Positions 1 through 64,000 of a DNA stretch of 64,000 bases are shown here, piece after piece. Source of the stretch: Lytechinus pictus (lineage: Eukaryota). Where the stretch lies: the NCBI RefSeq assembly GCF_037042905.1, contig NC_087245.1:1986001-2050000 (forward strand), written 5' to 3'. Numbering within the stretch: position 1 is the first letter of the stretch; each line of letters starts with the position of its first letter. A program made the translations under genes and the position numbers. Below the pieces are notes generated by a model. That model saw nothing but the letters and a program-made list of their open reading frames with translations, was not told the DNA's origin and ran no database searches.

Positions 1-135
1 TATAAGAGTACTATCTAAAAGCTATTTCAAACTGATAATAAGCGTTTCTATTTCCAAGCACCAGTCAAAGTATATAATATATCATATGCAAGTCACTTCA
101 TAATATTTTCTATAATTTTTGTATTTTCCCTAAAG

Positions 136-394
136 CAATTGATCCCATAATCATCTTCAGCAACATATACTATGTTCGGTCTCTCTCACTTGATGGACGT
201 GAATACAATCTGATCGCAGACGACTTCGGGAGCGCTGTAGCTTTTGATTTCGACTATGCTGAGAGTCGTCTCTACGTCATGGATATAGTGCGAGGGCACA
301 TCCTTCGAATGTGGGTGAACGGAACAGATCGTGAGGTCATCATCGACGACTTCGTCAACGGTGGAGAGGGAATGTCTGTTGATTGGGTTGGAAG
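136..394 (+). CDS. LRP2: LRP2-like exon, beta-propeller ([14 protein letters not shown]...SVDWVGR)
   Basis: taaag acceptor, AG|gtatat donor, open frame. Confidence 0.85.
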
Positions 395-3300
395 GTATAT
401 AGTTGATCTTAAAAACCTGTGACGAAAGAGACCATGTAGTAATTGAGAAAGGCATGGTGTCTTGTGGAGCTCTTATGGTACTAATGATACCATCAGGTAT
501 AACATGTATGGTCGTCTCATTTTAGTTTCAGCTTGTCTTTTTTGTCCCCCTTTGATACTTTTTTTCTTGATTTTCTCAATTTTTTGTCTGTTTTTTTTTA
601 CCATTTGAAAGTGAAATATTGTAGATCTATGCGCATACTTGCGCTGAAAGAATAGCTGTTAATAAGTTATTAAGAATGACACCTGAAATCTATAACAATA
701 ATTGTCATCCAAATGTCACATTAAATCCTGACAGTGAATAATTATTGCATATTTGTAATAACTTATTCCAGAAAACTGTACTGGGTTGATAGTGTTAACG
801 ATGTGATGGAGGTAGCTGAGCTGGATGGTAGTCAGAGGAAAACGTTAGTCTATACTGGAATGGATCAACCAAGGGCTGTGGTGGTTAACCCTAAACATGG
901 GTAAGATATTACAGAGATACTCTTTAGATTTCTCCAATTAAACTGTTCAAATGATTTGTGTAATGCTTGATGTATTATTTTCTTTAATTTCAAGTTGAAG
1001 TATTACCGAACTCTTCTTCTTCTAAAAAAATGAATAAATAAAAAAGTTTTGATATTTTTAGTGACATCCTTCAAAAAGATAAAAAGAAATATTTCAAAGT
1101 TTTGCATTTGGACGGTTATTTGGTACTTTTAGTGGCTGGAACGATCCATTGAAATAAATAGCAAGCTAGTATTAATCACCCTTGTTCTTTCACTAAACGG
1201 AAACAAATTCTCAACACTAAAACAGGTTGTTTTGATTCAATTTCTTTGTCTACAGTCACGTGTACTGGACTGACTGGGGTCTCGATGCCTATATTGGACG
1301 TGTAGGCATGGATGGTACAGGAAAGACTCGTTTCCATGACAACAGGATGGTCTTTCCAAATGGACTGACCATTGATTATGCTGCAGAGCGACTATATTGG
1401 TGTGATGCCCATCTAAATCATGTAGCGTGAGTGTTTTTTATATCCTTGTTGAATGAAGGGCTCATGGTCCAATGTTCGTGCCACCAATAAATGGTGGCAT
1501 GCAGCCGATGGCATTTGAAAAAAAATAGGAACACCTTTCCAAATAACGTATACACTGTCATCCAATGCTTGCCTCCTTTGAATAACGTTGATAACAATGC
1601 CTTCGAGATTGACATAAGATTCCACTTTTTTTTCTTCACATATATTTTTTAAATAATTCAGCCGAAGGTCAAACCTTCAAGATCACCGCACACTTTTTAA
1701 CCATGGTTTATAATGTTATAAAACGATGGTGTGACACCCACGAGAGAAATTGTCCTACACAAAATGTTTGCCCCAACACGATTCTTTCACAGAATAAATG
1801 TCTCTATGATTTCTAGATTTTCTGACTTGGACGGTAACACCCTCCATATAGTACCAACCCGAGGCACACCATTGGCACACCCTTTTGCCATCTCACTATT
1901 CGAAGATGACGTCTACATAACAGACTGGAATGAGAAAACAATACGTCGGTTTGACAAACTCGGTGGACGGCACATCATGGAGTATGTGGAAACCCTTCAG
2001 CTACCAATGGATATACATATCTATCATCCACTCCGACAGGACCAAAGTATGTCCCTTTTCTTCGTCATTTGATCTTTTATGAACCTCTAGAATTGCACCT
2101 TTACTTCCACTTTATAATTAGACTTTTTTGTAAACTTCTCGTAACGTTGGATATATTTAAATTGTTCGAACCTGTATCATTTGAGTGTAATAACCGAATA
2201 TATTAGATAATTAAGATGTGGGCCTACATGATAGTGAACCTAAACTTATATATCCACCGTATTGTCTGATTGATCGGTGGTAGACGTGATACAATTGACA
2301 GTTGCAGATTTTATTACTGAAAATAGAAATGTAATGAATTCCAATAACCGTACATCCTCAATTCATAATATTCCTGACACACAAATAACTATTAACACTT
2401 GTACCTTTTCAGCTCTCGTCAATCCCTGTGGATCGAACAATGGAGGTTGTTCACACATGTGCCTTATTGCCCCTGGCGGTCAGAGCTTCACATGTGCTTG
2501 TCCAGACAGTTTCGTGCTCGATGACGACGGTGTTACCTGTCTGGCAGACTGCTCGTCCAATCAGTTCGCCTGTGCCAACCAAGAAAAATGCATCCCGTTG
2601 TCATGGAGATGTGATACAGAGAAGGATTGTTCTGATGGGTCAGACGAGCCTGTGGATTGTCGTAAGTTGTTTAAGAAGGAATCACACTTAGAACATAAAA
2701 CTCGAATCATTACTCGATCGAGTGTTAGTTGTCTGCATGAATATGGAGGGGTCTTTGAAATTATTGCATAAAAGCTTTATGGTTGTTTAGATGGTGGAGT
2801 AAAGGTTGAGTTATTTGTTTATTTGTTTGTTCATTATGAATAAAAATAAATTAAGTGCACCCAGCGACTCTTCTTTGCAACAAAAGACAAGAAAACATGG
2901 TTGTTAATATATCTCTTTATAGAGTACCTGACCGGAACTACAGTGTCTGAGACCCCATCTCAGCTTTCCCTTGTTTCCCATGTTCCCTTATTGCATTAAT
3001 CGCTTCCCTTCTCCTTTCCCGTCTGATTATCGACAAATACCTCAACCTTTACTCCACCATCTTTCACTTTTTTATTTATTTTTTCTAAATATGTTTACAC
3101 TCAAATCTTGATATACTTGATTGAATCCTTCTCCCCTTTATTCTTTCCTTTCATCATAGCTACACGATACTGTCCTGATAGAAACTTTCAGTGTGATGAT
3201 ACTGCCTGTGTTCCATCTACTGAGATCTGCAACGGAGAAGGGAATTGTTTAGACGGATCCGACGAAGCTCATTGTAGTAAGTACAGACTGCTTCTTCAAA

Positions 3301-5596
3301 GGGGCAACATTTTTTCTAATGAATCCACAAGAAAAATGCACTTGGGACACCTGCCTTTCGATCAATAACCAACAATGTATAACTGAATATTGAACTCCGT
3401 CACTCGTCAAACACTTCATTAAATCGTGAAAGAAAGTTTAAAGTAAGTACTGAAACACTCTTACTTGAAGATACGTGTCTTAGCATCTTAAAAAGTAAAA
3501 ATTATGATTAATTTCTGCTCATCTTCCCTTATTCAAGGTCAATTTCTACATCTTTTTATTTCTCAGATACGACAGTATGTCAGCCATGGGAGTTCCGATG
3601 TGGTACAGGATCATGTATTAACCATGTTCTAGCTTGTAATGGAGTAGAGAACTGTCCGGATGGCTCTGATGAAGTACAGGATGTGTGTGGTGAGGATAGA
3701 ATTCAGTATTAGATGTAGTACATCAATTGTGGATATGGTAACAAGGGTGATGTGGTAACAAAGTTGACGCAAAACAAGCATTTGTTGCCTAAAAATTTGG
3801 TGTGAGTCTGCAATATCTTTAGAGTAATAGTTATGCGTCACCATTCAATAATGAAAATAATAATAATAATGCAGGTGAACTCAGTAATCTTTAAGGGAAA
3901 ATTTCCCAATCTTCTGTAGATGTGGAAATAGAACTCGCAATGGGATCGCAATATGGCAGAGAACATGAGCTTTTCCAGAATAGATGGAGTGTAGTTTTAC
4001 ATTTGTCAAAGATTCATGATCACGTACTGATCTTTATGTCCAGCTATTTCTTAGTGAGTGGAATGATTATGCTTAAATTCGTAACGTTTTCATCATTGTC
4101 ATTTTTCTTTGGTGCTTATGAAATGCATTACGGGATACCTTGCTTATCAGTATCTGTTTTCTATTTATTCCTAAGCTGAACGGGGATGTTCTGAAGGCTA
4201 CTTCCAGTGTGGTACTGGGTACTGCATCCCACAAACATGGGTGTGTGATCTCGACAATGACTGTGGAGATGCCAGCGATGAACCTTTAAGAGAATGTCGT
4301 AAGTTCCTCTTAACTAGTCCTACTGACATATGAATGGCTATCATAAGTGGCAATACAAAATGACATGCTCTCACTGGTAGGAAGACAAATGTTTGCAGTA
4401 TGAATTTCCTTTTCGTTTTTTTTTTCCATTAGTAAGACTTGAATAAATTATGCCGATATCGCAAATATCATTTAGATACACACATGGGAAGGATGAACAG
4501 AATTTGGTGATTAAACGAAACTATACTTTACATATTTCTTATTCTGACTTTGTCACAGTCCATATAGGTCATAACTAGTGCATTCCCTATAACCAACTTT
4601 TGAACAAAGTGTATTCATACACTGGACGGGTTTTAATGCATGCTTCTATTATGTCTATATTTGATTACAGAATCACGAGCCACCTGTCCAAGTGGTTGGT
4701 TCTCATGTGTGTCTAACTACCGCTGTGTGCCGTCTTGGGCTGTGTGTAATGGTTATGATGATTGCCGAGATAACTCTGACGAAGAACAGTGCGGTGAGTA
4801 GCATCGGGGTAAATCTGTCAACAATTTTTGTTGTGGGATTATTCACAGTGAAATTACCAGAATTAGCAAGCGCTGAATATCAATGAAGGGTCTGGTAACC
4901 AGCAGACTAATTTATTCTTTGACTATGTTCCTATCTGAATAAGATGTTTACATGGTATAGGGTCTACCATGCTACTACTTCTTATTTTTATGATAAATTA
5001 TCTTTAAATTCCCTCGTCTCTCTCCCTCTCTCGTCCTTCAATATTTCACCCTTGATCAAAACTTTACATAGATGAAGCTATATGAATGGAGTGGGATCAT
5101 CAAGTTTGAAACACAGTCATTAAAAAAAATACAATATTTTAAAGAAATCGTAACAGTGGTACAGGGATTATTCTTGTTATTTGAGACCATAATTCAATAA
5201 ATATATTTCATAAAAACTTCTTATCTTTCAGCTACGGCCACTTGTGAAGTTGGTGAGTTCCAGTGTGTAAATGGAGACTGTATCCCTGAACGTTGGGTGT
5301 GTGACTTTGAGAATGATTGTACCGACGGATCTGATGAGCAAACTTGTAGTAAGTAGTAGCAACTGAAATTATGAAGGCCCTTCTTGCTTTCCTGAATTGG
5401 CACTGACATTTTATTTGCTAACCTTTATTGTCTTTATTCTTCTCATTTTGATGTAGTACAAGTGATGTTGATTTATCATCTTTGATATTCTTCTTCATTT
5501 CTTATTATTTTTATCTTTATGTCTCTATTTAGCCAATGCTAATAGTGAAAGAAGCAGATATAACAACACATAAGCATCAGTGGTATATAGTAGTAA

Positions 5597-5638
<42 letters not shown>

Positions 5639-5648
5639 CAGTAGCAGC

Positions 5649-5680
<32 letters not shown>

Positions 5681-5712
5681 CAGTAGTAGTAGTAGTAGTG
5701 GTGGTGGTAGTG

Positions 5713-5772
<60 letters not shown>

Positions 5773-5790
5773 TAAGTAGTAGTGGTGGTG

Positions 5791-5853
<63 letters not shown>

Positions 5854-5915
5854 ATAGTAGTAGTAATAGTAGTAAGTAGTAGTAGTAAGTAGTAGTAGTG
5901 GTGGTAGTAGTGGTG

Positions 5916-5967
<52 letters not shown>

Positions 5968-6008
5968 CAGTAGCAGTAGTAGTGGTGGTGGTGGTGGTGG
6001 TGGTAGTG

Positions 6009-6057
<49 letters not shown>

Positions 6058-6126
6058 AAGTAAGTAGTAGTAGTGGTGGTAGTAGTAGTAGTAGTAGAAG
6101 TAGTGGTGGTGGTGGTGGTGGTGGTG

Positions 6127-6177
<51 letters not shown>

Positions 6178-6229
6178 AGTAGTAGTAGTGGTGGTAGTAG
6201 TAGTAGAAGTAGTGGTGGTGGTGGTCGTG

Positions 6230-6316
<87 letters not shown>

Positions 6317-9300
6317 TAGTAGTAGTAGTAGTAGTAGTAAGTAGTGATGGTGGTGGTGGTGGTGGTGGTGGTAGTGGTAGTGGTAGTAGTAGTTTTTTTG
6401 TTGTTGTTGTTGTGTACCAGCAGTAATATCAATACAAGTAGTATTAGAATGAAGTAGCTGTGATATTACTATTATCACAATCATTTGATTTATTATTTCA
6501 GCTTTTAGACAATGTTCAGAGAGTGAGTTCCGTTGCACTTCAAACAAGTGCATCCCACAGAGATTCGTATGTGACTTTGAGGAAGATTGTCCCGGAGGAG
6601 ACGACGAGGTCGCTTGTCGTGAGTATTTTTTTCATTACTAAATGAATAATTCTTTTTATCTGTTTCACACACAATTCTCTGTCATTTTCTCCCTTCCACT
6701 TTCTATTGATCTAAAATTATTGTTTATTCCTCGTCTTTTTATTCTCTCGTCTGCGTCCCCCCCCCCACGTCTCTCGTCTCTCTCTCTCTTTCTCTTTCTC
6801 TCCCCTCTCTTTATCTCTTCTTCCCCGACCCCCCCCCCCCCTCTTTCCATCTTTCTTTCTCTTTCGCTAGTCCTCTTTTTATTCTTGTTTTATTTTTTTT
6901 GTTTAAGTCCTTGTATACAAGTGGCAGCAGTGGGATATAATATTATTTGCTAGCTCTCATTCTGTTCTTTCTTCTTTTTCCCTTTTTTAAAATTTCCATC
7001 TTGGGATACAAGTGGCAGTGGTAGGATATAATATCTTAGTACATACATTGTACGCACCAAGTATGTTAAATCATATCGCTCTTAAGTGTTATTTTCTGTT
7101 GAACTTGCATATGTTTAATAAGTGTAGCTTGGAGTTTTATGGTAAAGGACGGAGAATATGACTTATTCTTACTAATAGCAATGGTTGGTTGTTAGATTAT
7201 GCAATGGTCTATCTAAAGTTTCACAATTTTGCAGCTTTAAATGTTTGCCGTCTTGCTGACCTTGTAATGACAGATATTTTTTAACAATATCAGTACTAGT
7301 ATTACTTTTAAGAGAAATTATTTACAAGATGTTTCTCGCATATTTCTTGACAGCGGAACGAATGTGTTACTTCCCAAGTCAGTTCCAGTGTGCCAGTGGT
7401 CACTGTATTGATGAAAGTTTTGTGTGTGATGGAACCAGTCAGTGTCAAGACTCATCAGATGAAATAGACTGTCGTAAGTAGATATAATATGGGCATAACA
7501 GAAAGCGTGTGTCGTAACCCATTATCTTTGGAAGAAATAATGGCCAAAGAACCCTGAAAATAATGATCCACCAAAACAGAAAGAGAAACACGTAGAATTC
7601 GATTTTTAAGGAAGAGAATTTTCAATTATCCTGAGAGATATTATGATTGATGAACCCTTTGCTTAACTAACTGAAATGTGTCTTTTACATCAATAGATTT
7701 TCCATGGTGAAGATAAAACCCAAAAGGCAATTATGGAAGACACTTTATTGTCTAAATAAAAACAATCATGAATCAAGGTTGTAATATTGCGAATTGATCT
7801 GTAACATATTAATACCATTATAGGTTTTGTGATGTGCAGATTAATTTAGATTTCCGATCAATTGTTAGCATCTTTATTCTGATTTTTCTTCTTTTTTCTA
7901 TAATTATCTAATTTTGGCAGCCACCAGACTTCCTCAAGGTTTATACTGCTACCCAAACCAATTCACCTGTGATGACACGGTATGTCTCCCTCTTAGTTGG
8001 AGATGTGATGGAACGAATGATTGTCCTGATGGTAGCGATGAAACCCTTTCATTATGCTGTAAGTTCATAATCTGGTCCCAAGCTCCGTGTTTTCCTTAAT
8101 TCTGCGTCTGAATATTGAAATACATGCAAAAAATGATAAATAATAGCAATTTCAAGTTATTTCCGGACTTTTTCAACGTTTTATCTTTAATCAGTAGGCT
8201 GAAATGATGATAAATTTGTTGATTTATACTGTTCATAGATACCGCATTGACAAAATTTGACCGTAGAAGTAATCGTAATGACATATACAGCCTTTTTGTC
8301 TCTTCAGATTATTTAATTTTCGGAGAACTAGAACGAAAACATCATTGGTTTGTTACAAAGAAAAATAAGAAAAAGAGGTTGATCCATTCTCATACTTGTG
8401 ATTATATGGCATTCTTATTTCTTCTATTGTTCTCTAGCATCCATACCCTGTGATCCAGAAGAAAGATGGCGTTGTGATAATGGTTTCTGTATTCCACGGA
8501 GTGGTCTGTGTGATGGCGTTGATACGTGTGGTGATGCCAGCGATGAAAATAACCACGATTTATGTACGTATTCATTATAAATCTTGTATACTCTTTACAT
8601 TACCAATACTATGTTTGAGATTGATTTAGTCAAAGTGCAATACCACATCAAAAAACATAAATGTCATTTTTTCAGCAAATCGTTTTTTTTTTGCCACAAC
8701 GTTTACAACCGAGAAGATAAATGTAAAGAACAGTAAGAAAACTAAAGAGCGTTTTAAAGAGCATGTAGATCGGGGGGTTGTAAACATAAGAATTTCAAGC
8801 ATTTTTTTATTACCCTGTCCTCTTGTACATCCCAAATCGCTTTCCTTATTTTGAACGTGTATATTTTGGGAATATGTGTTAATACACGGCGTTAAGGATA
8901 ACAAGATTTGCAGACGATCGTATTGTAGTCTTAATCTGGAACAGTATATTTCTTCTCTTTTAACTAGGTGATGAAGTAAGACAGTGTACACCTGATGAAT
9001 TCAAGTGCGTCAATCAGAATTGCATTTCTCAAGAAAATGTATGTGATCTTCAGGACGATTGTGGTGATATGTCAGATGAGTATGGCTGCTGTAAGTCGAC
9101 CCTTATTCTCTTTCATAGGATTTTTTTTTCTAAATGTATATATAGAAAAAATTATATTGATATTGTAGGTTATTTGATTTAACCAGGCTAGTGTAACCAG
9201 ATAGCTACGTTATCTTATTTTTAAGTGATGATAAGGTAGAAATTGCATGGACTTGATCAATTCTGTTTTGGCAGTTATATTATTGTAAATTAGTGGGTCT

Positions 9301-12300
9301 GTCATGAGTATCTTTGACTTTCGTTTCTATCTGTTCAATTTTTCTCTCCCCCAAAGTAAAGAAGTCATAGAATTGTATAAACCAAGACGTAACCTTGATC
9401 ATCCTTACAGCATCTTTTTACTGTTCCTTCCACAAATACAAATACATATGGTCAAAGAACCCTTCCCTTATCTGCCCCTTTATTCTGGAATTCTAGCTTT
9501 AAAAATTAGAACTGCATCATCCATTCCTATATTTAAATCTATTCTCAAGACCTACTTATTTTGAAATAATGTTTAGAATGTTAAAAAAATATAATCATAA
9601 GTCCGATCTTAAAACAGTTCATGAAAAAGATTCCCAACCAATATCAATGAGTAAACTATACTTTACATCTATACTGAGTAATCCAGATTAGATATATCCA
9701 CATGTTATGGTAGACATTTCCACAAGGTGTTTACCATTTTGTTTATCTTACATCCTTTCAGATGATTCTGGTAGTTGTTCAGAAGACAATGGAGGATGCC
9801 AGGAAGTGTGTATTCCGTTGCTCTTAGGATACTACTGCTCATGCGCAGATGGACATCAATTAGCAGATGATAGATCAGGATGTGAAGGTGAGAGGAACTG
9901 AGAAAAGACGGAGACCGATAAAGATGTTTAAAAAGAGGGGAATTCCTTTATGAACAATGACAAGATTCGAACATTGAAATTAATTTAGAAATATGTCGAC
10001 GTTACAAAGCTTTAAAAAAGGTATGTTAGATCTTGGAATACTTTAACCTGTAGTAAATAAGCTTCCACTCTGACCTAATCAAAGTTTTAATGTGTTAATA
10101 TATTTGTGTGAACACGCAGATATTGATGAGTGCTTAGACAACCCATGTCAGCAGCAGTGTTCAAACACCAAGGGATCGTATGAATGTAGCTGCTCTGAGG
10201 GTTACCAAGATGATGGTGTCATCTTAAACGGTCAAGATTGCAAGGCAATAGGTAAGTGACAATACAAAAATGTTTGATGATAGTATTACTATCAATATTC
10301 GTAAATCGAACGATTGTTTTTTTTAATAAGGTCGGTCTGAATTACATGTATCCCTGATCAAATAAAAATGATAAACTTTTAAAATGCTTGCTAACAAAAA
10401 TTTCAATTCACACAGATCATATTTCAAGTTTAGATGATGCGAATCAAAACAGTAATCAGATTCAGCAAAAGAATATGCTCTAGTCGCTCGTACAAAGCGT
10501 AACTTCATGGACAGCTTTTTAAAACACCCCTTAGCGATGCGATCGCTGGAATCGATTGTTTATAGAAGCTGCAGTGTTCTTTAGGTGGGTCTTGTCGCTA
10601 GAAGATATCCTAAAAGTGATGATAAAGTCATAAAAACGAGATAATTACTTTTGTCATATTTTCTTCTGTCAATATAAATTCCGTCTTTAAAATAATAACT
10701 TCATATCTAATGAAGAAAATCTGCATTCTACTGATTATCAAATGTAAAAGTTTAGTTATGTTGTTATTATAATTATTACTACGTGGTAATTTAAAATGTG
10801 ATACTATTGATATGAAGAAAATATTCTGGTTAACTTGTGGTCATGTGGGGAAAAGCAAGTGCCATATAGGTGGCATAGTAATTTGAGAGCCGGTAAGATA
10901 GCCCAAAGATGAATTCATTATTTTAAATAAAGATGAAATAGGGTTATCCCCCTGCTCTTCTTCCTTCTTCCTCCTCTTCTTTTTTTTCAAAGGAATTTTA
11001 TTCATTATTATTAATTTAAGGACTTTATTCAATTTTTCTCCACAAATCATATAATCAAATACAAAATGCATGTAATACATTTTTTTTTTTTATAGTTTTC
11101 CACATATTCATTTTGAAAACCACAGCAAGGAGTAAGCATCCTCTCTACTACCCCCCCCCCCCACCTCCACCTGTACCGCCACACTTATTGCCTGAACACT
11201 ATTAACTATATTTTGTTTGATGTTTTTCTCCTAGGTGCCAGACCTCAGTTCTTCTTTGGTGAAGATGATGAAGTTCGTTATTTCGACGATGAGACAAAGA
11301 ACTACGGGGTACTTCTCACTACTCAAGGAATCATCCGGTCTCTGGATTATAATTTTGACGAAGGTAGATATATTCTCTTGACTATATCTTAACAAGATGG
11401 CTGAGTCGCTAGTCTCCAGTATTAACGCAACGTTATATTGCCAAATATGTGAAATTAGTGCTCTATTAGGTGAAAATGAACATTGCCTGTGTTCTCTAGT
11501 CGTAACAAGTAAATTCTCAGCATGACTATGATATTACGGTTAATATGCTTGTCCAAAAATTTCAATTTTTTTCAACCTCTTATTTCATAATTTTGTTTTT
11601 TAAACTGTTTGCATTATAAAGCGATACGCCACATCTTATGTCTGTTTCTCATTTAGGTGTTGTGTATTGGATCGACCCTGCTATACCTGCTCTGATGAGG
11701 GCCTATATACCAGAGAGTGATGAGACCACAGTACCTGATGAACTGCCACTTTTGAATATATACCGCCCTCAAAATTTAGCGGTAGACTGGTTTGGAGGGT
11801 AAGATTATTTTGTTATCTTTAGTCTATGCAGAAGCTCTAATGCTAGACCACTCTTTACATTATGATCGTAATATGAATTTTGCACAATAGAATTTCAAGA
11901 ATTACACTTTTCAAATCTCAAATTCTAAGTAATTCGAAAGACCAAAATCTCCTCGGAACGTTGCCGTCAGAAAATGAGGATAATTATGATGAAGTAATGT
12001 ATAGCGGTTGCAATGCTCTTAAAAGAAGGTGAACCAGGAGAGTAAAATGGGGATTTCAGAAGGAATCATCTATGTAACTTGATTAGGGCTTGATACAATG
12101 GAATACACATGACTTTCACTGAATAGGGCCCAATCCCGATGCTACTTATATATTGCTTTACATCTATTTCTTTTAACCTTTGTTTTGTCTCAGAAACCTT
12201 TACTGGACCGACCTTGGTGAGGAAACAGATGAAGGTGATGATAACAACTCGAGGAGGAAGAAGAGAAACAGTCCTCATCCCTCCTTATCCATCTCTACAG

Positions 12301-15300
12301 CAACCCTGGATGGGCGTTACCGTCGTGTTCTAGTAGAGGATGGTATTGAGATGCCGGCTGCTTTAGCTGTTAATCCCCGAAGAGGGTAAGGAGAATACCC
12401 TCACATTTATCCAGTCACGTCAAGGTTCAAGCAATCTGATTGTTTGATATTATAACTCAGCCTTTGGTTGTTAAGACCAAGTTGACTATCCACTGCAATC
12501 AAAATCATAAACAGGCAACAAAACCGTTTTATCCTGTTCAAATGATTATTAATATCATAATACTTTCTTGTATTTCAATGATTCGAATTAAAGTTGAAAA
12601 GTTATTTGGGAAATTCCTTTAAATATGTACGCCAAACTCAATGTGTTGGACCTTCCTGAAATGGTTTCTTTCCATTTTCTAGTTCATATAAAAGGATATA
12701 ATAATAAGTATGTCTTTATCAGCTTGAATTACACAAAATATTTGAATCGGTCGTATAGTCATAGACACATTTTTTTTTTACATCTGCAACTGAGATTATT
12801 ACGTGTTTGTAATTATAAATGTGTAGCATGGGCCAGAGTATATATAAGACAATAACTTGTATTAAAGGCACAAATTTAATCAACTTTTCTGGCATCTTAC
12901 CGTTTTTGTTATTATAAAATTGATTGACACAGAGAGAATAATAACAATTAGTAATAAATCTCAAGCTGTTGCAACCCTACCATGATTGGTTTCTGAACCA
13001 TTAAAGAGTGTTTTCTTCCTATTTTGATAAATAATAACTTCATGTGAGATCAAAGACTGGAATGCCCTTTTTTTCACCCGGATGAACATCTATTACATAC
13101 CAAAACTTGTCTTCCCAAACAGGGTCTTCTATTGGTCTGACATCGGTGCCTTACCTAAGATTGAAATGGTTTGGATGAATGGTAATGGACGTCAGATCTT
13201 GGTAGATACAACCATTGAGATGCCTACTGGTCTGGCCATTGACTTTGCTAACAGAGATACAGTATATTGGTGTGATCAGAGCAGGAATGCTATCGAATCA
13301 ATGGACTGGGATGGTAGCAATAGAAAGATCTTGAGAGCTGCATCAAGTGAGTTGGATAACGATTATTGGTGTCTTTTTTCACCACAGTCTACATAACATT
13401 AAACCGGTAACGTTGTCAGATAAAGATCATTCTTGGTTGACATCAGTGGTCCACATTTTTGTCGGATGGAATGCATGATCATTGAAATCGCCTTTGGTTG
13501 GTTAAAAAAGAAAGATAATCGTTTGCAACTTAGAACTTGTATTGATACCACATTTAAAGCAACATTCGTGACATAAAACAATAAAGTGTTGGCGACTTAC
13601 ATTACGATTGATTTTGGAAAACAAGTGCATCAGTAACCCCCCCCCCCCCTCCCTGCTTTTTTTTATCAAGACAGGCATTGAAATTCATTTTAAATGGAGT
13701 TGTAAACCTAAAGCTAGAAATGAAAAATAAATATTATTGATCTTAAAGGAATAATAATCTAGAACAACTCCATCAATTTGAGCCCGGTAATAGTTTGAAA
13801 TCTATTGTTTCAACTTATGATCTTCACTTTTATAGATGGGTCAATGTAAAAAAAATCTGGCAACGGGTGCAAATCATTCATTTTTATTAAAGTATTATCA
13901 TAAGTACATTTATTTGAATGAACCAATAACATTATTATCTCCCTTTTGTCGTGCTATTCAGCCTTGTCCAGGCCACGAAATTTGGATGTCTTTGAGAATA
14001 GCATCTTCTTCACCACTGCTGCCCTCGGGACTGAGGGGGAGATCCGCCGTCTTGACAAGCTAGGACGTGGTGTTTCTGTGACTGAGATTCCTAACATTAA
14101 TGAACCCAGTGGACTAAAGCTCTATCAGGAACAGAGATATAACCTCGATGGTAGGTTTATAATGAAGAGTAGGAGTTATGGTAGATAACAACAGAATGAG
14201 TATGATATTCCATTATAATCTATATGCTCTGTAAATTTTCAAACCGATTAAGTGCTCAAAATATAATAAATTTCTGTCATGTTTATATAATCATATATCA
14301 TCATCACATTATTGTCATCATTCTTTAAATGAATTTTGTATACATGCAGCCGTTTTGGATGATTACTCAGGGTTATGATTAGTAAGATAGTATGAGCCAA
14401 AGCAATTGAAAGGCAGTCTGTATTGGCTGCTTCTTTGCAATACCGAGAAGAAATGTGCTTAAATAGGTAAATTTATATTCAGTTTGATTTAACATATAGA
14501 CTCACACGGATTTTTAACCTCAAGCTTAATTTTCGTTGCTTATTATTTAGTTGTGAATCGTTGTGAGGATAGTCCGTGCAGTCATCTTTGTTTTCTGATA
14601 CCGGTCAATGATGGTAGAACACGTACAAGGGGCTATGCCTGTGGATGCCCGGATGGTGATTCCTTCCAAACAGGAAGTACAACAAGATGCAGAAGTGGTG
14701 AGTTCAACCTTTCTACTCTTCCTCTTATCATGTCTCCTCTCCTCCTCCTCCTCCTCCTCCTCCTCCTCCTTCTTCTTCTTTCGGAGTCAGGTGCCATCAT
14801 GTTATTCATGCATGCTGTGTGCAGTCATAATTTATCTGATTCTTCTGTTTTACAGCCACCATGGAGCCGCGACCTCTTCCCGATCCGATCCCTAATTGCC
14901 CTTGTCTCAATGGAGGAGTGTGTCTGGATGATGGAACGTGCGAGTAAGTTTTTTAGTCTTCTCTTTTACAATTCTTGTTGCCTGAAAGCATCCTGAATCC
15001 CTGATATATAATTTGAGATTCAGGAATAACCATCCTCAAAGGATGTTCTGTAAAAAAAATAAAAGAATTTCCATTTCATCTAATCTTTCTTTTTTTTTCT
15101 TTTTTTTTAATCTTTCATTTCGAATCGTCTTGTACAGAATAATGTAGCTGATTTATCAGTATGTTATTTCTTTATACAAACCTTCAAACCATTTCAATGT
15201 GTTCGTCTAATACAGGTGCAGAGATGGGTGGACAGGAGAGAACTGTGCAGCTCAAGCTCTGAAGCAAAAAGGACTAAGTAAGAGTGATCATCAATTCAAT

Positions 15301-17658
15301 TTTCGTTTACAGTCCAATAATGTGGCCTTCATCCATCCAACCAAATCAGGGAGAAAAAGAAAGGAATGACGAAGAAAGGAAATTGCATATTCTAGGGGGA
15401 AAAGGCACATCTTTGGTGCCACTATCATAGGTGGAAAGAAAAGGGGAAGGGGAAAGGGGAAATGGCGGGAAGGGGGAAGAGGAGCAAAGACTAGGCATCA
15501 AATACTGAAAGAAGTGCGTTTTCAGCTCCCCCCCCCCCCCCGTTTCAGACGGTAGAAGGGCACAGTATTTAGTGCTAGATTGCCTACTTGATACGAGAAA
15601 GCAGAAATCTATACCCAAGGATGTAACTCAATGGCAAATGAATCATTAAGTTATGGAAAAGAATGGCGGATATACACCTAACTTTATATTAATGTTTTGT
15701 CGTTATAAGTCACATAAAACCATTGATTTAAAAATTTGGTGCCTATTCTTATTCTTATTGTTTATAAAAAATAATTGTTATAACAGCAACTAAAAAAGGT
15801 CCAACATAAGTGCTTGTGATTGTAGATAATAAAGTTATATTTGATTTTTTTGGAATTGTTATAAATTTCAACTCTTTTTTAAACAACTCCAGACCACAAG
15901 GGATGAATTTTGGTATACCTTTACATTACTATATCCTTTGATTCCTGTACATGTTCTTTATTTGTAGGAAATTTTACTGATTGGAATTTATTTTAATCTT
16001 ATTTTCCTTATAGATGCTGGAGCTACTGCTGGCATAGCGGTTGGTTGTGCAATTCTGGTTCTTATCGTAGCAATAGTTGTCTTCCTGATTATCAGAAAGA
16101 GAACTGGGTAAGATTTTTATTTCCATGTAATTTCTCATTGTCATATACTGCTAAAATTATAAGTATTCTGTACTTGAGAGCAAATTGAGAAAGCCTGTAA
16201 ATTTTCACATGAAAAGAATTGAAGATTATCTCATTAATCCATTGCATGTATTATGTTTCTGTATTTTTTTCTGGGGGGGGGGACTTTATACAAACATACC
16301 CCTGCCCAACCATTCCCCAAAAATATATATTTCTAGTATATGAAAGTACGTGTCTAAAATTTTAATTCCAGATCATGAGAATAAGTGGAAAAATATTTCT
16401 TCTTCAAAAAATTGATAATTTTGCTGAGTTTGTAACATTACGTCTTAATTTACCATTTTGTGTTTTATTGTAGAATTGTGAAAACGCCAAAGAGAGAAGG
16501 TCATGTGACCTATAGGACAGGAACCAATGTAGAGCTTCCATTCCAGGGCCATGTAAGTTTCACTAATAATACTGATAGTACATAACTGAAAACAGTTTTC
16601 ATAAAACACTTTCTCATACATGGACAATTCAATAGAATGTGTACATCAACCCGCTATTATGTGATTATTTTCTGATATGATTTGTATCTCTTTTCCAATA
16701 ATCTCAAATTATCACAGCTTGAACAGTTCATGCAGTGAAGTTAAAGAAGAGAATAATTGTAGACGGACCGACAAAAGGGTTGAATGAAGTTTTATGGATT
16801 TGCCAATATGCTAACCCTTCTCTCCGTTATATAATATCAGATTTCTGTTTTTATGGAGCATTTTGTATTATTTCCTATTTCATCCTTCACCCTCATTTTC
16901 TTTCCCCTTCTACCCTTCTCCTCTGCATTCTCTTTCTATTCTCATTCTTCCTCCTTTCCCTGATCCATTTTGTCACATTGTGTCCTCCCAATCTCTATCT
17001 GTCTTTCCATCTCTCTATCCTACCCAAATGTCTTTCTTTCTTTCTTCAGTTAATCTTTTTTATCCTTGCTAGGTTCAGTTTAACCTCTCCACTGTCCATT
17101 TATTTTGAGTGAGAGTAAACCTGATCGTCCATATTGCTTACATTATTCATCATTTAAGAAATAGATTTTTGTGTAGAAATTGCAATCTATATATAATTCA
17201 ATTTAATAACATTCTTGTTTCTTATTTGTCTTTTCATTAAGGATGCTCCTGATCATGCTGCCTTTGAGAACCCTATCTTTGCCAACGGAAACCGTAACAT
17301 TGAGGAAAATATTTACATGAACGACGAAGAGCTCGCTGCCGAGGGGTATTACGACCCCAACACCGGGCTTGAGAAACCTCCCCTAACTGGAGGACCTGAT
17401 GATGCTGTGTACCTCCCTGAAAAGATGGGGATTCCAGAAGGTGGTATTGATGCCTCTGCCATCCCTCCTCCACCGGATGATCTGCCTCCACCCCCTCCTG
17501 AGCTTCAGATTAGTGTAGAGGGTGGGATGAATGGTCAGGCAAGGATGGTTCCTTTACCAGAGATGGACCTTATGACCCCGCCTACGTCTCCAACATTTAG
17601 TCCAACCGAAGGAGAGGGGGACAGGAACACACTGGTCTTTCAGGATGATGATGAATGA
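136..17658 (+). CDS. LRP2: LRP2/megalin-like LDL-receptor family protein, 3' part (28 exons; 5' part lies upstream of the window)
   Basis: All exons join in phase at GT-AG sites. The domain order (YWTD propeller, EGF, 11 LDL-A, 2 EGF, propeller, 2 EGF, TM, tail) matches the end of megalin. Megalin-like motifs: [34 protein letters not shown]. Confidence 0.9.
772..900 (+). CDS. LRP2: LRP2-like exon (KLYWVDSV...VVNPKHG)
   Basis: ttccag/gtaag, YWxD repeat. Confidence 0.9.
1256..1426 (+). CDS. LRP2: LRP2-like exon (HVYWTDWG...[11 protein letters not shown])
   Basis: tacag/gtgagt, YWTD repeats. Confidence 0.9.
1817..2046 (+). CDS. LRP2: LRP2-like exon (FSDLDG...IYHPLRQDQ)
   Basis: tctag/gtatgt; within ORF 1731-2072. 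Confidence 0.9.
2413..2661 (+). CDS. LRP2: LRP2-like exon, EGF + LDL-A repeat 1
   Basis: [14 protein letters not shown]...CSDGSDE; ttcag/gtaagt. Confidence 0.92.
3160..3276 (+). CDS. LRP2: LRP2-like exon, LDL-A repeat 2
   Basis: 6 Cys + DGSDE, phase 1/1. Confidence 0.9.
3567..3689 (+). CDS. LRP2: LRP2-like exon, LDL-A repeat 3
   Basis: CQPWEFRC...CPDGSDE, phase 1/1. Confidence 0.9.
4176..4298 (+). CDS. LRP2: LRP2-like exon, LDL-A repeat 4
   Basis: CSEGYFQC...CGDASDE. Confidence 0.88.
4671..4793 (+). CDS. LRP2: LRP2-like exon, LDL-A repeat 5
   Basis: CPSGWFSC...CRDNSDE. Confidence 0.9.
5232..5348 (+). CDS. LRP2: LRP2-like exon, LDL-A repeat 6
   Basis: CEVGEFQC...CTDGSDE. Confidence 0.9.
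5589..6392. repeat. ~800 bp compound (TAG)n/(TGG)n microsatellite in an LRP2 intron
   Basis: Directly visible; source of the spurious poly-Y/L/T/S/V ORFs. Confidence 0.97.
6502..6618 (+). CDS. LRP2: LRP2-like exon, LDL-A repeat 7
   Basis: CSESEFRC...CPGGDDE. Confidence 0.9.
7354..7473 (+). CDS. LRP2: LRP2-like exon, LDL-A repeat 8
   Basis: CYFPSQFQC...CQDSSDE. Confidence 0.9.
7921..8058 (+). CDS. LRP2: LRP2-like exon, LDL-A repeat 9
   Basis: TRLPQGLYC...CPDGSDE; megalin-typical linker. Confidence 0.9.
8438..8563 (+). CDS. LRP2: LRP2-like exon, LDL-A repeat 10
   Basis: CDPEERWRC...CGDASDE; donor T|gtacgt gives Cys with the next exon. Confidence 0.87.
8968..9090 (+). CDS. LRP2: LRP2-like exon, LDL-A repeat 11
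   Basis: CTPDEFKC...CGDMSDE. Confidence 0.9.
9300..9565 (+). mobile_element. Decayed 3' end of a CR1/L2-type LINE ORF2
   Basis: Frameshifted remnants [32 protein letters not shown], typical of the CR1/L2 C-terminus. Confidence 0.65.
9762..9887 (+). CDS. LRP2: LRP2-like exon, EGF
   Basis: [12 protein letters not shown]...CSCADG. Confidence 0.9.
10120..10251 (+). CDS. LRP2: LRP2-like exon, Ca-binding EGF
   Basis: [25 protein letters not shown]. Confidence 0.92.
11235..11363 (+). CDS. LRP2: LRP2-like exon, start of last propeller
   Basis: [14 protein letters not shown]...SLDYNFDE; cctag/gtagat. Confidence 0.85.
11657..11798 (+). CDS. LRP2: LRP2-like exon (VVYWID...LAVDWFGG)
   Basis: tttag/gtaag, YWxD. 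Confidence 0.9.
12194..12385 (+). CDS. LRP2: LRP2-like exon (NLYWTD...RRKKR...AVNPRRG)
   Basis: ctcag/gtaag; TLDGRYRR motif. Confidence 0.9.
13123..13346 (+). CDS. LRP2: LRP2-like exon (VFYWSD...YWCD...ILRAAS)
   Basis: aacag/gtgagt. Confidence 0.9.
13962..14150 (+). CDS. LRP2: LRP2-like exon ([11 protein letters not shown]...YQEQRYNLD)
   Basis: ttcag/gtagg. Confidence 0.88.
14551..14697 (+). CDS. LRP2: LRP2-like exon, EGF
   Basis: [16 protein letters not shown]...CGCPDG. Confidence 0.9.
14856..14943 (+). CDS. LRP2: LRP2-like exon, last EGF first half
   Basis: [17 protein letters not shown]; tacag/gtaag. Confidence 0.88.
15216..15277 (+). CDS. LRP2: LRP2-like exon, last EGF second half
   Basis: [10 protein letters not shown]; phases match neighbours. 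Confidence 0.88.
16014..16107 (+). CDS. LRP2: LRP2-like exon, transmembrane helix
   Basis: [22 protein letters not shown] followed by RKR. Confidence 0.92.
16474..16552 (+). CDS. LRP2: LRP2-like exon, juxtamembrane tail
   Basis: [26 protein letters not shown]; tgtag/gtaagt. Confidence 0.87.
17242..17658 (+). CDS. LRP2: LRP2-like last coding exon, cytoplasmic tail
   Basis: FENPIF, Pro-rich, PPTSP, ends [10 protein letters not shown]. Confidence 0.9.
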   Translation, partial: DAPDHAAFENPIFANGNRNIEENIYMNDEELAAEGYYDPNTGLEKPPLTGGPDDAVYLPEKMGIPEGGIDASAIPPPPDDLPPPPPELQISVEGGMNGQARMVPLPEMDLMTPPTSPTFSPTEGEGDRNTLVFQDDDE

Positions 17659-19654
17659 GGACCAGAAATTATCTTGTCCTATTCTGGAACCCAGATAGAC
17701 AAAAAACTCTTTGAATGTTTCCTTGATCAAGATCCAGAAATATACTTCTACTTCCAAAGATAGAATCACTAAAGGATTTTGATTAATCACACATGTATTC
17801 ATAGTTTTAGATAAATTATTCAATATTAAATGTACCTATTAAAAAATTGTATGCTGTACCCCTTTACTGAGCTCATAACACATATTATAGAAGTCATCAT
17901 TATACCATATGTTGGGGTCTGTACTATAGTACTCTGTTTTCATGGTATACATGTAAAACTATGCTGGTATAGTAGTGTATACCATGAATGTATGTGTGGT
18001 ATTCATGAAAATTTGTGCCTTTTAAAGTGTTTTCCATACTTTTTTTAATAGACCTAGGTTTAGACATTTTATAGCTAGAAACAAGAAACAATAGATTTAA
18101 AAAAATCACCTTGACTAAAAAGTCATAAACAATTCTAAAATACTCTGGTGTGCTTTTCTTCGTAATTATAGAATATGCCACCTCGAATTGACAAAAGTAC
18201 CAAAGATTACATTGTGTAGCTTCATTGTGTTGATATATTCAGAATTAATAGTGGTATTGCTACTGTATATGAATGTGTTATGGCGTTTGTCCATTCTAAG
18301 TGTTTTATCGTGTTTACCAGCTAAAATCGTGCATTTCTGTTAATCTCTTCCCTGAATTGATACCAAAGCTCTTCCATGTTATGTGATATTAGCTGTGATG
18401 TAACACTTGGAGAAATTAGTCTGCCATATAAAGCAGAGTGTAACAATAATTTCCAATAAAGCTATCATGAATTTCTCACTCAACATTCTTCTTCATATAA
18501 AAAATATGTTTCTATTGTTATCCAAGCTTGAATAATCAAATAACATTAATATCTACACAATTATTTTTAACTGTAAATGTGTATATTTGTTAGTATTTCA
18601 TGTCCTGTTTGTTTTAATTGAGTATTCAATTCGTTTTAGAATAATTGAGAGTACTTCATTTCCTTGTTTGAAAAGCAACTATCAATATATGTTAACTTTC
18701 ATGTTTGTATATGTGCTGTATTACCATCCTTATTGTCAGTACTTAAGTGACTGAGTAGCAACCAACTAACCTCTATTATAGTACTATTTTGAATGTGTAC
18801 AGATGTATTCAAAACACAAAGAATGTATATTCAAGAGATAAGCTTCAATCAATTAAGCTGGGCTCCTAGCAAAGGGTACCTACTTGTGATGATGTCTGAT
18901 AAAGAAACCAATCTCTTGATATATTCCTGTGTGCAACATCATAGCCGATAGGCAGTATTACTGTAATTAGATGTTTATATTTTGATCACAACTTTTACAT
19001 GTACCAAAATATTAGTAACTTTATAGATTTTCTATGCAAACATGCTGTGTTGCAGATATATTTTAAAGAACAATCAATATGAATATGTACATAAATTTGG
19101 GGAAAGAGAAATTTTACATTTGAATGCAGGTAAGAAGTATTGAAGTCATTGTTGCCTAAATTAATAATTTTCTCCAAAAAAGTCATAAGAAAAAAAAGCA
19201 ATATTTTCACTATTTAGACTGGTGATTATAATTTTTCTAAAACATTTCCTAACCTGTTAACTGGACAAGAAATTAGATGTAAATCATTTTGTAGGATTTA
19301 ACTGTGATACCAAACACAATTTAAAGTAGTATATCCAATTCAATATACCATGTAGATCAAAACCTCTGTTCATCATTTGTGCAATGTAAACAATGATGAA
19401 TATCTAATGGAATACTGTATGCATTGACTCGATTCTTGAGAAATGGGTTTAAAAAATGGTTTAAATGTACTTTTTATTTCAAAAAATGCTCCGAGTAACA
19501 GTATATATATCAAATTTTTATGTACAGTTGATGTAGTCAAACACATATATAAATGTTTTCAATTTGTATGATCCTTAATACTATTGAAAATAATTGAAAC
19601 AAATGTATTCTTGTCTGTGTATATTTTTGAATATTTAGTATTTTTAAATGAACC

Positions 19655-19660
19655 AATAAA
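19655..19660 (+). terminator. Candidate polyadenylation signal of LRP2-like gene
   Basis: AATAAA followed about 30 nt later by T-rich sequence; another AATAAA at 18455. Confidence 0.45.
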
Positions 19661-20031
19661 TTGTATACAAAATATTCTATCTGAAGTCTTTAATTTGTCT
19701 TATTTTTAAGAAAATATATTGCTCAAAGGGTCTCATGATGCAACCAGCTCCATTTGAAGTTTTATAATGAACTGTATGGTTGTGGTTCACTTCAAATAAC
19801 TTCTGAGAAAGCAAGCTTAAATGAGCCAGCAACCAGGGTACTCTCATCTTAACATCCTCTCAATGAACCTGATGAGGCTGATGTAATGCAACTTGGCCTC
19901 ACAAGGTTACAAGCCTACAGCTCTTATGATTATGCCATTACAACACAATAATAATCACATCAAAAAAACATTGACTCAACAAAAAAATACAAGCTAGACC
20001 AGTATATGGGATTTGAAATGTTTTTTTAATT

Positions 20032-20037
20032 TTTATT
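20032..20037 (-). terminator. Candidate polyadenylation signal of TRAK-like gene
   Basis: AATAAA on -, at the end of a long AT-rich 3'UTR-like stretch; other candidates exist. Confidence 0.3.
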
Positions 20038-23000
20038 ATTCATATTATTAGTATGTATTCTCTTCTCAATTTCTATTCACACAATGGCAAACATTACACA
20101 GGCATCATATGTCACATACAATATTAAAAGTGCCATATAAATCTTTCTTTAATATTATTTTCAGTATTCCATTTTGGACAAATAATACTAGCAATATCAG
20201 ATAAGACAATGTTGTGCATTGCACAGAGAACCAACTTACAAATGAGTCTTATATCATATCTACAAATTTAAATTGTAATAAGTGGGATTAGCTTTTATAT
20301 CAGAATATCAAACTGATTTGGAGATAATAGAGAAATAATTTTCTAAAAAGCTTAGATGATAAAAAGTATTTTTATATTCTTTTGGTGAATATGGCAATAA
20401 TATAATATGGATATGCAATGTGGCTAAAATTATTTGACTTTTTTTTTCTCCAGATGATATTGAATATTAGTCCTGAATATTCATGTTTTATACATGAACT
20501 CTTTATGCTTGACTCTTATATCTGTTTTTTATATTTTATTTATTTTAAATCTCATTATTGCTTAGAAATAGAGTATTTGCACCATCTACATGTACTTTAT
20601 AAACAATCTTTAACAAATTTTTCAAGAAGGTTTCCCTGTGTATTTGTGACTGTTAAATGTCATACACACAACAGTCAACTTACAAAATATCTCAAAAACA
20701 ATATTAAAACCACAAAGGATCAGTATTTAGTAGTTATCTCTACGTCGTTTGAATATTTATAGGGATAGAGGGAAAATGTAGTGTGTCATGAAGTTCATAA
20801 TTGTCTCTTTTATTTCGCTAATAAAATATTATTTAGAAAATTAGATTAACCATTCAACAACTTCCAGATTCACACAGCTAAAACTCTTTGACTTGTATAA
20901 TCCTTACAGCATCACATGTACTGTAATTTGATATCATATGATTACATGAAGTCATGTACACATATCACACACTTCATTCATATCTATACATCTTCAATGA
21001 TTTACTGTATTACATATTACTAGCCAAAAAAAAGTATCAAAACCAGCATTTAATATGTTGATTAATAATTACAAATTCTAATAACTGCTAATGTAAATTG
21101 AAATTTTCTGCTTAATTAATTAATAAACTGTATACTCATCAACTGAAAAAAGTCTTGAAATGCAATTGATGGCAATTTAAATGTGGTAACTCCAGGATAT
21201 ATAATAGTCTCATAAATATCAGGCCTTGTACTGGATGAGTACTGTGGATCAGTAATTCTTTTCACACAGAATGTCAAGTATCACTAAAATTTGACATGAG
21301 AAGTGTACATTCATAGAGATATTCTAATTTTAAATAGGGTAAAATATCTACATGTGTTATATTGCATTGCACAGCACATTAACCATATACAATCAAATAA
21401 GGCAATAAAGAATAATTTCTTGCGTTACATTACCAAGAGTGCAAGTGTTGGGTTTTCATGAAAATTCATGATGGATTATAGCTTTTGTCAATTACATGCC
21501 TACAAATATGGTAGTTCTGAATTTTAGACTAAAGCAATGGTGACAATAACTCAATTAATTTCCTCCATTCATACTGTCCACAGCATCAACATCTTTCTTA
21601 CTATTTCTCAAAATTTGTAAGCAAAAGTGTATCACAACTTAATCTGTGCAAAATATTCATTACATCAAAAATATAAAAATAATTTAATTACATTCTTGCA
21701 TAATTATTTAAATCAATGATGTTGAATATACATATAAACAAATTTGACACAAACATGATATGCATATAACAGGAATATGAAATTATTGAAAGAATTTATG
21801 AAAACAAAACGTCACTGACAGTTCTGAACAAATGAATTACTGATTGAATTCACATTCATAAAAATTCTGATGTTAATACAAATATGTATGTCTGGAAACT
21901 GCAAACTCTAATAATTACATGTATAACCAATGTAGACTGAATAATTTTGCTATAATACATGTTTTTTCAATAGAATCAAACCCACATATATGCAGTCTTT
22001 ATCTCCAATGGGTTAAGAACTCATATTCAAATTGTGATTGCTGTTTATTGTTTTTCTTCCAAGACTTATTCTAAGTTCTCGTAAAAACAGAGTGTAACAC
22101 AAAATTGTTTTAGATTTTTGACAAAGTTTTTAACCCCATATTCCCCCCCCCAAAAAAAAAAAAAAAATTATCTACAGTTTACCTGAGGACCTCATCATAG
22201 CTAAAATACTGATTTTTAAACTTGAGAAACATTCAAAGGAGGTATTTATGATGATTCATGGAGGATCTAGCTATTCAGTATCTCAAAATTTATGGGATTT
22301 TTTTAATCCATTCCTATATTCTAAAGAATAATAAAATTTCCTTTAAAATGCTTGTTGAGACATAATGCAACAAAGCTCATCAACATTGGTTTTAGCATAC
22401 ATGGTGAGGTTTTTCTTGCCATGAATGAACAATGGAGAATGTTTCTGAACTCCATCACATCTTGTCTGAACAAGACTTCAATTATAAAAAGGGGTAGGTG
22501 TAAAACGCTCTAGAGATCAGTCGATAGTAGTACTCATGAGGAAGTGGTCACTAACATGGCATGCATATCAACAAGACAACACTAATCTACACAACAGTAC
22601 TTGACTTTTATCATCAAATGTTATTCCACAAACAGAATTTACAAAACATAATAGTACACACTTTTCAACCACATTGCAAGTTGTGTCACAAATACTTTAT
22701 ATTACCATGAATATCTTTCTGGAATAGTGTTTGATTCTTTGAGTTGCAGTTGTAATCCTAGCCTGAGAAGATTTCAAATTAAGAGGTCATTGCTAATGAA
22801 ACTGATGAGCTAATATCAGAAAGTTGTTAGAACATTCCCAGGAAAATATTCTTTTATACCTGCATCACACCCCCAAGTGACTTTGAGAATTGTCAGAAAG
22901 TTGACAAATTTAAGCAACCAAAGAGAAAAGAAATTAGTGGTCAAGCAAGGACTTGAGCCATATTCCTTGCAGTCGAGTTTGGTAAGGTCTGTTTTGGGTA

Positions 23001-24846
23001 TGTGGTACATGCATGAACAATAATAAAGTAAAAACAGCTGGAAAGAGAAAGGAAAAGAGCAATTTGCAAAGGCTTTGAAACAAGGCTGATGATACGAAAA
23101 TACACCACAATGATGTGTCAACATACAAACAGAGGTTCATAGGGTTTATTCTGCAATCCAACTTTGCTTCGCTACTTTCTTTCAAACCACCTTTTTCCTT
23201 TCACAATAAACAATGATACCATACATTCCCAAAGAAATGTACTTAGTTTCATTAGCTGTACAAACTTTATTTTAATCATCCCAGTTAATACTATCACTAT
23301 TTCAACTTTTTCCCCCTTTCATAGTTTAATACAGTAACATGACAACAAAATCTTCAAAATAACTATATAAAAATAAGTAATATTCAACCATCAGGTTTTG
23401 ACAAAATTAACATAGTACTTAAAGACATGTTCAAAATATATATCATATCATAAGAGTTGTTTAAATAACCTTAAACGACATGTTGCTGTTAAAACAAATT
23501 CAAACAAATAGAAACAACTGCAATCATCTGGCATAAGGCAAATACACTGAATTAAAACAACAAAATATTTCATTCAAAATATTGTTTTTGTGTAAATGAA
23601 CACAAATCAACTAAAACAGATATACCGGTATTCAACATCATCTGCTGTACACGTATTGCACTATCAAACTTTAAAATAAAGGAAAATTTACACAGAGAAG
23701 GATCTGTCAAAACAAAGAACTGGTTAAAAAAAATTCTCTGTAAAATATCAATTAAAATAAATTTATTCACAAAGCACAAAAGAGAGTAAATTATTGAAAA
23801 GAAACTGCTTTGGAAATTCAGAGGAAGACATTGCTAGCAATTAGAATTATAACTTTGTTTACCAATTGAATCCTCTATATCTTACATGGAATGATACATC
23901 TTTCTTTTGGTTGATGTATCACCTGAATTAGACACCAAGTAAACCACAAATGTCATCTCAATCTCTCCTGCTCTAGTTTTATTTTTCTTGTTCATAGACA
24001 TAAAAGACTCAACTAGAGATTCAATATCAAATGGGATTCTATTCAAACTAATCGTACAGAAACAGAAGTAAAAAAAAAAATTACCTGTAATTGCTTATTA
24101 TTACACAGTACTGTAAATCAATAAAAAGGACTAAATAAAAATATCTGCCCATTTTAACCCTTCCAACAGAAGATAATCTAGGTTATACCTTTAAAATATG
24201 TTTAAACTTTTGGAAAATTATAGAATATACAACAAGTAAAACCAAAAAAAATAGCTGCACTGTGTTTAAAATGTAGTTTGATTTTCATTTTCACATTTTC
24301 TAAAATTAGCTTTTCATTTTGTTTAAAAGCAATATATATATTTATATATATATATATATATATGAGTCAAGCAATAAAACCAAAGAAATAAATAAATTTC
24401 AGCCAAGCAAGACAATTAAAAACATCAACAAGTAATAAAGAGATAAGTAATCACCTATGGATATAAGGCTGAGATATACATTGTGTGCGAGGCATGAATA
24501 ACTATATAGAAATATATGCAGGAGTGTACTCATTGCATTTAGAATGTACAACAGAATGACTACATAATCCTAGAAAATGTAAAATATGTATTGCATGATA
24601 AAGGTTTATTTCATTGATGACTACTGTGTGGTTTACTTTCGGGTCTACACTTGCTGAAACAATTCCAAACTGCCTCCTTTGTCAGTAGCAATTTCAGATT
24701 TTAGGGCAACAATGCCATTGCAATCAATTCTGACAGCTGAAAGTGAAAATATCCATTTCATCTTTGACACATCATTGAAGATAATACAAAATTGGTCATA
24801 ATAGCTCAAATTATTTTCTGTTCTTGTCGAATATCCATTCCTGATG

Positions 24847-26041
24847 CTAAAGCTTCTTCATTCCTACTTTAGTCTTGGTCTTTGTGATTACTGTCTTGGC
24901 TTTGGGACTGTCTAAGAGGCCCAAGACTGTGCCGAGTCCAGAAGGTTCTAGAGCTTGTCCTAGACCAGCTGTGGTAGTCTCAGTAGATGAGGTTGTTGCA
25001 GTAACAGGTCGGCTAGCTGCTAGGATTGACATCGGACTAGCTAATCCTCTAGACTGACCAAGGATGGGAGGGAACGAGGAACCAGGTGACATAAGTCCTC
25101 CAGGAAATGAAACTGGTGTGCTTGATAGGTGTGAACTACCAACAGTAGTTGCACCTGATGGGATGGATGTTGTTGGAGCACCTGGCAACGTTCCATAAAT
25201 TGAAGACAAACTACCTGATGGTGTAACTCCACTAGCAACAGACCCATTGCTAAATGTTGACATCCTAGGTGTAGTGCTTGAGGACATTACCATGCCACCA
25301 AGGGATGAAGATAACCCATTAGGTGCACCAACCTGAGAAGACATTCGAGGCATTGAACTTGAAGACATCATCATTTCATTCAGACCAACATTCATAGATG
25401 GTCCTCCTGCAATTCTTGGGGTTGCACTTGATGACGTTGCATTCAGGCCAGAAATCGCTGATGGCACTTCAGACCCAGTGGTGAATGAAGACATTCTAGG
25501 TGATGCAGAGGTGCTGGAAGACATCATCATTCCACCCAATCCCACTGTTGTCCTAGGAATACTAACAGCCAAGGAGGGTGCAAGCATTACTGCATTAGTA
25601 GTCACCAATAGTTGACGCTGCATTGTTGCCTTCTGTGCTGCCTTCTCTGCTCTTATGCTCTTCACCTTTTCCATCAGTCTTGCCTTTGTGTCTGGATCCA
25701 AGATTTTGATCCCGCTGCTGATGGAGCTCATAGGGGAAGCATTCCTGGAGAAGATCTGACCAGAGACCTTGTGGACTCCTGATGGAGCTTCTACATCAAG
25801 CTCTGCTTTCTTCTCTGAGTTAGGGCTGGTGGATAGAAAGTTAAGACCAACGGAGGACCGCTTTGATTTGGCACCACCTACCGCTCCAGTCTGGCTTGCC
25901 TTGAGACGGACAGCTGAACCACTGGTGACCTGAGGGGTTGCTAGGACTGAAGCAAGACCAAGAGAGGCACCAGGTGGAGGATCATATACACCAGGGAAGG
26001 TCTCTTGAAGGTCTATTGTCATCCTGGTACCAGCAGGATTG
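24847..26041 (-). CDS. TRAK1: TRAK-like last coding exon, Ser/Thr/Gly-rich tail
   Basis: ttttcatcag acceptor in phase 2; long ORF to TAG. Confidence 0.85.
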
Positions 26042-29000
26042 CTGATGAAAAGAATAGTATAGACCAATTTAACTCAAACAAATATGGAAACATAATAGGC
26101 AAATATGATGTTCAATATAATAATGAACTCTTTGATTGTGGGCATAAATGGATAAAAAAGACAATAGAAATCACACACAACATTGCCACTGTTTAAATTT
26201 TTTAGATTTATTTAACATTTTTTTTCATTCCTTATTATTCACTTGAAACATTTCGATTTTTTTCTACAAGCCAAAAGATGATGTTTCATGTGTCAAAATA
26301 CTTAACTAAAAAAGATTCATGACCACCCCCCCCCCCTTCGCCTCCAACCTGTAAATACCAGACCCTTTTAAGTTGTTGAATATTTCCATGTATAACTAAA
26401 TCGATGTAGCAAAACTTTGAGAGTTGAATTCTTACCGTGAGGTCATAAAGGTGTCACCAGTCTGTCCTAACCTACTTGTGGTATATGTGAATGTACTACT
26501 GGTATGAGCAAAACCTTTACTTGGGTACGTAGCACCTAAAATAAGGATTATGAGTGGAAGAATTATGACCATGTATATGAATTATGTAACTGAAGAAATC
26601 ACAGAGCATCAAATATAAACAGGTCGATTCTACATTCACAACATTCTACATATTCACAACTGAAAGACTGTACAAGAATATTAATTTTACACCAAATAAC
26701 CTTGTGAAAATTCAAACTAATCAATATATACAATAATTTATCTCTTGAATATGGTTAAATTTGCTTAATCATGCACCTGACTAAGATTGTTGAACTCTTA
26801 TGAAAAAAAAATTTTGTTTCTCTTGAATAGTATTGCAACGGTGTATACAAAAGGAACCTGCCCATTAAGGCTATGTGCATAAAAATGCTTAGCAACCCTT
26901 ATTTAGCCAATATCATTATTGATGGCTATTTACATAATAACAAAAAATACAATCAATGATATGTCTGAATGATACAGAAATAATTGCATTTAAATACAAC
27001 TAAGAAAAGTATCATACATAAATCTCACATGCATGCTATTGATTAGATGAAAATCCAAGTTGCATTTAGTTGCAAGTTTCCTTTCTGGCATATGCCCCTA
27101 ACTACCTAATTTCTGATGACAAATAAACAATATTCAAAGAATATCACAAATTATCTATCAGTTGAAAATACTTACTCTGGACACAACCATCATCCTCTAT
27201 CTCATCCAAGAAACTATCTCTTCTGGTATCAATCTCTCTGAAACCTTTGACGACTACTCCTGGTCTTGAGTCTAACATACTGGCTATGTGAGGGGTTGCA
27301 AGGCGCTGCCAATGGTGTAGGGCCATAGATCCTGATAAATGAATGCAGTAAAAGATAGGAGAAATGTTTTGAGAGGAAGATGAGGTGAGAGAAATGGAGA
27401 GGGGGAGAAGAGGAGAAAGAAAGGGTAAGAGAAAAGAGAGAGAGAGACATTACTAGATAATATAAATGTGCATGATCCACATTTTGTCATTCCTATTCAA
27501 TCCAAAGTAAATTTCACAGGCTCAAAAGAAAATGCCATTCAAATCTCATCCAAATTCACTTTAAAAGATTGTCTAAATCTTTATCACTGACAAAGTCCAC
27601 AGGTATATGGGGTAAATGTCATGTACAGAGCATTCTCATGATTTTATACAGCAGCAACAATTTGTGTGATTCTGTTAAATTTTACACACACTTAACCAGT
27701 TGCTTTCTGGAATCAGGTGTTCCCTATACAAAGCTTAAAGGAATGACAAAATAAATCAGGGATGCCACTAGGTGTCCTCCAAAAATACTGAAACTCATCG
27801 CGAGCAGGGACAGTGTCCAAGAACAGTGAATTGGGGCATTGGCGGCGGAAGCCAAAAAATTTAGGGGGGTCCACCTTAAATTTTGGGATGGACACAGGTA
27901 AAAATTTGGACAAGCAAGCAAGCAAAAAAATATGAAAAGAAAAAAAATAACAAAATAAAAAATAGAGGGAGGGGGGGTCCGTCCCCCCACCTCAAATTTA
28001 GGGGGGAGGACCAAGTGGCTCCCTGGGTTACGTATCAGCATGCAGCAGTAACGTTAGATCTAACATTCGGCGGAAACCCAATTTTTGGATCGTTTTTGTT
28101 ACATAAAATGTCACATTATAAAAAAATAATTACATCCAAATTCATGAGAAAATATATGAAATTCAGAAACATCGCACCTTAGACCGCAGTTACCGCTAAT
28201 TCCTTTCAAATGATGATCAAAACTTAGTCATCCTCGATCCTTTCGTTGGTCATCGTAAGTTGCCATCATGGATGACGTCATCATCTTTACGGTCGTATTT
28301 AATACCAGTCGCTATTATATCGCGATTCGTGCCGCTTGCTTTACGCTTGTCTATGTGCGTGCGTTCGGAACTTGCCGCTCGCATTGATTGGCCAGGATAT
28401 CGAGAATTCCAATCGGAAAGCCTTGATAAAAGCATAACTCAATGAACGTAGTGGGCGGTGCGCGCGTTTATAAATTATGTACTGTATAAAAGCAAATATC
28501 TCGGGGAAATATCTCTCACTCGGTCGATCGACATGCATCACAATCGAGAGAGAGGGGGAAAAGGGAGGACTTTCCGACTTTTTTTAATACACAGAAAACA
28601 GGAAAAGTCAGAAATACGGAAATAAGACGGACAACAGGGAAAAAGACGGAATTCCGTATAAAGACGGAAAAGTGGCATCCCTGATAAATAATCAATGAAT
28701 TGATTTCCTAAATATAAAGACATTAAGATGACATCAATGACCCACCTTCCATTGGTTTGACTATCTGTAATTTCTCAGGCATGTATGCCCTGAATGACTG
28801 GCCTCCTCCTGCTCCACCTATTGGTACAGTTGATCCAGACAATCCTGACAACATACTATCAGGACTAGGACAGGTAGGTGAATTCATGTGGAGCTCAGCA
28901 TAGTCTTTCTCTGCAGTCTCATTCTCTCGTCTTAGTTTGAGACGTCTGAGAGCGGTTGCAAGGTCGTTGGATCCTGGGATACAGGATACGGGAGGATGAA

Positions 29001-32000
29001 GTCCGGAGCTGGGCAGGAGAGAGGAGAGAGAAAAACAAATGATCATGAAATCGGTTATTTGTACTTTTTTTCCTATTATTTTCTGCACCATAAGCTTACC
29101 ATTGGTGATTACTGCACCATCAACTGTAAAGTCAGAGATACACTTTATGTCTACTCCCCTCACATACTTCTTGGACATACTGCAATAGTTTAAAGCTAAA
29201 ATGCCGTCATCAGAATTATACAAAGTTGTTACGGTGTTAATATCAGAGTATCTACTCTCCATGCTTTTTAAATTAAGGGAGAAATTTTTTTTCTACCTAC
29301 CCATGTGAGCTGTTGATACTTTCACTATCACCTCCATACATCTCACTCCCAACCAGAGATATTACAGAGCTAGATGGACAATAGTCTTTTCTACCTACCC
29401 ATGTGAGCTGTTGATACTCTCACTATCACCTTCATACATCTCACTCCCAACCAGAGATATTACATAGCTAGATGGACAATAGTCTTTTCTACCTACCCAT
29501 GTGAACTGTTGATACTTTCACTATCACCTCCATACATCTCACTCCCAACCAGAGATATTACAGAGCTAGATGGACAATAGTCTTTTCTACCTACCCATGT
29601 GAACTGTTGATACTCTCACTATCACCTTCATACATCTCACTCCCAACCAGAGATATTACATAGCTAGATGGACAATAGTCTTTTCTACCTACCCATGTGA
29701 ACTGTTGATACTTTCACTATCACCTCCATACATCTCACTCCCTACCAGAGATATTACAGAGCTAGATGGACAATAGTCTTTTCTACCTACCCATGTGAAC
29801 TGTTGATACTTTCACTATCACCTCCAGACATCTCACTCCCAACCAGAGATATTACAGAGCTAGATGGAGAATAGTCTTTTCTACCTAACCATGTGAAATG
29901 TTGATACTCTCACTATCACCGTCATACATCTCACTCCCTACCAGAGATATTACAGAGCAAGATGGACAATAGTCTTTTCTACTTACCCATGTGAACTGTT
30001 GATACTCTCACTATCACCTCCATACATCTCACTCCCAACCAGAGATATTACATAGCTAGATGGACAATAGTCTTTTCTACCTACCCATGTGAACTGTTGA
30101 TACTCTCACTATCACCTCCACACATCTCACTCCCAACCAGAGATATTACTGAGCTAGATGGACAATAGTCTTTTCTACCTACCCATGTGAACTGTTGATA
30201 CTCTCACTATCACCTCCATACATCTCACTCCCAACCAGAGATATTACATAGCTAGATGGACAATAGTCTTTTCTACCTACCCATGTGAACTGTTGATACT
30301 CTCACTATCACCTTCATACATCTCACTACCAACCAGAGATATTACATAGCTAGATGGACAATAGTCTTTTCTACCTACCCATGTGAGCTGTTGATACTCT
30401 CACTATCACCTTCATACATCTCACTACCAACCAGAAATATAACATAGCTAGATGGACAATAGTCTTTTCTACCTACCCATGTGAGCTGTTGATACTTTCA
30501 CTATCACCTCCATACATCTCACTCCCTACCAGAGATATTACAGAGCTAGATGGACAATAGTCTTTTCTACTTACCCATGTGAACTGTTGATACTTTCACT
30601 ATCACCTTCATACATCTCACTCCCTACCAGAGATATTACAGAGCTAGATGGACAATAGTCTTTTCTACCTACCCATATGAACTGTTGATACTTTCACTAT
30701 CACCTTCATACATCTCACTCCCAACCAGAGATATTACAGAGCTAGATGGACAATAGTCTTTTCTACCTACCCATATGAACTGTTGATACTTTCACTATCA
30801 CCTTCATACATCTCACTACCAACCAGAGATATTACAGAGATAGATGGACAATAGTCTTTTCTACCTACCCATATGAACTGTTGATACTTTCACTATCACC
30901 TTCATACATCTCACTCCCAACCAGAGATATTACAGAGCTAGATGGACAATAGTCTTTTCTACCTACCCATGTGAGCTGTTGATACTCTCACTATCACCTT
31001 CACACATCTCACTCCCAACCAGAGATATAACATAGCTAGATGGACAGTAGTCTTTTCTACATACCCATGTGAGCTGTTGATACTTTCACTATCACCTCCA
31101 TACATCTCACTCCCTACCAGAGATATTACAGAGCTAGATGGACAATAGTCTTTTCTACTTACCCATGTGAACTGTTGATACTCTCACTATCACCTCCATA
31201 CATCTCACTACCAACCAGAGATATTACAGAGCTAGATGGACAATAGTCTTTTCTACCTACCCATGTGAGCTGTTGATACTCTCACTATCACCTTCATACA
31301 TCTCACTACCAACCAGAGATATTACAGAGCTAGATGGACAATAGTCTTTTCTACCTACCCATGTGAACTGTTGATACTCTCACTATCACCTTCATACATC
31401 TCACTCCCAACCAGAGATATTACAGAGCTAGATGGACAATAGTCCTTTCTACTTACCCATGTGAACTGTTGATACTCTCACTATCACCTCCATACATCTC
31501 ACTCCCAACCAGAGATATTACATAGCTAGATGGAGAATAGTCTTTTCTACCTACCCATGTGAACTGTTGATACTTTCACTATCACCTCCATACATCTCAC
31601 TCCCAACCAGAGATATTACATAGCTAGATGGACAATAGTCTTTTCTACCTACCCATGTGAACTGTTGATACTCTCACTATCACCTTCACACATCTCACTC
31701 CCTACCAGAGATATTACAGAGCTAGATGGACAATAGTCTTTTCTACCTACCCATGTGAAATGTTGATACTCTCACTATCACCTTCATACATCTCACTCCC
31801 AACCAGAGATATTACAGAGCTAGATGGACAATAGTCTTTTCTACCTACCCATGTGAACTGTTGATACTTTCACTATCACCTTCATACATCTCACTCCCAA
31901 CCAGAGATATTACAGAGCTAGATGGACAATAGTCTTTTCTACTTACCCATGTGAACTGTTGATACTTTCACTATCACCTTCATACATCTCACTCCCTACC

Positions 32001-35000
32001 AGAGATATTACAGAGCTAGATGGACAATAGTCTTTTCTACCTACCCATATGAACTGTTGATACTTTCACTATCACCTTCATACATCTCACTCCCAACCAG
32101 AGATATTACAGAGCTAGATGGACAATAGTCTTTTCTACCTACCCATATGAACTGTTGATACTTTCACTATCACCTTCATACATCTCACTACCAACCAGAG
32201 ATATTACAGAGCTAGATGGACAATAGTCTTTTCTACCTACCCATATGAACTGTTGATACTTTCACTATCACCTTCATACATCTCACTCCCAACCAGAGAT
32301 ATTACAGAGCTAGATGGACAATAGTCTTTTCTACCTACCCATGTGAGCTGTTGATACTCTCACTATCACCTTCACACATCTCACTCCCAACCAGAGATAT
32401 AACATAGCTAGATGGACAGTAGTCTTTTCTACATACCCATGTGAGCTGTTGATACTTTCACTATCACCTCCATACATCTCACTCCCTACCAGAGATATTA
32501 CAGAGCTAGATGGACAATAGTCTTTTCTACTTACCCATGTGAACTGTTGATACTCTCACTATCACCTCCATACATCTCACTACCAACCAGAGATATTACA
32601 GAGCTAGATGGACAATAGTCTTTTCTACCTACCCATGTGAGCTGTTGATACTCTCACTATCACCTTCATACATCTCACTACCAACCAGAGATATTACAGA
32701 GCTAGATGGACAATAGTCTTTTCTACCTACCCATGTGAACTGTTGATACTCTCACTATCACCTTCATACATCTCACTCCCAACCAGAGATATTACAGAGC
32801 TAGATGGACAATCGTCCTTTCTACTTACCCATGTGAACTGTTGATACTCTCACTATCACCTCCATACATCTCACTCCCAACCAGAGATATTACATAGCTA
32901 GATGGAGAATAGTCTTTTCTACCTACCCATGTGAACTGTTGATACTTTCACTATCACCTCCATACATCTCACTCCCAACCAGAGATATTACATAGCTAGA
33001 TGGACAATAGTCTTTTCTACCTACCCATGTGAACTGTTGATACTCTCACTATCACCTTCACACATCTCACTCCCTACCAGAGATATTACAGAGCTAGATG
33101 GACAATAGTCTTTTCTACCTACCCATGTGAAATGTTGATACTCTCACTATCACCTTCATACATCTCACTCCCAACCAGAGATATTACAGAGCTAGATGGA
33201 CAATAGTCTTTTCTACCTACCCATGTGAACTGTTGATACTTTCACTATCACCTTCATACATCTCACTCCCAACCAGAGATATTACAGAGCTAGATGGACA
33301 ATAGTCTTTTCTACCTACCCATGTGAACTGTTGATACTCTCACTATCACCTCCATACATCTCACTCCCTACCAGAGATATTACATAGCTAGATGGACAAT
33401 AGTCTTTTCTACCTACCCATGTGAGCTGTTGATACTCTCACTGTCACCTTCACACATCTCACTCCCAACCAGAGATATTACTGAGCTAGATGGAGAGACT
33501 GGACGGCTATAGAAATCACTGCTGTAACCTGAGCCTGGACTATTATGACTTCTCTTATTCACAACCTTCACTGTCTTCATCACATTCTTGTTGTATTCCC
33601 TGAAGAAAAAATGATGTAATAATTTTCTTGAAGATTGTATCACTAATTTGCCTTTGATTTAGCTATAACATATGGCTTTTAAATGCATGTTAGGGGAGTA
33701 GCTCATGAAGCAACTTTTCACTGGCAACTGTTATAAGCTACTGGAATCCTTGCATCTGATTGGCTTAGAACAAATTTTTCACTGAAAATCACAGACAATA
33801 TGCTTGGTGAAACACTCCCCATGACATGAATTTATGATTGAGATAGATGAACTCTATATCATACGATTGATAATTATCACTAATAGGTCTTGGCTTAGAT
33901 TGCACACGTGTTGGGGGACTAGTCAATCCATCACCCCCCCCCCCCCCATTCTAAATCTGCATCGCCCTGAATGTGTATGTCTTGAACTTGAATTGAAATT
34001 TGAAAATACATGGAAATAGATTAATCAAATATATAAAAACATTGTAATTGGTTTAAGATCATTACTTGCATTATGCTGCACTCAACCCAGGTGAGTTAAA
34101 TGGGTACCCAGCAGTACCTCCTGTACCTCAGAATACAGTGGTGCTCAAAAGTTAGTGAACCCCACCAGAAAATGAACATATTCAAAGTGTTAAGTTCTGT
34201 CATGTTTTAGATAATTAATTGTGAAGTCAGGTGATAATATATTACATTCAATAAAGTTTGTTTCTCTGGGTTTGCCGAACATTGTAGTGTTGTTATCTAT
34301 ATTCCACACTCAGCATGAAGGAGAGTATTTTATGGTGGGTTCACCAACTTTTGAGCACAACTGTAGATGATATCTAAATAAACAAAATAAAATCTATATA
34401 AATGCCTATTCTTATTATAATTATCTGTTGTTTTCAGTGCCATTTGTCTTTCATACATCAGCATTTCCCATGTGTAATAAATGCATATCTAAATACCTTT
34501 TCCCTTTCTTTGAGAGGTGAGGGTCTTTCTCTAATCTTTGCTCTACACAATCCACGAGCTCAGCTGCTAAGGAATCCTGAAGGGTGAAACAAAATACGAA
34601 ATAAATTCTCTCATTTTTAACTTACAGACCAATTAACAACAAAGGTATAAAATATCACGGCTGTAAACCTAATTCACTCACAAACACAACATTAATCTAC
34701 AAAAGGTAGAACAAACATCAAGGACAAAATAGTTCAAAATAGTTCAGTTTACCAATATTATTAAATTTCATGAAAGAAATGTATTTTGCCATCATGTTAG
34801 TGATTATGTTTGTTCTCCTCTTCCTCAACAGCCCAACTAGTGGACCGAGTGGACAAATATATAGATAAATGCATTATTAAAGATTATTTCATTTGATTTT
34901 GTGGTCTATAATATTTCAACACTATTATTTATTGAAAGTGCTATTTGGTGAATAAATAACAAATTGAATATAAATACTTGATTTTCATAAGGATATTAAC

Positions 35001-38000
35001 TGATATCGAGTTTATGGAATGAAATTCTTGATGCAAAACTCACAAAAATTTATACATTCTGAGATTCCATGAAAAAAAATTGCTTGATTACTCATATAAA
35101 ATAGATGTGAGGTATACCCCCCCTAAATTTTTTTTCTCTCTCTTCTTCATGTAGAGGTTTCTTCCATTCAACGTTGTTCATAAAATCAAATAAAAAATGG
35201 AACAATGTCTAATTGTTGTACATAAGCAATAATGGGAGGCTGAAGGCGCAACATTTGTGCCTTTGCATGGCTTGATAATTGATGTCACACTATGATTCAA
35301 TTCATTGCTCTGAGTAAATAAATACTGATGCAATACGCGTAAGGCATACTAACACACTGCTGCTGTAGATCATGATGATGTGCGCTTGAATCACAGAGAG
35401 ATTTTTTTCATTTGCTTTCAATAATTCTTTCATAATTTCATGGATTAATGTTGGAAAAAATCATATTTTCGCTAACTTCCAAAGCATTGTACAACACTTT
35501 GTCCTTATGCGAAATCTCGCACCATCACACTCATGCCTATTTGCTATTTGTATATTGGCTTATCATCATCACAGATCTGGCAAAAGTCCAAAACAAATTA
35601 AGTACATTGTAGAGTGTTTACATCAGAAATTAACTACATCATTGAGGAGAAACTGGAACATGCTTATCTTTTAAGAGCAAAACATGACGCCATGTCCTAT
35701 TAAGGGGATTTTTTTATCTCCTTGATCTGATATCAAAAGGTGAGACCAACAATTTTCACAAAGTTTTCTTTTTGCTGTCTTTTTTTCAGTTTTGAAATGG
35801 AAAGTCAAACAACTCGTTGCCTTCCCGCATAAAGGCCGTTAGCATCGCCTTCCCACACAAAGGCCGTTAGCGCGCACTGCATGTTGCCATTCCACGGAAG
35901 GGTCGTTATCGTGCAGTGAACAGTACGGCCTTTGTGCGGGAAGGTGACGCGCAGTCCACGCTAACGGCCCTTTCGCGGGAAGGCGACACGCAGTGCGCGC
36001 AAATGGCCTTTGTGCGGGAAGGCGACGAACTGGCCCTATCTTTAAAGAATAGATGAGAGTATCAATCAAGACACAATTAAGATTAATCTCTAATTTGTGA
36101 TTGATCAACATTACAGACATGATCTTGGTGTGGTAATAAATACCAAACCATTAAAAACCTTTCGACTAAAAAGTGGATGCAGTCAAGAAATAATATATAT
36201 ATTAAAAATATGCATTTCTTGAAAAGTACATTGAACAGTTATAAACTACACATACAGTGTACCAATTACAAAAAAGCAACAAGAGACTCTGTGCAAAATT
36301 ATATCCGAATGCCATTCTTACTCTAAAACTGTTTCAAAGTGGAGACCCAAACCAAACATTTCAACAAGTATGGTCTTATCTTCTTCAGAAGAAGGTAAAT
36401 TCTTCGAAAGTAAATTTCGTGAAACATATGAAATACATTTACAATCAGAACATATCAGTGTACAGGGACACCACTTAAAATCAATCTAAATGCTTTATGT
36501 AGAATGAGTTCTGGCATAGATCTTTGAAATGAAAATAGGTTACTAGGGCCTGAATTCAGTAAAATTTTGCATTATGGAACATTACTAGCAATGATATAGA
36601 TCCTCATTACTCACTTCAGTCACATATGAGAATGTAAACTATAAAATTGTTTTATTGACATGATGCATGCTATAAAGGAACTGAACTAAACAATTATTAT
36701 GTTGACTAGTTCTTAATGTCAGAATCACTAACAGAATGACAAAAGTACACATCATTAAATATATGTACTGTGGTGACATACTTCATCTCCTTCTTGAAAT
36801 GAGATCTATAAGTTCTATGAAACATTAGAAAAGTGCTCCTGAATACTATTTCTGGATATGGAAGCAATTTCATCATGGGTGAAGTTGTTCGACTTGATAA
36901 AACTTGCATCCACATTTGACAAATGGCTCCAAGTCAAATACATGTAGGGTATTAAGGGCACGGTTATTCAGTGGTAGAGCGCCTGCCTCATGAACTAGAG
37001 GTGGTAGGTTCGATCCCTGGCCAGCAATACCAAAGACTTTAAAAAAGGGACCTGTTTTACTTAAAGCCACCAGCTTATAGCTGAAGTGGCTACCCTGGGT
37101 AAGTGAGAGTTATTATTGTTGTTGTTATTAATATAATCATATCATCATTATCATAAAGATCAAAACCTTTTATTTCAAGTTGTTGCTTTGAAAGAGTCTG
37201 AATGAGTTGCTCAGATACTTTTGAATTTCACTACTCTGCTGAAAAGTTCAGACATTTTTCTTCTTTCTTCATACTTACAAATCTCAGAGAGTAGCCATAA
37301 TTTTAAGAGAGACTGTTCAATGCATTCAACAAATGTACAATGTAGGTGTTAGACCAATGGTAAACACCTGTTGATATTTACATCGCAATTAAAAAATTAC
37401 TTCTGGTGGGTGTTTCATAGAGCTGTTCGTAAGTTAAGAATGACTTTAAGAACGACTGGTGATCCTTTCTTATTGTAAATGGTATAATCATTGGCAATGG
37501 TTTAGCGCGTAAGAAGGATCACCAGTCGTTCGTAAAGTCGCTCTTAACTTACAAACAGCTTTATGAAACGGCCCCTGGTATGTAATGAATTGCAGTTTAC
37601 ACATGTTCAGTTCAGGTCACTTCAGTCTATTTCAATTATAACTACAATAACATACACAAGTGTAATTAAAACCAAAAAAAATGCTTTTGGAAATCACGAG
37701 GGAAAGGGAGACTAAAGGAAAGTTTGCAAAACTTTTTCTAGGGCATGGTTCAATATTTGGTTGACGCAGGTAGGGTCATGGTGAATAACTTCACATCACC
37801 TTGTCAAGTATATCCACTCCATCTTTAAGTATGATTATACATACATAATTATACATATGACACATCACCACGGACATACATTACATCACAGCTCAGTGAC
37901 GCACAACCCAATACCTACTTTGCATTATGCTCTAAAGAGCTTGAATATTACAAGACAATGACATAGCATGAATTGTTTTGAGCCAATGGGAACATGACTG

Positions 38001-41000
38001 CATGCTTGAGACTATCTGTTTGTTAATCTTTAGGAATGAAAGTCACGTAACATCAATACCAAAGGTGGGTGGAGCAAGATAATAATTATATTCTTTAGAC
38101 TTAGGAATAGATATGACCTATCATATGTAATTTTTACAGCCTTCTAGTTTTACCAGTTCTAACTAAGCACTATACCTTAATGATGAAATACAAACAATTT
38201 GCAGTAAGTAGAAAAGACGATCATCCATTTTTATGATGGACATTTAGGATTTTTTTCAAATTAAAAGATCAAGTATTTTTTTAATCACATTATTCAACAA
38301 GTAATCATTTTAATTTCTTATATAAATTTTCTGTGACAATATCAAAATCTTAGAAAGCTGAAATATATCTACCATTCCTGGATTTGCTCTACACTATTAA
38401 CTATCCCATCAAAGATTCATTTTCAACTTAATGAATTGAAAACAGTTGGGTATTTCATGCCAAAACTCGGTTATCTAGCTCTTTTCAATATTGGTTTAAC
38501 TTTTAAAAAGACCCATTACAATTAGATAACATGAAAATATTGACATTTCTAGCAACATCTTTGGCAAATATTATTAGGTTATCTTTCATACCTCTGCATG
38601 TAATTCATAAGCTTAGTATTCCATCTCAGATCACCTAATCAACTGAAATAGGTACATAGTCCATGAAAGTAAATATTGATTAAGACGACAGAATGTCTCT
38701 GTTTATGACATTAAAATTATTACCCACATGAATACCATTTTATTGATTAATTGAGATTCACATTTATACCTTTAATAGAAATGTGGTCCATAAAACATGT
38801 TAAGTGACACTCCCAATTCCTGTAACAACCGAGTCCTCTCTCGGGGACTGTTGATTACAATGCCTTAGCCATTATGGTGACCACAATGGTAATAGAGCTC
38901 ACCACACTATCAAGGTTTCCATTGTAGTTGCCATAATGACATAGTTAACATAGTTGTAAATTCTTTATGAAACAGTTCCCGGGCATCGTATTTCAAAACA
39001 CTCTGTAGTCTCATTCATTAACTTTCTCCCGATAACTGAACATCCTTTTATCTGTACATACACATGTTTGCTTTCAAACCTAGAATTCCCTAAACACATT
39101 ATTACATGGTTCCTCACACCTATCCTTTTTTTTTCTTTTCTTTTTTTACAAGAGGGAGATGAGTGCACATCTCCTTCCATGAAAAAAAGGTCAGCATCAT
39201 GTTATAAACTAGACAGAAGAAGGTGTTTCATGCAGATACAAAGAGCCAATACCATGATGGGACACATGGGATTGGACATAAATTATCATGAGATCTACGT
39301 ATCTCATGTCTTAATGTTTAATGCTTTGATTTTCCTGATTTTCTTTTCCTATAATACTATTCTGCTCCTGTTTGGGTGTACGCATTATGAACAAAGGCCC
39401 AGTCACACCAGGACTCCTGACGGTACCAGACCAACCACCATTGTATTATTTGCAATGACTTACCATAGGTGCCGTGGCCGAGTGGTCTAAAGGCCACCGC
39501 ACACCTTACGACCCGACTGGTCGGCGACTGGCTTGCGACTGATTGAGGGAAGATGTGACGTCACGGCTCTTGTCAGCTTGTGCGTCGCAGACCAGTCAGA
39601 GACAAGTCGCAAGGAAAATCGGAAGGATTTGACATGTCGAATCCTTATGACTGGATCGCAAGCTCAATCCAACTTCCAGCCAATCAGACAGTAGAGTTGC
39701 ACGACGCGTATATGATAAACAACGCGCATACGCAGTAGTAAGCGCACTTTCTCAGTTGCTATGCCAAAAAGCAAAAAGCGCATGCGTGAGTCGCAGATCG
39801 GATCGCAAGGTGTGCGGTGTTGAGGCTTATGACTACCTTGCGATTCATTTCCCCTCACCCAGTCGCAAGCCAGTCGCCGACCAGTCGGGTCGTAAGGTGT
39901 GCGGTGGCCTTAAGGCGCCTGACTATACATGGTCTGTATAGGCAAAAGAGTTTCTTTTTCATTTGTACTCTCTGACCTCCAGGGGAGTGTTTCATTAATA
40001 TTTCTTTCCCGACAAGATTTCAGATCTGACAGTTTTCCTTGATTTTGGTTGGCTGAAAAGCACAGTTCCTATGGTAACTGTCAGATAAAACATCTGTCAA
40101 GTCTTTTCCTGAAACGCACCCCACATGAATTCAAGTTTAGTTTGAACTTGTTTTTCTCTGCCTTTTTGGTTCTGTTGCCACTAATGTAGTCTCTGTGATG
40201 ATTGCAGTCTTTCAGAGGGAGCAACATTTATATATATTTTTACCATACACTTTCGTCTTCACGATCCCCGGCCGCGATCCCCGGCCGCGGCACCTATGCC
40301 CGTGAGCAAGGTATTTAATCGACAATGCTCTTTTATCCTGCATTCAAATAAATGAAAATGCTATAAGCATTATTGGTAATTAGGTATGCACTTGTTTAAA
40401 AAAAAAAAAAAATCTGCTCCTGTTTGGGTGTATGCCTTATGAACAAAGTCACAGTCACACCAGGACTCCAGACGGTACCAGACCAACCACCATTGTATTA
40501 TTTGCAATGACTCACCATTGTGTGATTTGGAATCTGTTTCACTGGTGTGTCTAAAGCATGACAATGCTTGAGCAAAATTACAATGAGGTGTAACTTACGG
40601 CAGGGAAGACTGGAAGTGGGTTTAAGTAGGTGCCAAAGCCGATGCCGCCGTGGGACATAGAACTGCGATTAGATTTCTTTGCTGTCTCCTGTGCCTCTTG
40701 GAACATGGTGTAAACTTCTTCATACTTCTCTTTTGTCTCAATCAACTAGAAGATTACAAATACAATGAAAATGAAGTAATGAAATTACTGTTGGAATAAT
40801 CTTAAAATGACAAATAGGATAAAAAGGTGGAAAATAGCACATAAAGATAAATAACACAAATTTGCGGTGAACAGCTTCAGTATGTCTAGAGTTTACAGAT
40901 TGGGGTGAAAGTTGTAATGAGCTTTCATATAAACTTATTCTTATATTTTAGAAAGTCAGATCCAAGTATAAAGAACAAAGTAACTGACATTAGATCAAAT

Positions 41001-44000
41001 ACTTGTTCTTCTTCCCAGTAGCGTAGGAGGAATGTGGAGCTGAATGACACAATAAAAAAGGACCTACAACTTTATATCCTTTCTTTAATCAACACCTCAT
41101 AATACCAACAGGCACAGGCAATGCTTCTTCTGTAGCACTAGATTAGCAACCAAAATTCTGCCCTTTTATGAGTAAACTCACTGTGAAGGGGTGATTCCAG
41201 AAAGTATGTTCGTCTAACCCCTATAAGAAATATTGTCCTCTTTTGTGGTTTATACAAAAAGCCATACTGCTATCAATCAAGGACTGACCAGTTTACGAAG
41301 TGAGATAAAAATCAAAATATATGGGCATGGACTTACAAAATGGTTGATTATTTTATGGAATCACCTATTACTAGTATGCACAACCTGCTGGACTATAACA
41401 ATGAAATAAATATCATATTTAAAAAATGACATGGGCTTCCTTACATCTTTGACTAGGTCTTGCTGTGCTTCTTTCGAAGCTGTAAGATGCCTGCTCATCT
41501 CCTCATTCTCAACTGATAACTAGAAGAAAGTGAAAGAAAAAGATAAATATTGAACATTCATAAATTCATCAAGCAGTTGGATTAATAGAGATAACAGGAA
41601 AAAACTGACAAAAACGAGACAAACATAAATACATTACCCCTCCCCCAATTTTTAGATCCTCTTTTAATTACTACTGTAGCTTTTTCTGAGGTGGATAAAA
41701 AATACTTGTGCATTTTCATTAAAAAAAAAACTGCAATAGACATTTCAAGCAATTGATAATCAACAATTCAATTATCTAATTGCAATCAGCTAATACAATT
41801 TTTTTACAATGAATTATATCAGAATTTTGCCTCCTATGAAAAATGCAATGTCTCCTTTATAAAAATCAAAATTATAGGATTCTCTATAAAGAGTATAATC
41901 CTTTTGATAACTCTTTTAACATTTATCAGTCATTTGGACAGCAATTTTGATGAAGTATATTGACTGACCTTTTTGACCTTATGTTGTAGATCTACAAGTT
42001 GAGCTAAGAGGGAGGTAATCTCTTCTTGTTGTCTCATATTCTCTTCAAATTTCTTACTCAGCTCATCTGTAAGAATCTCACAAGTCCCACGGGAATCCCC
42101 TGAAAGAAACCATCAACACTCATTTATCTTCATTTTATAAAAGGAGAATATTATGCTAGAAAACAGTTTACAAGTATTATACAAATCAAAGAATCAGATT
42201 GATGAAAATTTGATTAATAGAAAAGATTATACGAGTATTTGAATGTTGATATTTCTAAGTGCTATGGAAATCCTCCCATTCATTTTTTTTCTACACTTGT
42301 TATGAGTTTTAAAAATGTAGGAAATGTGAGAAAATATAGTTGATAAAACTGAAAGAAAAACTTTGGTACATATTTGAGGTGGCTCAGAAAGATTGGAGTT
42401 TAAAATTCATTTTCTTTCACGCTATTGCATATCCCATAATTGCTTTACACATATATTTCTCTACTATTACTATACCCTTCAAAATATATCTTAATTGATG
42501 CCACAAGTGGCAATGAAAATGACAGTGGTAGTATTTGCTTCTTACATGTCAAGTTACTCAATAACATTATCACATTCTCACTATTTTTTTAGATACACTT
42601 TTTATAAGTTTACAATGTAGTGCTTGAAAGATTTCTTTTTTTCCTTCTCTTTATACTCCAATCAAATTTTTGTAGATGTATTACTCTTGGTGGTAATGAC
42701 ATTAACCTTGGTCGGCAAAAAAAATATATAATTGCACTATTTACAGCTTGGTTGAAGGCAACAAAACTATCACCCCTTGGTTTGAATGTTTGACATTTGT
42801 CCTGAGAATCAAGTGGATAAACCACTAAACCAGAATATCTCTATTTTTCCAAATTAAAAAAACCCTGACTAGGCAGATTTTCATGAACAGCCAACTTTCC
42901 AACTGCACTAACATTTGCTTGAAGCCTGGGATACCAACAAGCAGGTATTGATATTAACAAGTGAGTCAACATGAGCCATTTCACTGATTAGGAAAAAAAA
43001 AACTTTGCGAGTGAAATGAGAGCACCATGATGGATCACAAACTATCAAATATTCACATAGTTACTTCCATCAATTAAGTGCTCCTCTCGGACACAGGAGG
43101 GCAATCTTCTTCCTGACTTTAACACTTCATCCATAAGCAAGGATATCATTTGATTTTCATGATTTTATCAATTTACCAAACTATTGAGGTGTTGTAAAAT
43201 AAAAACAGTGAATCATTTTTTTTTAATTGTGACATGGTAAAAAAATTCACATCTCGTGTAACAGAAGATTTCTATTCAAAAAAGGGAAACCAAGTTACAT
43301 TGATCCATATCTCTTACTCCTCATGCTAAAATCTCATTTCTATCCTTGATTTTTGCATATAAGGTAAAAGTAAATATGGACAAAAACCCCTCAAAATTCA
43401 AAATTATGTCATTAAGCCTTTGGCTGCGAATTGAATTCTATTAAAATGAATGCCATTTATCTATCTATCTTTACCCTTGAATGGTGATAGTACTTACTTA
43501 GCTGTCTAAAGCAATCTCTAACAAGTTCTTCTTCTTTCTCTTCAATGTTTGAGGTTGTGGTACGGAGCTCAGCAGTCTCTATCCTAAGATGAAGATTCTC
43601 CTCTTCAAGATTCTTAATCTTCTTCTGAAGGTTGTCAATGTTGATGTATTTAGATTGGATACTCCCCTTCCCCTTTTCATTCCTGTAGCAATAAACAATA
43701 TAGTAAATAAATTAGTACACAGAATTATTCTTGATAGTGCTACATGTATACTTTCTTTTGAACATAGATGTCTTTAAACAATACTTTAGAGACACCAACA
43801 AATTAATAAGTAAAATCAAAAGCAACCTGCAGTTTTATGATTCACAATTAAATACTTGGTGACAAATGATAAGGGCTATAAATAGACACATAATATTGAA
43901 CAGCAATAATTTAAAAAAGGCCATTTAATAAATAAGATTTTTTTTAAACAAATTCATTGAAAACTATTTCTTTTTCTTTGCCATGACCAGAATCTGATAT

Positions 44001-46734
44001 GATTTGAAATCTCTTCTGAAACTTTAAAGATATCAAGCAGAAAAAATTATCAACTGCTCTGTATAGGCAAAAGAGTTTCTTTTTCATCTGTACTCTCTGA
44101 CCTCCAGGGGAGCGTTTCATTAATATTTCTTTCCCGACAAGATTTCAGATCTGACAGTTTTCCTTGATTTTGGTTTCCTAAAAAGCACAGTTCCTATGGT
44201 AACTGTCAGATAAAACATCTGTCAAGTCTTTTCCTGAAACGCACCCCACATGAATTCAAGTTTAGTTTGAACTTGTTTTCTCTGCCTTTTTGGTTCTGTT
44301 GCCACTAACGTAGTTAGTAACATTCAATATTTCTTAGTACCATACACTTTCATCTTCAGAGTCACTAAGTTTTTCAGAGGGAGCAACATTCAATATTTCT
44401 TACCATACACCATACATCTCAGAGTCACTATATTTTTTTAGAGAGAGCAATATTCAATATTTCTTACCATATACTTTCATCTTCAGAGTCACTTTGATCC
44501 ACATCATTGGTATAGATATTGAGTAGTTCATCTTTCAATTTCAAGTCATGTCGGAATTGGGTATTCTAAGGATCAAAAAATAAAAACAAGTGAATGCATG
44601 AATTCACTAAAACCCCAAATCAAAGCTTATCTTGCATGTGCACAATTTATATTTTAAAATAATGTGACTTTTTTTGCCTTTTTTGGGCTTCATGCACATT
44701 AACTTTTTTAAATGTACACTCCATCCATCTTAGTGTACAGTATTCATTGCATTTGATTAAATTATTGGAACTTGAAAAAATAAGAATTGTGATATACACT
44801 GTATACTAGAATAATATTCTTTTGGCATATACTACAGACATCAAATGTGTTTCTTTATTTTTTTCTTCTTTATTTTGAGATAGAGAACATTACTGATAAT
44901 TTTTAGCTAAGATTCAATCAAATAAATACGCAAAAATTATCACTGTAAAGATTTCTTAGAAAAATTTATGAATGAAAAAGAAAATAATTCTCTCTCTGTA
45001 ATCTCAAATTTATAGATATCAATAAAAGAAATATGACAATAAAAATGCAAGGAGCGGTACTTCTTAATCTCTTTTTGAGTTCTTTAAAGAATAATAGTCA
45101 CATATCACCAACTAATGTGATCGATGTTCAAGGAGGTAAAAGTTCATGAATTATCGCTCGATCACATGCATGCTTCATTTATTCACGTGTCAAACCAGAG
45201 TGATCACATGATTAACATGACAAATATTCCATACGTGTTGATAATCGCCCAACTATCATCAGCCAATCACAATATTCTACAACTTAAGTGCAAATGTTGG
45301 CCCTCCCCATTTGCTCAAGAACATGACTTTTAGGCAGGACAGGGCAGCCAAAACTGACTTTACTTGGTAAATATTTTTGGGAGGTCAATATTATTTTTTG
45401 AAATATTTACACTGTAAACATTTTTATTAGATATTCTTTGTTGAAAATGCATTCAAGAAATGTTTTACCACTCAATAAAGATGCAGAATTGAAGATGAAA
45501 GTATTGTATTCACAGTGCTTTGTACTAAGGAATATGAAAACGGTCAAATCAAATTTGAGAAGCAAGAGAAACTTTTTTAAAAATGGAGGTTCTTACTTGA
45601 TCAGCGATGATCGTGAGTTGCTCTTCTGTTAATTCAATACGACCCTCAAGTTGCTTGTTCTGTTGAAGGAGAGATTGGCCAATCTTCGCTGCAAGCTCCA
45701 AATCCTTCTCTTTCTGTACTCAAAACATAACATAAAGAAAAATTATAATTGAAATACAAATGCTTTCACACCTCCCCCATAAAAAATACCCATAATCTAA
45801 GAGATATCATTCCAGGATTCAAAATACAATATACTTGTCCTTCAAAATTATTATGCATTCACACCACCCTGCACCACATCAGAAAAATAAAACTTTTGAA
45901 ACTTGCATGTAGCATGGCATCTGTATTTCTACAGAGAAAGTGAAAATGATCTCTTGTTGATGGAATGGTACCTGCTGATAACATGCTTTCATACTGCAAT
46001 GATCCCTTCAAAAGTCCAGAAATTTTACAAAGTGCCTGCTAGTTGATTGCATTTTCTCTCAAGTAAATATCAAGTATTGTGAGGTGGTGTGAAAACATCA
46101 AGTTGACATGTCAAATGCCTATTCCCTCACTCTCTGGCGACTTCATGAAATTAGCAGTTGGAAATCTAGTTAGCCAAGGCAGGTGCCCAATAAAAGTCAC
46201 AATACAGACAGTGAACAAACCTGCCTCAAGTGATAGTGAAGGGAACATGGCAGATGTTCTATTTGGTGAAAGCTACAGAAAATTTACAATGCAAGTTTAA
46301 CTTTCTAACTCACCAATAAGGTTTATCTTAAGCTGAACCTGCAAAATACAGCAGTTTGAATTGTAAACATTCATAATCACCATTGTAAGAATTCATTGGT
46401 TCAGATTTATTTTCTTTTCATTTGTTTGTTGTTGCTGCTATAAGCAATTCAAATGAATAAAATCAAAAGTGTCAAGATTACATTTTAACAGAAACTCTAC
46501 AGAGATGTTTGAGGATGCATCTGATTCTGAACACACAATTCATTAGACTGCTGTAATTTTTATTTTTGTGTAAGATATTCACATAATTATCATTAGGTAC
46601 CTATTAAGGGAATTTCTATGAAAGAATGATACTAAATGAGAGAATGAAATAACAAACCTCTTCCAGTAGTTTAGTAACTGCATCAATGTCATTGTAGGTC
46701 TTGGTCATCTGCACCACACGATCACCACATAATG
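24847..46734 (-). CDS. TRAK1: Trafficking kinesin-binding protein (TRAK1/2, Milton) homolog, 13 common coding exons
   Basis: HAP1_N motifs [41 protein letters not shown] and RQQEEITSLLAQLVDLQ; Milton motifs [56 protein letters not shown]; all junctions in phase. Confidence 0.93.
26436..26535 (-). CDS. TRAK1: TRAK-like exon ([21 protein letters not shown]...)
   Basis: ttttag/gtaag; resembles the TRAK STFTFTT motif. Confidence 0.88.
27176..27331 (-). CDS. TRAK1: TRAK-like exon ([13 protein letters not shown]...)
   Basis: atcag/gtaagt. Confidence 0.92.
27757..28683. mobile_element. Non-autonomous DNA transposon, hAT-like ends
   Basis: TIR CAGGGATGCCACT / AGTGGCATCCCTG; ATAAAT on both sides; ACGGA subterminal repeats; GC-richer interior. 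Confidence 0.75.
28746..29008 (-). CDS. TRAK1: TRAK-like exon ([19 protein letters not shown]..KPME)
   Basis: Long pyrimidine tract + cag; donor gtgggt. Confidence 0.92.
29293..33495 (-). repeat. 98-bp tandem array (42 full copies + parent exon end) built from a TRAK exon 3' end plus its splice donor
   Basis: Unit starts at 29293, 29391 ... 33409; (33409-29293)/98 = 42; unit matches the last ~78 nt of exon 33417-33599 plus gtaggtagaaaa. Confidence 0.97.
33417..33599 (-). CDS. TRAK1: TRAK-like exon (EYNKNVMKTVK...DSESINSSHG)
   Basis: ttcttcag/gtaggt; 183 nt, phase 2/2. Confidence 0.88.
33693..33820. mobile_element. Short MITE (GGGGAG..TCA / TGAAACACTCCCC ends)
   Basis: Imperfect TIRs; same end type as 39982-40122 and 44107-44247. 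Confidence 0.6.
34136..34363. mobile_element. Tc1/mariner-type MITE
   Basis: TA|CAGTGGTGCTCAAAAGTTAGTGAACCC ... GGGTTCACCAACTTTTGAGCACAACTG|TA. Confidence 0.85.
34497..34576 (-). CDS. TRAK1: TRAK-like exon (DSLAAELVDCVEQRLEK...)
   Basis: cttcag/gtattt; phase 0/2 bridges the neighbouring exons. Confidence 0.88.
35811..36037. mobile_element. Foldback-type element of inverted tandem GC-rich motifs
   Basis: GCCTTCCCGCA(C/T)AAAGGCC copies on the left, reverse-complement copies on the right. Confidence 0.7.
36956..37110 (+). mobile_element. tRNA-derived SINE
   Basis: A-box-like TTCAGTGGTAGAGC, B-box GGTTCGATCC, body and (TTA/TTG)n tail. Confidence 0.75.
37405..37575. mobile_element. Palindromic MITE
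   Basis: ~65-bp arms GTTTCATAGAGCTGTT..ACGACTGGTGATCCT / AGGATCACCAGTCGT..AACAGCTTTATGAAAC. Confidence 0.8.
39465..40412 (+). mobile_element. tRNA-derived SINE with poly(A) tail, interrupted by two insertions
   Basis: Head ATAGGTGCCGTGGCCGAGTGGTCTAAGGCG pairs with CGGCCGCGGCACCTAT; partial B-box CGATCC; A15 tail. Confidence 0.75.
39491..39910. mobile_element. PIF/Harbinger-type MITE inserted in the SINE head
   Basis: ~50-bp perfect TIR AGGCCACCGCACACCTTACGACCCG...; TAA duplicated on both sides. Confidence 0.9.
40599..40745 (-). CDS. TRAK1: TRAK-like exon (LIETKEKYEEV...PVFPA)
   Basis: tctag/gtaagt, 147 nt. Confidence 0.9.
41445..41519 (-). CDS. TRAK1: TRAK-like exon (LSVENEEMSRHL...)
   Basis: tctag/gtaag, 75 nt, coiled coil. 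Confidence 0.9.
41969..42099 (-). CDS. TRAK1: TRAK-like exon (..RQQEEITSLLAQLVDLQHKVKK)
   Basis: tttcag/gtcagt, HAP1_N motif. Confidence 0.92.
43498..43682 (-). CDS. TRAK1: TRAK-like exon (..LQKKIKNLEEENLHLR..DCFRQL)
   Basis: tacag/gtaagt. Confidence 0.92.
44107..44247. mobile_element. Short MITE (second copy at 39982-40122 inside a duplicated segment)
   Basis: TIR GGGGAGCGTTTCA / TGAAACGCACCCC. Confidence 0.7.
44319..44493 (-). repeat. ~63-bp tandem triplication of exon end + donor
   Basis: AGTGACTCTGA..GTATG|gtaagaaatattgaat present three times. Confidence 0.85.
44468..44565 (-). CDS. TRAK1: TRAK-like exon (NTQFRHDLKLKDELLNIYT..SDSEDESIW)
   Basis: cttag/gtaag. Confidence 0.9.
45597..45713 (-). 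CDS. TRAK1: TRAK-like exon ([16 protein letters not shown]...)
   Basis: tacag/gtaag. Confidence 0.93.
46658..46734 (-). CDS. TRAK1: TRAK-like exon ([25 protein letters not shown])
   Basis: tacag/gtttgt; phase-1 acceptor. Confidence 0.93.
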
Positions 46735-48088
46735 CTGTAATGAGAAAAAGTAAACCAAGAAATAATCATCAAATGTAATCTCAAAAGTGGTTTATGATAA
46801 AAGAATAATCTGAAATTTTAAAAGCTCATTTTTGATATTGGGGAATCCCAGGGAATAGAAAAGTGAAAGCATTAGAATGACATGTCTGATCCACTTGAAA
46901 AGAGGGAAAGGTGCAAACAAATTACAATTGATCCCAGAGGAGGATCCAGAATTTCAAAAGAGAGGGGCTCAAAGAGCAAATTTAAAATACTAGTAGTCAT
47001 GGCACAGATAACAATATTCTTAGATTAAGCTTTATTGATATGTTCAACGGGTGATTCTCAAAAAATAATTTTAGATCCTTATGATCACAGTTAGTCTGCA
47101 TCCTTCAGCAGAAAAAAAAATGCTAAGATGATTTCAATTGATCCATCAATTTCAAAATTGATATTAATAACTGTACTGTCACTATAGATGTTGTCTCTAT
47201 AAAGCATATTTCACCTGCCCCCCCCCCCCAAAAAAAAAGAAAAAAAAGAAGGAAACTACATATTAAAAGGCTATCATCCTCATAGGCTAACTATCATTCG
47301 TAATGAAGGACTCAATGTTATGTCCATAAACATCAATTGTGGTCCATTATAATAAAATAGGAGTTTTTCTGTTTATCAAATTACTAGTTGTTACGATTTT
47401 ATTCTTGGGGTGAGGAATTGATAGTCTCCTCATCCCTTTCATGATCTTTTCCAAATACACATTGGTATGATATTAAATGTTCATGGACTTTACTTTAAAT
47501 GTTTCCTGTTTTTCTGGAAGAGGTATGTCATCAACCTCCCAAAGAGGAAAGAAGGGAAATTCCTATTTCCATGTAGAAAACCCAGACCAGACAATGGTTG
47601 AAACCTGGTAAACAATTCTATTAGTGATAGACGTCACAGATATAATACATAGATCATTACCCATACATGAAATTACACGGTCCTTAAACACATTAGATGG
47701 CTTTATTTTTCCTAAAATTGTTTCTTCTGGCATTAGATTGGAAAAGATTGGTTTGTTTTTAAAAACTCACTGAATGTTTGTTATGTAATAAATCATTAGA
47801 GAATTGAGGATTCTCAAGAACATGCTTTGTGTGTATCATTTTATATTGACGATCCATTATTAATTAATGTTAGTCATTCTTTTGAACTGCTTGAACAGCT
47901 ACCATGCAAAAGTGTGTTTCTCTCTGTTCTGTACTGTAATATACTATACAAGGTTTTCCTGAAAGGGCCTTTCATCTGCATATATTCACATATTATTCTC
48001 CTGTAAAAAGTGTCATGTTGAGTGCAATTAATAAAACAACTGTTTCCGCTACATTATCACTTCCTCTTCCTACATGTAGTAGTGAACT

Positions 48089-48632
48089 CCCGGGGGGGGG
48101 GGGGCAATCAGTATATAATGCATAGTGGGTATGTGCCGCGGAGGGGACCCCCATTTTTACACTAAAATTTTCGTTCCAAGGCATAGCATTTTTGTCTTAT
48201 TGAGAAAAAGAACAAAGAAAGCCGCTCCAAGGCATAGCATTTCCTTCTTATCGAGAAAAATGAAGAAAGAAATCCGCTCCAAAGCTTCGCATATTTTTCG
48301 TTACGCCGTTCCGGTCGCATTGATGTGCTACAATTTTGGTGAAAAGCGGCCGTAGAGCGCTTTTCGACCATCGCCTAAAGCGCGAGCGCACCCGGCGGAG
48401 GCCGCGCTAGCTGCGTCATGCACGATTGCCCGTTCCATAGGGATGCATACGCACTCACAGAGATACGGAGATCCGTTCCGAGGACCCCCGTTTTCACAAA
48501 CATTTGTAGTTCCGAAGCCCGTTCCGAGGACCCTCCTTTTTACAATAAGCCCGCTCCAAGGCCCCCGTTTTTTGCCTCGCCCGCGGCACACCCCTACCAC
48601 TTTTTTGGTCGAGTGCCCCCCCCCCCCCCGGG
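48089..48632. mobile_element. Non-autonomous DNA transposon with CCCGGG(G)n TIRs and 8-bp TSD
   Basis: AGTGAACT|CCCGGGGG...CCCCCGGG|AGTGAACT; internal CCGCTCCAAGG/CCGTTCCGAGG repeats. Confidence 0.9.
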
Positions 48633-51600
48633 AGTGAACTACATACAAAACCAATGCAATGCAATGCTATGTAGATGTATGATGTACATGTTGTACATGG
48701 CTGTGTTAACAGTATAAGAATACATGTACACTCAGAGAGAATTTTCCTTTACTAGGGCTATATACATGTACATGTATGATTATAATTTAATAGCAATTTA
48801 CAAAGTTTCTTTATGATCTAAAAGGGCCCCTGTTTCAATGGATTGGGTCATTTTACTTTAGGGGTGTCCTTTGCCTTAAATTTTGTTGCTGCTTGCTGCA
48901 TATGAATATTGTAAACATATGATGTTCAACAGTGTCATAATGTTATCTATACTAAGAATCATGCACATCTGTTGCTTTTTAAATGTCTTTGGAAATTATT
49001 TTCTAGCTTGATTAGATTGGCTTGTGACTTTTTTTTCTTCAAATTATCACTTAAAAATGCACACAGATAAGAAGAGTGATATAGAAGTCATATAAGTAGA
49101 GGAAAAATTCAGCCGGAATATAATTAAATCAAAACAAAAAAAGAAGAATTTTGTATTTTCATTCTTACAAATAATACCTTTCATCAGTCCAACCAAAACT
49201 CACTTTACACACAAAACATTCTTTAAATTCCCTGTGTGACCAGCTTTGAAAAGATGATGACAAACAATAGAGCATGGAGAACAATTTACCCATTCATGAA
49301 AAGTATAATGTAATTATAAATTGTAATATTTGGGCATTTTGATTTTTTCAAAAGAAAAGAAAAAAAATACATGTAATTAATCATACTGATTGCAACCGTG
49401 CCTCAGCAATTGCCTACTGGTTTCTATATTTCCATCCTGTAGTTGAAAACCATCAATGAAATATGAACATAACAAAAATTCAGAAACAAAGACGAAGAGA
49501 TTGAGGGAGACATTTGCCAGTTATCCAATATCCCTCAAAATAAGTCAAATTAGTCATTCTAATAATTTTGTTGAACTTTGATTTGAAGAGGTCAAAATAC
49601 CACACCCATAAACAAGGATTAGTTGCAATAATTAATGCAATCCTTTTCCAGGTCAGACATTCACAATACACATGTATTAAAAGTTTGGTGGCTCTATCTT
49701 TACCTCTCTATACCAGCAAGATAAACTGCTGCTCTGAGAAATTTATGTGTATTACAATTAGGTTCTAACAATCAATTTTAGCATGTTTAAAGTGTAAAAT
49801 CTATCTGCTCCATCGCCATTCCTGTTTAATTTGTTTCAACAGAATATTTTTGGTATCCTGGTACACTGAGTATGTTTAAATATTTATCTACCATTCTAAC
49901 ATAAAATCACTGCCAACAGAGAAGTTTTATCGGGTTACTATGGCAATCGCATGACTAAGTTTTTCATTTTTATCATTTTATAACACCTAGAAGACACTTG
50001 TTGAATTTTCTGTGATGAAGTATTCCAGGGGTAGTATGAACTACAACCACAAAAATACTATAATACATGTGTAATATACTGCTGAAAATATCATACATAA
50101 AGGTGTACTGTGGAGACATTCTGATGTATCATCATCATGCACTATAGAGAATAGAATATTATTATGAAATATACATGAAGAGCTCTTCAAAATATTGTAA
50201 TAATTCTACCATTCCAATATGGGAAGATTACTTTTGAATCACATTCTGATATCTGAGACAATATCAAGTAGTTTATCTTAATGCAACAAAAAGCAGATGT
50301 AATACAGGGTCAATGCCAATAAAATAATTCAGATATTATGCATTCCTGAAAGGAGAATATTAATTAGTAATTGAAATACACACTTTTTCCTGTGAAACAT
50401 GATATACAGCTGGATAAGTCATCAAATGTGACTCTTAAAAATGAGTGACAAATAACACAGTTGTCCTATAATCTATAGACAACAAAACTAGTCCTTCTCT
50501 CATTGAATTAAGGCTAATTGGAACAAAATTAATCATATCTTTAAATACTGTGGCTAATTATAGAGCTATTTCTTATCAGTATATTCTGAAGAAAATTCTT
50601 GGCATTCAGAACAAGACTCAATATTACACATAGCAACATGTGCATAAGTTTGTGCATAAGTTTGGCTTTCTTGTAAAAAAATAATAATCATTGGATCTTT
50701 GTCAATACAATTACTTAAGTTTAAAATGAAATGAACATATTCAAATGTCATTTTTAAAGTGTATGTTTTTCAGCTTAAACAATACTCTGGTTCCCTAACA
50801 ACTCTTACATTGTAAAATGTGGGTTTTTTTTCTCTTTCTATGATGGATTTTCACTAAAAACCTTCTTTTATATATTTATCTTGTTTCTCTTCTTTTATCA
50901 AAACCAGCTTGATGACAGAATGTACTTCTGCTCCAAGGGTCATTTCCTATACACTAGCAACATGAGTAAAACTCTTAAAGGAGAATATTAGGCAAGAATG
51001 TGTTAACAATGCAATTATGAATTATCTATAACAAATTATACAATCAATATCCAGGGACCAAGGATATATCCATAGCAACCGAAGGATTCTTTTAAATTTT
51101 AATATCAATGGGGCGACCATTTCAGGCGTTATAATGTAAGTGATTATCTGATATCACGACTTGCATCTGTACACAGACTTTTCAATCCTGCCTGGTTTTC
51201 CTGAATGTCAGTGATCTGCTGAATTGCATAATTTCAAAAAGACTTCCACCCACTTTCATTAATTTCAATCAGCACATCTGCAAAAAGTAGATGCTGCAAA
51301 GTAAATGGCCTGTTTTCCTGTGAACAATAAGTCGACCAATACAAGTATCAAGAAAGAGTCAGAACAATGCATTCACTTGCATTCCTATGGGAGATTGGGC
51401 TGCCCCCCCTCCAAAAAAAAACACATTTAGGTATTGTTTAACATTGTTTTATTGTATTTTTAACAACCTAATTTTGTTCAATTTTCTTGGATATCTGGTT
51501 GATGTAACTTGTTAACACTAAAGGCAACTATAAACATTAATAATAATTAATAGTGAATTATCAATTTCAAACTTGCTCATTTCATTTTCTTTCAAATTAT

Positions 51601-52528
51601 AAAATATCGCAATGTATCCCAAACCCAACCTCAACCCCCCCCCCTTTATTTAGCTTCGTATGCAACTTTATGGTTCAATAATTCATACACACAATCTTTT
51701 CCCTTAATTCTGTTTTAGGAAATGTATTTCTGAGGTCACTATATCCAAAAGGAGGAAATCCCAACCTATGTGTATTTGATCTTTCATGGTATGCTTGCTT
51801 TGTATTATGTTTCACTATCAGTCCAAGGTCAGTTTCATCTATTGTTTTGTAACAAAAGGATTTTTAGCTTTCATTCTTGGATTATCCATAGCTTTTATGA
51901 TATTTATCTATGAAACACTGTGCAATTAGATGGTAGATTGTTTCATAGGATATCTTATTCATAGTTGAAGAAATACTTCAAGGAAATTTGAAATTAAGTT
52001 TTGGTGGGTCTTGATTAACTATATTTTTGTTATTTGACTTTCTTTTGTTTATATTTTTTAGTATTGTATTGTATGATGGTGTTCAGGACATGAAAAGTAC
52101 ATATCCAGGGATAACAAGTTTTGGAATATGTTAATGTCAACATACATGTATAAATCTGTATTCTACCATTAAAAACCATATTGGTGTACAGTGTAAGCTG
52201 ATTCTAGAGGCAATGTCTCAATAGGTCATATTATTCTAGCATTTTGAGTCATTTTTGTGGAGTATTTTACACCAGGGAAATGCTAGTCACAATACCCTGT
52301 TTAAATTAAAGTCTTTGAGGTTTGGAGCTATATAGCTCTTGTTTTATATTGTATTCATTGAATTTTTTACTACCTTGTTGGTGTAGTTTCTGAAAATCTA
52401 TTTAATGCTGAAATGGACGTATGCTAAACTTGATCAGTTTTTCAAATAGTGTCAACGTTCAATAATAATAATATCTACTGTACCTTCCAAATTGTTTAAA
52501 GTTCTAAATAAATGTTCTAGGTACAAAA

Positions 52529-52736
52529 GGTGACACGACATTTGCTCCTGCGACAATTGCTCCAGGCTTAATTTCATCCTAGATGTAGGGTGAAGGTTGC
52601 AATAGGGTTTTACGTTAGGTTTAGGGTTGAGTTTAGGATAGGGTATAGTGTTAAACCCAGGGTTGGAGTTGGTCATTCAATTAGTGTGTGGAATTTAGAG
52701 TGGTGCAATTGTTGCCAGAGCAAATGTCATGGAACC
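52529..52736. mobile_element. MITE with telomere-like (TTAGGG-related) core
   Basis: TIR GGTGACACGACATTTGCTC / GAGCAAATGTCATGGAACC. Confidence 0.7.
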
Positions 52737-53645
52737 AGTATATACTATTATGCATCTGCCACATGATTTATTTATAGAAAGCTCCCACTTTTTCAACTAT
52801 ATGCTCATGACACCTGTTTGTTACCTTGGTTGACAAAGTTTAAGGACAATTGACACATTTAACCTGGGATCCATTGAATAATATATATATTGTAATATAA
52901 ACAAAAATCAACCTTTATTGAAATTTACTCCAATGAAAACAGAATCAAGTTAATCGATATATGTCCTTAACAGATGTCTCAATGTATGAAAATAATCCTG
53001 AGCCTACCAAACAAGATAGAATAGTTCAATTTGTGAATATACCGGTAATTGCAATTCATAAAAATCTGTACGCGGAGTTCAATTTACTAATTTGAAATAG
53101 GGATACATTTGCATCACAATCTTGCAATCAAATTTAAAAAGCTGAAGTACAAATTGCCAATGATTTTATGAATGTCCCACACCTTGGCCGGTCTCCAAAA
53201 TGTGATTTGAAAAAACTCAATTTTGGAAGAAAAAAAACTAACAAAAAATTAGGTTTATGGAATCAGCAACAAAATGCAACTTGAATTTCAACATATATTT
53301 TTTTTAATTTTGTCACAGAAAACAGCAATTTCATCAAAGCCCAAGTTATTTTTCAAATCAAGAAATGTCTTATTGCCAATAAATCCATGAATATACTGGG
53401 TCTACTGTAAACTTATTTTAGGGAGTAAGTTTATTATTCAAACTTGCAATATGTTTTTGAGAAGAGTTACTTCATATAACATAATAAGAATATAATAAAG
53501 AGTACTATAATCAGGGTGCTTGATCTTATGTCAATCTGTGTTCATGTAAGTCATAGTACTGAAAGTAAAATTTAAAATGCAATGTATTTTACGCATGATT
53601 TTGTCATATATTTCATCATTGGTGACAGCAGAAAGAGATACTTAC

Positions 53646-53739
53646 AATAGAGCTCTCCTATCTCTAGACAATCATAAAGATAGGAGTGAATGAAATCCCA
53701 TTCATCTTTCATACTGAGATCGGTTACGGAGTATTCCAT
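53646..53739 (-). CDS. TRAK1: Candidate alternative first coding exon of TRAK-like gene (MEYSVTDLSMKDEWDF...ELY)
   Basis: gtgATGG start, 94 nt open, T|gtaagt phase-1 donor compatible with acceptor 46734. Confidence 0.55.
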
Positions 53740-56140
53740 CACAATCAAGAACCAGCCTTAGACTGGATCAATAGTTACTGTCAACAGATCTATCTGTTCT
53801 TGCATTTTCAGAAGAGTGGACACCTCTTACAGCAAATTTGGTGTAGGATGGTGTAACTCTCAAACATAAACCAGTACTTGAATGGGGGGGAACTAGAGCT
53901 GTCTCCAGGTTCCTAACTCCAGAAGAAGACAGTATATTTTCAAAATGTTTCTTCAATGTTCAGGATTACATCAATAATGAGGTCCTGCTTCAAGTTGAAT
54001 AATGAACTTGGTCATAATTAGAAGAACAGTATTTCAAGGTCAGAAATATTCTTTTTAGTTAGCAGAGCAACAGGACGTGAATCAGGAGTGTACACCAAGC
54101 ACCTGTTTCCAAACTGCAATTCTACATATTCTGCAGGAGAATTAAGATGCAGAGAGCAGGCTAAGCAGGTGACGGATTCAATCAGATCTTGAGCTCAAAG
54201 ATTAAAAAGTTTTCAGCATATGTTTGTGTGTTCACTTAGCAACTTGGCTTTCCAGAAAATGGGTTGAAATGTGGGTAGAACAGATGCCGCAACCAAGATA
54301 TTTTACCCTTTACAAAACGCTTGTGGTAGAACAAGTGACTTCTCTTCTTCCCGCAAGTGCCAATAGCGGAATGATTTGCAGGTTTCAAGAATACTGAAGG
54401 CAAAATAAGTGTAAAATATGAATAAAGTTCACAAGAGAAATCTCTGCTAATCTTCAAACTAAATGATGATTTAATTTCAGTGTTTTTAGTACGATAAAGT
54501 ATTATTTGGAGAAATATAAGTATCAACAAAAAGTTCCGTTGTCAAAGTAGACTTGGTCACTTTCCAACTGTACTACAGTTCCACTTTCTACTAGTAATAA
54601 TGCTGTATATGAATCAACACAAACGCTGTTGTCTTTCAAAATGTAAAAGGAAATTGAGCAATGGTAATACAGAAAAGGAAAAATCCTGTTGACGCGCAAC
54701 AAAGTCCATGAGCAAAACCTGTAGTTTGGTTTCCTGCTGCAAATTTGTTGGTAACAAAACAAGCATGACTGCAGACAAGACTGAATCTGTGATGGTTCTT
54801 GTAAAGTCTAACACAAAGAACACTTGCTGGAAGTCCAATACAAGAGGCTGTAGAGGTATCATTAATGACTGACTGATCTCACTAGAAGTTCAGTATGCAA
54901 GTTCTTTAGAAGATATAATTTTTGAGTGGATCTTCTAAAATCAGGAACATTTAGTGGAGCACTCACGGTGCTCCACTAATCACAGATGAATAACTTGTAA
55001 GGAACACTCCTATGGCATTTCCACTTTTGTTTCAGTGCCATTGTGGATCGGCGACAATTGGTTTTAAAGAGACCAGGAGATCGCACCCAACAGAGGATGT
55101 CTGGAAAACGGAAACCTGTCGCACGAGCTGGTTTCCTCTTAACTGATGGGATACTGGGCGCGCTGCCTCTAGATGTAGTACTTGAGCAATGTTAATAGTC
55201 GTTTGATTACCAGGGTTATGACCAAAGTACAACATCAATGATTATTTATCATGATGTCATGAATTTATAGTCTCTCATTCATGGATTTGACCGAGGTTTC
55301 ACATTTAACACACAAATCATTGTTGGTTATAGGTTTGCCTGGATTGAGACTACTGACTTTATTCTCCAATATTTGGCGCAAATATTCACTACTGAATGAT
55401 ACGCGCCATATAAGCTAAAAAAACAACAATACTCTGTGTAATTTGATTTCTGTTTAATCATTTTTTTCTCTTTTGTTTCTTCTCGTTTCCTAATTGGGGC
55501 TGCTTTCTCAAAAGGAGACAACAGAGGTCTTGCTCTGCTAATTTAGTAGAATTTTCCATACATGTACCTCCACTATAAAGAAATATCTCATTTTACTACC
55601 CCCTTCTGCTCTGATCATATATACATGTACATGTATACTCTATCTGTGTAAGATCAAATAGATCAAATAAATGTGTGATATGAAAATTACATGTAGTGCT
55701 AATGGGCGATTCCATGCTAGAAAAATCAGCCATTTTCACAAAACTTTTCAACTTGCTGTCTAAACAAACGAGGAATTTCAATTCATACGGGACATTTCTG
55801 AGTCCCGTACGACATACAACATTTTCACCTTTAATTCACCCACAATCAAACATTCTTTGTTGGTTATCATTTTTTCACATGGCTGCCCACTAAAACTTTA
55901 TCATTGACAAAAAAGAAAATTTTATTGCTCAAGGATTCAGCTATTAAAGTGACGAGAAATTGTTGTCGACACGTATGGAATCGCCCTAATGTACATTTCT
56001 CACTTCACTTTTACAATCTCACAATCAAAGTCATGCAAATGAACAATTACTTTTTACTTACTGTCAGTGATACATATTTTTTAATGTGTTGCTGTAAATC
56101 AATAAATGAGATATTAGATAAGATAAATCATGTAACCAAC

Positions 56141-56210
56141 CTATCGATGCCCTGCGCCTCAAGCAGACAGTGCGCAGCTGAAAACCAAGTTCATCTTGTA
56201 GTCTGCCCAT
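56141..56210 (-). CDS. TRAK1: Candidate alternative first coding exon (MGRLQDELGFQLRTVCLRRRASI)
   Basis: aagATGG start, 70 nt, AG|gttggt phase 1. Confidence 0.45.
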
Positions 56211-58643
56211 CTTGAAGATATCTGAAGAGTCCTCAAGGAACCTGGGGAATCCACAGAAAACCTGTCAACCAAAACATCTATTTCCTATCTGGAGATTGTC
56301 AAAGACAACTTCAAGTTTATGATATATCTTTGGGTCGTATCTTTTTAAAGACTTTCCAGTTCTCCAAGAATTCACAAAACTTGACAACAGAGGAATCTTT
56401 GAGATTGACAGCCTTGAGATGGGCAAGTGGTTGCTTATTGGCAGATGTCCATTGACCAACAGTGTATATGTACTTTCAAACAATTTTTGGTCAAAGTTAA
56501 ACAGTTGTTCTTCAAACAGATAGTATTGGATGATCTCAAGAAATGCATCAAAGTGTCTTCCAGCAGTAATTTGTTTAACTGTAGATACGAGAGAGAATGA
56601 GCTCATTGCAACAATTACAAATTGTTTTATTTCTTGGATTTTGGTTCTGGAAGATTATAATTCATGGAAAATCGTGCAGAGGATCACTGATGACACTCAA
56701 GTCCAAACAACCAAGATAAACCTTGTCGAGATCATTCCATCTTGAAGAACTCTCATAAATATGGTGTTTGCTCACGTAGGCATCATGTACATGTATACCC
56801 AAAGCTTACCATGCCCTATCTTTTGCGATCAGTTCTTCAAACAAAAATATTGATATTTCTCGGCCATGGCATTACATAAACAAGTTTGATAGTCCAATTC
56901 ATAAATCATGAAATTACATGAAGCCAATCCTGTTTCCTTTTCACAAGAAATGTTCTTTGAACTACTCGACACAAACAAAATGAACATATGAGATGCCAAA
57001 CATCTTTTAAAGAAAGTACATAAAGTCACTAATGTTCTCTGGAGTATAGGAACACCTTCTACAGGATATGGATTTAAAAAAATCCAACTTGAGAAAATCC
57101 CACAAAAGCCATGAGCACAGCTCAAGATCTGACTTCCAGCAAGGATTAACTCCTTGCTTCCAGTAAGACTGACTTCTTCAAAATCCAACGAGGCAGACAG
57201 CTTAGCCACCTCGGCGCACTAAATGTCTGCCCCCTGCAAATAATTTTATCTAAATGTTTCACTATTTGGAAAGTGGCTCGTGCTACTTTGTCACGTCCAC
57301 ACTGAACATTTTGAGCCAATCTGAAGGTGAATCATGGGTGACATTGATCTTGCGCGTTCGCTAGATTGCCCGTTTTTTAAGAATGCTGATTGGACACTAA
57401 TCACCTGACTGCCTCAAAGGAGAGAGGATAACAGGATTTTGCTAATGTCCTGAAATGATCACCAGGGTTGAGGAAGTCTTGGATCACTGCTTATTAACAG
57501 CTTGAAGAGGATTTCAGAAACAGATCAAGATTAGGAGATTTTTATGATATTTCCACAGTCCTCCTGGATTCATGGTTGGATACGTTGGAGGCATTATCCC
57601 CTCCATTTAGTTTTAATTTTATGATCTGTGCTTTGGGCCAAAAGGTACATGTAGCTAAAGACCGAGTCAATAATTAAAATGATCATAATACTTTCCACTA
57701 AAGGTGGAAAGCACTTACAATCCTTTATGCTAATTTGTTTATCATGGTGTATTGATATTAATTTCCATTCAACAATAAATCAATTCAATTTTTTTTACTG
57801 AAAGAGAGAAAATACTGTGACTAGTTTTAAATTTCAATTCTTTGAAAGAATATAAATATATTATTAATTTCAGCTCTATATGTTAGTTTTTCACCTTTTG
57901 ATGAATTTTAGATTGCCCTTCTGCATATTATGAAAATTCTGTATAAGACAATAATCTTGTTTAAAAATCACAAGGCACTGTACACGCAACCCCATGTCCT
58001 GAAAATAAATCATCCAAAGTACCATGACATGCAAGTGATTAGATTGAAAATAAAAAAGGGAAGTAGATAATTCAATTAGCTCCTAAACACAGTGCAAGAT
58101 GGCCTCAATTACACCCTTCTTATCAGCTCATTTGGTGACAATTTTTCTCTTCTTCAAATCTTGCTAATGAGCTCAAAATATAAAGGAAGCCTACATGTAG
58201 GCCTACAAGTAGGAATAACTCGCATAATTATCATTGTCAGACAATACAGCATATTAATGGTACTAAGTTTGAAATAATAACACATGTAGGCCTACCTTTC
58301 ATGCCCTCCCGAAGGATGCATCAATTACAATTATTTCAGCAATGTCAGAGGATCATAACTGAGGCACATTTAACATGGCTATTTTTTCATAAATTGCTGA
58401 CACTGTATACTATTATTTTGCATAATATTTTAACAGTTTTGTTTTGATAATGACAGTGATCTTTTCATATTTTATCCTTCAAAACAGGGAAATAGACTTC
58501 TATCCAACTTCAGTAGCTTTGTTTTTTCCTTTTTATCTTCATCTAAATCAAGAAGTTTCTGATGAAAAGAATAGTTCACATTAGCATGAAATGTAGCAGA
58601 GCTGTGCTATACATCTTCCAAGATATGTAGGATAAATTGTTAA

Positions 58644-59229
58644 AGGTCAAGTCCACCACAGAAAAATGTTGATTTGAATAAATAGAGAAAAATCAAACTA
58701 GCAAAACTCTGAAAATTTCATCAAAATTGGATGTAAAATAAGAAAGTTATGACACTTTAAAGTTTTGCTTATTTTTCACAAAACAGTGATATGCACAACT
58801 CAAATTGGACAGTCGATGGTGTCCCTCACTCACTAGTTCTTTTGTTTTTTATTGTTTGAATTATACAATATTTCATTTTTTATAGATTTGACAATAAGGA
58901 CCAACTTGACTGCATCATATAGTATAAAACAATGCTCATTCCATATGTTCAGGGAGGAATTAATCGTTGTTTCACTTAACAATGAGGAGAAAAATAGAAT
59001 ATTCCCTATTGCATATAATAAGATATAAAAGAAATAGTGAGTGGATGGCGTCATCCTCATTTGCATACCCACCACGATGTGCATATAACTGTTTTGTGAA
59101 ATTAAGCAAAACTTTAAAATGTCATAACTTTCTTATTTTACATCCTATTTTGATGAAATTTTCAGTGTTATGCTTATTGGATTTTCTCTTTTTATTCAAA
59201 TCAACTTTTTTGAGGGGTGGACTTGTCCT
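58644..59229. mobile_element. Kolobok-like non-autonomous element
   Basis: TTAA|AGG...CCT|TTAA with ~150-bp imperfect TIRs. Confidence 0.85.
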
Positions 59230-59962
59230 TTAACTTCTAAATTCTAATGATATACCTTGGTCACATTTGTCTACGGCCTTTAATGTTGCAGACATGATAC
59301 CAAGTCAACATATAACCCTTCAAACACATAGGCCTAGCCCTACAAATCATGAACCAAAGAATAAAATTGGTCACAATTTCCTTCATTCAATTTCAAACAA
59401 CCTTTCAAACATATTCTTATTCATGTACTTTCAAAATATCCAGGATGTTGTTTACATACATCATTTAGTTTCATAATAAATTCTAGTACAAAAACAGAAT
59501 ACAACAGTTCATGTACATAAACATTTTCCTAAAAATGTGTTTTTTCTCAGAAAATATGTTAATTCTTCCTCTATGTACATGTAGTATCTACCTTTCTAGT
59601 AGAGGGCCTCAACTCTCCCTATCAATTTCTGTTGCCCAGTTGTTGCCCCATCACATGATATGGCCAAGGAGAAAACTACTTCATTATGGCAAGCCACCAG
59701 TACATGTTATGTGTAGTGAAATCCTTACATTCAGTTCAAGTAGAATCTTTGGCACACTGATCAGTAGCGATCACCTAAAGTGGCTTTATCCTAGAACATG
59801 CGATGCCATATTCATTGACAGAATTGCCATGACAACCGTTTCAGAAAGCAAACCCACCTTGTTTACCATCAAATCTATCAGTAGAGAGGCATGAGAGTAG
59901 AAGAAATATCCCAAATATCTTTCTGAAAGTCCTGAAATTTTCTATGTCACAAAATTATTTGC

Positions 59963-60603
59963 AAACTAGAAATTTTACGTGTCCAAAGGACACAGATGCC
60001 CCCGCTTTATAACGCGATCAGAAATTCATTCAATATGATTAAACTTAATATCGTGCAGAAACCAAAATGCATATACATAATGAACAAATTTAGACCTTTG
60101 ACCTAAAAACTCACCCTTTCCATAATAATCTCTGACAGAAGATGGCAGTCAGATCATTTGATGTGACCTGACAGTATTTTGGTGTCATCTACCCAGACAC
60201 CAAGCATTTTTAATATTCTGGTGAATATTTCCAAACTTATCATGTGGAAACCAACTCGCATATATTATGAGATGTGACCTTTGACCTGCGGACTCTGACT
60301 TCGAACTTAGCCTGTATTTTGGTGTCATCAACCTAAGCACTCAAATTTTTTTTAATCCGTTGAATATTTCATAAGTTATCATGCGGAAACCAACTTGCCT
60401 ATTTAATGAGCTGTGACCTTCGACCTGCGGACTCTGAATTCGAACTTAGCCTGTATTTTGTTGTCATCTACCTACACACCAAATATTTTTAAAATCCATT
60501 AAATATTTTTCGAGATATTGTGTGGAAACCAAGTGGGGGGACGGACAGACAGGGGCAACGCTTAATGCCCCCTCCAGACTTCGTTTGCGGGGGCATAAAA
60601 AAT
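59963..60603. mobile_element. Helentron/HINE (DINE-1/Tsp-like) non-autonomous element with internal tandem repeats
   Basis: Subterminal IR ATGCCCCCGC/GCGGGGGCAT, ~140-bp core repeats with TGACCTTTGACCT, GACG/GACA microsatellite, 3' stem-loop and A-run. Confidence 0.7.
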
Positions 60604-61607
60604 GCAATCAGAAGCAATGTGTCATTATTGGTACCTCAAGAAAGTGAATATGAATATAATGAAAGATTTCTTGTGCCGAATTCTATAATCTGCAATTTTT
60701 TGTCACCAAACAGTCAATTGTAAGGAATGATTTCGATATCAAAATCATTCCTTACGATTACAACTGACTGTTATATTAAAAAAAATCTTTTTAGTTTCAT
60801 TTGTTTTCTATCAAATCACATCAGAATGAATAGTTCTCAAAACAGATGTGTACATGTACTGTACATCAATTCATAAGTACTACACATACACTGTACATGT
60901 ACATGAACGGTATCACCAATATACGCCCACTTGCTAATGAGAATATTTTTCCACTGAGCAATATTTCTTACTATTGCCAAGGTTAAAATAAGTTGATTAT
61001 TTGCAAATATGAACAATGGGTGTGTGAAACATCTACATGTAGCAGGGATTTGTGAGTTACGATTCTGTGTGTTGTTTGTTTGCCACTACAACTATGAAAC
61101 TCTTTACTGTTATCATGGCAGAGCAAAAGTATCGAACAGAGTATTTAACATTAATGAATAAAATACTTGGAAAATGCACTTTTACATCCCCTGTTCCTTG
61201 TTTACTGTGTATCAATCTTATAGCATTTGATTTTAAATTTAATATCATTTTAATATGAAATCTCTGCTTGAAATTTGGAGGATAAAGAACTATGTAAATT
61301 ATAATTCCAAATTGATTTCCAAAAATAGATAAAAATTTATTTTGAAAAAATAAAACCAACATTTTTTTAAAGGGTAGATTTAGTTTTAACTCAGATCCTA
61401 CAGCAATATGTGTACTATAATGTAGGCCAAAGTTTTTTTTCTTAAACCGGGGAAGGTTGCTAGCTGGTTATCAATAACAAACTCATTAATGTTTCAATTA
61501 CAACTATCATCATTGACGGTTGCCTGGACTAACATTGTTAGTTGCTATGACCAAGCTGAGAGCAACAGGGGCATGGTGTTTCATAATCAAACTTTTACCG
61601 AGTACTA

Positions 61608-62428
61608 GGGTGCGTTTATCCGCCACTTTTTTACCCTAGAATCATGATCTGAATCATGATTCAAATCACGATTCTGCAGAATCACGATTGCGTTTAGTCG
61701 AAATTGAATATAATCATGATTAGAATCACAAACATGAAACACGAAAAAAGGGGCGTTTGGAAAGACGTTTCTGCAGAATCACGTACGAAAATGTTCGAAT
61801 AAACGATATCGTGATTACAATCATGATTCTATGACCTCACTGTTGTGTCGGGCTATTTTCGGTTTGACTCTTGCCAAGCTCAAGGAGCTCTATATGTTCA
61901 TTGTATGTACATGATTTTGTACTACGCATGCATTTTTTGTCATGTTCAAGTTCTGTGTTGGTCATCGCATCGTCCACTACTTTTCATTTTTTGGTCATGT
62001 CTTCAACTTAAAGTTCTAGTAAATGAATTATCTGGACAGACAATGATCTCAGTTGTTGTTGAGTATACAGTATCAATATTAAATTGGATCTACGCTGAAA
62101 TTCACTTCCGAACCCCATTTTGGATAAACTAACAAGATGAATAGAAGCATATAGAAGTAAACAAAATGAGGTATAGACTGAATTCTGGAAGCAAAAGATT
62201 TTTCGAGAGCCGAAACAGGTGCGAAAAACTTCCTCTGTCAAACTGCGCACTAGTGATGCGCACTGGATTGGCCCGAATCTGAGGAGAAACGGCATTGGAA
62301 TGAAGGTCGTCTAAACGCTGATTCTGTGATATTGTGATTCATGTTTGTGTTTTGAATCATGATTCAAATCATGATTCAAATCATGATTCAAATCATGATT
62401 CTGGCTTGAGGTCGCATAAACGCAGCCC
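61608..62428. mobile_element. MITE with ATCATGATTCAA subterminal repeats
   Basis: GGGTGCGTTTAT / ATAAACGCAGCCC ends, flanked by TA; 12-bp repeats near both ends. Confidence 0.8.
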
Positions 62429-62574
62429 TAGTAACTTCCTTCTCCCTCCATGGATCTGACGATAACTAGAAGGATCCCTCCTTAGCTCCAGTATGATTAA
62501 ATGAAACAATGTGACCCCTGTACCAATCTTATGAGAATTACTGAATTCATATAAAGTCAAAGGGTTTACATTAC

Positions 62575-62647
62575 CTCTGAGGTCCTCTTCATCGTATATC
62601 CAAGCAAGGGGATCTTCATCTTTATCAACTTTGACTGACCTACTCAT
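62575..62647 (-). CDS. TRAK1: Candidate alternative first coding exon (MSRSVKVDKDEDPLAWIYDEEDLR)
   Basis: ATG, 73 nt open, AG|gtaatg phase-1 donor. Confidence 0.55.
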
Positions 62648-63358
62648 AATCTCTCTACCGAGAGTGCATGGAAGTCCAGCACCAACATCATGACAAGAAG
62701 ATGAGAGTCATAATTCCAAATATAATATTCCTCTGGCTATTCAAGATCATATTGTATTAGAGTAGAAAGATGGTGCGAAAAATGTTTCAAGATATATGCT
62801 GTAGATATCAACCAAAGTTATTCCAATATTTTAAACAAATAACAAATCAATCTATAAAACAGCTATCTTAGGTGCTTTCATACATTGCTTCAATATACAC
62901 AGTTCTACAAGCAACATCAAGACTGAGGAAAACAGATAGGTCAATTTCCATGGCAACAGCTCATCTTCCTTCTCATCCTTCAAAACGAAGACAAATTTAT
63001 CAATTTAACCATAATGCTCCTGAAGTAGTAAAACGACAGGTTCCATTACTTGCTATGTTAGCTATTTAATTCATTCCGCACAAATCATCCAGCAGATTCA
63101 GTATCCTCTCTTTGTTGAGAAACGCGAGACCGGTATTATGAAATGTAACTTTATCAACTAAAGAGATGGCAATATGACAATTAGATTGCAGAGTGTCATG
63201 GATGTATGCATAGTCTACAAAATCACATTATCTATCCCCTGTGTCGGTCAGTTGAAGAATAACGTCTTACGGATCACAAGGTCAGGTTTGAAGAGGATGA
63301 AGCTAACTCAAAGGCAGTTTTTCAACACTTCTCAGGGAGAGCTGTAAGCCATACTCAC

Positions 63359-63372
63359 GTTGCTATGGTAAC
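63359..63372. promoter_or_regulatory. RFX X-box-like motif
   Basis: GTTGCTATGGTAAC, ~0.7 kb upstream (on -) of candidate first exon 62647. Confidence 0.35.
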
Positions 63373-64000
63373 GATCAACAAGAAGAAATCTAGGAGACAT
63401 TCAAATCAGAATTACATATAGTTGCTCTTCAGACAAATGCCCATCCCTTCACTCCGTAGTAAACAGTGAAGTATTCAATCACACCTAGTATGCTGTTGAT
63501 AAAAGTAAAGGTATTTCAAACCTACAATTATCAATAGAAAAAAGAAAATATTTCCAATACTACATTAGTTGTTTATCTAATATCCAAGGATGAATGGAGT
63601 TGATACACAGAGAGAGAGAGACAAATGCTTCCAACAATGGATGGTACATGTAGATGGTAAAACAATACTCAATCTACTTCTCTCTGCTTATATGAAAATA
63701 CCCTGTATTCAGATTTTCACAACACCTCGGCGACCGTCAGCTGCCCTTGTTCATATTTGGTTTAGAGATGTGTCACACTTTACCATTCAATCCAGATAAG
63801 TTTAAAAAAACATCAGCCCTGGACAGTTTCCCATGTCATGGTTCATAGAAATCCTAGTGTGTCTTCCATCCACAACTTCACTATTGAATCTAAGCAGTAG
63901 TTGTCAGAAATACACTAGCAGTATCCCCTTCCAATGCAGTGTCACAAGTAAACAATTACCAGTCTTCAAATTTACATTTCCATCAGTCATATCATATATC

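What the first reader, a model, noticed from the sequence alone, without database searches (positions are those of the whole stretch)
29293..33495. Satellite made of in-frame mini-exons: 42 tandem copies of a TRAK exon end with donor and latent acceptor
Seen: on -, each 98-bp unit reads gtaggtagaaaagactattgtccatctag|C TCT GTA ATA TCT CTG GTT GGG AGT GAG ATG TAT GAA GGT GAT AGT GAA AGT ATC AAC AGT TCA CAT GG|gt. That is a 29-nt GT..AG spacer plus a 69-nt segment in phase 2/2, the same phase as the parent exon (33417-33599) and the downstream acceptor (29008). Each segment would add a 23-aa Ser/acidic peptide, about SVISLVGSEMYEGDSESINSSHG. Established: a 29-nt intron is too short for a typical metazoan spliceosome, and tandem duplication across splice sites is a known route to new exons and introns. 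Inference: joining a donor to the acceptor of the next-but-one or a later unit (intron of 127 nt or more) could include variable numbers and combinations of peptides inside the Milton region. Using a distal donor without re-splicing hits TAG immediately (GGG TAG), giving truncation or NMD. The array could be a combinatorial cassette system, a splicing rheostat or decoy, or a neutral VNTR.
Basis: partly seen in the sequence, partly recalled or inferred. Interest (0 to 1): 0.88.

Follow-up and report, generated by a model that had tools for sequence, protein, structure and literature searches.

The report
Silent splice-site repeats in urchin intron
A 4.2-kb stretch inside a sea-urchin mitochondrial-transport gene repeats the end of one exon and its splice signal 43 times, but the cell appears to use only the first copy, as in a few known human genes.

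Summary
Window 29289-33494 (minus strand) holds 42.9 copies of a 98-bp unit with no indels. The first unit is the real 3' end of a coding exon of the Lytechinus pictus TRAK1-like (Milton) gene. Each unit carries 78 nt of exon, the donor, 12 nt of intron and an 8-nt filler. The in-frame 69-nt segments and 29-nt GT..AG spacers are as described.

No sign of use was found. All 12 urchin TRAK proteins compared have the peptide once, followed directly by the 29008 exon. In three raw RNA runs and one contig set, coverage stops at the first donor. It is zero on the spacer and on the start of unit 2. The latent acceptor has the poorest pyrimidine tract of the gene.

The best reading is a junction-spanning intronic minisatellite with silent pseudo-donors. 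This kind is known from human F7, LMNB2, PDGF, CBS and 6-16 (PMC1557585).

The 33417-to-29008 junction was not seen directly. RNA depth was low: 12 reads reached the donor.

The parts
29289..33494 (-). 98-bp minisatellite. It consists of 43 copies of a 90-nt original segment (78 nt of exon end plus 12 nt of intron start) separated by 42 copies of the 8-nt filler GACTATTG. That makes 4206 nt.
   Evidence: TRF. Unit table. The arithmetic 42*98+90 = 4206 and the filler's absence elsewhere in the window.
33417..33599 (-). Parent coding exon of the TRAK1-like gene (EYNKNVMK...SESINSSHG). Its last 78 nt (33494-33417) are the first copy of the repeat.
   Evidence: Exon threading with P0001. 100% identity to the L. 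pictus TRAK1-like model. RNA depth of 4-17 per run.
33411..33419 (-). Authentic, most upstream donor TGG|GTAGGT. It is the only donor for which use is supported.
   Evidence: junction that reproduces the protein. (coverage ends at 33417 and none runs into 33416-33386).
29009..33416 (-). 4408-nt phase-2 intron that contains the whole array downstream of the first donor, plus 280 nt of unique sequence (29288-29009).
28746..29008 (-). Next coding exon (SGLHPPVSC...KPMEG, Milton domain PF12448). Its acceptor has the most pyrimidine-rich tract of the 13 acceptors of the gene in the window (0.95, run of 19).
   Evidence: (Pfam, E 6.1e-14).
30528..33314 (-). Recent duplication of a 14-unit (1372-nt) block inside the array. 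33314-31900 and 31942-30528 differ at 2 of 1415 positions.
   Evidence: Lag analysis.
34496..34576 (-). Upstream exon. Its junction to the parent exon served as the positive control for the RNA lay.
   Evidence: The joint 33598->34496 was seen in 5, 11 and 5 reads and in one X1 contig. Boundaries.

Best explanation
This is a locus-specific intronic minisatellite of the Lytechinus pictus TRAK1-like (Milton) gene, and its first monomer spans an exon-intron boundary. A 90-nt segment (the last 78 nt of the exon and the first 12 nt of the intron) was duplicated head to tail with an 8-nt filler at the joint. The resulting 98-nt unit then expanded to 43 copies by unequal exchange or slippage, most recently by duplication of a 14-unit block. 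The donor is therefore reiterated 42 times inside the intron. The splicing machinery pairs the upstream acceptor with the first donor it meets, by exon definition or 5'-to-3' choice of the most upstream site. The whole array is then removed as part of a 4408-nt intron that ends at the strong acceptor at 29008. The 69-nt 'mini-exons' are pseudo-exons, and their AG is a by-product of the codons TCT AGC. Shown here: the anatomy, the origin arithmetic, the single-copy peptide in all gene models, and the lack of RNA over spacer and unit 2. Inferred: the rule that selects the first donor, neutrality, and a side effect in which unequal exchange between the first unit and later units moves array variants into the last 23 codons of the real exon.
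For: Gene identity rests on HAP1_N hits in 4 upstream exon translations and a Milton hit in the downstream exon, and on 100% identity to XP_063961132.1. The origin fits exactly: 4206 nt = 42*98+90, the first copy lacks the filler upstream, the last copy lacks it downstream, and the filler occurs nowhere else in the window. The block duplication has 2 mismatches in 1415 nt at lag 1372, against a mean of 4.1-4.9 differences per unit pair at other lags.

Twelve of 12 urchin TRAK proteins have the peptide once, followed directly by SGLHPP or the equivalent. These are 4 L. pictus models, 5 L. variegatus models, S. purpuratus, Diadema and one 979-aa Logan-derived protein.

In the RNA lay the control joint 33598->34496 was seen in 5, 11 and 5 reads and one contig. 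Parent-exon depth was 4.5-17. The bin 33386-33431 had depth 0.33, 3.28 and 0.33, which equals 1, 10 and 1 reads covering only its 15 exonic positions. The bin 33340-33385 was 0 in 4 of 4 runs, although reads from any of 42 further units could map there at the 90% threshold. Depth over the repeated part of the exon (2.35, 14.4, 4.2) was not above that of the unique part (5.13, 17, 11.8). Two X1 contigs run 4 letters past 33417 without matching the spacer.

The latent acceptor has a pyrimidine fraction of 0.45, against 0.55-0.95 for 13 of 13 real acceptors, and a T count of 6 against 10-15. The shortest real intron of the gene in the window is 394 nt.

Precedent comes from human F7 IVS7, LMNB2 and PDGF, where only the authentic most upstream donor is used (PMC1557585: abstract, Introduction and Discussion read).
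Against: The junction 33417->29008 was not seen in reads, because the laid stretch ended at 33340. The loose-end table was filled by dispersed repeats of the upstream intron (581 rows not shown), so the letters that follow 33417 in the reads are unknown. Only 12 reads reach the donor, so with 0 of 12 running on, the 95% upper bound for unspliced or read-through molecules at that site is about 22%. About 6% of each raw run was read, and the tissues or stages are unknown. Transcripts with a premature stop may be degraded and so be under-represented.

The donors are well kept (42 of 43 have GT), and 7 units have GTAAGT, a better match to consensus than the authentic GTAGGT. Variant types among units lean towards synonymous: 7 synonymous against 8 non-synonymous, where 21-25% synonymous is expected (P 0.022-0.059). 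This could mean some constraint on the coding reading. Copy-number polymorphism and neutrality were not tested.
Confidence: 0.8

Rival explanations
1. Combinatorial cassette. Donors join acceptors of later units, with introns of 127 nt or more, so that variable numbers of 23-aa Ser/acidic modules are inserted into the Milton region.
For: All 42 segments are open in phase and 40 of 42 spacers end in AG. Forty-two of 43 donors have GT. There is a weak excess of synonymous variant types. Human tandem arrays that supply alternative splice sites have been described (Zhuo et al. 2007). For that paper only the title phrase was seen, cited in 15 papers. The paper itself was not read.
Against: Twelve of 12 urchin proteins have one copy, and none of the 15 candidates of 106-2000 aa screened in the search repeats the peptide. 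Depth at the start of unit 2 is zero, no 29-nt skip is listed, and there is no excess depth over 33417-33485. The acceptor context is the weakest of the gene. Common array variants (positions 33450 and 33437, carried by 16 and 18 of 42 units) are not among the listed other letters of the exon reads (310 rows were hidden).
Confidence: 0.04
2. Functional decoy or rheostat. The 42 pseudo-donors bind U1 snRNP, and the purine-rich exon-derived segments bind SR proteins. This changes the speed or efficiency of splicing of the intron, or diverts a fraction of transcripts to a TAG-terminated, degraded form, so that copy number tunes TRAK output.
For: Donor sequences are kept in 42 of 43 copies and improved to GTAAGT in 7. 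Read-through gives an immediate stop. In the F7 system the pseudo-sites are functional when the upstream sites are inactivated (PMC1557585 abstract).
Against: No read of the laid runs lies on the spacer or on unit 2. Young arrays keep their sequence without selection, and variable sites are as dense in the spacer (8 of 29) as in the exon-like part (14 of 69), Fisher P 0.44. No expression comparison between alleles is available.
Confidence: 0.1
3. Assembly artefact. The array, or its length and the 14-unit block duplication, was produced by the assembler and not by the genome.
For: The near-identical 1.4-kb internal duplication is the kind of structure assemblers can create. No raw DNA read was laid here.
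Against: The two blocks differ at 2 positions, and units differ from each other in an ordered way with no indels. The array ends exactly as a 90+8 model predicts. The exon alleles seen in RNA carry letters that are the majority letters of array units, which fits a real array exchanging with the exon. The array is 4.2 kb, which long reads can span (inference).
Confidence: 0.03

Closest known systems
Human F7 intron 7 minisatellite (37-bp VNTR, 5-9 copies; Borensztajn et al. 2006, PMC1557585)
   Same: The first monomer spans the exon-intron boundary, so the authentic donor is followed by identical pseudo-donors. Only the most upstream site is used physiologically. Pseudo-sites with better U1 complementarity still do not compete (abstract, Introduction and Discussion read).
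   Different: The urchin unit is 98 bp and carries 78 nt of exon, against 4 nt in F7. It has 43 copies, against 5-9. It also carries an in-phase AG, so complete pseudo-exons are formed. The selection rule has not been tested in an urchin.
Human LMNB2 (100-bp monomer, 10-15 copies) and PDGF intron 4 (81-bp monomer, 16-18 copies) junction minisatellites
   Same: The unit length is similar, the position at an exon-intron boundary is the same, and only the authentic donor is used. This is as summarised in the Introduction of PMC1557585. The original papers were not read.
   Different: The copy number here is about three times higher. The organism is an echinoderm. Whether those human units form in-phase pseudo-exons was not checked.
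Human 6-16 (IFI6) intron 2 and CBS intron 13 minisatellites
   Same: Donors are reiterated by a boundary-spanning minisatellite (25 pseudo-sites in 6-16).
   Different: [quoted passage not shown] Here use of the second donor would read into TAG, and no read supports it.
Introns and alternative splice sites born from tandem arrays (Zhuo et al. 2007), and intron gain by tandem duplication across AGGT (Rogers model)
   Same: The tandem duplication creates new GT and AG pairs inside a gene.
   Different: In those cases the new sites are used. Here no use is seen, and the GT..AG distance inside one unit (29 nt) is too short. The papers were not read: the title phrase was seen cited in 15 papers, and the rest is recalled.
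   Different: That note concerns several short arrays in a kinase gene. This is one long array in TRAK. Its claims were not re-tested here.

Membership tests
Exon-intron-boundary minisatellite with reiterated 5' pseudo-splice sites (F7 IVS7 type) | Head-to-tail array of units of tens of bp lying in an intron | tested here: met
   Period 98, 42.9 copies, 0% indels. The array lies within the 4408-nt intron 33416..29009.
Exon-intron-boundary minisatellite with reiterated 5' pseudo-splice sites (F7 IVS7 type) | The first monomer contains the authentic exon-intron junction, so the donor sequence is repeated downstream | tested here: met
   The array starts at 33494 inside the exon and the donor is at 33417|33416. 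GT is present in 42 of 43 copies.
Exon-intron-boundary minisatellite with reiterated 5' pseudo-splice sites (F7 IVS7 type) | Only the most upstream donor is used and the pseudo-sites are silent | tested here: met
   Twelve of 12 protein models have a single copy. RNA depth stops at 33417 and is 0 at 33340-33385 in 4 of 4 runs. Limits: 12 reads at the donor, the junction to 29008 was not seen directly, and the tissues are unknown.
Exon-intron-boundary minisatellite with reiterated 5' pseudo-splice sites (F7 IVS7 type) | Copy number varies between individuals (VNTR) | not testable with these tools
Indirect evidence only: the recent 14-unit block duplication.
Alternatively spliced cassette exons from a tandem array | Each unit has a usable 3' and 5' splice site | tested here: inconclusive
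   AG is present in 40 of 42 spacers and GT in 42 of 43 copies. However, the acceptor's pyrimidine fraction is 0.45, below all 13 real acceptors.
Alternatively spliced cassette exons from a tandem array | Transcripts contain variable numbers of units joined exon to exon | tested here: not met
   No such protein among the 15 candidates of 106-2000 aa screened, and no candidate at 33-105 aa. No read lies on the start of unit 2 and no excess depth was seen. Sensitivity is limited.
Recursive splice site (ratchet point) | A strong pyrimidine tract and AG directly abutting a GT donor | tested here: not met
   The only AG|GT in the unit is inside GGGTAG|GTAGAA and is preceded by purine-rich exon sequence (unit consensus).
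TRAK/Milton kinesin adaptor gene | HAP1_N coiled-coil region followed by a Milton domain | tested here: met
   PF04849 in 4 exon translations (E 2e-9 to 4e-16) and PF12448 in the exon after the array (E 6.1e-14). 100% identity to L. pictus TRAK1-like isoform X1.

The most novel reading that the evidence does not exclude
In a tissue or stage not sampled here (for example neurons or gametes), the first donor or a later donor joins acceptors of later units. The Milton region of TRAK would then gain a variable number of 23-aa Ser/acidic modules. The array would also serve as a reservoir from which unequal exchange writes new alleles into the last 23 codons of the exon.
Probability: 0.04. Interest if true: 0.75.

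Novelty: new member of a known kind. Interest (0 to 1): 0.3.

Why it matters
It is a natural experiment on 5' splice-site choice outside mammals. Forty-two further donors, some closer to consensus than the authentic one, sit downstream of the real site, each with an in-phase AG, in an essential mitochondrial-transport gene. If only the first donor is used, as the data suggest, the 'most upstream site wins' rule worked out on human F7 would extend to an echinoderm, at six to eight times the copy number.

L. pictus can be bred and edited in the laboratory (recalled), so the rule could be tested in vivo.

The array may also raise diversity in the exon's last 23 codons by exchange. Four variable sites were listed in 69 nt, against 2 in 195 nt of neighbouring exon sequence (P 0.042).

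Tried and rejected
- **Sequencing-run search.** No RNA holder listed. The raw RNA runs X19-X21 came in only by species label. X1-X4 hold 0.25-0.26 of the sampled words, near the exon share of the stretch (about 0.20). This would fit exons without the array, but it is too rough to count.
- **Read lay.** The stretch laid was 33340-34700, not the array itself. Both sides of the 33417->29008 junction were therefore never in one reference. High-copy dispersed repeats at 33708-34400 filled the loose-end and joint tables (581 and 16 rows hidden).
- **Protein searches.** The search at 33-105 aa with the parent-exon peptide found no candidate. The search at 47-153 aa with the next exon's peptide gave 9 hits. 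The 4 best were read and look like exon translations with unrelated flanks from other species, and none crosses the junction.
- **Earlier notes of this scan.** Nothing near this place.
- **Papers.** 'Lytechinus + minisatellite + intron' gave 2 papers, and by title and abstract neither concerns this locus. 'sea urchin/TRAK/Milton/alternative splicing' listed 10 of 74 papers, none on an urchin TRAK array by title. Within these two searches the array is therefore not in print.
- **Recursive splicing.** Rejected, because there is no pyrimidine-rich AG|GT in the unit.
- **A transcript from the + strand.** Rejected, because depth is zero on 33340-33385 in both read directions.
- **Selection on the peptide.** The 7:8 synonymous to non-synonymous ratio is only marginal (P 0.022-0.059). 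One of the 7 synonymous types occurs only in the real exon copy.
Full report
**The observation**

Tandem Repeats Finder reports a single array at 29289..33494, with period 98, 42.9 copies, 95% matches and no indels. Read on the minus strand and cut in register, it gives 42 full units and a shorter last copy. The consensus unit is a 69-nt segment (CTCTGTAATA...CACATGG) followed by the 29-nt spacer GTAGGTAGAAAAGACTATTGTCCATCTAG. A search of the 812-Mb assembly with three units found one candidate region, the array itself (the tool states that its counts are lower bounds). The unit is therefore not a dispersed satellite.

**The gene**

Upstream exon translations on the minus strand hit HAP1_N (PF04849) in 4 of 9 pieces tested. 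The exon just downstream of the array hits Milton (PF12448, E 6.1e-14). The parent-exon peptide is 100% identical to 'trafficking kinesin-binding protein 1-like isoform X1' of Lytechinus pictus (XP_063961132.1).

Threading that 966-aa protein onto the window, with GT..AG ends required, gives 14 coding blocks and 13 introns of 394 to 6911 nt. The parent exon is 33599-33417. The intron with the array is 33416..29009 (4408 nt, phase 2). The next exon is 29008-28746.

**How the array arose**

The array begins at 33494, 78 nt before the end of the exon. The first copy is not preceded by GACTATTG, and the last copy stops after GTAGGTAGAAAA and runs into AAAATTTC. The length of 4206 nt equals 42*98+90 exactly. 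The 8-mer GACTATTG is found only inside the array.

The simplest account is as follows (inference). A 90-nt segment (78 nt of exon and 12 nt of intron) was duplicated once with an 8-nt filler at the joint. The 98-nt period then expanded. The 'acceptor' AG of each spacer is the TCT AGC (Ser-Ser) of the exon, so it is a by-product of coding sequence.

**How the array evolves**

Unit pairs differ by 4.1-4.9 positions on average at every lag except lag 14, where the mean is 2.18 and 12 of 28 pairs are identical. Over 1415 nt (33314-31900 against 31942-30528) there are only 2 mismatches, so a 14-unit block was duplicated recently.

Twenty-two of 98 positions vary: 14 of 69 in the exon-like part and 8 of 29 in the spacer (Fisher P 0.44). 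Among the variant types in the exon-like part, 7 are synonymous and 8 are not, where 21-25% synonymous is expected (P 0.022-0.059). This lean is marginal. One of the 7 synonymous types is found only in the real exon copy.

**The splice signals**

GT follows the segment in 41 of 42 full units and in the last copy. Seven units have GTAAGT and 2 have GTATGT. One has lost the G. Forty of 42 spacers end in AG.

The donors match the consensus at 6-7 of 9 positions, like the 13 real donors of the gene (6-8). The acceptor context is poor. Its pyrimidine fraction is 0.45 against 0.55-0.95 for the 13 real acceptors, and it has 6 T against 10-15. The real acceptor at 29008 is the richest of all (0.95, with a run of 19).

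A 29-nt GT..AG distance is below what metazoan spliceosomes remove (recalled, not tested). The shortest intron of this gene in the window is 394 nt. Reading on from any donor gives GGG TAG.

**Transcript evidence**

- *Protein models.* All 12 urchin TRAK proteins aligned carry the peptide SSSV(I/V)SLVGS..EM(Y/C)EGDSES once, followed directly by the next exon's residues. These are 4 L. pictus models, 5 L. variegatus models, S. purpuratus, Diadema and a 979-aa protein from a 3343-nt Logan contig of another urchin. The isoforms differ only at the N-terminus. None of the 15 candidates of 106-2000 aa screened in the protein search repeats the peptide, and no candidate turned up at 33-105 aa.
- *RNA reads.* I laid three raw, rRNA-depleted RNA runs of the same species label (X19-X21, about 6% of each read) and one contig set (X1) on window 33340-34700. 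This stretch holds the upstream exon, the parent exon, the first donor, spacer 1 and the first 48 nt of unit 2.
- *Positive control.* The joint 33598->34496 was seen in 5, 11 and 5 reads and in one X1 contig. All exon reads have the first mate on +, as expected for a stranded library of a minus-strand gene (recalled convention).
- *Coverage at the donor.* Parent-exon depth is 4.5-17. The bin 33386-33431 has depth 0.33, 3.28 and 0.33, which is 1, 10 and 1 reads covering just its 15 exonic positions. The bin 33340-33385 is 0 in all 4 runs. The unique intron bins next to the exons are 0 as well.
- *What the zero means.* Reads from any of the other 42 units could map to unit 1 or unit 2 at the 90% threshold. 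The zero therefore argues against stable array-containing RNA at more than a very small share.
- *No excess depth.* Depth over the repeated part of the exon (2.35, 14.4, 4.2) does not exceed that of the unique part (5.13, 17, 11.8). It should if mini-exons were included.
- *X1 contigs.* Two 117-nt contigs, one per allele, run 4 letters beyond 33417 that do not match the spacer.

**Exon alleles**

The reads show linked differences from the reference:

| Position | Change | X19 | X20 | X21 | X1 depth |
|---|---|---|---|---|---|
| 33499 | Val->Ile, outside the array | 1 of 4 | 6 of 16 | 8 of 8 | 14.3 of 20.4 |
| 33482 | — | 1 of 4 | 6 of 15 | 6 of 6 | 14.3 of 20.4 |
| 33453 | Cys->Tyr | 1 of 2 | 6 of 15 | 3 of 3 | 14.3 of 20.4 |
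| 33443 | — | 2 of 2 | 12 of 12 | 3 of 3 | 14.3 of 20.4 |
| 33425 | — | not seen (0 of 1) | 5 of 10 | not seen (0 of 1) | 0 of 20.4 |

Linkage with 33499, which lies outside the repeat, shows that these are alleles of the real exon and not reads from other units. The alternative allele equals the older L. pictus model XP_054750016.1 (SRPI...SEMY).

All four alternative letters inside the repeat are the majority letters of the array. Listed variable sites are denser in the repeated 69 nt (4) than in 195 nt of adjoining exon sequence (2), Fisher P 0.042 (310 rows of that table were hidden). Unequal exchange between the first unit and later units would produce exactly this pattern. This is inference.

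**What is known**

Borensztajn et al. 2006 (PMC1557585; abstract, Introduction and Discussion read) describe the human F7 intron 7 minisatellite. Its first 37-bp monomer spans the exon 7 boundary. The 4-8 identical pseudo-donors are functional but silent, because the most upstream site is chosen. Pseudo-sites with higher U1 complementarity still do not compete.

Their Introduction lists further cases:
- LMNB2: 100-bp monomer, 10-15 copies, only the authentic donor used.
- PDGF intron 4: 81 bp, 16-18 copies.
- 6-16: 25 pseudo-sites, the two most proximal used.
- CBS intron 13: 15-20 copies, two pseudo-sites used.

The urchin array meets the defining features of this kind. It differs in several ways. 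The copy number is higher. The exon share of the unit is larger (78 nt). An in-phase AG makes complete pseudo-exons. The host is an echinoderm.

I found the F7 paper before I saw that note, and I did not re-test its locus. Two paper searches found nothing on this array.

**Verdict and limits**

The most likely reading (about 0.8) is a tolerated, locus-specific junction-spanning minisatellite. Its reiterated donors and pseudo-exons are not used, and the array is removed within a 4408-nt intron. The rivals are a decoy or rheostat role (0.1), the cassette idea (0.04) and an assembly artefact (0.03).

Several points are still open:
- The 33417->29008 junction was not seen in reads.
- Only 12 reads reach the donor, so the 95% upper bound for unspliced or read-through molecules at that site is 22%.
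- The tissues of the runs are unknown.
- Molecules ending in a premature stop may be degraded.
- No DNA reads or sister-species genome were available to test copy-number variation or to date the array.

Noticed in passing
window 33417-33499 (minus strand exon): The RNA reads carry at least two or three alleles of the exon end. They differ at 33499, 33482, 33453, 33443 and 33425, and include Val/Ile and Cys/Tyr changes. The reference letter C at 33443 (minus strand) was seen in none of 17 reads of X19-X21, and appeared only in one X1 contig.
   Followed up: partly
window 33708-33799 and 34030-34400: Parts of the intron upstream of the parent exon attract hundreds to thousands of RNA reads on both strands, with many loose ends and inverted joints. 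This looks like a high-copy dispersed, probably transposon-derived, repeat family that is transcribed somewhere in the genome.
   Followed up: no
window 1-17658 (+ strand): The ORF translations look like a large LDL-receptor-related protein gene, with Cys-rich class A repeats, YWTD-type repeats, EGF-like modules and a Pro-rich cytoplasmic tail. It converges tail to tail with TRAK. No family search was run.
   Followed up: no
window 5588-6393: Trinucleotide microsatellite (TAG)n of about 267 copies, apparently inside an intron of the plus-strand gene.
   Followed up: no
window 39855-40068 and 43944-44193: Two copies of one dispersed element in TRAK introns share the ORF peptides NLVGKEILMK..SPGGQRVQMKKKLFCLYR and ELCF..NQNQGKLSDLKSCRERNINETLPWRSEST.
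   Followed up: no
window 29009-29033: The acceptor that ends the array-bearing intron has the longest pyrimidine run (19) and the highest pyrimidine fraction (0.95) of the 13 acceptors of the gene in the window. This could be chance, or it could help this acceptor win over 40 latent AGs.
   Followed up: partly
window 46735-53739 and beyond: The L. pictus and L. variegatus isoforms X1-X4 differ only in short alternative first coding exons (alignment columns 1-130). The X1 first exon lies at 53739-53647.
   Followed up: no
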